This document shows, piece by piece, positions 1-64,000 of a stretch of 64,000 nt of DNA. A program made the position numbers and the translations under genes. The notes beneath the pieces were generated by a model. The model worked only from the letters and a program-made list of their open reading frames with translations. It was not told the origin of the DNA and did no database searches. Position 1 is the first letter of the stretch; every line of letters starts with the position of its first letter. The DNA is taken from the NCBI GenBank assembly GCA_965212015.1, contig OZ243037.1, positions 288,001-352,000 of the forward strand, read 5' to 3'. Origin of the DNA: Cenarchaeum sp. GTDB lineage: Archaea; Thermoproteota; Nitrososphaeria; Nitrososphaerales; Nitrosopumilaceae.

Positions 1-5
1 AAGAA

Positions 6-386
6 ATGGATATTTTTTTTAATATTCTTGAAGAACAATTAGAAAACCCTCAAATGAAAATTAATATAATTATAAATGACGACGGAAAAAATAAAACTGT
101 GACTCCATATGCTAGAAAAAACCTTGAAAAACTTCGTAATTCTTTTTCGAATCAGTTTTTTCTTCAATATTTCGAACAAAAAAATAGCAAACATCATAAC
201 AAGATCTTACATGCAAAAATTACTGTTATTGATGGCAAGATTGCTTTAATCGGCTCAGCAAATATTTCTAAAAGTGCATTAGAATCAAATTATGAAATAA
301 TGATGAAGATCTCTGGACAAGCTGCAGTGGATATCTCTAAAATGATATCCCATTTATCATCACAAATGAGGTTAAATAAAACATGA
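6..386 (+). CDS. Phospholipase D-family (HKD) nuclease, probably 5'-truncated by the window edge; DrmC-like
   Basis: HAKITVIDGK...GSAN...NYE = HxK(x4)D(x6)GSxN motif; AT-rich. Confidence 0.8.
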   Translation: MDIFFNILEEQLENPQMKINIIINDDGKNKTVTPYARKNLEKLRNSFSNQFFLQYFEQKNSKHHNKILHAKITVIDGKIALIGSANISKSALESNYEIMMKISGQAAVDISKMISHLSSQMRLNKT

Positions 387-1846
387 CGGATATACAATCT
401 GAAAAAGCTAAATATAAACAAGAAAATAACTTTGCTAGAAAGATGTTAGAAGTATTAATACCACAATATAATAAATCTCTTCAAATAGACATGATACAGG
501 AATGTGGTGCAATAATGAAGAATATTAGGAGATTTTCATCTAAAACATCATCAAAGGATTTTACAACTCTGGTCAATTCATGGACTATCAAAGGTGCAAA
601 TGGCGAACCAGCATATTTCACTATGGATTTTACATTACCAATAATACAATATATTCCATCTGCATTCAAACCGATTCATTTTAAATTTAACTTTACAATC
701 TACAATCAAGTAGAATATGTTCCATGTTATATGATGAATCTAAATCATGTAACATTGGTTAAAATCACACAAAATTTTAATTCCGATATATATAATAATC
801 TAGATAAAAGCATATTTGCTAAATACGTATATGAGGGTGGAAGATCAATGAATTTTTCTTCATCAAATATTCTTCTTTTAGGTGCAACAAAAGAACACGT
901 TCAAGCTTCAAAACATGATATCATTGAAAAATGTTTTGAGTATTGTTATTGGCATTTACCAACACCAAAAAATATGAATGATGTTTCCTGTCTACATAAT
1001 TTAATTTATCATAAAAGTAAATATATTGTTAATGGTGGTGTGCTTCAATTAAGGAAAACAATATTAAAAATAATTAAAATTAATGGCAAATCAATGTTAA
1101 AAATTTTACCATCAGGATCGAGTATAAAATGTAAATCAGTTTTTGTTTCGATATTAGTAGATGATGGCAAAAAAATTTTCTCAGAAAAACGCCATATGTT
1201 TATTACAGAAAATATAATAAATTCACTTAAAAATAATGATATTATACATGCAATAATAATTACCCAAAATATCTGTCATCCAAAATTTTCTTTAATAATT
1301 GGAAAAATTGGAAATATAATAGATCTAAGTAATTTAAAACCGTTTCTCAGTATAATTTTTTGGAAACATTTACAAGATATAACAGAAAATTCCAGCATTA
1401 CAAAAGTTGGACATTTAAAAAATATCACAGAATATACGTCTAAAATATTACAAGATAATTCGAATGAAGATGATCTTTTTTATCCACTATTTATTTGGAA
1501 TACAAAACTTTCAAAGAATATAGAAAAATCAATCTTGGAATTATTTCCATTATATATATTCGATGATGATATAATTCATCAGTTATCGCCGACGATGTTA
1601 TCATTTCTTCTAACAATCTCACCAGAAATCGTATCTGATAAGAAATTTATTAACACAATAATACATTTACTTGATCATTTGAATATTAATTCTAATAATT
1701 GGGGAAAGAATTCTACTTCGATATTAGATTCTAAAAACAACGTTGTAACTCCATCACTTAATACTATTCTCAGTAATTTACCAAAAATTGTAAATAGAAT
1801 GACTTATTCAAGAATATTTTCTAAGCATTACACTTGTTGGAATTAA
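383..1846 (+). CDS. Hypothetical protein (very AT-rich), translationally coupled to the PLD gene
   Basis: 487-aa ORF with ATGA overlap; no recognisable motif. Confidence 0.7.
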   Translation: MTDIQSEKAKYKQENNFARKMLEVLIPQYNKSLQIDMIQECGAIMKNIRRFSSKTSSKDFTTLVNSWTIKGANGEPAYFTMDFTLPIIQYIPSAFKPIHFKFNFTIYNQVEYVPCYMMNLNHVTLVKITQNFNSDIYNNLDKSIFAKYVYEGGRSMNFSSSNILLLGATKEHVQASKHDIIEKCFEYCYWHLPTPKNMNDVSCLHNLIYHKSKYIVNGGVLQLRKTILKIIKINGKSMLKILPSGSSIKCKSVFVSILVDDGKKIFSEKRHMFITENIINSLKNNDIIHAIIITQNICHPKFSLIIGKIGNIIDLSNLKPFLSIIFWKHLQDITENSSITKVGHLKNITEYTSKILQDNSNEDDLFYPLFIWNTKLSKNIEKSILELFPLYIFDDDIIHQLSPTMLSFLLTISPEIVSDKKFINTIIHLLDHLNINSNNWGKNSTSILDSKNNVVTPSLNTILSNLPKIVNRMTYSRIFSKHYTCWN

Positions 1847-2130
1847 ACTATAATCATTAGATCTTATATTCATCAAATAAAAAATTCTAATTGAAAAATA
1901 ATTATCAAAGACCAAAATAAGCATCAAATCATGAATTTATTCACTTATGATGTATCTAGTAATTTTTGTGATATTTTTTGATTCTAACATCATTAGCTAT
2001 ATTTGCGATCTAAAACCAAAAAGATTTTACTACTATAGCTGCAAGACTTGTCTGTATTTTATATGTGGTTATAATATCATAACCTAGATCAACTAAAACA
2101 TTTTAACCCATATCTCTTTTTGTATAATCA

Positions 2131-3108
2131 ATGAAAAAGCTAACCTGCGTCATGATGGACGACTATATCTCGCGAACCAATTCTGTTCTCCAGCCTACAA
2201 GGCGGCCAAAATACTCGGTTCTGGATCTGTTTGCCGGGTGCGGCGGGCTCTCGCTGGGGTTCGAATCGGCGGGCTTTAAAAGCACGGGAATGGAGTACGA
2301 TGCGACGTGTTGCGAGACGTACAATGCCAACCTACAGGGAGAATGCATTCCGAAACTCATCACGTCTAGAACCGATTTTCCGGAGGCTGATGTGATAATA
2401 GGCGGGCCGCCGTGCCAGCCGTTTAGCGTGTTTGGCAACCAGCAGGGAAGAATGGATTCGAGAAACGGATTCCCTCTGTTTATCAGTGCGGTAAAAAAGA
2501 CAAAGCCCAGAATATGGATGTTTGAGAATGTAAGGGGGATGCTGTACCGAAACAAGGATTATTTTGAGGCCACGGTAGGAAAGCTAAAGGCACTGGGATA
2601 TCGCGTGGAATACCGGCTTTTAAACGCGGTAAACTATGGGGTTCCACAGAATAGGGTGAGGGTAATTGCCATAGGCCACCACAAAAGCTTTGAATTCCCA
2701 AAGGAACACGGCAAAGCCGTGACCTCCGGCGAGGCACTAAAAGACACATATCGCAAATGCTGGCGCGACTCAAAGTTTTTGACGCCCAGCATGGACAAAT
2801 ACATTGCGTCATATGAGAAAAAATCCCATCTCATCAATCCGCGCGACATGCATCTGGACAGGCCAGCAAGAACCATAACGTGCAGGAACCTTGCGGGGGC
2901 GACATCCGATATGCAGCGAATCAAGCTATCCGACGGCCGGAGAAGACGGCTTACCGTGCGGGAAGGGGCCAGACTGCAAAGCTTTCCGGACTGGTTTGAG
3001 TTTCTGGGGGCAGAGACTGAGCAATTCAACCAGATTGGCAACGCAGTTCCGCCTCTGTTTGCGCGCGCACTGGCCACACAGATAAAAAAACACCTGGATG
3101 CGTATTGA
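2131..3108 (+). CDS. dcm: DNA (cytosine-5) methyltransferase
   Basis: DLFAGCGG, GGPPCQPFS, ENV, PQNRxR, RLQSFPD, QIGNAVPP motifs. Confidence 0.95.
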   Translation: MKKLTCVMMDDYISRTNSVLQPTRRPKYSVLDLFAGCGGLSLGFESAGFKSTGMEYDATCCETYNANLQGECIPKLITSRTDFPEADVIIGGPPCQPFSVFGNQQGRMDSRNGFPLFISAVKKTKPRIWMFENVRGMLYRNKDYFEATVGKLKALGYRVEYRLLNAVNYGVPQNRVRVIAIGHHKSFEFPKEHGKAVTSGEALKDTYRKCWRDSKFLTPSMDKYIASYEKKSHLINPRDMHLDRPARTITCRNLAGATSDMQRIKLSDGRRRRLTVREGARLQSFPDWFEFLGAETEQFNQIGNAVPPLFARALATQIKKHLDAY

Positions 3109-3166
3109 CTTGGCAAGCACAAAGATAGATGAGGTGCCAATTATTGCCCAAACAGGTGCGCCACAG

Positions 3167-4297
3167 TCACTTCCCAAGCAGCCCCCTCATCCTTCCCTCT
3201 ACTATTACCTGTGCGGTCTTTAGCGAGGACTTTATCCCGAGCAGCTTGATAATTGCGCCGGCGTGAAAGTCAAAATCACCGCCCTGCGAGACCTCGCCGG
3301 CAATCTTTGGGGTGACAGAGTCAAAAAGCCTGTCGATGGAGCCGTTGTCTAGCGTCTCGAGGATTTTTCTGGCGACTAGCTGCCTTTGGAACTCGCCTTT
3401 GAATTTCTTGCTCCATTCTGCCTGATAGCCTGACAGTTCCCTTCGCTCCCCGGTGTCCAGGTATCTTGATATCGAACGCGCCGCAAGAATTCCGCCCATG
3501 CCGCACGAAAATATTCCGCCGGCAGTAGTGGGCTTTGTCTGTCCTGCGGCATCCCCGATGCTCACCGTGTTGTGCCTGACAAACCTACGTATGGATCCCT
3601 TGATCCATATGGGCGCAAAGATTTTCCTGACTATCGTGGATTTTTTTCGGGCCGCAAGAAAATCCCTTATGGTTTGGGCCGGGATTATGGCCCTTCCCGC
3701 AACTCCGACCTTGCCTGTCCCCTGTGCCGATGGAATTATCCACGCAAAAAACCCGGGATACCTTTGGTTGTCAAAAAACACCTCTACCCGGCCCTTTTGA
3801 ATCCAGTCTGCGTGAACCTCGTACTGAGCAGACGTCATGACCCCTGAGCGGTCACTTTGTATCAGCGAGGATATTCCGCGCGCATCCACTATTATCCTAC
3901 ATTTGATGTCTTTGCCGCCCACCCTGGCGCCATTATCAGTCTCGCCCTGAAAGCTGGTACCCACGCTTATCTCTGCCCCGTTTTTTTGCGCCTGGTATGC
4001 CACCTGCTTGTCCATCTCGCGCCTGCTGATCCCGACTACCTCCTGCCTTGAGGCGTCAAGCTCAAAGCTCTTTCCGGAGGGCGAGAAGATCTGTGCAGTA
4101 TCAATCCTGCACATGTGGCCGGAATACGGTATTTTCAGCTCTCTCAGGGCGGCAGTGCCAATCAGTCCGCCGCAGTGCTCCGGCGTGCCAATCTCGTAAT
4201 CCTCCTCCACTACCAGGACTGTGTGGCCGCCTGCCGCTATCTCCCTTGCGCACAAGAGCCCCGCAATGCTGCCGCCTGCGACTATCACGTCATACAT
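3167..4297 (-). CDS. Geranylgeranyl reductase-family FAD oxidoreductase
   Basis: N-terminal dinucleotide-binding motif, PEHCGG, FAWIIP, GDAAGQTKPTTAGGI. Confidence 0.85.
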   Translation of the reverse strand: MYDVIVAGGSIAGLLCAREIAAGGHTVLVVEEDYEIGTPEHCGGLIGTAALRELKIPYSGHMCRIDTAQIFSPSGKSFELDASRQEVVGISRREMDKQVAYQAQKNGAEISVGTSFQGETDNGARVGGKDIKCRIIVDARGISSLIQSDRSGVMTSAQYEVHADWIQKGRVEVFFDNQRYPGFFAWIIPSAQGTGKVGVAGRAIIPAQTIRDFLAARKKSTIVRKIFAPIWIKGSIRRFVRHNTVSIGDAAGQTKPTTAGGIFSCGMGGILAARSISRYLDTGERRELSGYQAEWSKKFKGEFQRQLVARKILETLDNGSIDRLFDSVTPKIAGEVSQGGDFDFHAGAIIKLLGIKSSLKTAQVIVEGRMRGLLGK

Positions 4298-4431
4298 GAA
4301 ATGGTGTTCTGTGTGCGATTATTTAGGTTTCAACACAACCCTGATTCTGGCCCCGTCGTGCCAAAAGTGCGCAAACACGGTGAAATTATTTGATTCAAAG
4401 GTTTTTCATGTACCGGTACGGTGGATTAACC

Positions 4432-4785
4432 ATGGGAGACATAAAGCAGGTGGTTGCAGTCCGGACTGATCTGGGCATGGGCAAGGGAAAGATTGCCGCG
4501 CAGGTGGGACATGCCTGCGTGCTTGGGGCAGAGCATGTCCGCAAGTCCAATCCGGAATGGTTTGAGCAGTGGTGGCTAGGCCAGGAAAAGGTCATAGTCC
4601 GTGTGGACAGCCTCAAGGAACTCGAAGGGGTGATAAGGGCGGCAGTCGATCTTGGCATTCCGTGGTCCAAGGTGACTGACGCCGGACACACCCAGATCGC
4701 CCCGGGTACTGTCACGTGCGTCTCGCTGGGCCCCGCACCAGAGGAGTCAATTGACAGGATTACGGGGGATTACAAGCTTCTCTGA
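4432..4785 (+). CDS. pth2: Peptidyl-tRNA hydrolase, archaeal Pth2 type
   Basis: KQVVAVRTDLGMGKGKIAAQVGHA, DAGHTQ, GPAP...ITG. Confidence 0.95.
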   Translation: MGDIKQVVAVRTDLGMGKGKIAAQVGHACVLGAEHVRKSNPEWFEQWWLGQEKVIVRVDSLKELEGVIRAAVDLGIPWSKVTDAGHTQIAPGTVTCVSLGPAPEESIDRITGDYKLL

Positions 4786-4829
4786 GGCTTGGCAACAAGA
4801 TATAACAAGGTAATCCTGACACCTCATCT

Positions 4830-6404
4830 GTGAAAAAACAGACCAAGGGATTGTTCTTTGTGATACTTTTTGGCGGCGGCCTGCTGTTCTGGGCCACCGC
4901 TGCCAGCGTTCCGGGAATCACGCCCGGCAACCCGAATGCCACAGTCACCATAACCGGGACTCCGGCAGATAATTTTCCAGACGTGGAAAGATCCATGTTC
5001 TGCCAGACAGGGGATGCAAAATCCAACTCTTACGTGACGGAATACAAAATCCCCGCAGAGTGCACGCAGCCGCTGGCAATTACGACGGATCCGCGCGGGG
5101 ATGTCTGGTTTGCCCAGACCAACACGGGAACGGTCACAAAGTTCGACCCCGACACGGAGGCCTTTGTGTCGTATGAAAACCCCCTGTGGCCCGACATGGG
5201 GCACTCTATGATGTGGGGAATGGACTATTCCCCGGATGATTCCATATGGTTTACCGACGACACGTACGACTCTGTCTGGAAGTTCTCGATTCCAGAGGAG
5301 GAATACCAGAGGATATCCTATCCGTCCTCCGGCAATTCGTTGCCGCAAAAGCTCAAAGTCGAGGGCTCACAGATTGTCGTAAACGACTTTGTCGGCAGCA
5401 AGCTCACATTTTTGGATCCGGCCCGTGTCGGCGACGATATTGTATATCTCAACGTGCCGTCGCCGGCAAACGGATCATTTACCAGCGATTTTACCGTCGA
5501 TGATGCGGACAATATATGGTATACGAACTGGGTGTTCGGGCAGGGCGGCATACTGATAAAGTTTGATCAGGCCGAATACACCGTGATATCCTCGCGCACG
5601 GAGAATTTCCTGCCGCTGTTTGACTTTGTCGAGGTATTTGAGCTTCCCACAGACGTGTCTGTTCCAAACGGGATTGTCATAGGGCCAGAAGGCAGGGTGT
5701 GGCTGCTGGACACCGCCAGCAGCTTCTTTTTTAGCTTTGATGAGGCGACTGGCGAGTTTACACAGTATGTCACATCAGATCCCCCCGAATCGTCCTACGG
5801 GAACGCCACTGGCGTAATACAGATGCCGGTATCGCGCCCATACTGGTCTGAAATCGACGACTATGGAAGGATTGTCTTCAACGAGCAGACTGCAAACAGC
5901 ATTGGGGTATTTGATCCAATCAGGCAGACACTTGTCGAGTATCTGGTTCCCTCAAAGAATCCGAACTGGTCGGACTGCGAGGGAATCGACGACTGCGGCC
6001 TGGCGCAGATATTTGGAATCGCGCCAGACGGCGACAAGGTGTGGTTTACGCAGTGGGTGGAGAACAATATCGGAGTAATAGACACGTCCGTCGTCCTGCC
6101 ATATTCCGTGGAAGCAGACAGGGTGGCCGCACTCGGGGCGGGCCAGACAGCAGAGCTGATGATGACTGTCACCTCTTTGGATGCGACACAGGAGGGTGCG
6201 CATTTTGTAGTCTATAACACGGCAACGCCGGATCTTACGGTGTCATCCAGCCCCGTCCAGCTGGGGGCAGGCCCCGTACAGGATGTGACAATAACGATTG
6301 CCGTCTCCGAGTCCGCACCTGCCGCAAGCCACAAGGTGCTGCTAGGCGTGCGAACAGCCGACGTCACAGTATCGCAGTATGTGACAGTTGTAATCTCGGA
6401 ATGA
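4830..6404 (+). CDS. Secreted Vgb-lyase-like beta-propeller protein
   Basis: Signal/TM N-terminus; repeated P-x-G/D-x-VWF blades. Confidence 0.75.
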   Translation: MKKQTKGLFFVILFGGGLLFWATAASVPGITPGNPNATVTITGTPADNFPDVERSMFCQTGDAKSNSYVTEYKIPAECTQPLAITTDPRGDVWFAQTNTGTVTKFDPDTEAFVSYENPLWPDMGHSMMWGMDYSPDDSIWFTDDTYDSVWKFSIPEEEYQRISYPSSGNSLPQKLKVEGSQIVVNDFVGSKLTFLDPARVGDDIVYLNVPSPANGSFTSDFTVDDADNIWYTNWVFGQGGILIKFDQAEYTVISSRTENFLPLFDFVEVFELPTDVSVPNGIVIGPEGRVWLLDTASSFFFSFDEATGEFTQYVTSDPPESSYGNATGVIQMPVSRPYWSEIDDYGRIVFNEQTANSIGVFDPIRQTLVEYLVPSKNPNWSDCEGIDDCGLAQIFGIAPDGDKVWFTQWVENNIGVIDTSVVLPYSVEADRVAALGAGQTAELMMTVTSLDATQEGAHFVVYNTATPDLTVSSSPVQLGAGPVQDVTITIAVSESAPAASHKVLLGVRTADVTVSQYVTVVISE

Positions 6405-6625
6405 CTAGGCCAAAACCGGTCATAACGTGATCGCAGGAACAATGCCTGCCGTGAGAATCCCGTGATCGGCCATACGATCCCGGAGCTAGTCGCACCTGCG
6501 CGGGGCCAATGCCGCATTATTTTGCGCGCGCAAACACCGAAACGCCATTCCATGACTGTGCGGCCGTTCCGGCGTAACGATCTGGAATAATTCTTTAATA
6601 ATTTGCAACCCGAACCTGTGCTGTT

Positions 6626-7714
6626 TTGAATCCCAGACTAGTTGTGCCGGCTGTGGGTGCGGCGGTGTTTTTTACAGTAATGATTGCGCTGTACGGGGCA
6701 GACGATGCCGCAGACGTGCATACGGACGCGACGGATCCCAGAATCACCATTACTGACGGCGTAAGGCACATTATACCGCTAGACAAGATTCGCAGCGGGG
6801 GGCCTGCCAGGGACGCCATACCGTCGATAGACGCACCTGTCTTTACGGCGGCAGACGACGCAGGCCATGTGGATGACTCGGACATTGTATTGGGTCTCGA
6901 GATAAACGGGGATGCAAGGGCGTACCCGCTGTCAATACTTGTGTGGCACGAGATAGTAAACGACGTGGTGGGTGCTACTCCGGTAGCCGTCACGTACTGC
7001 CCCCTGTGCTATACGAGCCAGGTCTTTGAGCGCGTGCTAGACGGAACTATGGTGGAGTTTGGAACATCTGGCAAGCTGTACAACAGCAACCTGGTAATGT
7101 ACGACAGGACGACTGAATCTTACTGGAGCCAGGCGCTGGGGCAGGCCATAGCCGGCGAGCTTGCAGGCCAGTGCCTGAAAATCATCGCCTTTGATGTGAT
7201 AATGTGGGGCGACTGGAAGGCACTCCACCCGGATTCCCTGGTGCTTGGCACTGACACCGGTAATGCCAGACCGTACGGGACGGATCCCTACGGGGACTAT
7301 TATACAAGCGAGGGCGTATGGTTTCCGGTAGAGAATTTAGACGGGCGCATGCACCCAAAGGAGATCATTTTGGGCCTTGATATGGGGGACACCTACAAGG
7401 CGTACAAGCAGGCCGACTTGGATGGTGCGGGGCTGATCAATGACCGTGTGGGTAATATCCCGATTCTGCTGGTGTCGATGTTTGAGGGAAACGCGCGCGC
7501 CTTTGACAGGAATCTGAACGGCGAGGTCTTGGACTTTGAATTTACAGGCGAAAGGATACTTGACTTGCAGACCCGCTCAGAATGGGATTATTCGGGGACG
7601 GCAGTCCTCGGGCCGCACAAGGGCGAGTCGCTGCAGCGGCTGGCGGCAAGCCCGGGATTCTGGTTTGAATGGGCGTCGTTTCATCCGGACACCCTGGTGT
7701 ACGAGCAGACATGA
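6626..7714 (+). CDS. DUF3179-family membrane-anchored protein
   Basis: GGPARDAIPSID, HEIVND, TYCPLC, SGKLYNSNLVMYD, FWFEW. Confidence 0.85.
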   Translation: MNPRLVVPAVGAAVFFTVMIALYGADDAADVHTDATDPRITITDGVRHIIPLDKIRSGGPARDAIPSIDAPVFTAADDAGHVDDSDIVLGLEINGDARAYPLSILVWHEIVNDVVGATPVAVTYCPLCYTSQVFERVLDGTMVEFGTSGKLYNSNLVMYDRTTESYWSQALGQAIAGELAGQCLKIIAFDVIMWGDWKALHPDSLVLGTDTGNARPYGTDPYGDYYTSEGVWFPVENLDGRMHPKEIILGLDMGDTYKAYKQADLDGAGLINDRVGNIPILLVSMFEGNARAFDRNLNGEVLDFEFTGERILDLQTRSEWDYSGTAVLGPHKGESLQRLAASPGFWFEWASFHPDTLVYEQT

Positions 7715-8190
7715 GGCGAATTATAAAGTCCGCAATGGCAGGCTCGGCTGCCATACTGGCATACCTCACAGTGGTGGTCCTCACCACCCCGGCACTAGAG
7801 CCGCCTGCGGCAATCACGGCTGCCCTTGCGCTAAACTCTGTCGTGATTTTTGGCATGGGGGCAGGAGTCGGGGTGCAGGTATACCTCTCCGGGAAGGCCA
7901 GGCGGCTCGGGTGCTCTGTTGCCTCCAGGCGCGGGGCACTCGGGGGAAATTCCGGCGGCGTTGCGGCCACCTCGTTTTTCTCGTTTTTTTCACTGGTGCC
8001 GCTTGGATGCTGCGGATGGTGGCTCTATGTGCTCTCGCTGCTGCCAAGCGTGCTTGGAGTTGGGGCGTCTGCAGTACTAATCCAATACAGCCAGCCGCTT
8101 GCATATGCGGGACTGGCAGTAATATTTGGCCTTAACGGGATTTCCGCATACAGGCTGTACGCAAACAAGACAGGCCCGGTGCACGCATAG
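7711..8190 (+). CDS. Membrane protein with GCC motif
   Basis: About four hydrophobic segments; ATGA-coupled to the DUF3179 gene. Confidence 0.7.
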   Translation: MRRIIKSAMAGSAAILAYLTVVVLTTPALEPPAAITAALALNSVVIFGMGAGVGVQVYLSGKARRLGCSVASRRGALGGNSGGVAATSFFSFFSLVPLGCCGWWLYVLSLLPSVLGVGASAVLIQYSQPLAYAGLAVIFGLNGISAYRLYANKTGPVHA

Positions 8191-8227
8191 CGTGTAGGGT
8201 TTTATTATCATCCGGCATCTCCACTGC

Positions 8228-9412
8228 ATGATTCCCGAAATTGACGGACTAGTCGGCATGTCCGTGTACAGCACGCCCTTTGAGGGGATTGGTGGATCAA
8301 TCAAGAACACTCCGGAGGACTTTGCCGTCACCGAGGTCATAAACAAAAGGGCGCTTGAGCGGATCGGCCCGGAGCGCGGCTATGCCGTATATGTGCTCAA
8401 AAAAAACGGAATCGACACAAACCACGCCATACGGCAGATAGGGCGCAGGACGGGACTGCACCTAAAGCCGCTTGGCCTAAAGGATGCCATGGCCGTAACC
8501 GAACAGTACGTGTGCGCCACAGGCAGGGGCAGGAGCGTGGCCGAGTTTTCGGCAGACCGCTTTTCAATTAGGAGGCTCGGCTTTGTCCCAAGGCCGCTCT
8601 CAAAAAAGGACATGACGGCAAACCGGTTCTCAATCCGCGTCTCTGGCGCCCGGTCCCCTGTATCGGGCTTTGGGGAGTTTGGGCGCATTTTGAACTTTTT
8701 TGGATACCAGCGGTTCGGCTCGCACAGGCCGGTGTCCCACCTGATAGGAAGGGCGCTAGTCAGACAGGACTTTGAATCCGCAGTGGACTTGCTGCTGTGC
8801 TTTACGTCAAAGTACGACACAGACGCGCACAATGCGGCAAGAAAAGGGCTCGCAGAAAACAGCCATGCCGAATCCCTAAAGGTGATCCCGCCGGGAATGG
8901 ATCTAGAGCGGATCGTTCTGTCTGAGATGGCCCGGCACGGCGATTCCAGGCGCGCCTTTTGCGCGCTGCCCGTGGCGATGCGCCGGTTTTTTGTCCAGGC
9001 ATACCAGTCGTTTTTGTTCAATCTCACGCTTTGCGCCATGTGGGGTAAGGAGGACGTCTCTGCGCGCAAAGGCGACGTCTGCTATGCAGACGGGGTGCTG
9101 GGAAAATACTCTGGCAGTATGGGGCAGAGGCTGGCAGTGCCGCTTGTCGGATACTCTTACTACAAAAAGACAAGGTTCCACAGGTACATATCGGATATAA
9201 TGGAGTCCCAGCAGGTCAGGCCGGCGGATTTTTTCATAAAAGAGATGCAGGAGGCAAGCTCGGAGGGCGGATTTCGCGACGCCCTCATACGCTGCGGCGA
9301 CGTTGTGGCAGGCAAGAACACCATCGAGTTTACGCTCTCTCGCGGATCGTTTGCCACCGTGATAATGCGGGAGATAATAAAGCCACGGGAGCCCACATTG
9401 TGCGGGTTTTAG
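8228..9412 (+). CDS. truD: tRNA pseudouridine(13) synthase
   Basis: PEDFAVTE, GLKD, NFFGYQRFG, AYQSFLFN, FTLSRGSFAT. Confidence 0.93.
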   Translation: MIPEIDGLVGMSVYSTPFEGIGGSIKNTPEDFAVTEVINKRALERIGPERGYAVYVLKKNGIDTNHAIRQIGRRTGLHLKPLGLKDAMAVTEQYVCATGRGRSVAEFSADRFSIRRLGFVPRPLSKKDMTANRFSIRVSGARSPVSGFGEFGRILNFFGYQRFGSHRPVSHLIGRALVRQDFESAVDLLLCFTSKYDTDAHNAARKGLAENSHAESLKVIPPGMDLERIVLSEMARHGDSRRAFCALPVAMRRFFVQAYQSFLFNLTLCAMWGKEDVSARKGDVCYADGVLGKYSGSMGQRLAVPLVGYSYYKKTRFHRYISDIMESQQVRPADFFIKEMQEASSEGGFRDALIRCGDVVAGKNTIEFTLSRGSFATVIMREIIKPREPTLCGF

Positions 9413-9630
9413 CCGCCTGGCTTCGCGCGCCGCCCCCTGGTTCGGGATACAATTCCCGCCACTGCGGCCATCGCACCTGCGCAGGCAATTGCCAGCCCGT
9501 AATGCGCCCAGTCGGGGTCTGAATACATGAATGAGGATTCGGGGCCCACTGCGGCGTTTGCCTGCAGGTAAAACAGCACGCCAAGCCCCACTGCTGCCAG
9601 CCCCGCTGCCGCCAGAATCCGGCCGTTCAC
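9409..9630 (-). CDS. Small two-TM membrane protein
   Basis: Two hydrophobic helices around a GPESSFMY loop. Confidence 0.65.
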   Translation of the reverse strand: MNGRILAAAGLAAVGLGVLFYLQANAAVGPESSFMYSDPDWAHYGLAIACAGAMAAVAGIVSRTRGRRAKPGG

Positions 9631-9729
9631 GCGTCTTTGGGCGCGCCGATATATAAAAAGATAAACAGAATTGATAACTTGAACAAATGATTTTTCATCC
9701 CCTCTTTAATTCGCCTTTTTTGATGCCGT

Positions 9730-10413
9730 ATGGTGTATAACTGGAACAAACCGTACGAGGCCGGATTCAGGCATTTCAATCTGGTAATGTTTGCAGCCGC
9801 CGCCTGTCTTGCCATAACCATATTTCTCGTCTTTCACCTACAGATAGACGAGATAAACCGGGAATCCTCAATCCTGCTCAACTTGCTGTTTGTGCCGTCC
9901 ATGGCCATAGGGTTCCTGTACGGGGTGAGAATAACCTCAAAGGCCGTGGTGCCATCTGAGACTCGCAATCCGGTAAAGCGGTCCGTGATAAAGATATTTT
10001 TGTTCTTTTTTGTAATAGGGGGGCTGTTTAGCTCTGTTAGCTTTGCGCTAAACGGGGGAAGCTCAGTTCCGGTTTCGGTCATTTGGGATCTGGGGATTGT
10101 AGAGTGGGTCACGCAGTACGTGGCCGCAAACGGGGGCGGGACGTTTCTTATAGTCTCCAGCATAGCGCTCATGGCTGCTGCCACGCGCCGCCTTGTGGAC
10201 ATTGGCGGGAATCTCAACAGGCTGTTTACGTTTCTTGGAACCTTTATCTTTTTTTCAATGCTTGTGCTTAGCTTTACCCAGAACAACCCGTCAGAATCGC
10301 AGGTGTACCTGTTTACCTTTTACCAGGCAGGAATCGTCGGCGGCGCGCTCTTTGAGATGAACAAGCTAACCAGGCAGCACAACGACTGGGAGGACTTTCA
10401 AAACGGGTACTAG
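9730..10413 (+). CDS. Multi-pass membrane protein
   Basis: 227 aa with about six TM segments. Confidence 0.75.
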   Translation: MVYNWNKPYEAGFRHFNLVMFAAAACLAITIFLVFHLQIDEINRESSILLNLLFVPSMAIGFLYGVRITSKAVVPSETRNPVKRSVIKIFLFFFVIGGLFSSVSFALNGGSSVPVSVIWDLGIVEWVTQYVAANGGGTFLIVSSIALMAAATRRLVDIGGNLNRLFTFLGTFIFFSMLVLSFTQNNPSESQVYLFTFYQAGIVGGALFEMNKLTRQHNDWEDFQNGY

Positions 10414-10766
10414 AACAGTCCCTGGTATTTCTGGCACAGCGCGCTTTCCGAATCCCTGTTCTCCCTGCATTCCTCAAATATGGCCGACTCGACCCACGTC
10501 CTGTACTTGTAGCACGACGGATCATCCAAGTCCCGCTCTGCCACGCACTGCTCGTACCTCAGGTGGATTTCATAGGACTGGCAGCTAATGTCGGCAAAGT
10601 CTGTCTCCTTGCACTCCTCAAAGTGCGCCAGCTTGCTTCTCTGGATATTGTCCGCATAAAGGACGTCATCGCCTATGGTGAGGCCAAGCAGGGCGATTGC
10701 GGTGAGTGATGCGGATACTACGATCATCGAGTATCCCACCTTTCTGTAGTTGTGGGGATTGTCCAT
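10410..10766 (-). CDS. Membrane-anchored Cys-repeat hypothetical protein
   Basis: N-terminal TM then three E-x-C...C-x-x-Y repeats. Confidence 0.7.
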   Translation of the reverse strand: MDNPHNYRKVGYSMIVVSASLTAIALLGLTIGDDVLYADNIQRSKLAHFEECKETDFADISCQSYEIHLRYEQCVAERDLDDPSCYKYRTWVESAIFEECRENRDSESALCQKYQGLF

Positions 10767-11158
10767 TTAACGGGGCTTGTTACGAGTTGGATTTATTCCT
10801 TTCATGCGGTGCGGGGCGATCAGTCGGGTTGGGCATGCGGCGACTGGTACGTCAGCGGTGCCCGGCCGGGCCGCAAGACCGCAGAAAAACCCGCCATAAC
10901 TCTGATCGATCACGGCTTTTGTGTGCAAATGCAGATCCCAAAGCGGCATCCGGCGTTTGGGCCGGCAGATTCCGGCATTATGTGCCTGCATGTGCGGGCC
11001 GCCGGCAGGCCGGAGAGGCTCTGCGATCTGGCAAAAATGATTTGGGGACATGAGCGGACAGCCGGGATGTATGTATGACCAAAGGCGGGTTGATTTTGGG
11101 ATGACGGCTGACTGTTAAATGTGGCAAGGCTAATTAACCAATTTCTGGCTACAAAAGC

Positions 11159-11386
11159 ATGCAAAAATACAAATTCATCATTGACTGCGCAAACAGTACT
11201 GCATGCAGGGAAATCAGAAAAGCGATGAGTTCTGAGGATTTTAAAAGGATACAAATGATAAAGGGCACACTACTTGGCGATCACAGTGCGGTAAAGGAAT
11301 TTGCATCACTCCGTGATGCAAAAAAAGAGGCATATCGCTTTTTTAAAGAACACAAAAGCAAGATCTATCAGGTAACCATAGAATAG
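11159..11386 (+). CDS. Hypothetical protein
   Basis: AT-richer 75-aa ORF followed 11 nt later by a second ORF. Confidence 0.5.
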   Translation: MQKYKFIIDCANSTACREIRKAMSSEDFKRIQMIKGTLLGDHSAVKEFASLRDAKKEAYRFFKEHKSKIYQVTIE

Positions 11387-11397
11387 GTATCTGACAC

Positions 11398-11769
11398 ATG
11401 CATAGAAAACACGACCAAGCAGTGGAGATTATAATTGTCTCATTTAGCACCGTAAAAAACAGGAATAGTGTTGTGCGGTGCCTTGAAAGACAGTTTGGGA
11501 AAAACGGCCTATCGTTCACTCATCGCCTTAAAACCCAAAGTCATTCAGAAGAAATAATATTCAAATCACCGAACAACGATCAGTTCAACTGCAAGTTGAA
11601 AAAATACCGTGGTCAGAACATTTGCCAGTATAGGATCCGCCTCTTGTCTAAAAAACGTCATAGATTAGCCATGGATGTAAATGACATCATTGTAAAAATT
11701 ACTGACTCGACTAGATATCTGCGTCATGTGATTAGTTTATTTGGTGACCGTTTTTTTGACCCCATCTGA
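11398..11769 (+). CDS. Hypothetical protein
   Basis: AT-richer 123-aa ORF; no motif. Confidence 0.45.
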   Translation: MHRKHDQAVEIIIVSFSTVKNRNSVVRCLERQFGKNGLSFTHRLKTQSHSEEIIFKSPNNDQFNCKLKKYRGQNICQYRIRLLSKKRHRLAMDVNDIIVKITDSTRYLRHVISLFGDRFFDPI

Positions 11770-12192
11770 TTCGGATCAGGGTTGTCGAGTCAGATAACAC
11801 TGCTTTGTGAGCGCACAAGAAATCATCAAAGACGGTGTTGGGAAAATGCACGCGCCATCGGCTCGATGCCGGACTGGAACCGCTTGGGGCAGATAATCTG
11901 CAAAACACCGGGACAAAAAGGCGGGGCGCTAAAAGGCCTGCCGGGGACCCGGGCCAACACGCCTGATCAAGGGCTTTGTACTGCGGCCTGAAAGCTGCAT
12001 TACGGCAGCAGGGAGTGCCTGCCGGGGCGGCCACGGTGACTGGAACAGGCATATCATTCTGATCTAGGGTGTGGCCATGCGCGGGATTCATTCCCGTTTG
12101 TGACATACTGTTGTTTTTTCAATCCATTAAAAAAATCGGCGCCCGGGCCTGTGGGGCATCGGTTTTATAGCCGGTATTTTTCATCAGAGGTG

Positions 12193-13065
12193 ATGAGTTT
12201 TTTGGATCTATACATGAGCGGAAACCCAATGATTACCGGCTCAGGCAGGGACGCTGCGGCGACGGTCTTCGGCGTGCCCTTTGACTCTACGCATTCCTAC
12301 AAGCCGGGGACCCGGTTCGGGCCTGATGCCATACGGGACGCATTTAACAACATTGAGGTGTTTCATCCCGGACTGCAAGTCGATCTGGAATCGACAAACA
12401 TCGAGGATCTGGGAAACACGGTACACACAGTCGTGGCAGGCCAGATGCTCGACATGCTAAAAAAGATAACCTCCGAGCTGCTAGAAAAAGACAGGCAGAT
12501 TATAGTCCTCGGGGGAGAGCACCTCATCACGTACGGCACGTACACGAGCTTTCCTGAGGACACCGGATACGTGGTGTTTGATGCGCACTATGACCTGCGT
12601 GACGAGTATGCCGGCTCGAAGCTCAGCCATGCGGCATACCTGCGCAGGATAATAGAGGAGCGCGGCACGGACAGTATAGTGCACGTGGGGGCGCGCGCGT
12701 TTTCCAAAGAGGAGGCAGAGTTTCTGGCGGCAAACAAGATTGCGACCATAACTGACAGGGACATCAGGGACGGTGCCGGCGCCAGGCTGCTGCGCGATGC
12801 CGTGTCGGTGTTTGACAGAATGTATGCCAGCTATGACCTTGACGTGCTGGATCCGGCCTTTGCGCCGGGGGTGGGAAACCCAGAGGCCGCCGGAATAACG
12901 TCGCGCGAGCTCTTCGACATGATATACTCGCTTGCCGGCAAAAGGGTGCTCGGCGTGGACATTGTGGAGCTCAACCCCTCGCTTGACAACGGATCCACTG
13001 CGGCGCTTGCGGCAAAGATAATGTCAGTCATGATCGCCCTCAATACGGGCAATGACGCCTCGTAA
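12193..13065 (+). CDS. speB: Agmatinase (ureohydrolase family)
   Basis: GGEH, DAHYD, DLDVLDP, PGVGNPEAAG, DIVELNP. Confidence 0.9.
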   Translation: MSFLDLYMSGNPMITGSGRDAAATVFGVPFDSTHSYKPGTRFGPDAIRDAFNNIEVFHPGLQVDLESTNIEDLGNTVHTVVAGQMLDMLKKITSELLEKDRQIIVLGGEHLITYGTYTSFPEDTGYVVFDAHYDLRDEYAGSKLSHAAYLRRIIEERGTDSIVHVGARAFSKEEAEFLAANKIATITDRDIRDGAGARLLRDAVSVFDRMYASYDLDVLDPAFAPGVGNPEAAGITSRELFDMIYSLAGKRVLGVDIVELNPSLDNGSTAALAAKIMSVMIALNTGNDAS

Positions 13066-13095
13066 TTTTTTATATGCGGAACGGTGTGTAATCAC

Positions 13096-13668
13096 ATGCT
13101 CAACAACCTCCGGGGCGTGCTTGGCCCGGCTCTCGAAAGGATAGGCGCGGTGTTTGCGGCGACCCGCCTGCCGCCTGATTTCTGGACCGGCACGGGGCTG
13201 GCACTGGCGTTTGTTGCGGCCCTCGCATACGGGTGGAACTTTGAGTACGCGGTGCTGGCAGGAGGCGTCCTGCTTTTGGCGTCGGGATTTTTTGACGTTA
13301 TAGACGGACAGGTGGCGCGCATTACGCAAAAGACCTCAAAGAACGGCGCGTTTTTGGACTCTGTGTTTGACAAGACTGCCGAAGTCGCGATATTTCTTGG
13401 AATCCTGATCGGCGGCCTTGCAGAGCCGTACCTGGTGTTCCTGGCAGTTACAATGTCGCTGCTAGTCAGCTATGCGCGGGCGCGGGCCGAATCGCTGGGA
13501 ATCGCGCTGCAGGGAATCGGAATAGGCGAGCGGGCAGAAAGAATACTGGTGATTGCCATAGTCGGCATGCTGGGCTTTATGGAGTGGGCAGTAATAATAG
13601 TGATAGTCATTGCCGCAGCAACGTTCGTTCAGCGAATCGTCGTGACCCTGAGGGGCGCAAAGCCCTAG
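13096..13668 (+). CDS. CDP-alcohol phosphatidyltransferase (archaetidylinositol-phosphate synthase-like)
   Basis: DVIDGQVAR...GAFLDSVFD signature. Confidence 0.9.
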   Translation: MLNNLRGVLGPALERIGAVFAATRLPPDFWTGTGLALAFVAALAYGWNFEYAVLAGGVLLLASGFFDVIDGQVARITQKTSKNGAFLDSVFDKTAEVAIFLGILIGGLAEPYLVFLAVTMSLLVSYARARAESLGIALQGIGIGERAERILVIAIVGMLGFMEWAVIIVIVIAAATFVQRIVVTLRGAKP

Positions 13669-13952
13669 CGCAGCCTTCCGCGCTGCCGCCTTGATGACTC
13701 TGAGCGTATCTTTAGGATTCCAAAGTGAATCGCGCACGATATGCAGTACCATTTGAGGATCCTCGGCGACGCAATGTATGCCCCCTGGGCCCTAAGCTCC
13801 TTGGCAAGCGTGTGCTCCACCAGATTCAGCCTGGATGTGACCTTTTTTGCCTTGTCCTTTGGGACGGTCTGGCCGCAGTTGGTGCACTGTACCACGCCGG
13901 AGGATCCCTTGCCCCCCTTTTTCCTGCCCCTGCTGGCCCTTTTTAACGGCAT
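13665..13952 (-). CDS. rps26e: 30S ribosomal protein S26e
   Basis: MPLKRASRGR, CTNCG..VPKDKA, YCISCAIH. Confidence 0.95.
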   Translation of the reverse strand: MPLKRASRGRKKGGKGSSGVVQCTNCGQTVPKDKAKKVTSRLNLVEHTLAKELRAQGAYIASPRILKWYCISCAIHFGILKIRSESSRRQRGRLR

Positions 13953-14087
13953 GAATACCGTGAAATTCCTTCGTATATTCGTGTTTGGTTGTATGGTGCG
14001 GGCAGGGATGGCAGAAACCGGCCCGGAATGCCTGCAAAATCACAGCAGGTTTTAATCCTAGTGCCGCATCAGGACTTTGGATAATCG

Positions 14088-14213
14088 TTGAGGGGATTGT
14101 GTCACAAATGCCTGGCTTCAAACACGGAGCTGATCGTGCGCAAGGGCAGGATAATGTGCAAGACGTGCTTTGAGCAGGAGATGGCGGGATCACCTGATGC
14201 CGGCTCGACATGA
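14088..14213 (+). CDS. 41-aa zinc-finger microprotein (below ORF-track cutoff)
   Basis: TTG start; MRGLCHKCLASNTELIVRKGRIMCKTCFEQEMAGSPDAGST; two CxxC; stop overlaps pfkB start (ATGA). Confidence 0.65.
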   Translation: MRGLCHKCLASNTELIVRKGRIMCKTCFEQEMAGSPDAGST

Positions 14214-15079
14214 AACTCGGAGTATACTCGCACTGCAGCATTGACACAATCAGGATAGGCCAGTCGTCGTACACGCAGGCAGGCGGCGCGGCGTGCTATT
14301 GCGGAATTACCGCAAGGCGCTTCAAGTTCGATGTGGACCTGTTTACGAGGTTTGGAGGCGACTTTGAGCAGGGGCACCTTGCAGACAGCGGCATCTGTCC
14401 CGTCAATGCCGCATCTGAGGCGCCGACTACGCGCTTTGAGCTCGAGATACGGGGTTCTGAGCGCGACATTTACCTGAAAAATGCGTGTGACGCCATTGCC
14501 TTTTCGCACTCTGATGCAGACGGCATACTAGTCAGCCCCCTGTTTGATGAGATAACGCCAGAGACGTACGGGCAGATCAAAGACGACGCAGGTTTCCTGT
14601 TCGTTGATCCGCAGGGCTTTGTTCGCAGAACGGACAATGACGGACGGGTGTTCCTGGAGGGGACCGACGTCGACCTCTCAGGAGTATCGGCAGTAAAGGC
14701 AAGCGCAGAGGAGGCCCGCTGTCTGGTGGGATGTGCGGGTCCTGAGGCAATGGGGCTCTTGGCAAAAAAGGGCGCAAAGCACGTGCTATACACGGAGGGC
14801 CGGGAGATATCCATGCTGGACGATGACAGGGTATATTCGCTGACCCTGCCTGACAGGGAGGTGCGCGACACCACCGGAATCGGGGATATTTTCTCGTCTG
14901 CCTTTGCGTGCGTAATGCTCAAGGAGCGCGATTCGCTGTGGGCCTTTTGTTTTGCGGGGGGCGCAGCCCAGGCCGCACTGGAATCAAAAAAGGTGGGGCT
15001 GGAAAAGATTCCGCCAAGGGGGGCAGTCGAGTCAAATGCGTCGTACTATTACAATACCGTAAAGTTTGCACACGTATGA
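14210..15079 (+). CDS. PfkB/ribokinase-family carbohydrate kinase
   Basis: AGGAACY, VDPQG, DTTGIGDIF. Confidence 0.88.
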   Translation: MKLGVYSHCSIDTIRIGQSSYTQAGGAACYCGITARRFKFDVDLFTRFGGDFEQGHLADSGICPVNAASEAPTTRFELEIRGSERDIYLKNACDAIAFSHSDADGILVSPLFDEITPETYGQIKDDAGFLFVDPQGFVRRTDNDGRVFLEGTDVDLSGVSAVKASAEEARCLVGCAGPEAMGLLAKKGAKHVLYTEGREISMLDDDRVYSLTLPDREVRDTTGIGDIFSSAFACVMLKERDSLWAFCFAGGAAQAALESKKVGLEKIPPRGAVESNASYYYNTVKFAHV

Positions 15080-15163
15080 TCGGGTGTCCCACATCGGGCA
15101 TATGGAATCCCGCCGCGGCGCCGGGCTTTTAGACTTTTATACAAACGGCATTCATTTTTTATC

Positions 15164-16165
15164 ATGCATATTGGAATGTACGAAAAGGGCGCAGATGACG
15201 CGCCGCTCAGGGGCGTCAAAAAGACGCTGTACGAGGCCGGCATCCGGGCCGTGTTGCTGGGCCAAAAGCCAAAGCCCAGGGATCTTGATTTTGTCATTGT
15301 GTTTGGCGGCGACAAGGGGGTGAGGAACTATTTCCACAAGGTAAGGGACTCGACAATACCGGTGCTGGGCCTGAGCGAGGCCGAGTCCAGCGGGTTTTTG
15401 GCGCAGATTGACTCTAAAGAGTTTCCGGCGTATCTTGGGCGGCTGAAAAAACGCGACTATTCCGTAGAGGAGGTCCCGATGCTCGGCGTAAAGATTGACG
15501 GCAAGAGCGCATATCCCGTGCTAAACGATGTTGCCGTATTTCCCTCCAAAAGCGCCATGCTAATGGAGTACACCCTGACGGTGGGCGGCGAGGAGGTCTG
15601 GCACGACAACAGCGACGGGATTATAGTCTCAACACCGATTGGATCCTCGGCGTACTCAATGTCGGCAGGCGGGCCGGTGATATTCCAGGAATCCCGGGTC
15701 TTTGGGATTGTGTCTGTCAACTCGCTGGACGTCACGAGGCGGCCGCTTGTAGTCTCTAGCGACAGTACAGTCAAGATAGGCGAGATCTCGTCCCGGCTCC
15801 ACTGCGAGGTGGTGCTAGACGGCATTGACAGGTACAGCGTAAAGGAATCCGTAGAGTGCGCCAGGTTCGCCTCGTCTGCAAAGATAGTCAGGATGAAAAA
15901 GGACTCTACTGCAATCTCTGCGCTTGCAAAAAAGGTGCATCTTGCAGAAGAGCTGCTCCGCATGCCCCCGAGCTCAAAGCTTCTGCTCAAGACGCTAGAA
16001 TACGAGGGGCAGATGACCCAAAAGGAGATTGTAAACAAGACGCTTCTTCCCGACAGGACGGTGCGCCTTGCGCTAAGCCACCTGCTTGAAAAGGGGTATG
16101 TAAAGCGCAAGATATCCGTCCGCGACGCCAGGCAGAAAATCTACGAGATGACAAAGCCCGGCTAG
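15164..16165 (+). CDS. NAD(+) kinase with C-terminal winged-HTH
   Basis: GGD, LND, DGIIVSTPIGSSAYSMSAGG; C-terminal MarR-like HTH. Confidence 0.88.
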   Translation: MHIGMYEKGADDAPLRGVKKTLYEAGIRAVLLGQKPKPRDLDFVIVFGGDKGVRNYFHKVRDSTIPVLGLSEAESSGFLAQIDSKEFPAYLGRLKKRDYSVEEVPMLGVKIDGKSAYPVLNDVAVFPSKSAMLMEYTLTVGGEEVWHDNSDGIIVSTPIGSSAYSMSAGGPVIFQESRVFGIVSVNSLDVTRRPLVVSSDSTVKIGEISSRLHCEVVLDGIDRYSVKESVECARFASSAKIVRMKKDSTAISALAKKVHLAEELLRMPPSSKLLLKTLEYEGQMTQKEIVNKTLLPDRTVRLALSHLLEKGYVKRKISVRDARQKIYEMTKPG

Positions 16166-17757
16166 CCGGCAGACGCCCTGACAAACGCCCCAAACACCCG
16201 CTCCGGAAATCCCGGCCGGCTGTCAAACTCTGGATGGTACTGCACCCCAACAAAGAACCTGTGTGCGGGAATCTCTAGTATCTCCATCCTTTTTCCGCCG
16301 TCGCTCTCGCCTGTAAATATCATGCCGCCCTCTTTGAAGCGGTCCTGGTATTTCTTGTTAAACTCGTACCGGTGCCGGTGTCTCTTGGAGATTGTGCCGG
16401 CGCCGTATATCTCTGATGCCGCAGAATCTGCCGCAAGGCTGATCTCGTTTGCGCCAAGCCGCAGCGAGCCGCCCATGTCTGCGACTGACTTTTGCTCCGG
16501 CAGCAGGTCTATGAGCGGGTTTTTGGTATCCGGGTCGATCTCTGTCGAATTGCAGTCCATCCCAAGCACGCCCCTGCCAAAGGCCACCACTGCCAGCTGA
16601 AAGCCAAAGCAGATTCCAAGGTACGGAATGTCGTTCTTTATTGCGTGGTTGGCCGTCTTGATTATGCCTTCCGAGCCGCGCGTCCCAAACCCGCCGGGAA
16701 CCAGGATTCCGCCGTACTTTGAGAGCGTGTTATAGTCCGTTATGGACTCTGAGTCAATCCAGTCAATGTCGACTGACCTGCCAATAGTCGCCCCCGCGTG
16801 CCTTAGGGCGTGATTCACACTCACGTAACTGTCCGCCAGCGTGACGTATTTTCCGACCATCGCAATGCGAATCTTTTGATCCCCGTGATCCAGCATGGAA
16901 TCGACTATTCTGTTCCATTTGTCCCAGCTGGCAGACACGTTGACCAGGCCCACCTTGCCGAATTTTTTAAAGATAGAGTCCACAATCTGCTGGTCGTAGA
17001 GGATTTGCGGGATTTGTAGTATGGATTTTGCGTCGTGGCACGACAATACGTCGTTTTGTCCGACGTTGGTAAACAGCGCGATTTTTTTCTTTGTCCTTTC
17101 CTGGAGCGGGGAGGTGCACCGTACTGCCAGATAGTCCGGCTGGATGCCGATTCTTCGCAGCTCCTGCACGCTGTGCTGCGTGGGCTTTGTCTTTTGCTCC
17201 CCCACCACGTCCAGCGACGGTGCAAGCGTCACGTGCACGAAAATCGCGCTCTGCGGGCCGTCCTCGACGCGTATCTGTCTTAGCGCCTCCAAAAACGGCA
17301 GGCTCTCAATGTCGCCCACGGTGCCGCCGCACTCTACTATAAGAACGTCAAGATCCTCGTCCCCGGATATCCTTCTGATCCTGTTTTTGATCTCGTCTGT
17401 GACGTGCGGGATGATCTGCACGCACGCCCCGAGGTATTCCCCCCTTCTTTCTGACTCGATTACCGAGGAATAGACCTGCGCGGTGGTAATGTTGTGGCTT
17501 TTTGGAATGCACTGGTTGAGAAACCGCTCATAGTTTCCAATGTCCATGTCGCACTCTCCCCCGTCCCGGGTCACAAACACCTCGCCGTGAGCTATCGGGT
17601 TCATGGTGCCGGCATCATAGTTCAGGTAGGGGTCTATCTTTATGCAGGAGACTTTTTGGTTGGATAACTGGAGCAGTTTTGCAATGGAGGATGTGACTAT
17701 TCCCTTGCCCAGGCCGGACATTACCCCGCCTGTCACAAAGATGTAATTCGTCCGCAC
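16162..17757 (-). CDS. pyrG: CTP synthase
   Basis: [48 protein letters not shown]. Confidence 0.98.
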
Positions 17758-17946
17758 ATACGGGTAAAGACAGTCTCATTTTTATTCCTTTATCTTGCGA
17801 TTCGGGGCGTCCGGACTGCCTGCCCTTTTATGATCGCCTCGTGTCGGCCCCGGATTGCGGGTTTTACCGCCGTGTTTTCTTGCCATGGAATGGGCTTTGC
17901 CGCCATCCCGCTATCCGGGCCCCTGCCATGCGCCTGTCCACAAAGT

Positions 17947-18034
17947 CGGCAATTCTGGGGGTTCAAAGTGGGAAAAACCATCCAAAAATCCGCTGTGTAG
18001 GGTGTCAGAAAGTGAAATTAACGGACAATGCCTC
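17947..18034 (+). repeat. About 88-bp dispersed repeat, copy 1
   Basis: About 90% identical to 21578-21664; ends ...GACAATGCCTC, 44 nt before a secreted-protein ATG. Confidence 0.9.
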
Positions 18035-18078
18035 TTGCCACGATCCGCTTATTTATCATGATTTTCCATCATATACTA

Positions 18079-19062
18079 ATGACAATGCTCAAAATCTTGG
18101 GAATTCTGGCAGTATTGGCAGTAGGCATGATTGCCATACCCGATATATCTGCCGTACGGTGCAGTGAGGACAAAAACCCCATACAGTCACCGCATGGAAA
18201 ACCGGCTTGTGTCTTTGATGATACGTTTGCCAAACTCTTGGAGAGGGGATGGAGTATGCCAACCTTGGATGGGCAGGATGTACCAACTGTTGGTTCTGTT
18301 GTACCGGATATAGACACATGGAACACGAGAGATCTTGCAATTCCATCTGATCCAGATGCAATGGGCGAATATATTGTCCTTAATAGTCTGTTTCCAATAT
18401 ATGAGGTAGAGATACCAAAAACTACACCGCTAAACGACGTCATGAACATAACCATACATTATGACTATTCGCCGCGATATACCTTCTATGATACGGAAAA
18501 TCCGTCGGAGTTTGATCCTGCAAATTCACAAAATCTAATATCGTTACGCCCAACTGTAAATAGTGAATTTATAGGACCAGAAGTGTTTTTCAGACACACA
18601 AAACACCTAGAGATGATCAGTGACTTTCCTTTGCTGGAGCGTGCTCCACCCGGTACCGACTATTATGGAGAAGGAATGTATTCATATTGGATAACCCTCC
18701 CATACAATGGAAACATACCGCATACGGAACAGGTATCATTCAGGGTCAAAAAACCAATGTTGTATAATCAAGAGGAATTTCACATATCAATGCCATCTAG
18801 TGAATCCCCCCAGCCTACCACCTGGTATTCCTCAACTAATGATGGAAGACTGACCATATCCCCTGTTCCAATATATGCTGAAGGTGCCGACGATGAATTT
18901 CCACAAAAAGGCATAGGAAAGTTCAACCCTCCGGGTTATCACAAAAGCGAACCAGGTGAGGGACCCATTAGTCCGGATCAGATAGACAGTCTTGCTCCGG
19001 AGGTTCAAAAGGCGATACGCGAATGGCAGGCAAAGACGAACAAAACAAATAATGCACCGTAA
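18079..19062 (+). CDS. Secreted protein with N-terminal C...GKPACV...LxxRGW module
   Basis: Signal peptide; module shared with 22826 and 26574 ORFs. Confidence 0.8.
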   Translation: MTMLKILGILAVLAVGMIAIPDISAVRCSEDKNPIQSPHGKPACVFDDTFAKLLERGWSMPTLDGQDVPTVGSVVPDIDTWNTRDLAIPSDPDAMGEYIVLNSLFPIYEVEIPKTTPLNDVMNITIHYDYSPRYTFYDTENPSEFDPANSQNLISLRPTVNSEFIGPEVFFRHTKHLEMISDFPLLERAPPGTDYYGEGMYSYWITLPYNGNIPHTEQVSFRVKKPMLYNQEEFHISMPSSESPQPTTWYSSTNDGRLTISPVPIYAEGADDEFPQKGIGKFNPPGYHKSEPGEGPISPDQIDSLAPEVQKAIREWQAKTNKTNNAP

Positions 19063-19086
19063 AATCAAAATATTATTGGAATAAAA

Positions 19087-19191
19087 TCAGTCGCTTTCAA
19101 GCATGTCTTTCTTCCACTGCGGAAGAGACTCGTAATAGTCGATCGCTATTTTGGCCTGCTCTTTCATCCAGCCTTCCCTAAATTTCAGCAT
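19087..19191 (-). CDS. Putative 34-aa protein
   Basis: MLKFREGWMKEQAKIAIDYYESLPQWKKDMLESD; TTTATA about 25 nt upstream. Confidence 0.4.
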   Translation of the reverse strand: MLKFREGWMKEQAKIAIDYYESLPQWKKDMLESD

Positions 19192-19560
19192 GCCTGTTAA
19201 ACGGGCAATTCCGTTATAAATCTTGATGGTCTAATTTTATTCCTTGTATAGCCCCTTTTCTTCCATTCTTTTTGCCAGATCCATGACTGCCAGAGTCTCA
19301 TCAACCACAAATTCCAGTGGTTCTGCAAATATCGGACCTGTTACCTATTTTGAGTTCAAATCTAATGATGTTTTTATAGGTGGGCTGATCAATTCTCTCG
19401 TATTGTTTAATCGATAGTTGGGAGAGGAATTAGAGGATTCCCATCATTTTGACAAATAGCTAATTTTGGATGTGATTTTGGAGTGTTTTTGCCAAAATAT
19501 GCCTTTTCTAGGCATCGATTCAGCGTTTAATTTTTATGGCAGGACGTCATAACATACATG

Positions 19561-19622
19561 GCAAGTAAGTCCACTGGTCGTGCCGCAAGGCGTAGGATTT
19601 ATCCGAAGGCACGTGGCATTGC
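19561..19622. ncRNA. Candidate structured RNA directly 3' of the DUF3800 gene
   Basis: Nested complementarity GCAA/TTGC, CCAC/GTGG, GTGCC/GGCAC, GGAT/ATCC; GC-rich patch in AT-rich DNA. Confidence 0.45.
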
Positions 19623-19629
19623 GTTTTAG

Positions 19630-20391
19630 TCATGATAGTTTGAATGAACCAGAATTTATAAAATTTGGCCTGAGCAGATCCATGTAGGTAGAATCACTGT
19701 GTTTTAATGCAAAATGAAACGCACCTGCAACAAAATCACCTGCCCATATTCCGGGTGTTGTTAACGAATCTGCATCATGAAAAGTAATTTGCCCACGGTA
19801 GTTTTTTATATTCTGATTAGAATTATCTGTATCAGACATCCATTTGTTGAATGCAATTGTCTGAGTTGGATTCAATCTTCCACGATCATAAATCACTGTT
19901 GGAGCTGTTTCAAGACGTATATTTGGTAACATATTATCGAATAATGATTGCTTGAAGAGAGCATTCCCAATATTCTCTGGAATATTATTCTTATTCATGA
20001 TATCTATTTTATTAAGAATTCCAGCAAATATGCCATCAGATTTGTCAAGTATAACTTTAGCAATTTGATTTCTCACATCAGGATAATGAGGAATCCAATC
20101 TGATTTAATCACGTCATCTGTGTATCCCAATTTTTTTAATGCTCCTGTAGGATAAAATTTAATCTCTTTCAGTTTCGATGGATATAGATTATTTTTATGT
20201 AATTTTAGCAATAATTTATGAAGATGCTTATTTAATTTTTTAGGTTTTTTGGAATAGCAAAACCCCATGATAAAAAAAGGATGTTTTTTATTGTGATCTA
20301 ATTTTCCCATACCTGCATTGCCAGATTCATCAACATAAATTACATCATGTCTCATTTTACGTCTGTTAGCGAATCTAGAATAATCATTCAT
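19630..20391 (-). CDS. DUF3800-family protein (RNase H-like acidic motifs)
   Basis: IYVDESG, LKEIK, VIYD, DS...GIWAGDFVAG. Confidence 0.85.
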   Translation of the reverse strand: MNDYSRFANRRKMRHDVIYVDESGNAGMGKLDHNKKHPFFIMGFCYSKKPKKLNKHLHKLLLKLHKNNLYPSKLKEIKFYPTGALKKLGYTDDVIKSDWIPHYPDVRNQIAKVILDKSDGIFAGILNKIDIMNKNNIPENIGNALFKQSLFDNMLPNIRLETAPTVIYDRGRLNPTQTIAFNKWMSDTDNSNQNIKNYRGQITFHDADSLTTPGIWAGDFVAGAFHFALKHSDSTYMDLLRPNFINSGSFKLS

Positions 20392-20477
20392 AATTTTTCA
20401 ACACACATGTCCATCAAGGATTTTATGCACAAAGAAATCATATCTGTTGCAATTTTGATCTCTTTCATGTTGATTTT

Positions 20478-20795
20478 TCTTAATTCTCATATTTTTTTTA
20501 CTGCCAGAACTGCGGCAGAGTTTCCGCCCATCCTGCTTCACAGCTCATCTCCGCGGTTCATTCCGGATTCAATTCTGTCATATTCCGAATCATTCTTTTC
20601 CGGGTTTTCCAGCCCGACAATCTCCGTAAACAGGCCGCTGATCACAATCTTTTTTGATCTGTATCCGACCATACTCAGGGATCTGCCCAGAGAATCACAG
20701 ATTTGATCCAAGTCAACTCCCAGCGGTCCGACCAGTCCAAAAACCATCTCCGACCTGGATTTGTTCTTCAAGATTATTATATATGTTAAATTCAT
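20478..20795 (-). pseudogene. N-terminal remnant of anti-phage dCTP deaminase-like (P-loop kinase domain) gene
   Basis: EMVFGLVGPLGVD...GY...I.IS; frame continues GDEL*SRMGGNSAAVLAVKKI*ELR through two TGA stops. Confidence 0.6.
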
Positions 20796-21084
20796 ATATT
20801 AAAATTTTGATCGTGAGATCTTGACAAAGCCCGTGCTCTATTTGATCCCGAACCTGCAGTCCTCAAATGATTCTGGAATTTTCAGTTTACGGGTAGGCAG
20901 TCATATGGTGTAACCGGAAAACAGCATCGATACGGATAAATCACTCCAGATACAACCCATATCAATGTCAGGATGCAGCATGCAGGATGCCTACGTTTTC
21001 AAATCCACTCATGTACGATATTCGTTATTTGCAGAAATCGGGCATAGGACTGCAAAACTGGAAAAACCTGAAATTATGCCTAAT

Positions 21085-21135
21085 ATTTCGAATCCCCCGC
21101 CTGTGCGGGATTCGAAATCATCAAAATGCGCCGGG
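21085..21135 (+). repeat. Hairpin plus degenerate tRNA-Ser att remnant
   Basis: ATTTCGAATCCC-loop-GGGATTCGAAAT then CAAAATGCGCCGGG (21122-21135) identical to 49614-49627. Confidence 0.6.
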
Positions 21136-21577
21136 ACACGGCGCAGGGGTCTAGTTCTGCTTCCCTTCACACAGGCACACAGGGCGCAAGAGAAATCGTA
21201 CTGGGAAGCGGAACAATTCTGAAGGGAAGCGGAACCATACAGGGCAGAGGTAATTATACAATAACCGGACCTCATGCCCGTCTCATACATCATGATATGG
21301 TATGGTAAAGGAATTATTTATCTCTTTTTTTGTGCGTGATTCTCGGTCTTGCAGGAAACATGTCTTGCGATTATCTGCCATGTTCCACTGAATTTCACAC
21401 GTATGGGTTCCACACTGCTGGTCTTTTCTGCCTCTTGCGCGCGGGCCGAGTTTGAAGTCCTAGAGTGTATCTGTAGGGGAAATACAGTCCATCCAGAAAG
21501 GCCGGCAGATGGGTAAAATAACTGCCCCCAGTCATAAAATCGGCAAAGTCGGCAAAATCTGCCGACAATCCGAAAAA

Positions 21578-21664
21578 CGGCAATTTTGGGGATCAAAGTG
21601 GGAAAAAACATCCAAAAATCTGCTGTGTAGTGTGTCAGAAAGTGAAATTAATTGACAATGCCTC
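21578..21664 (+). repeat. About 88-bp dispersed repeat, copy 2
   Basis: About 90% identical to 17947-18034; 34 nt before ATG 21699. Confidence 0.9.
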
Positions 21665-21698
21665 ATCCCTTATTAGTAGGTAAAAAGTCCATTTTTGC

Positions 21699-22403
21699 AT
21701 GAACCAGCAGTACTATATCGTCTCTGCCCTTGCCGGCATGGCCATAATCGGCGCGTTCGTTTTTACGCATGTTCCCGAAGAAAACCCGGATGTGGAATTG
21801 CAGGATATCACTAATAACTATGATGCACGAGAAAATCTTACCATTATGGGAGGTGGCGGCGGTACCTCTTGGAGGACTACACACGTGCCAGACATTGCAG
21901 ATGATATTTCACACACGATTCGAGGAACTGTACTTTCTGTAGGGGAACCTATACACTGGGCGGAGAGAGAAATTGCTCCTCTAGGACATGCAGCATTTCC
22001 AGTCACCATGTCAGTGGATGAAATTTACAAGGGAACTTGGAATTCTACTACTTTTACGGTTTATGATCATATGTTTTATTACACATTAGATGATGATGGC
22101 AATCATGACCTGGCTTTTATAAATATAACTGCGACATTGCATGATCCAAACAAGGTTTATCTCAAATTGCCAGAACGTCCCCGATATGATATAGGCAAAG
22201 AATTAATCATACATACACAACCAGACAACGTTATGATTGAAAATTATCATGCAATAGATGACGTTGAATATCTTGAAGAATTTCTGCCATTTTATATCAC
22301 ACCATTGGGCGTATACTCTACATATACGATAAGAGATAACATTGCCTATGATCACTATGACAGAGTTATATCAATTGATGTTATAAGTACAGAAGCACAA
22401 TAA
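21699..22403 (+). CDS. Membrane-anchored/secreted hypothetical protein
   Basis: N-terminal TM; 234 aa. Confidence 0.75.
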   Translation: MNQQYYIVSALAGMAIIGAFVFTHVPEENPDVELQDITNNYDARENLTIMGGGGGTSWRTTHVPDIADDISHTIRGTVLSVGEPIHWAEREIAPLGHAAFPVTMSVDEIYKGTWNSTTFTVYDHMFYYTLDDDGNHDLAFINITATLHDPNKVYLKLPERPRYDIGKELIIHTQPDNVMIENYHAIDDVEYLEEFLPFYITPLGVYSTYTIRDNIAYDHYDRVISIDVISTEAQ

Positions 22404-22406
22404 GTC

Positions 22407-22568
22407 ATGACTCAAAACCACTCCCATATCTTTTTACTTGTCATTGCATCAGTTTTTTTAATAACAACTTTTGTAGGTGCAGATGCACAACGTGATAATG
22501 TGCCTCTTGACAGTCATAATCAAATAGTATGTTATGATGTAAATTTGGTCTGGACCCCTCTAGAGTAA
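22407..22568 (+). pseudogene. Truncated secreted-protein gene
   Basis: MTQNHSHIFLLVIASVFLITTFVGADAQ signal peptide, stops after 53 aa. Confidence 0.45.
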
Positions 22569-22825
22569 GACCACGATATCGCAGGCAGACGACGGGCCAA
22601 GCGGCAGTACGGGCGGGATTCCGATCGTGTTTTCGGCGGCAGACGGGGACAAGCTGGTAATAGAAATCGACGCCGACATCCGGATGATCAACACCACACA
22701 TGCCGAATCCCAGGTGCAGTAATTGCTGGGAACCACATCATGTGGTTAGAGATCCAGTCCAAGTTCAGTCCATTCTGATACACTAATGAATAGTGTTTTT
22801 TATATGGTATTACGATCTTGGAATC

Positions 22826-24373
22826 ATGATGAATCAGGCCATATTACTTCTAGTTGCCGGACTCTTTACAGCACATGTGGCATATGCGTATGCAGAACAG
22901 GATATAGACAAAAATGGCTCATCCGGACAGCCGGAATGCCAGATATGGCCCAACTGTACCATCGAGGTGCGCGAGTCAACGGAATACGTGTGGGGCAACA
23001 ACAAGACGGGAACCCGGACAGTAGAGCTGACCATAGAGTATCCGCCCCCGATCAAAGAGCTTGACGACTGTACAAAGGCCAGCGGTATCATACGGTGGGA
23101 TGCAAAGTTTGAGGGGCCAAAGGTTCTGCCGGATCTGCAGGAGGTAATAGATTCCGGCGCGGAACGGCTGTGCGTTACAATAGTGCATAATGTGGATGCG
23201 GCCACAATACGAGACTATGATATAGTACAAAAAAATATTTTAAGCCTACTAGGTCACAAGGACGTACAAACAGAGAGGGCCCAGTTTGCCCAATACCGCA
23301 CAATATGGGCGGCCATTCCCGCACACCTGCTCGATGATCTGGTAAAAAGCAATTATGTGGCAAACATTGATCTTTACGGCAAGGATCTTGAAATTCCGTG
23401 GCATATCACTCGGGGACTGGAATCCAAAGTTGACCCCCTGATATATCAAGAGATTGAAACCAAAATGAAACATTGTAGTCATTTTGAGGCCGGCTTGCCT
23501 TCCCCGACATATGACAGTAATTCTACCCTGATAGTACCAAGTGACTCGGATCTTGCATCATGTCCACTAGACAGGAATGCGGCCGGCTTGGAAACTCTCG
23601 AAGTATACATTGGATTGCCGAGGATTGAATTATGGCCAGATGGTTGGCCCGATGGTAAATACCCAACAAAAGAACAAAGGGTTGAGAGACGCATAGAAAA
23701 AAGCAAAGAAGTAGTAATGTCACAGCAGCCATTCATTGAATTTTTGGAATCAAACAATCAAACTGTAATATACAGATTTAATTTTACTAATTCACTTGAA
23801 GTCGATATTACCATTGATTTTCTGTCACAGCTTGAAGCAATGGATGAGGTGCTATATGTGGAGAGCCGCAATAATTTTGGCATACTTGCTGCCATAACGC
23901 CGGAGGAGCAAATGAAGATTGCCAACCAGTCCAGATCAACTTCTGATGAGACAGATGCAAAGTCCGACACACCTTCCAATAAAATCGACGTCAAGTTGGA
24001 CGGAGATAACGCTGTAATCAACATTTACGCGGACATAGTTCCAAGATCACTTCCCATAACGGACGAAATTATAGGAAAAAACGTTACCCTCCACATAAAC
24101 GACGGCCAGGTTCTGGACTATGAGGTGCTTCCCGGAGACGGACGATCAGATACCATGCTGGTGCTCTCAAACCCCGAAAAGAATACCTCCGAGCCCGCAC
24201 CGTTGCCATCACCAAAACAGCAGATCGCAGATGGCACGTCCCCGGATATGGTACAGTGTAGAGAAGGCCTCAGCCTCGCGATAATGAAGGAAAAACCCGT
24301 GTGCCTTTCCGAGCTCAGTATAGAAAAGCTTGCAAAGCGCGGATTAGACATAATTCGCGTCCACTTTCCATAA
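22826..24373 (+). CDS. Secreted protein with C-terminal SPKQQ...C...KPVC...KLAKRG module
   Basis: Signal peptide ending AYAYA; shared Cys module; possible propeptide-like ferredoxin folds (inference). Confidence 0.8.
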   Translation: MMNQAILLLVAGLFTAHVAYAYAEQDIDKNGSSGQPECQIWPNCTIEVRESTEYVWGNNKTGTRTVELTIEYPPPIKELDDCTKASGIIRWDAKFEGPKVLPDLQEVIDSGAERLCVTIVHNVDAATIRDYDIVQKNILSLLGHKDVQTERAQFAQYRTIWAAIPAHLLDDLVKSNYVANIDLYGKDLEIPWHITRGLESKVDPLIYQEIETKMKHCSHFEAGLPSPTYDSNSTLIVPSDSDLASCPLDRNAAGLETLEVYIGLPRIELWPDGWPDGKYPTKEQRVERRIEKSKEVVMSQQPFIEFLESNNQTVIYRFNFTNSLEVDITIDFLSQLEAMDEVLYVESRNNFGILAAITPEEQMKIANQSRSTSDETDAKSDTPSNKIDVKLDGDNAVINIYADIVPRSLPITDEIIGKNVTLHINDGQVLDYEVLPGDGRSDTMLVLSNPEKNTSEPAPLPSPKQQIADGTSPDMVQCREGLSLAIMKEKPVCLSELSIEKLAKRGLDIIRVHFP

Positions 24374-24582
24374 CCAATATAATGAATCATATCTCATCTA
24401 AAGCCATGCAAATTTCCCCAATACTGCTAAGTGGACTCATCTTGGGTATGACCCTTTTTGGACAAGCCTTTGCACAGTCTGCCGGTGGGGACACATCAGT
24501 TACGATCGACGAAGAACTAGTTCACAGGATGGTAAACGGAACCTTTGTCATAGAGAGGCAGCCAGTCCAGATAACCACTATA

Positions 24583-25672
24583 TAGTCAAACGCATAAATA
24601 ATTTGAAACTGGCATAACCTTCATGAAATATTTCATCACGTCTAATGAATATTTCTTTGTCCTGAAATACTCGCACAGTGCATATTTCATCTCGTCAAAT
24701 GTACGGTAATATTCAGACACCATCAGGTCGTGTTTTGCCCGTCTCCACCATTCTTCCATTGGGTTGAATTCTGGGCATCCTTTGGGAAGATAAATCATCC
24801 GTATATCAGGATTCTTTTTTAGGAATTCCATGAGTGCCTTTGATTTGTGCGGGGTTGCCCTGTCTGCAATTACTGCGATTTTTCCAAAATGATTGTGCAA
24901 ATCGCCTATAAACCTGATGCATGTTTTGCTGTTAAATTTTTCAGCAGATCTAAAGAAATGTCTCCCGTCCGTTGTGATGCCGCCAAACATTGTAACGACA
25001 TCATGTCTACCGGTGTATGGTAGTAGAATTCTCTTATTTATTGGAGACCAGTATTTTTGGCCAGGTATTACATCATAGATAAAAAACGACTCGTCTATGA
25101 CCACAACGGTATATCCCAGATTTTCTAGGCGTGAAATTTGCGGTCCCACACCGTGCTGAAATTTCTCGATTTCTTCCTTGTCGGATTTTTGAATGTGTAT
25201 TCTCTGTGGGGTTTTTCTGGAATATTTTAGCTGGTGAAGGATCTTTGTAACATGTCTGATATGATATTTGACTCCGGTTTTTTCATATATCTGCTGCATC
25301 AGGGTTTTTGGTGTTATCTTTTCTGTATCATTCAGGATGGATTCGATTGTTTCTTTGGATACGAATGAGGGACGGCCAGATCTAGGCCTGTCCTCCAGGC
25401 CTTTTGCTCCATCTTTCTTGTATGCGTCTAGCCAGTTTTGCACTGACTGGTACGATACGAAGAATTCACGCGCGGTATCTGCCACACTGCGTCCGTTTAT
25501 TTCTATCATGCAGACTGCGTGCAGTCGATATCCTATTGGTGTGCGTCTGTTGCGTTTGTAGGCCAGAAGGAGTTCTTCATTTTTTGTATCCATGGTACGT
25601 ATGAATGATTAGTGATCAAAAAAGAGCTTGGTCAAAAGTTATTGATCTTCAAAAGACTTATGCGTTTGGCTA
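24583..25672 (-). mobile_element. IS630-family insertion sequence
   Basis: TIRs TAGTCAAACGCATAAATAATTTGAA / TAGCCAAACGCATAAGTCTTTTGAA; TA target duplication at 24581-82 and 25673-74. Confidence 0.93.
24586..25593 (-). CDS. IS630-family DDE transposase
   Basis: HTH + RSGRP, IDES, DRATPH, PEFNPMEEWW. Confidence 0.95.
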   Translation of the reverse strand: MDTKNEELLLAYKRNRRTPIGYRLHAVCMIEINGRSVADTAREFFVSYQSVQNWLDAYKKDGAKGLEDRPRSGRPSFVSKETIESILNDTEKITPKTLMQQIYEKTGVKYHIRHVTKILHQLKYSRKTPQRIHIQKSDKEEIEKFQHGVGPQISRLENLGYTVVVIDESFFIYDVIPGQKYWSPINKRILLPYTGRHDVVTMFGGITTDGRHFFRSAEKFNSKTCIRFIGDLHNHFGKIAVIADRATPHKSKALMEFLKKNPDIRMIYLPKGCPEFNPMEEWWRRAKHDLMVSEYYRTFDEMKYALCEYFRTKKYSLDVMKYFMKVMPVSNYLCV

Positions 25673-25781
25673 TAGAGAATGCTCGGATCGTGACTATTTA
25701 CCGTACAGGATACTTTCAGATTGGAGGCATGTCGTTGATACCTTTAATTTGCGTTAGGCTTTGATGTAAAACGTGTGATTT

Positions 25782-26324
25782 ATGACTAAAAAAAAGATTG
25801 TTCTGCTGGGCGTGTGCATTTTTTTATTCGTTGTGATATTTGCCCCCAGGCAGGCAGACATCTATCTGCGGGAATGGGTACCCGAAAGTGACGCAAATTA
25901 TTATAAAACCCCGACAATATTTTTTGGAATAAACAATTATTTTCATGATAAGGAGCTAGAATTTGTTAGTTGGTCTGATGATTTTCAAATTGTCGGTGAA
26001 AAACAACTGTTGGAAAAACCCTCCCAACTTTCACACGAAGAAAAATTTGATATCCTAACTTCAGAATGCAAATTGTTGTTCCAAAATCATTTGTCCCTAT
26101 GTGATGCAGGCGGCATTTTCGGCACCGCCGACATATGTTACCTTTATTATGACAAGAGCAGATATGAGTATTGCATATCCGTATATGATCATACCCGTAT
26201 TAGCAACGAGGAATGCAAAATGCTACATGAAAAATATCTTGAACGCTGGGAAGGAATACTTTCCAAGTCATTTTTCATTGATTTTGACAGATTTGCGGAT
26301 AATAATTGTAAAGGACGAATATGA
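25782..26324 (+). CDS. Membrane-anchored Cys-containing hypothetical protein
   Basis: Basic N-terminus plus TM; 180 aa. Confidence 0.7.
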   Translation: MTKKKIVLLGVCIFLFVVIFAPRQADIYLREWVPESDANYYKTPTIFFGINNYFHDKELEFVSWSDDFQIVGEKQLLEKPSQLSHEEKFDILTSECKLLFQNHLSLCDAGGIFGTADICYLYYDKSRYEYCISVYDHTRISNEECKMLHEKYLERWEGILSKSFFIDFDRFADNNCKGRI

Positions 26325-26573
26325 GATCTCCAAATGAGATGTGCCTTTTTCACTGGAAGATGCCGGCCTTGCCGCGCCATTCAGACATGGCAGTTTCAAC
26401 CACCTGATGACTCAAAGCCGGAATTTCACATGTAAGATCGGATATTTAATCCTGTCACATGCCCTGAATCTTGTAACGGGCTAGAGCGTGTTTGGATCCG
26501 TAGGTATGGAATCCGGATGATTACGAACATTTCATAGCATTGTTTAATTATCACAGACTATGAGAAAAGCCAG

Positions 26574-27944
26574 ATGCTCAAAGTGGTAATTCCCCTGATG
26601 TTCCTTATGGTCGCGATTCCGGCATATTCTGAAATCCTCTCGCCTGCGGCGCAGCTCAAAGCCGGTATAATGATACAGGATGTACAGTGTGATTATGAGA
26701 AAACCCTCCTGGCATCCCCCAACGGCAGGCCGGCCTGCACGTCATTTGAGACCGCAGAGAGGCTCGCGCAGCGCGGATGGAATATCATCCGGACATTTGA
26801 TGATATGCGGCCATCTGATGGAAATCAAACAAACTCGGTGATGTCTAATATTCCGGATGATATTACAAGCCGGAACGGTACCGAATCATCAGGCATGATC
26901 CACGATGAGACAAACCAGACGCAGTCAAATATTATATCTAACGGCAAAGAAATTGATGAAATGCCGGTAAAAGACGAGTATTATGATTTTATAAAAACTA
27001 CCACATATGGTAACATCACCTCGCAGCACAACGGCATGTATCTAGTCAACAACAATCACATTACACTGGCGGGAATTGAACCCCTGCCAAATCCTGACGG
27101 ATTCTGGTTTCCAACCACCATAGTAAACTATGAGCGCGCGATGCAGCAGATTGCAGACGGCATTGATGACAGGGTAATCCTGGAAATAATAAACCCCGAT
27201 CTGGCACACAAACAGGGCGCAAAGTATGAGACTGAGAAAGGAAACAAGATACGAGCAGGACGAAGTGCCATAATATTTACAATATCCGGACATGACGGTC
27301 TGTCTCAAGGCTCGCTTGACTACAAGGATGACCTGTTTGATCTGGACAAGCAGGCAAAATATTCCGCAGAAAGGGGACTTGCAAATGACAGGGACGCTGC
27401 AATAAGAAATTTTGTTGAAAAGACCGGACTGCCGGATGTTCGCAAAATAGTTCACGGCGATATCGCCGCTACCGTATATCTTAACAATCCTCCCAGCACC
27501 GGAAAAATGAAATTTGATTTTTGGTCTAACAATCATATAGAAATAACGGTATCTCCTTGGACGCAGAATCTAGATCTACCTAAAAATCTTGGTCAATATG
27601 AGATGTCCAAACGTATCCATCAATTTGCGCTCGATAATGCGCATGTATTTGATCCAAAACGTTGTAAATTCACCCCGTATGATGAGCCATATCGCTCATA
27701 TGCAGGCGTAGAGAGAATTCAAGCAGGGGTACCTATTCATTCCATGCGAGTAGGCACCTGTTTTAATTCTGATTATCCGGATCATCAACCTCTTCAAGCG
27801 GTTTACATGGAAGGCATCACGGGCGAGATCGGCTGGTTTGACTCTCAAGCACCGCTAGTCGAGGACTGGCTAGACAGGATAGACATTCCAGAGTCTGCCA
27901 AGGTAAGAGACTGTACGATATATTGGGGAAATGATCGCTGCTGA
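26574..27944 (+). CDS. Secreted protein with N-terminal SPAAQ...C...GRPAC...RLAQRGW module
   Basis: Signal peptide; shared Cys module. Confidence 0.8.
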   Translation: MLKVVIPLMFLMVAIPAYSEILSPAAQLKAGIMIQDVQCDYEKTLLASPNGRPACTSFETAERLAQRGWNIIRTFDDMRPSDGNQTNSVMSNIPDDITSRNGTESSGMIHDETNQTQSNIISNGKEIDEMPVKDEYYDFIKTTTYGNITSQHNGMYLVNNNHITLAGIEPLPNPDGFWFPTTIVNYERAMQQIADGIDDRVILEIINPDLAHKQGAKYETEKGNKIRAGRSAIIFTISGHDGLSQGSLDYKDDLFDLDKQAKYSAERGLANDRDAAIRNFVEKTGLPDVRKIVHGDIAATVYLNNPPSTGKMKFDFWSNNHIEITVSPWTQNLDLPKNLGQYEMSKRIHQFALDNAHVFDPKRCKFTPYDEPYRSYAGVERIQAGVPIHSMRVGTCFNSDYPDHQPLQAVYMEGITGEIGWFDSQAPLVEDWLDRIDIPESAKVRDCTIYWGNDRC

Positions 27945-28410
27945 TACCTTTATAAGCACTACCAAAGAATTTGTGTAATAGGTTAGGTTGAGCACGAGGC
28001 CAATTTTCCCTGATCCGCCCGATCTAAATAATTTTGAGATCTGCTCTGTGTCACAAGCTGCCTAATTTTTCCCAGCGTAAACTAATCTAGGATTAATCTT
28101 GGCTATGTCGGTAAGCTCTGCATATGCACAAACGCCGGAGCTTTTCCTCGATGTGCCCGAAGGCAAACAGGTCTGGACGCACGAGCAGTTTGTCCTGGAT
28201 TCCGGGACATACTTTAGGTTTGTATCGGACACCAGCGGATTTTTCTATCCGCAGTTTATAGACAATATATTGGTTACCGAAATACCATAGACGATTCCCG
28301 CCCGTGACGCATCAAGATGTTTTTTTCAAACCCTGCGTGTGATGATAATCATCATTTCTGTAGACATACACCATGTGCAAACGGGCCGGATCATAACTGC
28401 GATTGGAAAC

Positions 28411-28464
28411 TTTGAATTACTCCCCTGTGCGTGATTCGAAATGATTGAATGGCGCCGGGTAAGG
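28411..28464 (+). repeat. Degenerate hairpin plus tRNA-Ser att remnant
   Basis: GCGCCGGGTAAGG (28452-28464) identical to 49620-49632; upstream CCTGTGCGTGATTCGAAAT matches CCTGTGCGGGATTCGAAAT at 21100. Confidence 0.65.
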
Positions 28465-28766
28465 ATGACGATGCGAACATTTGTTTCCCGACAATTCCGG
28501 CACAGGGCGCATTAAAATTCTTGTTAAATGCCACTGATAATTCAAAGGATGATGTATGGGTTAATTCCTGCATCATACAGTGGATGTATGTGTGATTATT
28601 TATTTCTTTGTATTGTACCGTGTATTGTATGGAAAAGAAAATTGATAAAATTACAATCATGCGAGACCGGACCGTACACTATGATTTGCGGGATATCGCA
28701 GAGTATTCGGCAAACACCAGACAGGCGGCACGGCCGGAGTATTGGACTGTATGACATTCGTGATTC

Positions 28767-29999
28767 CTATGCGCGCTTTCTGGAACGGGGCGTTGCACCG
28801 CCCTTTGCCTTTCTCTTCATCTCTGACATTTCCTTTTGCTGGTCCATATACATGGATTCGAGCGTCTCGAGCCTCTTGCACAGCACGTCAATTTCGGGCT
28901 CTTCGGCGGCCTTGGGCTCTGAGACTGTGGCGCTGCACCCCTTGCAGTGGCTCTTGTCAATATTGTTTCTTTTCCCGCATTTTTCGCACTTTATCATGTA
29001 TAGCTGGTTCCTACCCCTTCCCTTTTTCAGTCCGTGCAGCCTTAGGATGGCGTCCTCCTGGTCAGAGTCGGCAAGATGCTCGTAATATGCGAGCATGTTG
29101 GAGCCTTTCTTCCAGTTGCCATAAACCCTGGCCACGTTGCCCAACGTTTTGGATTTATCAGTCAGCGCCGTGTGCCGGAGCAGGTACGGGTATATCCTTT
29201 TTGATATGCCTGATTTTTTGTAGATGGTATTGAATGCATGCAGGAATATCTTGTATCTGCGATCCGAGCGGTAATTCGAAAAAAACAGGTAGGCGTCATG
29301 GTTTGCCGAGTCGGGATGATCTTCTAGCCACTCTTTTATGGGCTCCCGGGTGGTGACAAGGGCGAGATCCTTGGGCCCTGTCTTGCCGTGCGTGGATACC
29401 CTGACAAAATCCCTGTGGAATTCAAGCCCGCCAATCTTGATGTTGAGCAGCTCCCCCGGGCGGTATGCACCCTCGCGTATGGCGTACAGCATTGCGAGGT
29501 TCTGCTTTACGTACCTGCCGCCCTTTTTCTTTGCCGTCTGAAGCAGGCGGACAAACTGTGCAAAGGTAACGAGATCCTTGGCCTGAAGGGAGCAGTACCT
29601 GTTTTGAAACTCGCCCGGCCTTATCCACGCCACGCGCGGGTCGTACTTTATGTCACGTTTTGGATCGGCTATGTTGCCGTGTATGGCAAAGTGGTATATC
29701 CGCCTGAGCGTCGTCAGCGTGTCCTTTTTTGTAGAGTTGGCCCAGTCGCACGACGCTATCTCCAGGTGTATGTCGTGGATGTTCTTTTTGTTCCACTCGT
29801 TTACCGGCTTGTTGCAGATGGCGAGGATTCTCTTTAATGATTCGGCGTAAAACGATATCCTGGCGTCGGATCGGTTGAGCATTTTGAGTGCGTCGAAAAA
29901 ATCAGACGCAAGCCGGCCGTTGCATTCGCCGTATTGCTCCATGATTGCCATGCGGGCATTTTCGATCTTTTTCCTGCATCCGTGTATGTCCTCTGCCAT
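28767..29999 (-). CDS. Tyrosine recombinase/integrase with C-terminal zinc ribbon
   Basis: YRPGE, HGKTG, YLLRH, YYEH; CxxC-x10-CxxC. Confidence 0.92.
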   Translation of the reverse strand: MAEDIHGCRKKIENARMAIMEQYGECNGRLASDFFDALKMLNRSDARISFYAESLKRILAICNKPVNEWNKKNIHDIHLEIASCDWANSTKKDTLTTLRRIYHFAIHGNIADPKRDIKYDPRVAWIRPGEFQNRYCSLQAKDLVTFAQFVRLLQTAKKKGGRYVKQNLAMLYAIREGAYRPGELLNIKIGGLEFHRDFVRVSTHGKTGPKDLALVTTREPIKEWLEDHPDSANHDAYLFFSNYRSDRRYKIFLHAFNTIYKKSGISKRIYPYLLRHTALTDKSKTLGNVARVYGNWKKGSNMLAYYEHLADSDQEDAILRLHGLKKGRGRNQLYMIKCEKCGKRNNIDKSHCKGCSATVSEPKAAEEPEIDVLCKRLETLESMYMDQQKEMSEMKRKAKGGATPRSRKRA

Positions 30000-30400
30000 G
30001 CCTGACCTCTGGAAAAAAAATTATAAAAATACCTGTATTTTAAAATATTAATTTCCCAATTAATTTCTACGTGCCTGTATAATACGGGGTGTTTTCAAGA
30101 CAACGGGCCGGACTTGCAAATCCCGTCATGACGGCGATATCAAGGGAATCGTACCGGTATGACAAACTTTGAACCGCACCGACAGGTTTGTATTGGCATA
30201 TCAGAAACACGCTCCATGTTCATTCATGTGTGTGGCCGCAAACAATTGAACGGCGGAATAAAAATCGACACCTCTCTTGTTGGTGACATTCGATATTTGC
30301 AAGAGCTAGGCACAAGAGTGTGTTACACCATGGTATATGCAATAATCACGACTAGAAACATCGAATCCCTTACACGAAAGATACCCAAAATGGCAGGGGG

Positions 30401-30423
30401 GCGCCGGGTAGGGATTCGAACCC
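30401..30423 (+). repeat. att site: direct repeat of the tRNA-Ser 3' end
   Basis: GCGCCGGGTA-GGGATTCGAACCC vs 49620-49643 GCGCCGGGTAAGGGATTCGAACCC (one 1-nt gap). Confidence 0.88.
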
Positions 30424-30621
30424 TTGCGTCGGGATTGTAGGCGTGATTTTGCAGATTTGGGCAGCCTTTTGGCCCTGCCTAGTCGAGATCCATACCGGAA
30501 GGGTTGGAATCCCACACCGGCGGCCTGTCCAGCACCATACCCTATGGATCGGCGCAGAGCTTGTCGGAGGTTCAATATGAAAGTTCCGGGGGGGCTTAAA
30601 AGGGCCTCACAATTGGGAAAC

Positions 30622-31917
30622 ATGGCAAAATATACCATATCGGAGGACATTCACAACTATGCCCGCAAGATGGAACGGGGCAGAAAGAGGCTCCTGGCGC
30701 ACCCCAGCGGCAAGACTGCCATCGAGTTCCTGGCCGAGCTGGGCCTGCGGGGAATCACTCCTGCAAGGCAGTGCCTGTACCTTGACCGCCTGTTTACCAT
30801 AATGAAGCAGCTTGAAAAGAGCGGGGTGCATATAAGAGACGTTTCGACCGCGCAGTGCAAGGAAATGCTTGCCGACATTATAGCGGGCGACTATGCCGGC
30901 GAGACAAAATCGGCGTATGCCATGTGCCTGCAAAGATTCGTCCACTATGCAAAGACCGGCCTCATCGGCGACCGCCGCACCGGATATGCCGAGGAGGTTG
31001 CCTGGATTATGCCCTCAAAGTACAGGGGCAGAAGATCAAACGTCAGGAAAAAGGACCTGCTGACGCCCGAAGAGTTTGTAAAAATTGTAAAATGCACCAA
31101 AAGCGTCCGGGACAGGGCCATGCTCTGGGTAATGTACGAGGGCGCGTTCCGCCCAGGCGAGATGCTCAACATGCGCGTCGGCGGCATAGAGTTTGCCGAC
31201 GAGTATGTGATAATCAGCACGCACGGCAAGACCGACCAAAAATCTGTCGCCCTGGTCTTTGCGTTCCGTCCCCTGCTGGACTGGCTTGAGGAGCATCCGC
31301 TGTACGATGACCCCGACGCGCCATTATGGTGGTCAAAGTGGTCGCACAACGGATGTGTAAACTATCCCACGCTAAGCAAGGTAGTCACGGTATCTGCCGC
31401 CCGCGCGGGAATAACAAAGCGCGTCTGGGGATACCTGCTGAGGCACTCGCAACTGACGCATCTTGCCACAAAGCTTCCTGACCAGATCCTGCGCGTGTAC
31501 GGCAACTGGTCCCCCGGCTCCAGGATGGTGTCCCGGTACACGCACCTCTCCTCGCGCGATGCCATGAACGCCGTGCTGAGCCTGCACGGCATTGCGCGCG
31601 AGGAGCCAAAGGGCGGGGGACTGATGGTGTGCCCCCGGTGCAACAAGCGCTCGCCGCCGGACGTCCGGCGCTGCACGGAATGCGGATACATGCTTGACGA
31701 GGCCGCGCGCGCGGCACTGACCCGCGACGATCTGGAAAAATCCAGGATACACAGCGGCACGATAAGCATGCCCGCTAAAACAATCACACCCGCAAAAAAT
31801 GCCGGGTTTAGAGTCACCGTCGACGAGGGGCTGTTTGGGGATGGCATGCCGGAGACGGGCGGGGTCCGGGACGCACAGCCTGGCTCCTTTTCGGACTCGG
31901 CCTATGTCGACGTCTAG
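30622..31917 (+). CDS. Tyrosine recombinase/integrase with C-terminal zinc ribbon
   Basis: FRPGE, HGKT, YLLRHS, RYTHL; CPRC..CTEC; start set by similarity (EDIH) to the paralog N-terminus. Confidence 0.93.
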   Translation: MAKYTISEDIHNYARKMERGRKRLLAHPSGKTAIEFLAELGLRGITPARQCLYLDRLFTIMKQLEKSGVHIRDVSTAQCKEMLADIIAGDYAGETKSAYAMCLQRFVHYAKTGLIGDRRTGYAEEVAWIMPSKYRGRRSNVRKKDLLTPEEFVKIVKCTKSVRDRAMLWVMYEGAFRPGEMLNMRVGGIEFADEYVIISTHGKTDQKSVALVFAFRPLLDWLEEHPLYDDPDAPLWWSKWSHNGCVNYPTLSKVVTVSAARAGITKRVWGYLLRHSQLTHLATKLPDQILRVYGNWSPGSRMVSRYTHLSSRDAMNAVLSLHGIAREEPKGGGLMVCPRCNKRSPPDVRRCTECGYMLDEAARAALTRDDLEKSRIHSGTISMPAKTITPAKNAGFRVTVDEGLFGDGMPETGGVRDAQPGSFSDSAYVDV

Positions 31918-31919
31918 CC

Positions 31920-31947
31920 CGGCAGCCTTTTGCCGCGGTTTTTTTTG
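31920..31947 (+). terminator. Hairpin plus T-tract after the integrase
   Basis: CGGCA-GCCTTT-TGCCG then CGG and T8-9. Confidence 0.55.
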
Positions 31948-31976
31948 CCCTTAAATGGCCCCCGTATTTGTTGCGT

Positions 31977-32807
31977 ATGCTAAAGATTGGACTTGACATC
32001 GGAACCGGGTTTGTAAAGTGCGTGTCCGACTATGGCCGGGTTTGGTTTCCGTCATTATACACAAAAAGAGTACACGGAATCTGGACGGGCAAAATATCGG
32101 AGGCCGTGGGCATGAAGGCAGTGAAAATGCTAAAGACTGCGGGCGTCTCTGCCGTGAGGCCCATAACCCGGGGAACGCCGGATCCCAGATACCAGAAGCA
32201 GGTGGAGCTCTTGATAAAAGAGTCGATGAGGCAGATTCGAAACAGCGCAAAGACCCCGGTGGATGCGGACGAAAAAATCAGGATTGTGGCCGGGCTGCCG
32301 TATCACGCGTTCGGGCACAGGGACGCCATAACCCGCATAGTCAAGAAAACGCTCAATGCCGAAAAATGCTCGGTGGTGGCCCAGGCGTCCGGCACGCTGG
32401 TGGACCTTGGCCGGAGCAGCGGAATCGTGGTATCCATCGGGCAGGGAACCACGGAGATTATAGTGGTGGACGATTACGAGGTAATAGACGGCGACAGCTC
32501 GCAGTGGGCGTCGGATTTTGTCACAAAAAAAATCGGCAGGTTTGCCCACCTGGATGCGGACCTGCTGGGCCAGAACAGGGAGCTCTGCCGAAAATACTCG
32601 CGCATTCTGGCGGAAAACCTGATAGGCGAGATACAGGACATGGCGCAAAGCTATGGCGGCCAGTACCCGATAGCACTGTCAGGCGGGGGCCTCTTGATTC
32701 ACGGGGTGCGCGACGTGCTGGAGGCGGGCCTGAAGGACTTTGAGATTATGGTTCCAGAAGATCCGGTAATGAGCAACGCAATAGGCCTGTACAAGCTGGT
32801 GGAATAA
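31977..32807 (+). CDS. Actin-like ATPase (ParM/StbA/MreB-like)
   Basis: Phosphate-1 IGLDIGTGFVK, phosphate-2 VSIGQGTT, adenosine LSGGG, connect-2 PVMSNAIG. Confidence 0.85.
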   Translation: MLKIGLDIGTGFVKCVSDYGRVWFPSLYTKRVHGIWTGKISEAVGMKAVKMLKTAGVSAVRPITRGTPDPRYQKQVELLIKESMRQIRNSAKTPVDADEKIRIVAGLPYHAFGHRDAITRIVKKTLNAEKCSVVAQASGTLVDLGRSSGIVVSIGQGTTEIIVVDDYEVIDGDSSQWASDFVTKKIGRFAHLDADLLGQNRELCRKYSRILAENLIGEIQDMAQSYGGQYPIALSGGGLLIHGVRDVLEAGLKDFEIMVPEDPVMSNAIGLYKLVE

Positions 32808-32812
32808 ACCCG

Positions 32813-35800
32813 ATGGGCTCTAAACGCTGGAGGCTTGCAAACAAGAGAAAACAAAAGGGGCAGCTTGACTGTGTGAAAAAATTCCTGCCCGCCGCAGACG
32901 GGCTCTCGGCGGTATCGGTGATTGTTCCAATACTGATGGACAAAAAGGAGGCAATTGCGGCCGCCGGCGGCCTGGTCAGCGCGGGCATCCGGAGCTTTGA
33001 GCTGTGGTGGGACGGGGACGAGAAAAGCATGCAGTTTGTCCTGGTCGGCGAGTCGCGCGACATTTCAAACTTTAGGCAGGCCTTTATCAACATGTATCCG
33101 AACGCGAAATTCGAGAATCTTGATCACACCGTACCAAAATGGTTTGAGCGCGATGAACAGTACCAGATATTCGACGTCGGGACGTATCACGGCCACTATA
33201 CGGCGGTATTTGACAAGGCCAAGGCGCACCAGATAATCTCACAGATTACAAACACCGTACAGCTCTCAAAGTTTGCCTGGATACAGTTCGTGTTCCGAAA
33301 CTATGCCTTTAACAAGTTTTTGCGCAGGCACGTAACGCGGCTCGACGAAAAGGCAAGGGAGATAAAATCCGGAAACTATCTGAGCACGACTGACATTCTC
33401 ATGCACCCGGACAAAAAGCCGCACGCGCATCCGGAGCAGGGGTACGACTTTGGAAACAACTATCCGGGGCTACAAAAGCACGCCACGTTAAAGACGCAGA
33501 GCTCCCACCTTCTCATGAGCATACGCGGCATGATAAGGAGCGATTCGGAGATAAACCTGCACTTTGACGAGATAGAGGCGCTTCCGGTGGAGAGCATCCA
33601 CTCTGGCCACGAGCACCTTACAAAATTCAGGTACAAGTACGAGAATTTTTGCGCCAAGGATCCCAAAAAGACCCGCGTGCGAGTCGAGGGACAAAAGGAC
33701 CGCCCGCAGAGAATGGACATGTTCGAGTCCCGGCTCCTGCCGGATCCGGAGCCGTTTTTGGACTCGGCAATCGGGAAATACTTTGACAAGGGGATTTTCA
33801 GCTATCGCGAGAGGGAGTCCCTGCCGTTTCTCATACTGAATCTTTCGGAGATGCCGCTGTTTGTCCACCTGCCAAACGCGACAACGCCAAATATCGGCAC
33901 CACCCGCGGCGTCACGCTTCCGGCAAAGCCGTCAGAAAAACAGGGGGCAAACATCGGGTTCTTTGGGATAAAAAAGGACTATGACTGGCAGTCGATATGG
34001 GGGATTACGGCAAAGTCAAAGGACATTGATGCGGCGGTAATATCGCCTACAGACTTTGCCAACCATTTCTACTGCGTGGGCGCCTCGGGCTCCGGCAAGA
34101 CGTCCCTTATCCGCCTTTTTGCCAAGCACCTGGAGGCGTGGAACAAAAACAAGGAGTTTCCAAACGCGTTCATATACGTGGATCCAAAGGGGGACGACTC
34201 TCACAAATTCGTCAAGCAGTGCGCCCCGGAGACGGTGCGCGGCGGCATGGTCCATTTTCTGGATCCCCAGGAGACGAAATTCTCGATAAACCCGCTGGAG
34301 CTGCCGCCGTACCAGGAGAACGAGCGCGAGGAGGTAGTCTCTAGATACGTCGGCTATTTCATGAAGACCATAGAGGAGTGGTACCAGCAGTCGACAAGCT
34401 TTGTGCAGATGGAGAGGATATTTCGCGCGCTTTTGTTTTACATATACATGAGGCACGACTCGCCCACGTTTCTTGACATACACGACATCATACTGCGGCT
34501 ACAAAGCAACGGAAACAATGCGCTGCCGTATATAATCAAGATTTTTGGCACGCCGGATCCGGAGATGCTGCAGGCCCTTGAGAGCATTTCCGGGCTAAAG
34601 GGTGACGCCTTTGTGCCCCTGCTCAACAGGATAGAGCAGTTTGCCACGGATCCCATACTAAAGAGAATGTTCTCGGTCAGGCACGGAACGGTCGACTTTG
34701 ACGAGATTATACAGCCAGGAAGCTGTACCATTGTCCGGATATCCCCGCTCAACATGCCCCACCACGTCCAGCCGCTTGCCATGCAGGCGTTCATACTAAA
34801 GCTGTGGTTTACCATACAGGAGCGCGCAAACAAGGTACAGGACGAAAAGGACCGCACACAGGTGATTCTGGCGCTCGACGAGTTCCAGATAGTCAAGGAT
34901 CTGCAGGTATTACAGCTCATGCTGGAGCAGGCAAGATCCCTGGGACTCGGGCTTGTCCTGTCACACCAGACCACCGAGCAGATAAGCGACAAGCAGCTCG
35001 GGATAATATCGGGCAATTCTGGAACCCAGCTTGTCGGAAAGGTAAACGGAAAGGACGCAGGAAGGCTCTCCCAGATCTGGGATCCACAGTTCCAGGGCGA
35101 GCTCCTGCAGCAGCTGGCAAGCCAGGAATACTTTCACTGGACCGTGCGCGAAAAGGCGCCGCTGGGCCAGGAACAGCCTCCCCCGACACAATTCTGGCTG
35201 AACCGGCCGCCCGACCTGCTCACTACGGGCGCCGAATACGACGCGTTTGTGGCATCCCAGCTTGCCAAATACGGCAGGGGCGCAGTCGAAGAGTCGTCCA
35301 TAAAGCAGATTGCCGCAGAGAGGAACAAATGGCTTGAAAGCATAACAGTCCGGTTTCCCAGCCAGATTGAATGGAGAATAATGCTGATGCTGTTAAAGGG
35401 GCCCATGCGGCAGGCAGACATGGTGGACAGGCTCAAGGTCTCAAACAGGTCCGAGGTGTTCGACGCCCTCGGCAGTATGGAGTCCAGAAAGATCGTGGTC
35501 AGGACTGATGATACCAGAACCTCCCCGTACGAGCTTGCCAGAAAGGCGAAAAAAGACTATTTTAAACACGATTCAGGCGAGATTGGATCCGCAGAAGAGA
35601 TAGAGGAGGTGACAAAAAGGGTAGTCGAGATGTACCAGAAAAGGGAATCCTTTGTAGCCGTGGCCTCCCAGAAGATAAGAAAGGGCCGGGACAGGACGGA
35701 TCTGGTGGCCTATGACTATGATACAGAGACGGCCATCAGCGTGGAGATAGAGTCGGTCAGCGAGGTACAGAGCCACAAGGAGCACGTCCGGTACAACATG

Positions 35801-35923
35801 GTAAAGTGGAGGGACATGGGCTTTCAGGAATGCCATGTCTGGTCCAAGAGCCCCAGGATCCGGCAGATCTACGAGAGCCTCGATCCCGAGGAGAAACTCG
35901 GGGTCAGAACGGGCGTCATTTGA
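32813..35923 (+). CDS. VirD4/TraG/HerA-like P-loop ATPase with C-terminal wHTH and PD-(D/E)XK-like domain
   Basis: GASGSGKT, YVDPKGD, INPL, LALDEFQ, RSLGLGLVLSHQ; C-terminal TDLVAYD...SVEIES; true start may be GTG 32918. Confidence 0.85.
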   Translation: MGSKRWRLANKRKQKGQLDCVKKFLPAADGLSAVSVIVPILMDKKEAIAAAGGLVSAGIRSFELWWDGDEKSMQFVLVGESRDISNFRQAFINMYPNAKFENLDHTVPKWFERDEQYQIFDVGTYHGHYTAVFDKAKAHQIISQITNTVQLSKFAWIQFVFRNYAFNKFLRRHVTRLDEKAREIKSGNYLSTTDILMHPDKKPHAHPEQGYDFGNNYPGLQKHATLKTQSSHLLMSIRGMIRSDSEINLHFDEIEALPVESIHSGHEHLTKFRYKYENFCAKDPKKTRVRVEGQKDRPQRMDMFESRLLPDPEPFLDSAIGKYFDKGIFSYRERESLPFLILNLSEMPLFVHLPNATTPNIGTTRGVTLPAKPSEKQGANIGFFGIKKDYDWQSIWGITAKSKDIDAAVISPTDFANHFYCVGASGSGKTSLIRLFAKHLEAWNKNKEFPNAFIYVDPKGDDSHKFVKQCAPETVRGGMVHFLDPQETKFSINPLELPPYQENEREEVVSRYVGYFMKTIEEWYQQSTSFVQMERIFRALLFYIYMRHDSPTFLDIHDIILRLQSNGNNALPYIIKIFGTPDPEMLQALESISGLKGDAFVPLLNRIEQFATDPILKRMFSVRHGTVDFDEIIQPGSCTIVRISPLNMPHHVQPLAMQAFILKLWFTIQERANKVQDEKDRTQVILALDEFQIVKDLQVLQLMLEQARSLGLGLVLSHQTTEQISDKQLGIISGNSGTQLVGKVNGKDAGRLSQIWDPQFQGELLQQLASQEYFHWTVREKAPLGQEQPPPTQFWLNRPPDLLTTGAEYDAFVASQLAKYGRGAVEESSIKQIAAERNKWLESITVRFPSQIEWRIMLMLLKGPMRQADMVDRLKVSNRSEVFDALGSMESRKIVVRTDDTRTSPYELARKAKKDYFKHDSGEIGSAEEIEEVTKRVVEMYQKRESFVAVASQKIRKGRDRTDLVAYDYDTETAISVEIESVSEVQSHKEHVRYNMVKWRDMGFQECHVWSKSPRIRQIYESLDPEEKLGVRTGVI

Positions 35924-36302
35924 TCCGGAGTTTTTCCAACCTGCTGGGTTCGGGCTTTTCCTGATCCTCGGATTCTTCTGAATCTTCCGGCTCTTCCGGG
36001 GGTGCGGTTTTTTTGGCGGGACGCCTACCGTGCCGCACCGTCTTTTTCTCGCTGCGCGACTGTTCCATGATTGACTCCATGGCCGCCTCGTACTTGTCCA
36101 TCTCGCCGATGTCCTTTTTTGTCAGCTCGCGTCCCAGCGGTTTTAGCATTACCTTGCCGTTGGTTCCGTAGAACCGTATGGTCTGGCCTGCCTCCACCCC
36201 GAGTATGTCCACCATTCTGGTCGGAACCGTAATGACATAGGATCCGTTGTCCTTTTTCTGCAGTATTCTTTCGTGTACCTTTTTGCCATCCATTACCCAC
36301 AA
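35916..36302 (-). CDS. AbrB/MazE/SpoVT-fold DNA-binding protein with charged tail
   Basis: GSYVITVP..MVDILGVEAGQTI; low-complexity acidic C-terminus. Confidence 0.8.
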   Translation of the reverse strand: MWVMDGKKVHERILQKKDNGSYVITVPTRMVDILGVEAGQTIRFYGTNGKVMLKPLGRELTKKDIGEMDKYEAAMESIMEQSRSEKKTVRHGRRPAKKTAPPEEPEDSEESEDQEKPEPSRLEKLRIK

Positions 36303-36329
36303 AAGTGCTGTTGCATAAAAGGCCGATTA

Positions 36330-36477
36330 TCGACACCGAAAGCGTCGATTGTCGCCCCCGAAAGCGCTTTCGACTCTTTTTTGTCGACACCGAAAGCGTC
36401 GATTGTCGCCCCCGAAAGCGCTTTCGACTCTTTTTTTATGGCACAAAAGGAGTCGAAAACCGACACCGAAAGCGTCG
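36330..36477 (+). repeat. Two 54-bp-period direct repeats plus a partial copy (five CCGAAAGCG cores); iteron/centromere-like
   Basis: 36330-36382 equals 36384-36436; CGACACCGAAAGCGTCG again at 36461; TTTCGACTC is inverted to GAGTCGAAA near 36450. Confidence 0.9.
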
Positions 36478-36715
36478 CCATAATGCGGCTAGGCGCGGAT
36501 TTTCCCTTCGCATTTACCTTACAAAACAAAAAAACGAATCCTGATCAGCAAAGACATTAAGTCTTTTTCCCAAGGCTCCCTAGCGGGAGCCTCACACCAA
36601 ACCACGTCGGGCTATAGGCCAGCCCGGCTACCCAAGGACCATCCCGGGCCGGCAGAGCCGGCCCTCTTGCCCAGAACCATCCGGGCCGGAGTCCCGGCCC
36701 GGACAGGATACGAGT

Positions 36716-36994
36716 CCGTACAGGTCACCAAGGCCCGTACAGGTCACCAAGGCCCGTACAGGTCACCAAGGCCCGTACAGGTCACCAAGGCCCGTACAGG
36801 TCACCAAGGCCCGTACAGGTCACCAAGGCCCGTACAGGTCACCAAGGCCCGTACAGGTCACCAAGGCCCGTACAGGTCACCAAGGCCCGTACAGGTCACC
36901 AAGGCCCGTACAGGTCACCAAGGCCCGTACAGGTCACCAAGGCCCGTACAGGTCACCAAGGCCCGTACAGGTCACCAAGGCCCGTACAGGTCAC
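36716..36994 (+). repeat. Perfect 19-bp tandem array (CAGGTCACCAAGGCCCGTA), about 14.7 copies
   Basis: CAGGTCAC recurs every 19 nt from 36721 to 36987; no spacers. Confidence 0.97.
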
Positions 36995-37041
36995 ATGATC
37001 AAGGGGGGCTAGTTTTAATCATAAAAACCACCAAACTGGTG

Positions 37042-38271
37042 TTATTTCCCACGGGTCTTTGTCAAATATCTTTTACGCGCCTTTACCTCCGGCCTCTGAC
37101 CGTATTCTTTCTGGTATTTCTGGATCTTTTTCTTCACCTCCGGCCTCTGGCGGTTTTTTCTGATCCGCGCCTTTACCTCCGGCTTTTGGTCGTATTTTTT
37201 CTGATATTCCAGCTGACGATTCCTCACCTCCGGCCTTTGAAGGTATTTTCTGAGCCTTTCTTTTACCTCCGGCCTATGGCGATACTTTCTGATCCGTTCC
37301 TTTACCTCCGGCCTTTGAAAGTACCTTCTGCTCTGTTCCTTCACCTCCGGCCTTTGAAAGTATTTCCTGATCTTTTCCTTGACCTCCGGCCTATGGTTGT
37401 ATTTTTTCATGTATTTCTGGCGATTTTTCCTCACCTCCGGCCTCTGACGGTATTTCCTGGACTTTTTCTTTACCTCCGGCTTCTGAGAATATTCTCTCGC
37501 GTATTTCCTGATCCTTTTCTTTACCTCCGGCCTCTGGCGATATTCTAGATCGTATTCCCTCTTTAGCTTCCTCGTCTCCGGCCTCTGAAGATATTTACTG
37601 AGCCTTTTCTTTACCTCCGGCCTCTGGCGGTATTCCCTCTTGTACTTCCTGAGATTTTTCTTTACCTCCGACCTCTGAGAATATTCCCTCGCGTATTTCT
37701 TGATCCTTTTCTTTACCTCCGGCCTCTGGCGGTATTTCCTGACCCGCTTCTTTACCTCCGGCCTCTGGCTGTATTCCTTTTGCCGCTTCCTTACCTCCGG
37801 CCTCCGGATATATTTTTTCTGTCGTTCCAGATTCTGTTTTTTTACCTCCGGCCTCCGGCTGTATTCTTTCTGGTATTTCTGGATCCACTTCTTTACCTCC
37901 GGCCTTTGGCGGTTTTTTCTGAGCCTTTCTTTTACCTCCGACCTCTGACGGTATTCCCTGACCCATTTCTTTACCTCCGACCTTTGCTGGTATTCCCTCT
38001 GGTATTCCCGGTGATATTTTCTGAGCTTTAGCCGTCTGGCCTGAAATTCCTTTTGCTTTTTCCGATAGTATTCCCACTGGTACTTTCTGAGTTTCTCCTT
38101 GGCCGATACACTGGATTTTGCCTTGGATTTCCCACGGGTATTTTTTGCCTCCGATTTTGCCCGGCTTTTCCTGTTTTTGGCCAGTATCTTCTTCCGATTT
38201 TTCCGATAGTATTCCCTCTGGCGTCTCAGCCTCTCCAGCCTTTTTTTGGCTGATTCCTTGGGTTTTGCCAA
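37042..38271 (-). CDS. Highly basic helical-repeat protein (21 xQRPEVK repeats of 13 or 17 aa)
   Basis: Open frame to 38367; TTG 38271 preferred because it avoids overlap with the divergent gene; repeat spacings are always 39 or 51 nt. Confidence 0.8.
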   Translation of the reverse strand: MAKPKESAKKRLERLRRQREYYRKNRKKILAKNRKSRAKSEAKNTRGKSKAKSSVSAKEKLRKYQWEYYRKKQKEFQARRLKLRKYHREYQREYQQRSEVKKWVREYRQRSEVKERLRKNRQRPEVKKWIQKYQKEYSRRPEVKKQNLERQKKYIRRPEVRKRQKEYSQRPEVKKRVRKYRQRPEVKKRIKKYAREYSQRSEVKKNLRKYKREYRQRPEVKKRLSKYLQRPETRKLKREYDLEYRQRPEVKKRIRKYAREYSQKPEVKKKSRKYRQRPEVRKNRQKYMKKYNHRPEVKEKIRKYFQRPEVKEQSRRYFQRPEVKERIRKYRHRPEVKERLRKYLQRPEVRNRQLEYQKKYDQKPEVKARIRKNRQRPEVKKKIQKYQKEYGQRPEVKARKRYLTKTRGK

Positions 38272-38350
38272 TGTGTGATGTCTTGTTTGGGAATTATTAT
38301 TGATTGTTTTTTGGGCATGGTTTATTTGCCGGGTTTGTAATGGGGCAATA

Positions 38351-38800
38351 ATGGCGGGATTTTCCAAAATCTATTGCATAGGCGGGCTTGGAGGCCATAT
38401 GGGGGCAGACGGCATAAACCCGATTCACTTTCAAATCCTCATAGGAAACAGCGACAGAATGTGGCTGGAGTCAAGATATTTTGACGATAAATTCAAGCCG
38501 ATTGGAAAAATCCATATCATAGTTCCAAAGGCGCCCGATGATCCAAACGCGTTGATAGACGCCTGTATCGCATTCGCGCCGGATTTGTTTGAAGGCCTGC
38601 CGTCCATGAAAGAGACGAAGGAGATTTTGGCAGAGCATACAAGGCTGGATTTTGGCCTGAGGGCAGACGAAATTCCCGACATCTGGAAGACGTTGAGAAA
38701 AGAGGCCATGCCGATTTTTGAGAAACTGCACATTTTTGCAGGTCCATTAACCGAACTTGATGTGGACAAAAAATATCTTGCCAAACCAGGGTGGTATTGA
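38351..38800 (+). CDS. Hypothetical protein
   Basis: MAGFSKIYCIGG..GADGINP; globular composition. Confidence 0.75.
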   Translation: MAGFSKIYCIGGLGGHMGADGINPIHFQILIGNSDRMWLESRYFDDKFKPIGKIHIIVPKAPDDPNALIDACIAFAPDLFEGLPSMKETKEILAEHTRLDFGLRADEIPDIWKTLRKEAMPIFEKLHIFAGPLTELDVDKKYLAKPGWY

Positions 38801-38903
38801 GAGCATTAGGCGTGTCTGTTTCAACCCTCCATGAATATGGGTCTCCGACATTTCCGTAATTATCCAAAAAACCCCCCTTAAATCAAATTAAAACTAAAGT
38901 AGT

Positions 38904-39140
38904 ATGGAAGAAAACCAAGTGGTGTATCCAAGAAACATCCAGCACGTCAGCGGCTCGTTTATGATGAACATTCCGTCCCCTATAGCAAGGAAATTGCGTC
39001 TTGTCAAGGGCCAGTGTATTATGGTGGGCGAGTCCGACGGGAGGATAATCATCAAGCCCGTGGACATGGGGGTGGCAAAACGGATTCTTGGTTATGGCAC
39101 GATACCGGCAAAACCGGATGGCATTCCGGCCTCTCAATAG
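38904..39140 (+). CDS. AbrB/MazE/SpoVT-fold DNA-binding protein
   Basis: GSFMMNIP..IARKLRLVKGQ...DGRIIIKP. Confidence 0.8.
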   Translation: MEENQVVYPRNIQHVSGSFMMNIPSPIARKLRLVKGQCIMVGESDGRIIIKPVDMGVAKRILGYGTIPAKPDGIPASQ

Positions 39141-39247
39141 CTTGGAACTGTAATTCACATTATTGCGGGATTGGTACCGACACTCATATTCCGTCGGACA
39201 TTCATTCTGGCGTGTTTTTTCTTTCATCAATATTTGATGATATTGTG

Positions 39248-40207
39248 TTAAACATATTTTTTTGATATATGATATTTCTCTGTTTTGATTATATAGTCAG
39301 AATTATCAAAAATAGTTTTAGATGGATCTTGTATGGTTATGATGCGCTCTGATGAACCATGTGTTCTGATATTTATTCCAGGAACAAAGTAAATCCAATA
39401 TCTGTCTCCGTGCTCTTTGGATTTCGCTAATTCATTGGAGGAAAGATAAAAATCTAAATCCAATCCAGACGAACCCTTGACTTCAATATAGATTTTATGT
39501 ATATGGCCATTGTTACTTGTAAACGATTCAATATCATACCCAGCATTAGCAAATCTATCGCTGATTCGGTCTATTTTTGATGCTTCTTCTGTGTGACCTG
39601 CATCGGCAAGTCTTTTCTGTTCAAAGGCAAGAACCAATTCCTCCGCTATGTTTCCTATTATTTTCTGATTTTCTAACTGTGCTTCCAACATTTTTTGTGT
39701 AATCTTTCTATCATTTTGTCCTATCAACTGGATATATTTTGGATTGATCTCGACTTTGCCGTTTTGTTTTTCAAATAAACCTGTTTCATACAAAATTGGT
39801 AGTATGTCTGGAATTGTGACAATTCCGTATATTTCTTGTTTTGGATACCACATACCGTGATTGTCATCAGTATGAAATTTGTCAAATATTTGAAATATTT
39901 CTCTGTTAATTTGTGGTCCAAAAAACATATTTTTGATAAAGAAATCTTTGAATTCTGGTGATTTGTTCCCGTAAAGTTCTAATGTTTGTACGCCTAAATT
40001 TGTCAGAGCCATTTTATTATTGTCTATTTTCACAAGGCCAAACAATATGCAAATATTTTTGACATTTTCATAGTTTGGCATTCTGGCCTGCTTGACTGGC
40101 TTTTCTTGAAATGTCTTTTTCACATAATTTCTAAGTGTGGGTTTGTGTTCTTCGAATAACCTCACGGTATCAAGCATTTCACATATGTTATGAATGGTCA
40201 GACTCAT
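39248..40207 (-). CDS. DUF3883-type PD-(D/E)XK nuclease with N-terminal wHTH-like region
   Basis: GNIAEELV..FE, AGYDIES, IEVKGS, FYLSSNE, YWIYFV. Confidence 0.85.
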   Translation of the reverse strand: MSLTIHNICEMLDTVRLFEEHKPTLRNYVKKTFQEKPVKQARMPNYENVKNICILFGLVKIDNNKMALTNLGVQTLELYGNKSPEFKDFFIKNMFFGPQINREIFQIFDKFHTDDNHGMWYPKQEIYGIVTIPDILPILYETGLFEKQNGKVEINPKYIQLIGQNDRKITQKMLEAQLENQKIIGNIAEELVLAFEQKRLADAGHTEEASKIDRISDRFANAGYDIESFTSNNGHIHKIYIEVKGSSGLDLDFYLSSNELAKSKEHGDRYWIYFVPGINIRTHGSSERIITIQDPSKTIFDNSDYIIKTEKYHISKKYV

Positions 40208-42155
40208 TGGTTTGGTATACCTTCTTTAGATATTCTATAGTTTGCTTATAGTCCAAGTTAAATTCTTTTAAATTCATATTGTCTGATTCGGGATTTATTT
40301 CTAGTGACTGTAACATATCGTCCTGTAAAGCATCTAGCATATCCCTCCATTTTTCATTAAGCCTTCTATTTATAACTTCATCTATAGTGTTTTTTGCTAT
40401 TATCAAATGATAATTAACCTCTACAGATCTATTCATGCCTATTCTGTGTATTCTGTCCATTGACTGCATATATTGAGCCCCATTAAAGTTCCTGTCTAGG
40501 TATATTGCATGGTTACAAATAGTTTCTCCTCTTAAATTCTTGTGCAAGGAGACTGATTCCCCTAAAGACGCAGGTGATGCTATTAAAATTTTAAATTCTG
40601 GTTTATTTTTGAAATTTTTAATAAGTTCATCTCTATTCCCAGATTCGGATGTGTCTCGTGTTACCTTTCCGTTGATTACTACTGGATTAAATTCCCGTAG
40701 CAGATTTTCAAAAATATACATGTTGTGAATGAATGAATTCCATATGATCACTTTGTGTCCTTTATTGACCAAATCTTTGGCCAAAGCAATTGCTTTTGCA
40801 ATCTTTGTCGGGAGTTCGTACTCTGTATAATTCTTGATTTGATCTATCAACGATGTGGAAATTTCAGGTAATTTATCTATTTTACATTCAAAACCAAATT
40901 CTTCAGAAAACGTATCCTTATCGATGCCAAAATCAAGTGATTTTTCTTGCAAAAGAGTAGGATTTGAAGCAGTTTGGAGCAATCTGACCATTTTTGCCAT
41001 TCTGAATTTTTGTAATTGTCCCTGATCGTGTATGGACAATGCATCATGTTCTTGAAGAGTTTTTGCAGCTATTGCATCGTAAATATCTTGTTGCACCTTG
41101 CCTAATGGTACTGGTATGGGATCCCATTTGGGCTCTGGAAGCTGTAAATCATCTTTCTTTATCCTGCAAAACAGGCTATTCAAAACAGGCTGATATTTTC
41201 CTATCCCTGATTTTTTTGCATAATTGTTATAAATCATTTGATTATCCAGTGGATAGTTGTTTGGCCATAGAAACGTGATTTGAGTCCAGAGGTCTTTTGC
41301 GTTATTAGGCATGGGTGTCCCCGACAGAACAATCCTTCGTGTTGCATATGGTGCAACATTGAGTGCGGTAGATGCCCATCTTCGCAGATCTGGGCTTTTG
41401 ATGTTATGGGATTCGTCTATGATCAATACAGTCTTCCACCTCTGCATGAACTGTTTTAGTTCATGTTGACGATTCATGGCGGTATTGAAATGCATTAGAA
41501 ACAAATCAAATGATTCACCAAACAAGTGGAATTTGTTTGAAATATCTCCTGTAATTCTCAGGGATTTTACACTATTGCCAAAACAACTTTGATACTCTTC
41601 CTCCCAGGGGAGAAATGAAGCAGTCGGTCCGATCACCAGGATCTTTTCCACCTTTTTGTCATCCTGCCATCTGGAAATGGCTGCATACGTGATGGTGGTC
41701 TTGCCACTTCCGGGAACGGAAAAATTAGCCGCGTTACCCAGGGTAATCATGTGTTCTACGGACTCATTTTGGTATTCCATGAGTTTTCTCTTAAACGAAT
41801 CAGATATGTTGGGAAAATGCTCTGTTTTGTTCTTGATCATCTCGCCGGCATTTTTTGCATCCTCAAACGATGTATCGGTACGCTTTATTGTATCCATTTT
41901 GTCCATAATGGCATTGCATAAATCTACGTTTTCTTTGCCAAACTCTTTGACGAAATAAGTAACCGTCCATTTCAGGATTTTTCCAAATTTTACTAGATCA
42001 GAGTTATTATAAACATAGATGTCGCCGTCCTCGTCATAACCCCCTACACGAAGAGTATCTCGAATTTTATAATCAATCGCGTAATCATCCGTAGGATGAA
42101 ATTTAACCGTTATTTTATTTTGTTCATCGATACATATATTGTGCAATTCCATCAA
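40188..42155 (-). CDS. SNF2-family helicase/translocase
   Basis: PGSGKT, DESH, LSGTPMPN, LLQTASNP, QSMDRIHRIG. Confidence 0.92.
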   Translation of the reverse strand: MMELHNICIDEQNKITVKFHPTDDYAIDYKIRDTLRVGGYDEDGDIYVYNNSDLVKFGKILKWTVTYFVKEFGKENVDLCNAIMDKMDTIKRTDTSFEDAKNAGEMIKNKTEHFPNISDSFKRKLMEYQNESVEHMITLGNAANFSVPGSGKTTITYAAISRWQDDKKVEKILVIGPTASFLPWEEEYQSCFGNSVKSLRITGDISNKFHLFGESFDLFLMHFNTAMNRQHELKQFMQRWKTVLIIDESHNIKSPDLRRWASTALNVAPYATRRIVLSGTPMPNNAKDLWTQITFLWPNNYPLDNQMIYNNYAKKSGIGKYQPVLNSLFCRIKKDDLQLPEPKWDPIPVPLGKVQQDIYDAIAAKTLQEHDALSIHDQGQLQKFRMAKMVRLLQTASNPTLLQEKSLDFGIDKDTFSEEFGFECKIDKLPEISTSLIDQIKNYTEYELPTKIAKAIALAKDLVNKGHKVIIWNSFIHNMYIFENLLREFNPVVINGKVTRDTSESGNRDELIKNFKNKPEFKILIASPASLGESVSLHKNLRGETICNHAIYLDRNFNGAQYMQSMDRIHRIGMNRSVEVNYHLIIAKNTIDEVINRRLNEKWRDMLDALQDDMLQSLEINPESDNMNLKEFNLDYKQTIEYLKKVYQTNESDHS

Positions 42156-43378
42156 ACCTCAAATTTTTTCATTAATTTTTCCACGTGTGATGAAATTTTT
42201 TTTATTAAAGATATCGCTTCTGAAGGAAGCTCTGTAATAGGATCATCTATTAAAGGACGAAGATTTTTTTCCGCACGGCTTAGTAGAAGCAATTCCTTTC
42301 CCTCATTATTACTGACATCTAATATGTCTTTGGCGTTAATAAAATGTGCATAAGTTTCAGAAAAATCACGATTTTTTGTTTCAAATTCATCCATTATGGC
42401 GTGTGTATCCTTTTCAATTGTTTCCTGAAGATTTGGTTCTTGCGAGTCCTTTGGTTTTAATTTAGAACCAGCATCTACGATCTCAGTTATGGCATCTCGA
42501 AGGTTTTTCAGCACCATATCGTTGATTCTGCGAAGTTCCAAGTGCTGAATGTCTTCATGGATCAACTGAAATGCAACATATTTTATCTTGGTGATTTGAT
42601 CTGGATCATAGTCGCTTTTTTCACATGATAAAATTATTTGTCTGAGGTTGATAAAATGCTCGACCCTATTTTTTACATTCGAATATTTTTGTGGTGTTCC
42701 CATAAATTTGAGATATTGTTCAAGCAAATCCAATAGTATGAGTTTCTTTGCTATGTCTTCTTCCTCATAACCATAAAGTGTACTCGCGATTGTCTTTATG
42801 CTCAATCCGGCTTGCGTTCCTTCGCGTATCTTTAAAAGCTCGTTGACGGGACCATATTTGATAATCTCATCTTTGCCTAATTGTATCCCTGCTTCTAGCT
42901 TCCATAGATCCTCTGGGGATATGGACTCCTCTAATCTTGCCACATCCAGATATTTCCATTTCTGTTCTCCTGTTTCATCATGTAGGTATGATATTATTGA
43001 CATTCTCCTATTTCCATCAATGACATAACCGTCCTGTGTGATTATTCCATAGTTCCATTGCCCTCGAATTCTGAGATCGTCCTTGGTCCTGTCCGTCTCT
43101 ATTTTATCCAAGCCCAACAAAAGATTTTTTATCTTGACTGCGTCTTTTGGGTTTTCAGGGTTGAGGGAACCGCCTTCATGTTTTTCAAGCTCCTTGTATT
43201 CTGCTGCAAATCGACCGTTCCGAATATTGTAAAATAGCATGTCGATTGGCAGTCTGTACACGTATAGTTCTTTTCTTGTTCCATGTATGGATATCGGGAA
43301 AGAACCGCTGAGTTTGGAGTTTGGATATTTTTCGACATATTCGTCAATACGGGCCTTGTTGTTGGAATTCAGCTCCAT
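42152..43378 (-). CDS. ParB/Srx-like N-terminal domain protein, paralog B
   Basis: FYNIRNGR, GQ..GIITQDGYVIDGNRR. Confidence 0.75.
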   Translation of the reverse strand: MELNSNNKARIDEYVEKYPNSKLSGSFPISIHGTRKELYVYRLPIDMLFYNIRNGRFAAEYKELEKHEGGSLNPENPKDAVKIKNLLLGLDKIETDRTKDDLRIRGQWNYGIITQDGYVIDGNRRMSIISYLHDETGEQKWKYLDVARLEESISPEDLWKLEAGIQLGKDEIIKYGPVNELLKIREGTQAGLSIKTIASTLYGYEEEDIAKKLILLDLLEQYLKFMGTPQKYSNVKNRVEHFINLRQIILSCEKSDYDPDQITKIKYVAFQLIHEDIQHLELRRINDMVLKNLRDAITEIVDAGSKLKPKDSQEPNLQETIEKDTHAIMDEFETKNRDFSETYAHFINAKDILDVSNNEGKELLLLSRAEKNLRPLIDDPITELPSEAISLIKKISSHVEKLMKKFEV

Positions 43379-43472
43379 GTGTTACTATACTTTCTATGGC
43401 TTTAAAACGATTTTGCTGTATTTTCACAGAATTGCCGGCTTATTATCCAATAAATGCCCCATATGGCCAAGA

Positions 43473-44666
43473 TTACTGTAAACGGCCAAGTGCATTTTGA
43501 ACCTTTGTGATCAGATCACTGATCGCTGGGCTGCTCATATCACAACTCTCAATGTCGATATTCTCCAGGTTTTTTAATGCACGTTGGAGCAGTTTTTCTG
43601 GCTGTTGTGCCTCAGAACGTGCCTTTAATGAATCCATGCAGTTGTTAAATACGATTCTGGCATCCGTATATTCATCTTTTTTTTCAGCCTCGACTTTCTT
43701 TGCATCTTTTATGGCCAGAGGTTCTGGCATGCAGTATTTTTCCGCTGTCCATAATTCATTTCTTACAGCATCGGTCTTTAGTATCTCTTTGAGTTTTCTG
43801 AAATCTCTTGCGTGCACACCGTCATGAATTAGTTGAAAACCTATGCGTTTTGCTCGTTCCATTTTATCAGGATCAGGATCTAGCTTGTCAAATTCGGATA
43901 GGATTTTTCTTAAATCTATAAAATGTTCATGTATGCCCTTTGCTCGGTTAAAAACTCCCGGATCTTGTATAAAATGCAAGTATTCTGCAATGAGTTTAAA
44001 TTCTTCGAGTTTTGCCAAAATATCTTTTTCGCTGAAACCTCCAAAGAGCTCATTAGCTATCTCTTTGGGACTTAGATCTGCGTCAAATCCTTCCTTGAAT
44101 TTTAACAATTCATTGATAGGTCCATAATGTAGTTGTGGACTGCGGGACAATTGTATGCCAGCTTCAATTTTCCACAAATCTTGAGATGTAACGTTCGGAG
44201 GCAATCTTGCAACTTCAATAAAGTTAAACTCGGAACGGCCGTGAACGGATACCAAGCTAGACAAGACAGCACGTCTTCTATTTCCGTTTATGACATATCC
44301 GTCATGTGTGATTATTCCTGGCTCTCTTTGACCTTTCTGTAGTACATCTTCCTCCAGTATCTTGCTTTGCTTGAGATCAATTTCTAACAAAAGATCTTGG
44401 ATTTTTTTGGAATCTTCTGGTTTTGTTGTATCAAGCTCGCGTTTTTCTAATTTTTTGAGATCAGCATATTCTGCTGCAAATCTTCCGTTTTTAATGTTAT
44501 AAAATGTGAGATTTAATGGTATTCTATAGGTTTTCAAATCCGTCATTTTTCCATGTAGTTTTTGTGTAATGTCTTTTTGCATCTTGCAGTCTGGATTATC
44601 CTGAATATATCGATCAATTTTTTCGGCATTCTGGGCATTATATGACATATTGCTGATCATCAACAT
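43473..44666 (-). CDS. ParB/Srx-like N-terminal domain protein, paralog A
   Basis: FYNIKNGR, GQREPGIITHDGYVINGNRR. Confidence 0.75.
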   Translation of the reverse strand: MLMISNMSYNAQNAEKIDRYIQDNPDCKMQKDITQKLHGKMTDLKTYRIPLNLTFYNIKNGRFAAEYADLKKLEKRELDTTKPEDSKKIQDLLLEIDLKQSKILEEDVLQKGQREPGIITHDGYVINGNRRRAVLSSLVSVHGRSEFNFIEVARLPPNVTSQDLWKIEAGIQLSRSPQLHYGPINELLKFKEGFDADLSPKEIANELFGGFSEKDILAKLEEFKLIAEYLHFIQDPGVFNRAKGIHEHFIDLRKILSEFDKLDPDPDKMERAKRIGFQLIHDGVHARDFRKLKEILKTDAVRNELWTAEKYCMPEPLAIKDAKKVEAEKKDEYTDARIVFNNCMDSLKARSEAQQPEKLLQRALKNLENIDIESCDMSSPAISDLITKVQNALGRLQ

Positions 44667-44704
44667 CAGAGAATTATAAACTTATCAGTCATTTTGGATG
44701 ATCT

Positions 44705-46900
44705 CTATGCTTTTTGCTGCTCCAATTTGGAGGATCTGCATTTTTTACATTGGGATTGCCGTCTTAGGGAGAATTTATCCTTCTTGGACATTTGCCTATA
44801 TCCGAACAGCTCTTCTATTTTTTTTAGGGTCTGTGCAGAACAGCCACAATTGGGGCACGTTGCCTCAGAACCATCCACATTGGCATATCTTAGTCTGCGT
44901 AAATATACGTCCATTTTGTGTTCTATGACTGTCAACATAAATCTGGTATTCTTTGCCGTTAATTTGGTATTTGTTGATAAAAGTTTCTTTACGGATTCGT
45001 TCAACACCAACACCAGATGATCGCATAATCCCTGAGTCTTGCTCATATTTACCCACGAAAAACAGGTGCAAGAAAATAGATTGTTTGTGGAATACTTGAT
45101 CAAATGTCGATCAACCCTTTCAAAATCTATTTTTGCATTTGAAAACCCATGTATCTCTGACATGATTTGTATTGGTGAGATTTTGACATCAGGCATGATT
45201 GCTATCCGTGATGAAGTTGTTGATCCTTCCACAATCACCGATCTAAAGATTTCATCTTTAGAAATCTGGTAAAGTTTTTTTAAAAATTCAAAATATCTGC
45301 TAGAATGATCTGTGAATTGTTCTATGGGCACATCCAGGGTGATTTCATCTAGCGATCCAATGAACTGAACATCGTTTTTCATGTTGGGTAACAACACTAT
45401 GTCTGCCATGCCTGATTCGTAATTTACAGAATTGATCTTTGCTATAGTACCACTGTGTAATCCATGTCTGATGATTACTACGGAACCTCGTCTTGACGGA
45501 ATTATTGGTGTAATCATGCACCATTCCTTCAATTCATTTTCCGAGATCAATTGGATTGTCTTGTCATTATTCAACAATCTTTGGGTAATGCTGTCTATGG
45601 CTACGAATGATATGACAAAGCCCTGCTCTCCCCGCCCTCGATTTTTTAGTTTGAGACTGAGATCAGATAGTTTGTCCATACTGAGATTTTCGTCGGTCAT
45701 TACCTTGACATATATTATGTTTGATCGTATTTCAAGGCCTAAATTCTGAATTAATGCCTCCTGTTCCTTGGTAAATTTGTAGTTGGACAGATCCACCACA
45801 AAATCAAATTCATCCAATTCGTTTGGAGGATGTGACATCATTGGCGAATTTGTCAGAATCATCCCCGCAATTCTTGTTACTTGATCGTCCTGATCCTCAA
45901 AATTTCCTTTATCCAGATGTTTCAATTCCTGTATAAAGGCTTCTGGGGTTATTTTTCGACCAAAAAACTCCTGATTTTTTTTAGGTTTGCGAGAGTTTGT
46001 AACCATTATTTTCTGATAATGCTTTAATGTAAAATATTCGTCATATGAAGGCCTAAACTTCCAGTATCCTTCTTTTTTGATGATCTTATTATTGACTGAC
46101 AACTCGTGCAGGGATATCTGAAATAGGGTTTCGGGCATAAGCGCTAGAATCGGAATCTTGACCTTGATGATCGACTGTAGATCCTGATATGTTATTCCCT
46201 CTCTGTTGCGTATGGTGTTTAGGATGTAATCCTGTATTTCTAGCTGGTGCTTTTTGAGCCGAAATTTTCCAGAGTCACCGTATTCCAAAAAACCCTTTTC
46301 TTTGAGCTCGTCAAGTATTAAATTTGTCTGATTTTCTATGACATCTTTGCTCTGTATGGCAATTGATGTGTGTGGTGCAAAAACCATCCTTTCAAAATCC
46401 GCTATTGCTCCCGGCATTTCATGCAATATTTTTTTTCCGTCTGTGAAATCATTCACATTCGAATACAGGTAAAATATCACTATGGATCTTAAAACATTAT
46501 GCATGATCTTGTTCTTTATTGTGTGAAGAAATTTTGTCAGGACGACCTGCAGAAATTGGTATCTGTTGGCCAATCTTTTGTTTGTCAGATTTATTTCTCT
46601 GCTCTGCGAGGTTTTTTGTGTAGAGCGTCGCTTTTTTGGAATCTTGAGGACGCTTAAGAGGTTCATATATTCCACGTATCCGGATAAATGAAATTTTTCC
46701 GTGAGTGCCTTGGCATACTCTCCGCCAACATACATCTCTAGAAATTCCGACAGATCTACAAAAGGAAATCTTGCGTCGATCTGTTCCAGGATGGATTTGA
46801 ATTCATTATCGTAGATATCCATTTTTAAACCGTCAATCGCCTGTTGCAGTTTTTCTATCAAAGGATCGGCCTTCTCGAGGAACGACATGGCGTAAAACAC
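44705..46900 (-). CDS. Multidomain protein: wHTH-like, restriction-endonuclease-like fold, SWIM zinc finger, C-terminal CxxC pair
   Basis: FDFVVD..IYVKV..GFVISF..IQLIS; CTC-x10-CDH; CPNC..FGYR..QSQCKKC. Confidence 0.65.
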   Translation of the reverse strand: MFYAMSFLEKADPLIEKLQQAIDGLKMDIYDNEFKSILEQIDARFPFVDLSEFLEMYVGGEYAKALTEKFHLSGYVEYMNLLSVLKIPKKRRSTQKTSQSREINLTNKRLANRYQFLQVVLTKFLHTIKNKIMHNVLRSIVIFYLYSNVNDFTDGKKILHEMPGAIADFERMVFAPHTSIAIQSKDVIENQTNLILDELKEKGFLEYGDSGKFRLKKHQLEIQDYILNTIRNREGITYQDLQSIIKVKIPILALMPETLFQISLHELSVNNKIIKKEGYWKFRPSYDEYFTLKHYQKIMVTNSRKPKKNQEFFGRKITPEAFIQELKHLDKGNFEDQDDQVTRIAGMILTNSPMMSHPPNELDEFDFVVDLSNYKFTKEQEALIQNLGLEIRSNIIYVKVMTDENLSMDKLSDLSLKLKNRGRGEQGFVISFVAIDSITQRLLNNDKTIQLISENELKEWCMITPIIPSRRGSVVIIRHGLHSGTIAKINSVNYESGMADIVLLPNMKNDVQFIGSLDEITLDVPIEQFTDHSSRYFEFLKKLYQISKDEIFRSVIVEGSTTSSRIAIMPDVKISPIQIMSEIHGFSNAKIDFERVDRHLIKYSTNNLFSCTCFSWVNMSKTQGLCDHLVLVLNESVKKLLSTNTKLTAKNTRFMLTVIEHKMDVYLRRLRYANVDGSEATCPNCGCSAQTLKKIEELFGYRQMSKKDKFSLRRQSQCKKCRSSKLEQQKA

Positions 46901-47785
46901 CTATGTGTACTGCATGATGTTGGCCATGACAGTCTTTCCTTTCTTCTTTCGTGTAGGTGTTTTTTTAACCTCTGGCTTTTTTAAATCTTGAATTCTCTGG
47001 ATAGCATGATTGTAATATTCCGGTGCTGCCTCCATTCCAACAAAGTGTCTGTCTAGAGACATGGCGGCCACGGCGGTGGTGCCGCTGCCCATGAACGGAT
47101 CAAGCACCACATCGTTTTTGGCCGTAAACAGCTTGATAAACCAGCTTGGGAGCGCCATGGGAAATGCCGCACTGTGCTGGACGTTACTGCACTCGGTGGC
47201 AATGTGTATTACGTTTGTTGGATAAGCTTTGCGCTTGTTGATCCAATTGGAAACATTTTTTCCAAAACCGCTCTCATTCTCTGCCTCGTCTCGCCTCAAG
47301 TCAGTCTCGGACAAATTTGCCAGTCTGGTTTTTGCCCAAGAACCCATCGGGACCTTTACGGAATCCTGGTACATTTTGAACTTTTTCTGTTTGGTAAAGT
47401 GAAGACATCGCTCCCACGCATCCCTGAATCGATTGGGCCATTTTCCGGGATAGCAGTTCTTTTTATGCCAGACATATTCCTCCGTCCACAGCCAGCCCTG
47501 TTTTTTCATTTCTAATATAAGCTCCAGCACATACGTGCCGCGTTCTCCATTTACCGTCCGTTCTTTTATGTTTAACACAAACGATCCGCGGTTCTTTAGA
47601 ACTCGGAACATCTCTTTGGATATGGGAAGAAACCAGTCCACATATTCGTCAATTCCCACGCCTTGATATGCGCCTTTTCTGTTGTCGGCATATGGTGGAG
47701 ACGTAACGATGAGATCGACGGATTTGCCCGGGATTTTTCTCAGCCTCTCCAGACAGTCATCGTTATAGATGACGTCAAGCCTCAC
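46901..47785 (-). CDS. N4-C/N6-A DNA methyltransferase, beta class
   Basis: TSPPY before HSAAFP and DPFMGSGTT. Confidence 0.93.
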   Translation of the reverse strand: MRLDVIYNDDCLERLRKIPGKSVDLIVTSPPYADNRKGAYQGVGIDEYVDWFLPISKEMFRVLKNRGSFVLNIKERTVNGERGTYVLELILEMKKQGWLWTEEYVWHKKNCYPGKWPNRFRDAWERCLHFTKQKKFKMYQDSVKVPMGSWAKTRLANLSETDLRRDEAENESGFGKNVSNWINKRKAYPTNVIHIATECSNVQHSAAFPMALPSWFIKLFTAKNDVVLDPFMGSGTTAVAAMSLDRHFVGMEAAPEYYNHAIQRIQDLKKPEVKKTPTRKKKGKTVMANIMQYT

Positions 47786-48495
47786 GGTGTATCCTCCAAA
47801 ATATCATTCATGATCCCATCAGCATCATTGACATATATCTTTTTTATTTCCTTTTCGAGACTGCCTATCTTTTGCCCCATGACCTGTTTTAGCGATCCCA
47901 CGTCTGGATCGACATAGTTCTTATCTACCTTATAAGCGATTTTTAGGATCTGATCGTAGCAGTTCGGATGTCCCGAGACAAAGTCCCAGAAAGGCCTGCC
48001 TATCAGTACCTGGACATTACGCATGTGTTTTTTGACTATGGAGCCCATCAGATCCTCGTCCCCATAACAGGCTGCAAATATGGGTACGGAGTCGGGCTCG
48101 AGTTCCCTGGTGCGTAAAAGCACCTTTTGGATGCTTTGCGTGACCTGTATGTTGTGATGAGAGGCCGATTTTATTATCATGTTGTAGATTTTGCCATCTC
48201 GGCTTAGCCGTGCAGTTAGACCGGGAAGCGGTTTTTCGTTACAAAACTCCTTGGCGACATTCTGTAATGTGGAGCCAAAACTGGTTACTATGCCGCGTTC
48301 CAATCTCTGCCTTATCAGCCATTCTGCAAGATCATGTGATGTCCGAATTCCCAGTTGGTTGCTTATGGCAGCGATCAGAAATGGGTTGATTTCGATGTCA
48401 CTTACCGGCATGTTCATGAGCGTATTGATCTTGTTATTGAGAAAGTTCTCAAAGTGCATTTGGATGTTTAGGCCGATATTGTTGGGTATTGACAT
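47782..48495 (-). CDS. Type II restriction endonuclease (PmeII/EcoO109I-like)
   Basis: INPFL, TSFG..LQ, IKS, G..FWDFVSG; overlaps the methylase start. Confidence 0.7.
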   Translation of the reverse strand: MSIPNNIGLNIQMHFENFLNNKINTLMNMPVSDIEINPFLIAAISNQLGIRTSHDLAEWLIRQRLERGIVTSFGSTLQNVAKEFCNEKPLPGLTARLSRDGKIYNMIIKSASHHNIQVTQSIQKVLLRTRELEPDSVPIFAACYGDEDLMGSIVKKHMRNVQVLIGRPFWDFVSGHPNCYDQILKIAYKVDKNYVDPDVGSLKQVMGQKIGSLEKEIKKIYVNDADGIMNDILEDTP

Positions 48496-48650
48496 TATAT
48501 GTCAATTATGCGTGTCCGTTAAATAGCTGAGCCCAGGAAGCACGCCTGGAATCATCGTTCAGACGGCCAAACAGCAATACGAAAGTTTTGAACTATATCC
48601 ATATGTCATTTATCGGACATTTATAAAGCGTCCAAGCCTCCAAAACATAC

Positions 48651-48941
48651 ATGGACCGTTTGGATAATCCACTAAAAGATGCCGTTTCTGATCCTGATGG
48701 CAGAGGCCTGATTTTTCTGGACAAGCTCACAGAAAAAGAGCTGCTTGCCCTTTTGGTCAAGATAGCTGAAAAGGCAAAGCGAATCAGAAGCAAGCACGAG
48801 CTGCGACACGGAACCCTCATGGACTTGGCAAAAGTGTTGAGAAGGACTTATGACATGAACCTGCATCGCTGGGGCATTGATGATGGAATATCCAGGGAAA
48901 AACTGGATTTTTTTGAACACCAGTTCAAAAACGCCCTCTGA
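48651..48941 (+). CDS. Hypothetical protein
   Basis: 96-aa ORF with TTTATAAA about 25 nt upstream. Confidence 0.55.
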   Translation: MDRLDNPLKDAVSDPDGRGLIFLDKLTEKELLALLVKIAEKAKRIRSKHELRHGTLMDLAKVLRRTYDMNLHRWGIDDGISREKLDFFEHQFKNAL

Positions 48942-48946
48942 AAAAA

Positions 48947-49150
48947 TTACCTGAATGCTTTTTTGGACTTGTCGGTACCGTGATATTTGTTGTGGCATTT
49001 TCTGCATAATATCTGAAGGTTTTCCGGATCATTGGTTCCGCCTGCCTCCATAGGTGTTCTGTGATTGATGCTAAGATTGTCTTTTGTCCCGCATTCCTCG
49101 CATTTGGCATCAAGTTTTTTCAAGATTGATCTGTACGGTATCTTTCCCAT
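48947..49150 (-). CDS. Minimal HNH endonuclease
   Basis: CEECG...NH..P...GG....NLQILCRKCHNKYH. Confidence 0.85.
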   Translation of the reverse strand: MGKIPYRSILKKLDAKCEECGTKDNLSINHRTPMEAGGTNDPENLQILCRKCHNKYHGTDKSKKAFR

Positions 49151-49620
49151 CGTTGGGCTTATGCTATTCTGCTGTTTAAAGTTTTACCCGCAATCCAGAG
49201 GTGGTTTGTTTACCGTCATGAAATGCAAAAACCCTAGTGAGTTTTGGCGGCAGGATCATGTCATGTCATAAAACATTCTGCACAAAAAACTCTTGATTCC
49301 GGTGGTTTTAATTTGAATCCGTGACCTGCCGCCATCTTCCACATTAGAACGAATTACAATTGATCAACAGGATTAAAAACTCGTAACACAAATAAAAAAA
49401 CACGCCGTAACAAACAACAATATCCTGCAGTGTATGTGCACAAAAAAACTTGCAAACGTGCAACAGTAAACAAAAAACAACGAAACGCAATGTTAAAATA
49501 ACAACTCTTCCATATGGATCACATGGATTGCAAGTACGCAACAACATGGTTGCAAAATTTTTCATGCAAATCCCCGGAGCTCTAAAAATGAACGTCACAA
49601 ATCCCGATAAAACCAAAATG

Positions 49621-49702
49621 CGCCGGGTAAGGGATTCGAACCCCTGAGCGCTTGCGCGCAGCCGTTTTCGAGACGGCCGCCGTACCACTTGGCTAACCCG
49701 GC
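49621..49702 (-). tRNA. tRNA-Ser(CGA)
   Basis: GCCGGGT acceptor, AGCCAAGTGG D-arm, GCCGT-CT-CGA-AA-ACGGC anticodon arm, long variable arm, GGTTCGAATCC, discriminator G, no encoded CCA. Confidence 0.96.
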
Positions 49703-49952
49703 ACAAACCCTCCATATCACCCACAAATAAAGAAAAGGCAGCCAGACGGCGCCAGGGTACATACGGCCAAAACAGGCACAAACCGCCCATATGCGGGCAG
49801 GAACTGGATTCGGCCGATAATTCTGCCAAGAGCGATCTGACCTGCAAATCGGCCTAGTTTTGCAATATGGCCAAGATATGCCTGTTTTCTGCCTATATCA
49901 GTTAATAAAAATCAGGGGTTGGGTTATTAAAGAGATCGTCATATTACCGGGC

Positions 49953-50135
49953 ATGGTGCTGGCATGGATTGGAATCGTCCTAGGCGTTTTGATCATAATA
50001 GTCCTGATTTGGAAGCTCTCAAAAACGCCCCCGCACAAGGCACTAACAGTCGAATATCACTGCAAAATCTGCGGCGAGAGGACCAACGGCCTCAAATGTC
50101 CCAGATGTGCCAAAAACAACCATTATGGCAGATGA
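49953..50135 (+). CDS. Small membrane-anchored zinc-ribbon protein
   Basis: TM then CKIC..CPRC. Confidence 0.7.
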   Translation: MVLAWIGIVLGVLIIIVLIWKLSKTPPHKALTVEYHCKICGERTNGLKCPRCAKNNHYGR

Positions 50136-50193
50136 CGTGTTTTTGCGGGTTTGACATGGCTAGATTTTTATTTTTGATTGAGGCAGGCCAATA

Positions 50194-50583
50194 ATGACAT
50201 TGAGCGGCGAAAAGATGAATCTGCAGGTATACGGCGAAAAGTGCAATCTGCTGCTTGATCAGCAGAAAATCCGCTTTGCGGGAATTCTTGATGAAAAGGG
50301 GACCCTGGTGGCAGGCGGCTTTAAAAAAGGCATAACCCCGCTGGAAAAAGACGAGACTCGGCTGGAATCATTCATGGAGTTCGTCTCAAAGATCTCGATA
50401 AGAAGGGACTTTGATGACAGCCTCGGGCCGATTAACTATCTGGCGGCCCGCAGAAACAAAGCCGTTCTGGTGAGTTTTCCGTTTCCAGTCAGCAAGATTT
50501 TACTGCTGGTGTCTGCCGAACCCACAGTCGACATTGAAGAGTTGGCAGAAAGTGTGGTAGACATGTTTACCGACGTGTCATAG
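50194..50583 (+). CDS. Roadblock/DUF6659-like thaumarchaeal protein
   Basis: IRFAGI...G.LVAGG.K.G; paralogs at 57161 and 62641. Confidence 0.75.
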   Translation: MTLSGEKMNLQVYGEKCNLLLDQQKIRFAGILDEKGTLVAGGFKKGITPLEKDETRLESFMEFVSKISIRRDFDDSLGPINYLAARRNKAVLVSFPFPVSKILLLVSAEPTVDIEELAESVVDMFTDVS

Positions 50584-51720
50584 ATGGGGAATAGAATGTC
50601 GACGCTTCAAATCAAAAGACGGTACTGTGCAGGTTTAATCCTGGTTTTTGCTATGATTTCTGTTACTCCGGCATTTGCCTTTGAAATCTTTACTGACAAG
50701 CTGGCATACCAGACAGGGGACGAGATAGTACTTGCCGGGACAATTAGAACAGTTGATCCGGATCTGCAAGCTACAATCCTGTTTTTTGATCCCAACGGAA
50801 TTTTTTTTATTCTCGATCAATTTGACATCAATCCTGATGGGAAATTCTCTAAAACATACAAATCCATGGGCATCGCCTGGGGTTTAGACGGGACATACAG
50901 GATAACACTAACTTATGGCGACAAGACCGCCGAGACGATATTCGAGTTTACTACAGTCAAAAATAAAGACGACAAAAATGAAGACAAGATCAAGACCGAC
51001 AAAGAGGACAAGGCAGATGCCAAACAGACAAATCCCGAAAAACCTGACAAGACAAGCGCCGATAAAGACCGCGAGCCAAGCCGGACGGATACAGAAAAAG
51101 AATCCCAGACAGAACCGCCGCCCGAATCCGACAAGCCGGTTCCGGATAAAGCCGAGCCAAAAAAGACAAAGACGCACATTCCCGGATTTCCAGAGCCGAA
51201 TAAATCCCCGCAGTATTATATAGACAGGTACAACGACGAGTCGGACTATCGCGACTGGTTTGACTCTGCCTTTCCCGGCCAGTCAGTCGAGTCAATAGTG
51301 GGGTATGACACAGCAGGCGTCTCTGGCTTTCTTGAGCCAGACAGGGCCCCGCAGTATTATATAGACAGGTACAACGACGAGTCGGACTATCGCGACTGGT
51401 TTGACTCTGCCTTTCCGGACATTACAATCCACGAGGCAGTCGGGTTTCCCACCCCGCTGCCCATTCCGGACTGGGTAAGGCAGAGCGCACAGCAGTGGTC
51501 TGAGGACGGCGCCGGTGGCGACTTTGTAGCCGGAATCGGGTTTATAATCCAGAACAACATTCTGCTTGGGGACGCCTCTGATCCCGGCCTGCTGCAAGAC
51601 GGCGCCATTCCGTCGTGGGTGGGACACAATGCAAGATGGTGGGCCCAGGGTGAGATCTCCGACGGCGAGTATGTCGCAGTACTGAGGCATCTAGTCGATG
51701 AGGGAATCATCCGGGTATAG
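50584..51720 (+). CDS. Secreted surface protein with C-terminal IPxW repeats
   Basis: Signal peptide, Ig-like domain, charged linker, IPDWVR/IPSWVG..WWAQGEISD. Confidence 0.82.
   Translation: MGNRMSTLQIKRRYCAGLILVFAMISVTPAFAFEIFTDKLAYQTGDEIVLAGTIRTVDPDLQATILFFDPNGIFFILDQFDINPDGKFSKTYKSMGIAWGLDGTYRITLTYGDKTAETIFEFTTVKNKDDKNEDKIKTDKEDKADAKQTNPEKPDKTSADKDREPSRTDTEKESQTEPPPESDKPVPDKAEPKKTKTHIPGFPEPNKSPQYYIDRYNDESDYRDWFDSAFPGQSVESIVGYDTAGVSGFLEPDRAPQYYIDRYNDESDYRDWFDSAFPDITIHEAVGFPTPLPIPDWVRQSAQQWSEDGAGGDFVAGIGFIIQNNILLGDASDPGLLQDGAIPSWVGHNARWWAQGEISDGEYVAVLRHLVDEGIIRV
51206..51416 (+). repeat. Intragenic identical 70-bp direct repeat (period 141 nt)
   Basis: 51206-51275 equals 51347-51416. Confidence 0.92.
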
Positions 51721-51785
51721 CTAGATGCACGGCGCTTTCCTATGCGGCATGGATCCTTATTATTGCCCGCAACCCAACCACACAC

Positions 51786-52730
51786 ATGGAGTTTGCCAGC
51801 ATCGAGCCGTCATATACCTCACAGGACGGCTGCAGGCTGATCTGGGACGGCGATGACGAGGACGACAAGTCGGCAGTAATTCTCAACAAGTCCGAGCTAG
51901 ACGCCCTAGTCGAGATACTAAAGAGCGATTCGACAGGCAAGGTTGATCTCGAGGACAATGCAAGCACAATCCTTGTCAACTCGGACGTCATACAGTTCAA
52001 CCTCAAGGACAGGCTGTTTGAGGCAGACACCAAGCATCTTCAAAGACAGATTCTTGCATACGCCAGGGTGTCCCACGAACCGCAGCGCATCCACACAAAA
52101 TCCAAAGAGTTCTATCCGGCCGGATCCGCACGCAAGGGGGAATCCATAAAGACGGGCAATACCAAAAAGTCGCTTCTCGAGGCGATACTTGGAACAAAAC
52201 CGCAAAAGGGTGCCGAGTCGTGCGACCTCTTTAAGATAATGTCGCAGAGACGCTCTGTCAGAAAGTTTTCCAGATCAAAGGTGGAGGACTGGAAGGTCGA
52301 CAAGATTCTGGCAGCGGCAGACACCGCCCCTACTGCCGGAAACTTTCAGGGCTTTCAGGTGTTTTACGTCAAAAACAAGAGAATCAAGGAGGCGCTGGTG
52401 GAGGCGGCAAACAACCAGCCGTACGTCAATGCCCCCATAGTGCTGGTCTTTTGCATGGATCCCTCCAGGGTAAAGATGAAGTTCCCGCCTGCAATACTGG
52501 AGAAATTCTCCCTGCAGGATGCGACGCTTGCCGCCGCATACTCGCAGCTTGCAGCATCCGGAGTCGGCCTGAGCTCCATCTGGATAGGAATGATCGACGA
52601 GCAAAAGGTCCGGGCCATAATCAACACCGGCCTGGTTCCGTCATCGATACTCTGCATAGGCTATCCGGCCAGGAAAAAACCGCCAAAGTCGCGCCGAAAG
52701 CTCAAGGAACTAATACGCATAGTCGAATAG
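51786..52730 (+). CDS. Nitroreductase-family protein with extra N-terminal domain
   Basis: [29 protein letters not shown]. Confidence 0.85.
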
Positions 52731-52764
52731 GAAAATTATTCTACTCCCTACTCTACAACACTGT

Positions 52765-53220
52765 ATGAAGGCGACATTCGGGGCGGGATGCTTTTGGCAC
52801 GTCGAGGCGCTGTTCCGGCAGGTAAGGGGGGTTCGGGACGCGCGCGTGGGATATACGGGCGGCAGCCTAGAGAGGCCCACCTACCAGCAGGTCTGCACCG
52901 ACAAGACCGGCCACGCCGAGGCAGTCCAGGTAGAGTATGATCCGGGCCAGGTCACATACGGGGAGCTCTTGGAGGTGTTTTGGGGAAACCACGATCCGAC
53001 CACCGTCAACCGCCAGGGCCCAGACGTCGGGGAGCAGTACCGCTCTGCAATATTCGTCCACGACGAGGAGCAAAAAAGGATCGCCACAGAGTCAAAGGCC
53101 GGCATTGAAAAGTCAGGCAGGTTTGAAAAGCCCATAGTCACAGAGATTCGCGACGCGCCGGAATTCTATCCTGCCGAGGACTATCACCAGAGGTACTTTG
53201 AAAAGCGCGGCCTGATCTGA
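52765..53220 (+). CDS. msrA: Peptide methionine sulfoxide reductase A
   Basis: [28 protein letters not shown]. Confidence 0.96.
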
Positions 53221-53655
53221 CTATTTGACTATCAGCACGGGAATCCTTGCGGCATGAATCACATAGTTGGAGACGCTTCCAAAGAACATCTCTTTGACTG
53301 AGCTGCGCCCCCTTGACCCGATGACTATCATGTCATAGCGCGCCCTCTTGGAGTGCGCCGTCTTTACAATATTGTGCCCCGTATTGCCGTGCAGTATCTT
53401 TGGCTTGAAGACAATCCCGTTTCTGGCCGCAAGCGTCTTTGATGCCTCCATTATCCCGTCGATCTCCTTTTGTGCCGTCTTGCCCACAGAGCCCACCCCC
53501 TTGAACTCGGAATGTGACTGTACCTCAATTGAGACCAGCCCCGTAATCGTGGCCCTGCACTGCCTGGCAATCCCTATGGCCATCTCTAGGCCCCTCTTGG
53601 AGTTTTTGGATCCGTCCAGCGGGACCAGAATCCTGTTGATCTGCTTGTTTATCAC
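53221..53655 (-). CDS. Universal stress protein
   Basis: ILVPLDGS, IVIGSRG, GSVS, PVLIVK. Confidence 0.92.
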   Translation of the reverse strand: MINKQINRILVPLDGSKNSKRGLEMAIGIARQCRATITGLVSIEVQSHSEFKGVGSVGKTAQKEIDGIMEASKTLAARNGIVFKPKILHGNTGHNIVKTAHSKRARYDMIVIGSRGRSSVKEMFFGSVSNYVIHAARIPVLIVK

Positions 53656-53762
53656 AAATGCCGTAACACGCGCCGTCTAAAAAACATGAGCATTGCACCC
53701 GATCCCCCCGCAACTTTCGGATCGTGAGAAAATTTATCTAGCCACCGCCAAGAGTTAGTCTG

Positions 53763-54548
53763 ATGGAGGAGCGCTTTATTTCTGTTGACGGAAACAAGGT
53801 GCGCTATCTCGAGTCAGACGGAGGCAAAAAGACGCTGGTGCTCGTGCACGGGCTGGGGGCGTCTGCGGATCGGTGGGAGTTTGTAGCGCCGATCCTCGAG
53901 AGGCACTATAAGCTGATCGTCCCCGACCTGCCCGGATTCGGATACAGCGCAAAGCCGCTTGCAGACTATACCCCCGAGTTTTTTGCCGACTTTATGGAGA
54001 AATTCCTGGAAAAACTGACTGTCAAAAGGCCGCACATCATGGGCTCGTCACTCGGCGGGCAGGTCTGCGCCGAGCTTGCCGCAGGCAATCCGCAGACAGT
54101 CGACAAGCTGGTCCTGGTCTCCTCGTCGGGCATAATGAAGCACTCCACGCCGGCCCTTGACGCATACGTGCTTGCCGCGCTGTATCCCAACCATGATACC
54201 GCACAGGCGGCGTTTCAGACAATGTCTGCATCACCGGCCGTCAGCGGCAGGATAGTCGACTCGTTTGTAAGGCGGATGCACCTGCCAAATGCAAAGATGG
54301 CCTTCATGTCCTCGATTCTGGGCCTGAAAAACTCTTGCGTGCTGACTGCCAGGCTGGCAGAGATCTCCTCGCCCACCCTGATAGTCTGGGGAAGCTTGGA
54401 TCCTGTAATCCCGATAAGATACGCCCGGGACTTTGTCACGGCGATCAAGAACTGCAGCTTTTGCAGGATGGACGGTGCGGGCCACACCCCGTTTGTAGAC
54501 GAGCCTGAAAAATTTGCCAAAATCGTGCTTGACTTTCTTTCGGACTGA
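53763..54548 (+). CDS. Alpha/beta hydrolase
   Basis: HGLG, PDLPGFGYS, GSSLGG, D..IP, GH. Confidence 0.9.
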   Translation: MEERFISVDGNKVRYLESDGGKKTLVLVHGLGASADRWEFVAPILERHYKLIVPDLPGFGYSAKPLADYTPEFFADFMEKFLEKLTVKRPHIMGSSLGGQVCAELAAGNPQTVDKLVLVSSSGIMKHSTPALDAYVLAALYPNHDTAQAAFQTMSASPAVSGRIVDSFVRRMHLPNAKMAFMSSILGLKNSCVLTARLAEISSPTLIVWGSLDPVIPIRYARDFVTAIKNCSFCRMDGAGHTPFVDEPEKFAKIVLDFLSD

Positions 54549-54587
54549 AAGCTGAGTTTATATACCCACTGTTTCCAATCAGAACCA

Positions 54588-55013
54588 ATGAATGGTAATA
54601 TGTACCAATATGATCCGGCAGAAATGTTCAAGGAGTGGATTCAAAAAAGCGGCAAGGCTCAGGCCGAGTTTGTAAAAAACTTTGGAACAATGATGGGGGC
54701 TACCGGTGCCGAGAAATTCGATCCTCTCAAGGCACTAGCAGAGATCTCCAGCAACGTGACCAAATCACAGGCAAAACTCGTGCAAAACCTTGGCAGCATG
54801 CAATCAAACGGCCTTGAGAGGCTGCTAGGCATCGGCCAGCTGACGGCGAGCTTTCTTAACTGGGGCGCATACAAGACCTCAGTTGGAAGCAACGGCAGGA
54901 TCTCGATTCCAGAAGCAGAACGAGACGCGCTGGGGCTCTCAGAGGGCGATTTGGTCCAGGTTATCATTCTACCAATAGCAAAAAAACCAAAAAACAAGGA
55001 GGTGAAGAAATGA
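54588..55013 (+). CDS. AbrB-domain regulator, PhaR-like
   Basis: C-terminal VGSNGRISIPEAERDALGLSEGDLV; located in the pha cluster. Confidence 0.75.
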   Translation: MNGNMYQYDPAEMFKEWIQKSGKAQAEFVKNFGTMMGATGAEKFDPLKALAEISSNVTKSQAKLVQNLGSMQSNGLERLLGIGQLTASFLNWGAYKTSVGSNGRISIPEAERDALGLSEGDLVQVIILPIAKKPKNKEVKK

Positions 55014-55441
55014 GCACAGTGATTAAGACAAGTTCCAGCAATTCAAAGGACATCTATGATGTATACCAGCAAAACGTGGACAAGTTTTTGGATTCCATAA
55101 AGCAGACCGTACCGAGGTATTCGCAGTCCGTCACCGACGCACAGCAAGAGTATGTTGACGCATGCGAGAACATGGTAAACTCTGCAATTACACTGCAAAA
55201 AGAGTTTGCGCGAAAGGCGGGAATCGCCACCAACGTGCCAGATGCGGCATTAAAGATAATTCGGGACACCACGCAGGAGGCAGTAAAGGCGACATCTGTC
55301 CAGAACCAGATCGCACTTGCGGCAATAGACGCCACACAGCAGAACATAAAGACGTTCAACGACAATGCAAAGACGTTCGCGGATCTCAACAAGAACATCA
55401 TGCAGTCCTGGATAACGGCGTTTACGGTATACAAAAACTAG
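55010..55441 (+). CDS. Phasin-like helical protein
   Basis: Amphipathic Q/A/T-rich helices; coupled to the AbrB gene and convergent with phaC. Confidence 0.6.
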   Translation: MSTVIKTSSSNSKDIYDVYQQNVDKFLDSIKQTVPRYSQSVTDAQQEYVDACENMVNSAITLQKEFARKAGIATNVPDAALKIIRDTTQEAVKATSVQNQIALAAIDATQQNIKTFNDNAKTFADLNKNIMQSWITAFTVYKN

Positions 55442-55474
55442 TCAAAAGGCGTTTTTTTTGCCATATTTTTATTT

Positions 55475-56569
55475 TTAATTCGATCTTTTTGCGAGCCAGC
55501 GGCCAAGCTCCGGCAGCACCTGTTTTTGGGACATGGAGCTTGCAATCATTCCGACGTGGCCTGTGGGGTAAATCCGCAGGGTCTTGTCCTGGCTTGCCAC
55601 CGCATAGTGGAGCGGCATGCTGCATTCGGGCGACACCAGGTGATCCCCTACTGCGACCTGGGTAAAGATGGGGGTTTTTATGTTCCCGAGGGACACGCGG
55701 CGGCCCCCCACGTACATCTTGTCCTGTACGAGGAGGTTCTGCTGGTAAATGTCCCTTATCCACTGCCGGAACAGCTCGCCGGGAATGGGCGGCGTGTCGG
55801 CAAGCCACTTTTCCACCCTCATAAAGCTGTCCACAAAGCCCTCATTCTCTATGTTCTTGAAGAAATTCACATACTTTTCTATGCCCTGCTCAAAGGGCTT
55901 TAGCACAGAAAAGCAATAGTACATGAATTCGGGGGGCATGTTTCCTATGGTGGAGACCATATTGTCCACATCCACGTGCCTTGCAATGTTGCTGACCACC
56001 GTGGTGTCCTTCCATCCGTCAATCACAGGTGCGGTGGCCACCAGGTTTCTCACGTTTTCTGGATGCAGCGCCGCATAGGTCACGGCAAGCGTCCCGCCAG
56101 TGCAGTATCCCTGCAGCGATATGCTGTCCGTCTGCGATTCCTGCTTTACAAACTCGACACAGTTGTCAAGATACCCGTTTATGTAGTCGTCAAAGTCAAG
56201 ATACCTGTCCATGTCAGTTGGCGTGCCCCAGTCCACCATGTACACGTCGAATCCCTGATCCAGCAGGCTTCGAACCCAGCTCCTCTTTGGGTGTATGTCC
56301 AGTATGTGAAAGCGGTTGATCAGCGCATAGGCGATCAGCAGCGGCGTGCGATGCCGCATCTTTGAGACCGGCCCGTAGTGCAGCAGCCTGACTTTGTCCT
56401 CCCTGTATGCGACGTCGTAATCCGTAGTCTCGATCGTTATCTCGTCGGGCGCCGCCACCAGCTTTGGGGCCTCTGTGACGTGCCTGCCAAACTTTAGAAT
56501 CTCCTCGACTAGCTTTGGATCAATGTTCATCTCCCTAGTCATTTTTGCTGCGCCCCGACTTTCTTGCAT
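55475..56569 (-). CDS. phaC: Class III PHA synthase subunit PhaC
   Basis: PLLIAYALINR, DWG, lipase box GYCTGG, DHLV, GHVG. Confidence 0.93.
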   Translation of the reverse strand: MQESRGAAKMTREMNIDPKLVEEILKFGRHVTEAPKLVAAPDEITIETTDYDVAYREDKVRLLHYGPVSKMRHRTPLLIAYALINRFHILDIHPKRSWVRSLLDQGFDVYMVDWGTPTDMDRYLDFDDYINGYLDNCVEFVKQESQTDSISLQGYCTGGTLAVTYAALHPENVRNLVATAPVIDGWKDTTVVSNIARHVDVDNMVSTIGNMPPEFMYYCFSVLKPFEQGIEKYVNFFKNIENEGFVDSFMRVEKWLADTPPIPGELFRQWIRDIYQQNLLVQDKMYVGGRRVSLGNIKTPIFTQVAVGDHLVSPECSMPLHYAVASQDKTLRIYPTGHVGMIASSMSQKQVLPELGRWLAKRSN

Positions 56570-57107
56570 CCGATTCCAGCTTTGATATCCTTTTTCGTAG
56601 AGTATGCATCTCTTTGTATATCTCGTCGATCTCTTTTTTGTTTGGCAGGTTTGCCGACTTTAGTATGACGTTTGTCATATTGTTCCACCGCTTTGTGAGT
56701 GCAAGCTCCTTTGCCACAAGCTTGCCATAGTTCTCGCCAAAGCCCTTTGAGTCAAAGAGCAGCGTAAAATCGTTATCAAAGATGTCAATCCACACCCTCT
56801 TGTATGAGTCAAGCTGCTCCGGATCGTTTGGAATCTCCGGCGTCTTGGCGTTCACCTTTTGCTGCGCCTGCATCCACGCCTCTGTCAGCTGCCCATAGTA
56901 TGTGGCCAGGGCGTCGTTGAATTCGGCCAGATCCTCGCCTGCGTATATCAGCTCAGTCGAGATTTTTTTGGCGTTTTCTGCAAAATTTCTCATGGGCCCC
57001 ACCGATGTGAGGGCCTGCGGCTTGCTTGACATGAGGTGTATCAGGTCGGTCCAGAACAGCGACAGGTGCTTGTAGTATTTCTCGGGGTCGGAAAACTCGT
57101 TTTTCAT
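56535..57107 (-). CDS. phaE: Class III PHA synthase subunit PhaE
   Basis: Directly upstream of phaC; C-terminal NLP.K.EIDEIYKEMHTLRKR. Confidence 0.85.
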   Translation of the reverse strand: MKNEFSDPEKYYKHLSLFWTDLIHLMSSKPQALTSVGPMRNFAENAKKISTELIYAGEDLAEFNDALATYYGQLTEAWMQAQQKVNAKTPEIPNDPEQLDSYKRVWIDIFDNDFTLLFDSKGFGENYGKLVAKELALTKRWNNMTNVILKSANLPNKKEIDEIYKEMHTLRKRISKLESDARKSGRSKND

Positions 57108-57160
57108 ACGCCATATACGGAACAGCTCTCAATAAATAGATCGCCTGCATTCCAAGTGCG

Positions 57161-57550
57161 TTGTCAGGCGGGGATCTAGAGGGCATTTGCAGGCAGATAA
57201 TGCACCTGGATCCCAAGATGAGATCCGCCAGAATCATCAACAACAGGGGCCATCTGGAGGCAGGCGGCATGAAGGAGGGCCTCAAGCCCCTAGAGGAGCA
57301 AAAACAAGACGAAATGATGTTCATGGAGCTGGCGCTGCGGGTAAGGATGAGGCACGAGTTTGACGCAGAGTTCGGCCAGGTGCATTTTTCGCTCTCATAC
57401 CGGGACAAGGTGATAATAATGAGCTTTCCGCTTGCAAACGACGGCGTGCTTCTCGCCTCGGGCGAAAAGGACATCGACTTTGGGGGAATTCCATTCAAGA
57501 TACTCTCGATAATCGGCGGCCTGAGAAACGTAGATTCCAGGACGTTTTAG
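57161..57550 (+). CDS. Roadblock/DUF6659-like protein
   Basis: MRSARII...G.LEAGGMKEG. Confidence 0.75.
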   Translation: MSGGDLEGICRQIMHLDPKMRSARIINNRGHLEAGGMKEGLKPLEEQKQDEMMFMELALRVRMRHEFDAEFGQVHFSLSYRDKVIIMSFPLANDGVLLASGEKDIDFGGIPFKILSIIGGLRNVDSRTF

Positions 57551-58686
57551 GGCCTCTCTATTCGGGTTTTTTTCTTGAGGGCAAGCGCCCTGTCCACCAA
57601 ATCCTGCATCGGGCCGTCGGAGACCATGTTTATGTGGCCCAGCTTGCGCCTTGGCCTGGATTCCTTTTTTCCGTACATCTTGAGGTATGCGTTATTTTCC
57701 CGCTCCGTTACGAGCTTGTATCTTCCCGTGACGTCCTTTGCGCCAAGTATGTTGAACATTACTGCGTTGTGCAGCAGTGCGGTCTCGCCAAGATCCATCC
57801 CCAGCACCGCCCGCAGGTGCTGCTCGAACTGCGAGGTCTTGCAGGACTGCAGCGTGTGGTGCCCAGAGTTGTGAACCCTCGGGGCTATCTCGTTTATCAG
57901 AATACAGTCGTCCTGCGTCACAAACATCTCGATTCCAAACACCCCTGCCCCCCTTAGTATTTTCATCGTGTCGTGCGCGATTTGTTCTGCCTGTCTTGCA
58001 ATGCCGGTGCCGGTCCGGGCAGGCGATATCGTCATCTCTAGTATGTTGTCTGTGTGGATGTTTTCTGCCAGCGGATACGTCCTAATGTCCCCCCTTGTGT
58101 TTCTGGCGGCAATTACTGAGACTTCCATTTTAAAGTCTATAAACCTCTCCACAAACACGGGCCTTTTTCCGAAATACTCAAAGGCTTGTCCTATCTCGCC
58201 TGCGCCGCCTATCTTGTAGTTGCCGCGGCCGTCATACGCGCCGCGCCGGGCCTTTAGCAGTATGGGGGCCCCGTACCGTTCAATCCTGTCTCCTGTCTCT
58301 GCTGCTGAGCGGACCGGCGCAAAGTCCCCCACCGGCATGCCGTTTTTTTGCAGGAACGACTTTTGTAAAAGCTTGTCCTGTATGATTCTGAGCATTGCTG
58401 GCGGCGGGTTTACCTCGGCGTCGTTCTGTACGGACTCGAGGGCCTCGGCATCACCGGACTCTATCTCGTATGTTATGACGTCGGATCTTGACGCCAGCTC
58501 CCCTATTGCGTCTCTGTCCCCAAAGCCGGCAGTTATCTGCCTGGCCCCTGCCTGTGTGGCAGGACAGCCGGCGGTGGGATCCAGCACTATGACCTCCGAT
58601 ATCTCCTCTGGCATCTTTTTTGCAGCCTCTGTCAGCATCATGCCTAGCTGGCCGCCTCCGATTATGCCGAGTGTTTTTCTGGACAC
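57547..58686 (-). CDS. purK: N5-carboxyaminoimidazole ribonucleotide synthase
   Basis: GGGQLG, YDGRG, NEIAPRVHNSGH, SQFEQH, RKLGH. Confidence 0.96.
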   Translation of the reverse strand: MSRKTLGIIGGGQLGMMLTEAAKKMPEEISEVIVLDPTAGCPATQAGARQITAGFGDRDAIGELASRSDVITYEIESGDAEALESVQNDAEVNPPPAMLRIIQDKLLQKSFLQKNGMPVGDFAPVRSAAETGDRIERYGAPILLKARRGAYDGRGNYKIGGAGEIGQAFEYFGKRPVFVERFIDFKMEVSVIAARNTRGDIRTYPLAENIHTDNILEMTISPARTGTGIARQAEQIAHDTMKILRGAGVFGIEMFVTQDDCILINEIAPRVHNSGHHTLQSCKTSQFEQHLRAVLGMDLGETALLHNAVMFNILGAKDVTGRYKLVTERENNAYLKMYGKKESRPRRKLGHINMVSDGPMQDLVDRALALKKKTRIERP

Positions 58687-58742
58687 GGCTAGCTGGTGTT
58701 ATGGCCGGCTTAAGATCTTTTTGGCCAGGCCCTGCGGCCGGC

Positions 58743-59948
58743 CTATATCAGCTTGAACTCGATATTCTTTTCGCGCAGTCTTGCTATTAGCTTTTCTGCA
58801 TTGTCCTTGCCGTGCGTCTCTAGGCTGAGGGTGACTCCGGCAGAGCCGGCATTGATGTCAGTGCTGAACCTGTCGTGTACCACCTCTACAATGTTTGCAT
58901 TGGCCGCCGTGATCACATCGACGAGATCCTTGAGGGCCCCGGGCTTGTCAGGTAACAGTATGAATATCTTGAGCAGCCTGCCCACGTATGCCAGGCCCTT
59001 GTCGACTATCTGTCCTAGCAGGTACATGTCCACATTGCCGCCTGCCAGGATGGCCACCACTTTTTTGCCCGGCGAGGGCTTTTTTGCCAGCAGGTATGCG
59101 AGGCTTGCAGCCCCGGACGGCTCCACCACCGACTTTGTCCTCTCCATCAGCAGGAACATGGCCTCGATAATGTCTGCGTCGTCTATCAGGACGACGTCGT
59201 CGATGAGATCCCCTATGATCTGAAACGTCAGCTTGCCGGGTTTTTTCACCGATATTCCGTCGGCAATGGTCTTGCCCCCGCCTGTGGATTTTATCCTGCC
59301 GGCTGCCAGCGACTCCTTCATGGCGGGAAACGAGCTTGACTGCACGCCGACTATTCTCACCTTTGGATTTTTGGTCTTTATGGCAATCAGGACGCCGGCT
59401 GCCAGGCCGCCTCCCCCTATTGGCACGTACACCTCGTCGACGTCAGGCAGGTCCTCTAGAATCTCCAGTCCGATCACCCCGTCTGCTGCGATTATCTGCG
59501 GATCATCAAAGGCGTGTATTATTTTTGCGCCCGTCTGCTGCGAGATTTCCTGCGCCTTGTTCCACGACTCCTCATAGCTGCCCCCCTCCAGGATTACGTT
59601 TGCCCCGTATCCCTTTGTTGCAGACACCTTGGCAGGCGATGCGGATTTTGGCATTACTATCGTGCACGGTATGTTTTCTGAAAACGCCGCAAGTGCCACT
59701 CCCTGTGCGTGGTTTCCCGCAGATGCTGCCACAACGCCGTTTCTTCTTTCCTCCTGCGACAGCGTCTTTATCTTATAGTACGCCCCCCTTATCTTAAAGG
59801 AGCCGGTTTTTTGCCGGTACTCTGACTTTAGATACACCTCTGAGCCTGTCCACTTGCTAAAAGTCGAGGAATACACCAGTGGCGTCTTTGCGACATGGCT
59901 TCCCCTCATTGATCCGGCCCTTACTATCTCATCATACGACGGATTCAT
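58743..59948 (-). CDS. ilvA: Threonine ammonia-lyase with C-terminal ACT domain
   Basis: GSFKIRGA, SAGNHAQG, PIGGGGL, GGN; start set at MNPSYDE. Confidence 0.9.
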   Translation of the reverse strand: MNPSYDEIVRAGSMRGSHVAKTPLVYSSTFSKWTGSEVYLKSEYRQKTGSFKIRGAYYKIKTLSQEERRNGVVAASAGNHAQGVALAAFSENIPCTIVMPKSASPAKVSATKGYGANVILEGGSYEESWNKAQEISQQTGAKIIHAFDDPQIIAADGVIGLEILEDLPDVDEVYVPIGGGGLAAGVLIAIKTKNPKVRIVGVQSSSFPAMKESLAAGRIKSTGGGKTIADGISVKKPGKLTFQIIGDLIDDVVLIDDADIIEAMFLLMERTKSVVEPSGAASLAYLLAKKPSPGKKVVAILAGGNVDMYLLGQIVDKGLAYVGRLLKIFILLPDKPGALKDLVDVITAANANIVEVVHDRFSTDINAGSAGVTLSLETHGKDNAEKLIARLREKNIEFKLI

Positions 59949-60083
59949 GGGAGTTCTTTGCCCAGCTGCGCTATATTTGACTTTGTGGCCGCAGCGCGCC
60001 ATGCTGCCGCATTTTGCAGCTCCTTGCACGGATTGATGCGTCCCTGAAAGCCGCACGCGGCAGTCCCATACATTTGCACCATG

Positions 60084-60926
60084 TTATTGCACGCACCGCA
60101 GGAACTCGTCTAGCCTGTGGCCGATGCCGTCCTGGACCCCCTGCGGGATTTTTTTGGGATCAAAGACGCCCTCCTTTGTCCTGTTTTTGACGAACTCTAG
60201 ATCAAACGTGCATAGTATCCCCTCCTCGCCTGAGACTAGCCGCGTATCGTCTATTGGCACGTTGGTAGTCTGGTACGTCTCCAAAAGAAAGCTGTCCAGC
60301 TCGTCAAACAGGCCGGCCTTTTTTTTGGACATTTCCCTGAAATCAACGTCGGTACCCTCCTCGATCTCGCCGTGGATTTTTTCCCGCAGTTTGTCGTCCT
60401 TGTACAGGATTTCAAACAGATCCTGGTGGCCCAGATCCGCATATCCTGCCTCCCTTAGCCTGCCTTCGACTAGATCCTCGCCCATGTCCGAGACGGATTT
60501 CTGCGAGTCCTTTGTCTTGTCTATTAGCGCGGCTAGCTCCTTTTGGCGCTCGACTACGCGATAGTCGGGCTTGTAGTATAACAATACGTGAAACTGTATG
60601 GACATGTGTCCTGCCAGGATGTAATTGCCCTCCATTACCTCGAATTTTGTAAAGATCCTGCGAAGATCGTCATTGTTCGTCGTAGAGACGTCCTGAATGG
60701 TCCAGCCGTCGAGTCTTTTTACCACGGCCCGGTAAAAATCCGCCACCAGCATGGGATCAAACGTGGTCTGCTCTGTAATCGTGCTGTCGCCCAGCATGAC
60801 TTTGGCCTTTACCGTCCTGGTGGCTGCGGCAAGCTGCCTCTGATACGCCCTTTGAATCTCGCCGTTTTTGGAGTTTAGCTTTGTGATAAAGTCGTTTGGG
60901 GACCGGCTGCCAAGGCGCACGTGCAC
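60084..60926 (-). CDS. Hypothetical protein
   Basis: 280-aa ORF with protein-like composition. Confidence 0.75.
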   Translation of the reverse strand: MHVRLGSRSPNDFITKLNSKNGEIQRAYQRQLAAATRTVKAKVMLGDSTITEQTTFDPMLVADFYRAVVKRLDGWTIQDVSTTNNDDLRRIFTKFEVMEGNYILAGHMSIQFHVLLYYKPDYRVVERQKELAALIDKTKDSQKSVSDMGEDLVEGRLREAGYADLGHQDLFEILYKDDKLREKIHGEIEEGTDVDFREMSKKKAGLFDELDSFLLETYQTTNVPIDDTRLVSGEEGILCTFDLEFVKNRTKEGVFDPKKIPQGVQDGIGHRLDEFLRCVQ

Positions 60927-61001
60927 GGTTTTTGCCCCGCTACCCTTAAACCTTCCATAGCAGCTTTTATTTTAAATAGAAAAACACACAAGCGTATTGT
61001 A

Positions 61002-61118
61002 TTGGAGAAAATCACCTGCCACGACTGCGGCGTCGAGATTGTCGAGTACCGTCATGACGGGTATGGGGGGAATCGGGGCAGATGCCCCAAGTGCAAGACG
61101 GACTTTCCGCTGGAGTGA
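61002..61118 (+). CDS. Small zinc-ribbon protein
   Basis: CHDC...CPKC; TTG start downstream of TTTAAATA. Confidence 0.6.
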   Translation: MEKITCHDCGVEIVEYRHDGYGGNRGRCPKCKTDFPLE

Positions 61119-61190
61119 GCTGAGCTGAGTCGGGATTCCGGGGATGGGGGCGCAGAGAAGGTCCGGGAGGACGAGTCTAGCACGCCGATT

Positions 61191-61931
61191 GTGGACATGC
61201 TTCTTGGCAAGGAGGATGCAAAGTTCATAGACACCGACACCCTGATTACAAACATCCAGAAGAGGGTCTGGGGATCGCTAAAGCGCGGTTACGAGTATTC
61301 CGGAGCAGTAGAAGAGTCCGACGAGTTTCTTCGCTCCCACATATTCTCAAGGGTAGAGATGGCAGTGCTGTATGTGGATTTGGTCGGCTCTACAAACATG
61401 ACACTAGAGCTGCCCGAGGAAAAGATTGCCATCATAATCAGCTCGTTTGCCCAAGAGATGGCATACGTCATCAGGCAGTACGGCGGATACGTCCTAAAGT
61501 TTGTCGGCGACGCAGTTATCGGGTTTTTCATAGGCAGCGGGAATTCGCTAAAGGCTGCAGACAATGTGATCCTGTGCGCGCAGTCCATGATCACTGCGAT
61601 AAACAGGGGGATAAACCCCATCCTGAACCAGTACGACTATCCTGACTTGAAGGTCAAAATCGGCATTGATTACGGCGAGGCACTGCCGGTGCGGTACGGC
61701 GCCGACAAAAAGCAGGCCCCAGTAGATCTGCTAGGGCCGGTAATGAACATTGCGGCAAAAATCCAGTCGCTTGCAAAGCCCAACCAGGTCCTGATCGGAG
61801 TTGACGTGTTCAACAGGCTGCATCCGGACGGCCAAAAGACGTTTCGCGAGATCAGCTGGAAGGACGACGAGTGGAAGTACCGTTCAAGAACGACGGGCAA
61901 GATTTACCAGGTCTTCGAGCACGTCGGCTAG
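61191..61931 (+). CDS. Class III adenylate/guanylate cyclase
   Basis: VDLVGST, KFVGDAV, KIGIDYG, NIAAK. Confidence 0.92.
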   Translation: MDMLLGKEDAKFIDTDTLITNIQKRVWGSLKRGYEYSGAVEESDEFLRSHIFSRVEMAVLYVDLVGSTNMTLELPEEKIAIIISSFAQEMAYVIRQYGGYVLKFVGDAVIGFFIGSGNSLKAADNVILCAQSMITAINRGINPILNQYDYPDLKVKIGIDYGEALPVRYGADKKQAPVDLLGPVMNIAAKIQSLAKPNQVLIGVDVFNRLHPDGQKTFREISWKDDEWKYRSRTTGKIYQVFEHVG

Positions 61932-62210
61932 ATTGAAAACCTGCCGGGGCATTCGACGTGTTCATAGTGGTGCTCTGTGAACTTTTCGTTGACGATATAG
62001 ATTACGATTTTGTGCAGATCCGAGCTTGATATGGCCCTCTTGCACCGCATGCAGTATTTTTCGCCTTTTTCCGACATTTTCGTATCTGCGATCTAAATGT
62101 ACCATTCTATAAGGATCAGCGATCAGCTCAAATTGAGCAAAAATCACCACACATTCACCATTTTACCTCTAGGCACAAAGACAAGGCAAAAATATGCCTA
62201 AAAATGCCAC

Positions 62211-62597
62211 ATGGTGTTGAATGACTCGCTACTATACCGCTTGCGGGAGCTTTACGGCCTGAATCCCAATGCCACCCCGCTGGCGCTGCAGTTTCCGCGC
62301 CTGCCTCCGGGCCTCATCTCGCCGATGGCCGGATCTGCCCCCAGGCAGCGGTTCAAATCCAGAGTCGACAAGCTGGGTCCCCGACTGGAGGATTTCAAAG
62401 ACGCGTACCAGAGACACGCCTCCGGCCTGGTTAACCTCGAATCGCACTCTATGATTCTGCCCGGACACCCGCTGCACTCTGGGCAAAACTCCATCGATGC
62501 GCTCAATGCAGAAAACAACAAGTTAAAAAAAGAAAACTTTGATCTGAAAAAGCAGCTGGACCGAACGGCCGGCGAAAAAACAAGACACGGCCCGTAG
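62211..62597 (+). CDS. Hypothetical protein with C-terminal coiled coil
   Basis: ENNKLKKENFDLKKQL. Confidence 0.6.
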   Translation: MVLNDSLLYRLRELYGLNPNATPLALQFPRLPPGLISPMAGSAPRQRFKSRVDKLGPRLEDFKDAYQRHASGLVNLESHSMILPGHPLHSGQNSIDALNAENNKLKKENFDLKKQLDRTAGEKTRHGP

Positions 62598-62640
62598 GAG
62601 ATTTGCAGAATCCTTAATAGCTTGAATTTCAACCCTACCC

Positions 62641-63027
62641 ATGGTCAAAACCCCGTCCCAAAAATGGAACGCCAGGATAGCAAAATACAAGGACCAGAGC
62701 AGAAAAATCACCGGCGTCTCAAAATCGATCCGCTATGCCGGAGTCATCAACGAGTTTGGCCGCACCCTGGCAGGCACCCTCCGCCCCGGCGTAAGGCCCA
62801 TGCTGAATTCCGAGCAGGTCAAAAACGAGCTGTTCATCATCTCCACCCTGGTGACGCTGAGAAAAAACCCGGCCGGTGCAATCGGCACCCTTGACTATAT
62901 GGTGCTGAGGCACAAAAAGATCACCATCGTGGCCCTGCAAAAAAAACAAATGACATACTATGTGTCCGTCGACGGCAAGGAAAAGCATCTGACCGGGATC
63001 ATCCGGGGCATTAAAAAATCAATCTAG
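62641..63027 (+). CDS. Roadblock/DUF6659-like protein
   Basis: IRYAGVINEFGRTLAG..RPG. Confidence 0.75.
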   Translation: MVKTPSQKWNARIAKYKDQSRKITGVSKSIRYAGVINEFGRTLAGTLRPGVRPMLNSEQVKNELFIISTLVTLRKNPAGAIGTLDYMVLRHKKITIVALQKKQMTYYVSVDGKEKHLTGIIRGIKKSI

Positions 63028-63437
63028 GCCGGCGTAAAGCCGTGATAGCCGCCAGTCTGCTGCGACTTGTCTGTAAAGTCCGGCTCAAACAGGGAGACGA
63101 GATAGCCGTCGGGATCCGAGACGATGGCGTTTTTTCCGGCCTCCCTGTCCACGCTGTCCCGAAATATCTTTACACCCTTTGATTTTAACTCCTCCAGGGA
63201 CGACTTTAAATCCCCGACTAGAAAGCCGATCGTGATTCCGTTGTCAATTGAGCTTCCCACGTGCTCGGCGGTAAGCGATGCCGGATGCAGGCTCAGCAGC
63301 GCCCCGGTGGTTCCAAGATCTATCCACGACCTTCTCTGGTTCTTTATTGGAAGCCCGATGATCTCGTGATAGAAATAAAGCGACTTGTCTAGATCCTTTA
63401 CCGCCAGAATCACATTGCCCACCTTTTTGATTTGCAT
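63024..63437 (-). CDS. VOC/glyoxalase-family protein
   Basis: LAVKDLDKS..FY..IIG, DPDGY. Confidence 0.9.
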   Translation of the reverse strand: MQIKKVGNVILAVKDLDKSLYFYHEIIGLPIKNQRRSWIDLGTTGALLSLHPASLTAEHVGSSIDNGITIGFLVGDLKSSLEELKSKGVKIFRDSVDREAGKNAIVSDPDGYLVSLFEPDFTDKSQQTGGYHGFTPA

Positions 63438-63534
63438 ACAGGCACTGGCCGCTTGGCCGTTAAAATCTTTATCCTTTTGGGCGCAAATCCGCCGCGGCTG
63501 CGCGATACTGGGGGCCGGGCAAAACTGCGAAATC

Positions 63535-63753
63535 CTACTGGATCTCGACCATGGTCTCGGTCCTCTCTACGCCGCTGATCCTCTGGATCTCGACTGTGAC
63601 GTCCTTTATCTGGGATAGCTCATCCACCTCGATTATCGCCACTGCGTCAAACTGGCCGCTGACTGGAAACGAGTCATAGACGGACTTTATCCGCCTCAGC
63701 CTGGCTGCGATCAGCTTTTTGGGCGACTTTACTAGCGTCACTGCCCTCACCAT
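63535..63753 (-). CDS. Stand-alone Lrp/AsnC ligand-binding (RAM) domain
   Basis: VSGQFDAVA...I..ISGVERTET. Confidence 0.85.
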   Translation of the reverse strand: MVRAVTLVKSPKKLIAARLRRIKSVYDSFPVSGQFDAVAIIEVDELSQIKDVTVEIQRISGVERTETMVEIQ

Positions 63754-63986
63754 CCTAGATTTACCTCCACCTCGATTAGCGTCTCTGTAGTTACGATCTC
63801 TTTGATTTTTTTGAACTCAATGACGGTGCCGTTTATCTCGTCCATAGAATCCTGCAAAATCACGCAAATGTCGGCCCTGCCTGTGACTACCATCAGGTCC
63901 CTGTTTATCCTTCTTTTCTTTTTTAATATTCGGACTACGGCATCCACCTGTCCGGGCTTGACGGTAATCAGGCACAGCGCTCTCAT
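63747..63986 (-). CDS. Stand-alone Lrp/AsnC ligand-binding (RAM) domain
   Basis: ITVKPG, VTGRADI, IVTTET. Confidence 0.85.
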   Translation of the reverse strand: MRALCLITVKPGQVDAVVRILKKKRRINRDLMVVTGRADICVILQDSMDEINGTVIEFKKIKEIVTTETLIEVEVNLGW

Positions 63987-64000
63987 GCTAATACATGGGC

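What the first reader, a model, noticed from the sequence alone, without database searches (positions are those of the whole stretch)
37042..38271. 21-repeat hyper-basic protein next to the 19-bp array: possible modular nucleic-acid binder
Seen: repeats x-Q-R-P-E-V-K-x-x-x-x-K/E-Y of 13 aa, or 17 aa with a 4-aa xxEY/xxKY insert, mixed irregularly, with a fixed RPEV scaffold and variable flanking residues. It has no catalytic domain and its stop lies 47 nt from the tandem array. Inference: a proline-kinked helical solenoid that wraps or condenses DNA for transfer. More speculatively, it is a TALE/PPR-like reader, since the repeat number is close to the array unit length.
Basis: partly seen in the sequence, partly recalled or inferred. 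Interest (0 to 1): 0.7.

Follow-up and report, generated by a model that had tools for sequence, protein, structure and literature searches.

The report
Stand-alone basic helical-repeat DNA binder
A very positively charged archaeal protein made of 21 short helix repeats uses the same unnamed repeat that many mobile DNA-cutting enzymes carry as their probable DNA-holding arm, and the 19-base array beside it belongs to the backbone of the mobile element, not to a target that the protein spells out.

Summary
ORF 37042-38271 (-) encodes 409 residues with 21 [QRH][RK][PS]E[VT][KR] repeats spaced 13 or 17 residues apart. Lys+Arg make up 41% and the net charge is +119. Its stop lies 47 nt from a perfect 19-bp x 14.7 array.

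The protein matches no curated family. Its repeat is nevertheless widespread: 899 clusters match at E<=1e-3. Of the best 150, 30 carry HNH, endonuclease VII, GIY-YIG or T5orf172 nuclease domains. I read it as a nuclease-free, unusually long stand-alone form of a DNA-binding arm, carried by an integrated plasmid-like element of an ammonia-oxidising archaeon.

The TALE-like reading fails. Paralogs with 5 to 26 repeats lie near arrays or hairpin modules that share one 17-nt core. The same array occurs without the gene at 756 kb. Related elements in other genomes have arrays but no such protein anywhere in their genomes. Homologs elsewhere have no arrays.

The array is a cis element of the backbone (actin-like protein, VirD4-like ATPase, AbrB-like protein, hairpin module). 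DNA binding itself is inferred, not shown. This scan had already noted a similar 15-residue arm on phage nucleases in other DNA.

The parts
37042..38271 (-). Gene for the 409-aa hyper-basic protein with 21 'RPEVK' repeats of 13 or 17 residues. An alternative upstream TTG lies at 38367.
   Evidence: homologs
38272..38320 (-). Conserved upstream stretch with an A/T-rich TATA-like box about 26-37 nt before the TTG. It would give a leaderless or near-leaderless mRNA (inferred).
   Evidence: 87% identical to paralog B over 38210-38320; the same box lies before paralogs B and C
37019..37041 (-). Terminator-like hairpin CACCA-GTT-TGGTG followed by a T-run, directly after the stop codon.
   Evidence: consensus scan only
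36716..36994 (.). 19-bp x 14.7 perfect tandem array. Its 17-nt core GCCTTGGTGACCTGTAC (minus strand) is shared with four other arrays of this genome.
36495..36715 (.). Conserved hairpin module, with hairpins at 36574-36591, 36608-36626, 36646-36664 and 36683-36700. Ten copies were aligned from this genome.
36322..36474 (.). Element-specific ~54-bp repeats rich in small palindromes, lying just upstream of the AbrB-like gene.
35916..36302 (-). AbrB/MazE-type (SpoVT-AbrB) small DNA-binding protein, convergent with the ATPase gene.
32813..35923 (+). 1036-aa VirD4/TraG-like P-loop ATPase, the signature gene of the element backbone.
31968..32807 (+). Actin-like (ParM/ALP-type) protein.
30424..31917 (+). 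Tyrosine recombinase (integrase).
28767..29999 (-). Second tyrosine recombinase.

Best explanation
The gene encodes a stand-alone, nuclease-free and unusually long member of an uncurated family of basic helical repeats (consensus Y-x-Q-R-P-E-V-K-x-R-[ILV]-R-K). Each 13- or 17-residue unit forms one short amphipathic helix that starts at the proline. In many phage, provirus and cellular proteins the same repeat run sits beside HNH, endonuclease VII or GIY-YIG nuclease domains, in the place where homing endonucleases carry their DNA-binding arm. I infer that this protein lies along double-stranded DNA as an extended chain of basic helices and binds with little sequence selectivity. It would coat, condense or shield DNA of the integrated plasmid-like element that encodes it.

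The 19-bp array is a separate feature. It is the outer part of a conserved non-coding module of the element backbone (AbrB-like gene, element-specific repeats, hairpins, short-unit array), most likely an iteron or centromere-type site read by a backbone-encoded or host protein.

Shown: the repeat anatomy, family membership, domain contexts, and the independence of array and protein. Inferred: DNA binding, low selectivity, and the role of the array.
For: Repeat anatomy. One helix per repeat, pLDDT 85.5.

Family size: 899 clusters at E<=1e-3 and 109 at E<=1e-10; 284 hits in the other library.

Domain contexts in the best 150: HNH 17, endonuclease VII 6, GIY-YIG 6, T5orf172/MUG113 1, which is 30 of 150. 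A further 2 carry the 'homing endonuclease associated repeat', 1 carries sigma-70 region 2, and 110 have no Pfam domain.

Position of the repeats (together): in 6 of 6 GIY-YIG proteins the repeats follow the N-terminal nuclease. That is where I-BmoI and I-TevI carry their 13-residue NUMOD3 minor-groove helices (PMC3664794, passages). In 16 of 17 HNH proteins and 6 of 6 endonuclease VII proteins the repeats precede the nuclease.

Spread: two QRPEVK motifs at 13-residue spacing were found on 13 viral contigs and 12 genome contigs. These come from Spiroplasma, a Marine Group I thaumarchaeote, Methanoregula, Bathyarchaeia, Acidimicrobiales and others.

Real gene: there are six ORFs at five loci in this genome with conserved N- and C-terminal tails. 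Of 10 differences listed in contigs of other runs, 7 are synonymous.

Array independent of the protein:
- The sister element at 756-764 kb has the same backbone (ATPase 71% aa identity) and the same 19-bp array x 12.2, but no such gene.
- 0 of 13 related backbone loci from other genomes carry the gene, while 6 of 13 have tandem repeats beyond the AbrB-like gene. One of these has a perfect 15-bp x 33 array after a hairpin-rich stretch.
- 0 of 5 of those genomes have any homolog at E<=0.01.
- None of the 27 external homolog loci examined shows a perfect array abutting the gene.
Against: No experiment or structure shows that this repeat binds DNA; the inference rests on domain context and charge. 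Only 30 of 150 relatives carry a recognised nuclease, and 110 have no recognised domain. No NUMOD model matches even at E<=10. The global fold is not confident (pTM 0.30).

Four points favour a link to the array:
- Gene and array, or hairpin module, are adjacent in 4 of 5 loci in this genome, always in the same orientation.
- The stop-to-array spacer is 47-48 nt in both W and C.
- Among 151 genomes of the family searched, the 17-nt-core arrays were found only in this genome, and it alone also carries these long stand-alone proteins; one other genome, G044, has a clear homolog without arrays.
- The element at 756 kb could be served in trans by the paralogs.

No RNA data were available.
Confidence: 0.55

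Rival explanations
1. The protein is the dedicated binder of the 17-nt-core arrays. It would polymerise along the iterons and form the partition or replication-control complex of this lineage of elements. This would be a new kind of centromere- or iteron-binding protein, not a one-repeat-one-base reader.
For: The gene's 3' end faces the array or hairpin module in 4 of 5 loci, and the stop-to-array gap is 47-48 nt in W and C. The 17-nt core is kept in five arrays with three different spacings (19, 27 and 29 bp), which points to a sequence-specific reader. Both the arrays and these long stand-alone proteins were found only in this genome among 151 family genomes. An actin-like gene lies in the same element, and type II centromeres are contiguous tandem repeats (PMC5016525, passages).
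Against: The W and C junctions are homologous sequence, so the adjacency is inherited synteny and not independent evidence. The sister element has the array without the gene. Related backbones in other genomes have arrays, and those genomes have no homolog at all. The paralogs are only about 46-63% identical and carry 5-26 repeats, while the core is identical. External homologs have no arrays.
Confidence: 0.12
2. One reading: a TALE/PPR-like modular reader in which each repeat reads one base of the 19-mer.
For: Only the numerical closeness of 21 repeats to 19 bp, together with some variable positions in the repeat: positions 8, 9, 13 and 17 have entropy above 2 bits.
Against: The six ORFs of this genome have 5, 10, 11-12, 11, 21 and 26 repeats, while those with a neighbouring array or module share the same core. 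The units are single 13- or 17-residue helices, not two-helix units of 33-35 residues. Variability is spread over several positions, and the commonest variable position is a hydrophobic I/L/V, not a defined specificity pair. Arrays occur without the protein and the protein occurs without arrays.
Confidence: 0.02
3. The protein is not a DNA binder. It would be an RNA-binding or chaperone protein, or a structural helical rope of the GerD kind.
For: The extreme basic charge fits RNA as well as DNA. There is a weak sub-threshold Pfam GerD match (E 0.073, 13.5 bits against a cut-off of 29.5). The single Foldseek row is GerD at E 1.2. Two giant relatives match GerD over their repeat region.
Against: The GerD-matching relatives carry neutral 'PEV' helices, not basic ones. 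A net charge of +119 argues against self-association without a polyanion. The recognised partner domains are DNA enzymes or DNA-binding domains.
Confidence: 0.1
4. The gene is a decaying leftover of a mobile nuclease gene that lost its nuclease and now has no function.
For: Some copies in the genome are short, and fragments exist: N-terminal remnants near 1722-1724 kb and a degenerate second copy downstream of locus E.
Against: There are two intact long ORFs (409 and 462 aa), all copies keep conserved N- and C-terminal tails and the upstream box, and 7 of 10 listed differences are synonymous. None of the six ORFs keeps any nuclease remnant detectable by Pfam.
Confidence: 0.08

Closest known systems
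NUMOD3-type minor-groove helix repeats of the homing endonucleases I-TevI, I-BmoI and I-HmuI (PMC3664794, passages read; Pfam accession recalled, not checked)
   Same: Both are short single-helix basic units, 13 residues in I-BmoI. Both are repeated in tandem, lie next to a GIY-YIG or HNH nuclease, and serve as an extended DNA-binding arm.
   Different: There is no sequence match to any NUMOD model, even at E<=10 or among 150 relatives at E<=1e-4. The motif is different (RPEVK with a proline start). Here there are 21 units instead of 1-3, and no nuclease.
The unnamed 15-residue basic helix repeat arm on phage HNH nucleases, noted earlier by this scan (e1-6043883, e1-5325904; AI notes)
   Same: It has the same kind of context (mobile nucleases), the same charge and the same one-helix-per-unit prediction. 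The N-terminal part of this protein (YYRKNRKKILAKNRK) looks like that unit.
   Different: The period here is 13 or 17 residues with an invariant R-P-E-V-K. I did not test whether the two repeats are homologous.
TALE repeats
   Same: Both are tandem helical repeats in a protein without a catalytic domain.
   Different: TALE units are about 34 residues with two helices. They are nearly identical apart from a specificity pair, and their number equals the target length. None of these three features holds here.
ParR/parC type II plasmid partition (R1, pSK41; PMC5016525, passages read). This comparison concerns the array, not the protein.
   Same: An actin-like gene lies in the element, together with contiguous short tandem repeats and a small DNA-binding protein whose gene abuts repeats.
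   Different: The array lies 3.9 kb from the actin-like gene, beyond the ATPase. The small protein is AbrB-type, not ribbon-helix-helix. Nothing was tested functionally.
GerD central core (Pfam PF17898; PDB 4o8w)
   Same: Both have runs of short helices that begin with a P-E motif.
   Different: The match is sub-threshold only. GerD is not basic, and from recall it forms a trimeric rope.

Membership tests
TALE/PPR-like modular base readers | Repeat number scales with the length of the target | tested here: not met
   The six ORFs of this genome have 5, 10, 11-12, 11, 21 and 26 repeats, and those with a neighbouring array or module share the same 17-nt core.
TALE/PPR-like modular base readers | Near-identical two-helix units of about 33-35 residues with one defined hypervariable specificity site | tested here: not met
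   Units are 13 or 17 residues with one predicted helix each. Variability is spread over positions 8, 9, 13 and 17.
TALE/PPR-like modular base readers | Protein and target co-occur | tested here: not met
   Array without the gene. Gene without an array.
NUMOD3 (nuclease-associated modular DNA-binding domain 3) | Match to the Pfam model | tested here: not met
   No NUMOD row for the protein, three paralogs and three homologs at E<=10, nor for 150 relatives at E<=1e-4.
NUMOD3 (nuclease-associated modular DNA-binding domain 3) | Short helix repeats placed as the DNA-binding arm next to a GIY-YIG or HNH nuclease | tested here: met
   This holds for relatives, not for this protein. In 6 of 6 GIY-YIG proteins the repeats follow the nuclease; in 16 of 17 HNH proteins they precede it.
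NUMOD3 (nuclease-associated modular DNA-binding domain 3) | Helix lies in the DNA minor groove | not testable with these tools
   No protein-DNA modelling tool was on hand.
Uncurated 'RPEVK' basic helix-repeat family (defined here) | Tandem units with R-P-E-V-K at a period of 13 residues or 13+4, detectable by sequence search | tested here: met
   21 units. 899 related clusters at E<=1e-3; the best hits are 36-61% identical over the repeat run.
GerD core (PF17898) | Match above the curated cut-off | tested here: not met
   13.5 bits against a cut-off of 29.5, E 0.073.
Type II (ParMRC) partition locus, for the array | Actin-like ATPase gene plus tandem direct repeats that serve as centromere | tested here: inconclusive
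   An actin-like gene is present and arrays are present, but they lie 3.9 kb apart and no function was tested.
Type II (ParMRC) partition locus, for the array | Ribbon-helix-helix ParR adaptor | tested here: not met
   The small protein next to the repeats is AbrB/MazE-type. No RHH protein was found among the ORFs scanned.

The most novel reading that the evidence does not exclude
The long stand-alone RPEVK proteins are the trans-acting partners of the 17-nt-core iteron arrays of this archaeal element lineage. They would polymerise helix by helix along the arrays and build a nucleoprotein filament that serves partition, copy-number control or exclusion of rival elements. That would be a new class of centromere- or iteron-binding protein, recruited from the DNA-binding arm of mobile nucleases.
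Probability: 0.12. Interest if true: 0.7.

Novelty: new variant of a known kind. Interest (0 to 1): 0.4.

Why it matters
The repeat is common (899 clusters) and sits on several unrelated families of mobile nucleases. Yet it has no Pfam, NCBIfam or PHROGs model. Two full-text searches for its motif strings found no relevant paper: six papers hold 'RPEVK' (five listed, none by title or abstract on prokaryotic repeat proteins) and none holds the six longer strings. Naming it would annotate hundreds of 'hypothetical' phage and plasmid proteins, and would give a candidate modular DNA-binding arm for study.

The copies here, with 21 and 26 units and no nuclease, are the longest seen here: 227 external relatives had at most 12 motif copies. 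That makes them the cleanest material for asking what the arm does on its own.

Separately, the window exposes a conserved non-coding module of a plasmid-like backbone found in 34 of 180 sampled genomes of the family. Nothing about this backbone turned up in the passages I searched of the survey of thaumarchaeal mobile elements (PMC6563490).

Tried and rejected
Atlas look-alike search: best score 0.86, below the trust level, so nothing usable.

Foldseek against PDB: no match at E<=0.001; the single row is GerD at E 1.2. VIA-align wide search: only extended axonemal filament proteins, with Z<=7.0 and rmsd above 90 A. This shows no more than that the model is an elongated chain of helices.

The search for related loci with the single protein: it picked non-repeat peptides and found nothing in genome contigs and one weak locus in viral contigs. 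I replaced it with a degenerate DNA pattern for two QRPEVK motifs 13 residues apart.

Sequencing runs: no RNA holder is listed, so expression could not be examined. I laid the gene alone instead. The short-read contigs break inside the gene's repeats, and the many 'joints' mix paralogs with other organisms, so I did not use them as evidence of repeat-number variation.

Rfam: only the tRNA reaches threshold in the window. The relaxed search over 36250-37100 gave one chance-level plant miRNA row.

No direct repeat of the tRNA-Ser gene was found that would mark the ends of the element. The 470-532-aa proteins that follow the modules at loci B and C have no Pfam or PDB match and are not detectably like the window's integrases.

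I considered the element-specific 54-bp repeats as the protein's target. I rejected this because they differ between elements and abut the AbrB-like gene instead. I did not use complex prediction: it takes no DNA, and I make no protein-protein claim.

Supplements of the papers cited were not opened.

Full report
OBSERVATION. The minus-strand ORF 37042..38367 has two possible TTG starts, at 38367 and 38271. They all begin LAK(S/P).ESAKKRLERLRRQREY and are preceded by the same box, cATAATAATTcCCAAACAAGACATCACACA. The window copy is 87% identical to paralog B over 38210-38320.

The 409-residue product holds 21 copies of [RK][PS]E[VT][KR]. In 10,000 shuffles the mean count was 0.04 and the maximum 2. 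Spacings are 13 (11 times) and 17 (9 times). The extra four residues are [KE]-Y-x-x, which is one helical turn. Lys+Arg make up 41% and the net charge is +119.

The array 36716-36994 is 14.68 perfect copies of a 19-mer and ends 47 nt before the stop codon. A terminator-like hairpin with a T-run lies between the stop and the array.

WHAT THE PROTEIN IS. No Pfam, PHROGs or NCBIfam model matches at E<=0.01, and no PDB sequence matches at E<=0.1. The repeat is common all the same. There were 284 hits at E<=1e-3 in the word-indexed library, and 899 cluster representatives in the exhaustive search, 109 of them at E<=1e-10. The sequences show the same unit, for example KEYRQRPEVKERxRE.

I scanned the best 150 against Pfam at E<=1e-4. 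Forty have a domain:
- HNH: 17
- endonuclease VII: 6
- GIY-YIG: 6
- T5orf172/MUG113: 1
- 'homing endonuclease associated repeat': 2 (one below the cut-off)
- sigma-70 region 2: 1
- HTH_38: 1 (just below the cut-off)
- single cases of DUF2080, GGACT, zinc ribbons and LRR
- GerD: 2

The other 110 have none.

Putting together gives the position of the repeats. They follow the N-terminal nuclease in 6 of 6 GIY-YIG proteins. They precede the nuclease in 16 of 17 HNH proteins and 6 of 6 endonuclease VII proteins. The GIY-YIG layout matches I-BmoI and I-TevI, whose C-terminal DNA-binding region contains 13-residue NUMOD3 minor-groove helices (PMC3664794, passages).

A DNA pattern for two QRPEVK motifs 13 residues apart found 13 viral contigs and 12 genome contigs. 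The genomes include Spiroplasma (3), a Marine Group I thaumarchaeote, Methanoregula, Bathyarchaeia, Aenigmatarchaeota, Acidimicrobiales, Vicinamibacterales, Chitinispirillaceae and Lentisphaeria.

AlphaFold2 on the single sequence gives one helix per repeat, broken at each proline (pLDDT 85.5), but no confident global packing (pTM 0.30). Structure searches return only extended filament proteins. In each unit V, I/L and Y fall at i, i+4 and i+7, forming a narrow hydrophobic stripe on an otherwise K/R/E/Q helix.

PARALOGS AND THE ARRAY. The genome is 1.76 Mb in one contig, 51% GC, and encodes archaeal AmoA. It holds six such ORFs at five loci:
- W: this window, 21 repeats
- C: 1161736-1162545, 11-12 repeats
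- B1 and B2: 646826-647149 and 647230-647763, 5 and 10 repeats
- D: 1145946-1147334, 26 repeats
- E: 881157-881894, 11 repeats, with a degenerate copy downstream

Among 227 external relatives fetched, none had more than 12 motif copies.

The array unit recurs elsewhere in the genome. It is found at 756222-756452 (19 bp x 12.2, perfect), 649236-649552 (period 29), 1162593-1162708 (period 27) and 1163234-1163366 (period 29). All share the 17-nt core GCCTTGGTGACCTGTAC and differ in the spacer. A conserved core with variable spacing is the pattern of protein-binding iterons.

Next to each array lies a hairpin module of about 230 nt. I aligned ten copies. The GGCTCCC-N3-4-GGGAGCC stem is invariant, and pairs at its base change on both sides in 2-3 copies. 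A 67-nt part of the module is 97-98.5% identical between five copies, although the neighbouring genes are only 65-71% identical at the DNA level. Beyond the module come element-specific repeats of about 54 bp and, in W and at 756 kb, an AbrB/MazE-type gene.

The repeat-protein gene points into this module in W and C (47-48 nt to the array), in B2 (10 nt to a module without an array) and in D (a degraded module remnant), but not in E. The W and C junction sequences are homologous, so this adjacency is inherited synteny.

IS THE ARRAY THE PROTEIN'S TARGET? There are four lines of evidence against.

(i) The sister element at 756-764 kb has integrase, actin-like protein, ATPase (71% aa identity), AbrB-like gene, module and the identical array. 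The array is followed directly by a helicase-methylase cargo and no repeat protein.

(ii) The ATPase backbone occurs in 45 of 301 genomes of the class at E<=1e-10, and in 34 of 180 of the family. In the 13 closest loci from other genomes, 0 carry a repeat-protein gene within about 8 kb. Six of the 13 have tandem repeats just beyond the small convergent gene, which is AbrB/MazE-type by Pfam in 5 of 12 cases. One locus (G061) has a hairpin-rich stretch followed by a perfect 15-bp x 33 array. Another (G291) keeps the box AAAAAACGAATC and hairpins with different stem sequences.

(iii) None of five such genomes has any homolog of the protein at E<=0.01. The same query did find G000 and G044.

(iv) Of 27 external homolog loci, none has a perfect array abutting the gene. 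One has a 15-bp x 5 repeat about 400 nt away. The two Spiroplasma loci could not be read under code 11. The only clear homolog in 150 other family genomes lies in a provirus-like region without arrays.

Repeat number (5-26) does not track the constant core. The TALE-like reading is therefore not supported.

What remains for a link: both features were found only in this genome among 151 searched, and the 756-kb array could be served in trans.

MECHANISM. I take the protein to be an extended chain of basic helices that lies along DNA, like the arm of its nuclease-bearing relatives, with low sequence selectivity. A 13-residue helix is about 20 A long, so 21 units could cover roughly 100-140 bp; this is my arithmetic, not a tool result. 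The gene sits at the border between the backbone and a cargo of defence-type genes in W, B and D.

The array and module are best read as a cis-acting backbone region: origin, centromere or transfer origin. The compensatory stem changes argue for hairpins that form in single-stranded DNA or in RNA. The contiguous repeats near an actin-like gene recall type II centromeres (PMC5016525, passages). None of this was tested.

LITERATURE. Six papers hold the string 'RPEVK'; the five listed are, by title and abstract, not about prokaryotic repeat proteins. None holds the six longer motif strings. The survey of thaumarchaeal mobile elements (PMC6563490; passages searched for actin, ParM, VirD4, TraG, AbrB, FtsK, HerA, MreB, SpoVT, partition and tandem repeat) describes conjugative elements with VirB4/VirD4. 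The passages I saw mention no actin-like/AbrB backbone and no arrays. Its supplements were not opened.

Earlier notes of this scan describe a 15-residue basic helix arm on phage HNH nucleases, which agrees with this reading. I did not test whether it is homologous to the 13-residue unit.

VERDICT. The protein is a new, extreme, nuclease-free variant of a widespread but unnamed DNA-arm repeat. The array is a separate backbone element, and a modular base-reading code is not supported.

Noticed in passing
own genome C1:647764-650850 (L010:7764-10850) and C1:1162550-1164720 (L011:8550-10720): Two non-coding stretches of 2-3 kb are built of 5 and 3 tandem copies of the hairpin module. Each copy is followed by a different set of element-specific repeats; some match those of the window element and of the 756-kb element. 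They may be graveyards of recombined elements, or collections of rival elements' cis sites.
   Followed up: partly
own genome C1:750128-764281 (L009): Sister integrated element with the same backbone and the same 19-bp array (x 12.2). Its cargo is an 1110-aa SNF2-type helicase with a NOV_C-like end plus an 885-aa methyltransferase-like protein.
   Followed up: partly
window 38904-48495: Defence-type cargo next to the repeat-protein gene: a MazE-like 78-aa ORF, a NOV_C-domain protein, an SNF2 helicase, three large proteins with no family (408, 397 and 731 aa), an N6/N4 DNA methylase and an EcoO109I-like restriction enzyme. A tRNA-Ser gene lies at 49620-49702.
   Followed up: no
L085:1923-2419 (G061:C1, another genus of the family): Perfect 15-bp x 33.1 array GCCCGTGGCTCCATG at the same place in a related backbone, after about 700 bp of GC-rich hairpins.
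   Followed up: partly
own genome C1:743660-744428 and C1:1501488-1501845: Further perfect tandem arrays (48 bp x 16 and 34 bp x 10.5), not examined.
   Followed up: no
window 22793-24373 and 26574-27944: Two proteins with the NCBIfam WING-49 domain, in a lower-GC island that also holds a DDE transposase and a DUF3800 protein.
   Followed up: no
own genome C1:651057-653966 and C1:1164947-1166359: Three paralogous 420-532-aa proteins without any Pfam or PDB match end the module stretches at loci B and C. They may be a divergent recombinase.
   Followed up: partly
window 1-2000: GC content is only 25.5%, against about 51% for the genome.
   Followed up: no
window 36667-37548 (+): A 293-aa ORF that reads through the 19-bp array (19-residue protein repeat) and then runs antisense to the repeat-protein gene. 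It is an artefact that gene callers may report.
   Followed up: yes
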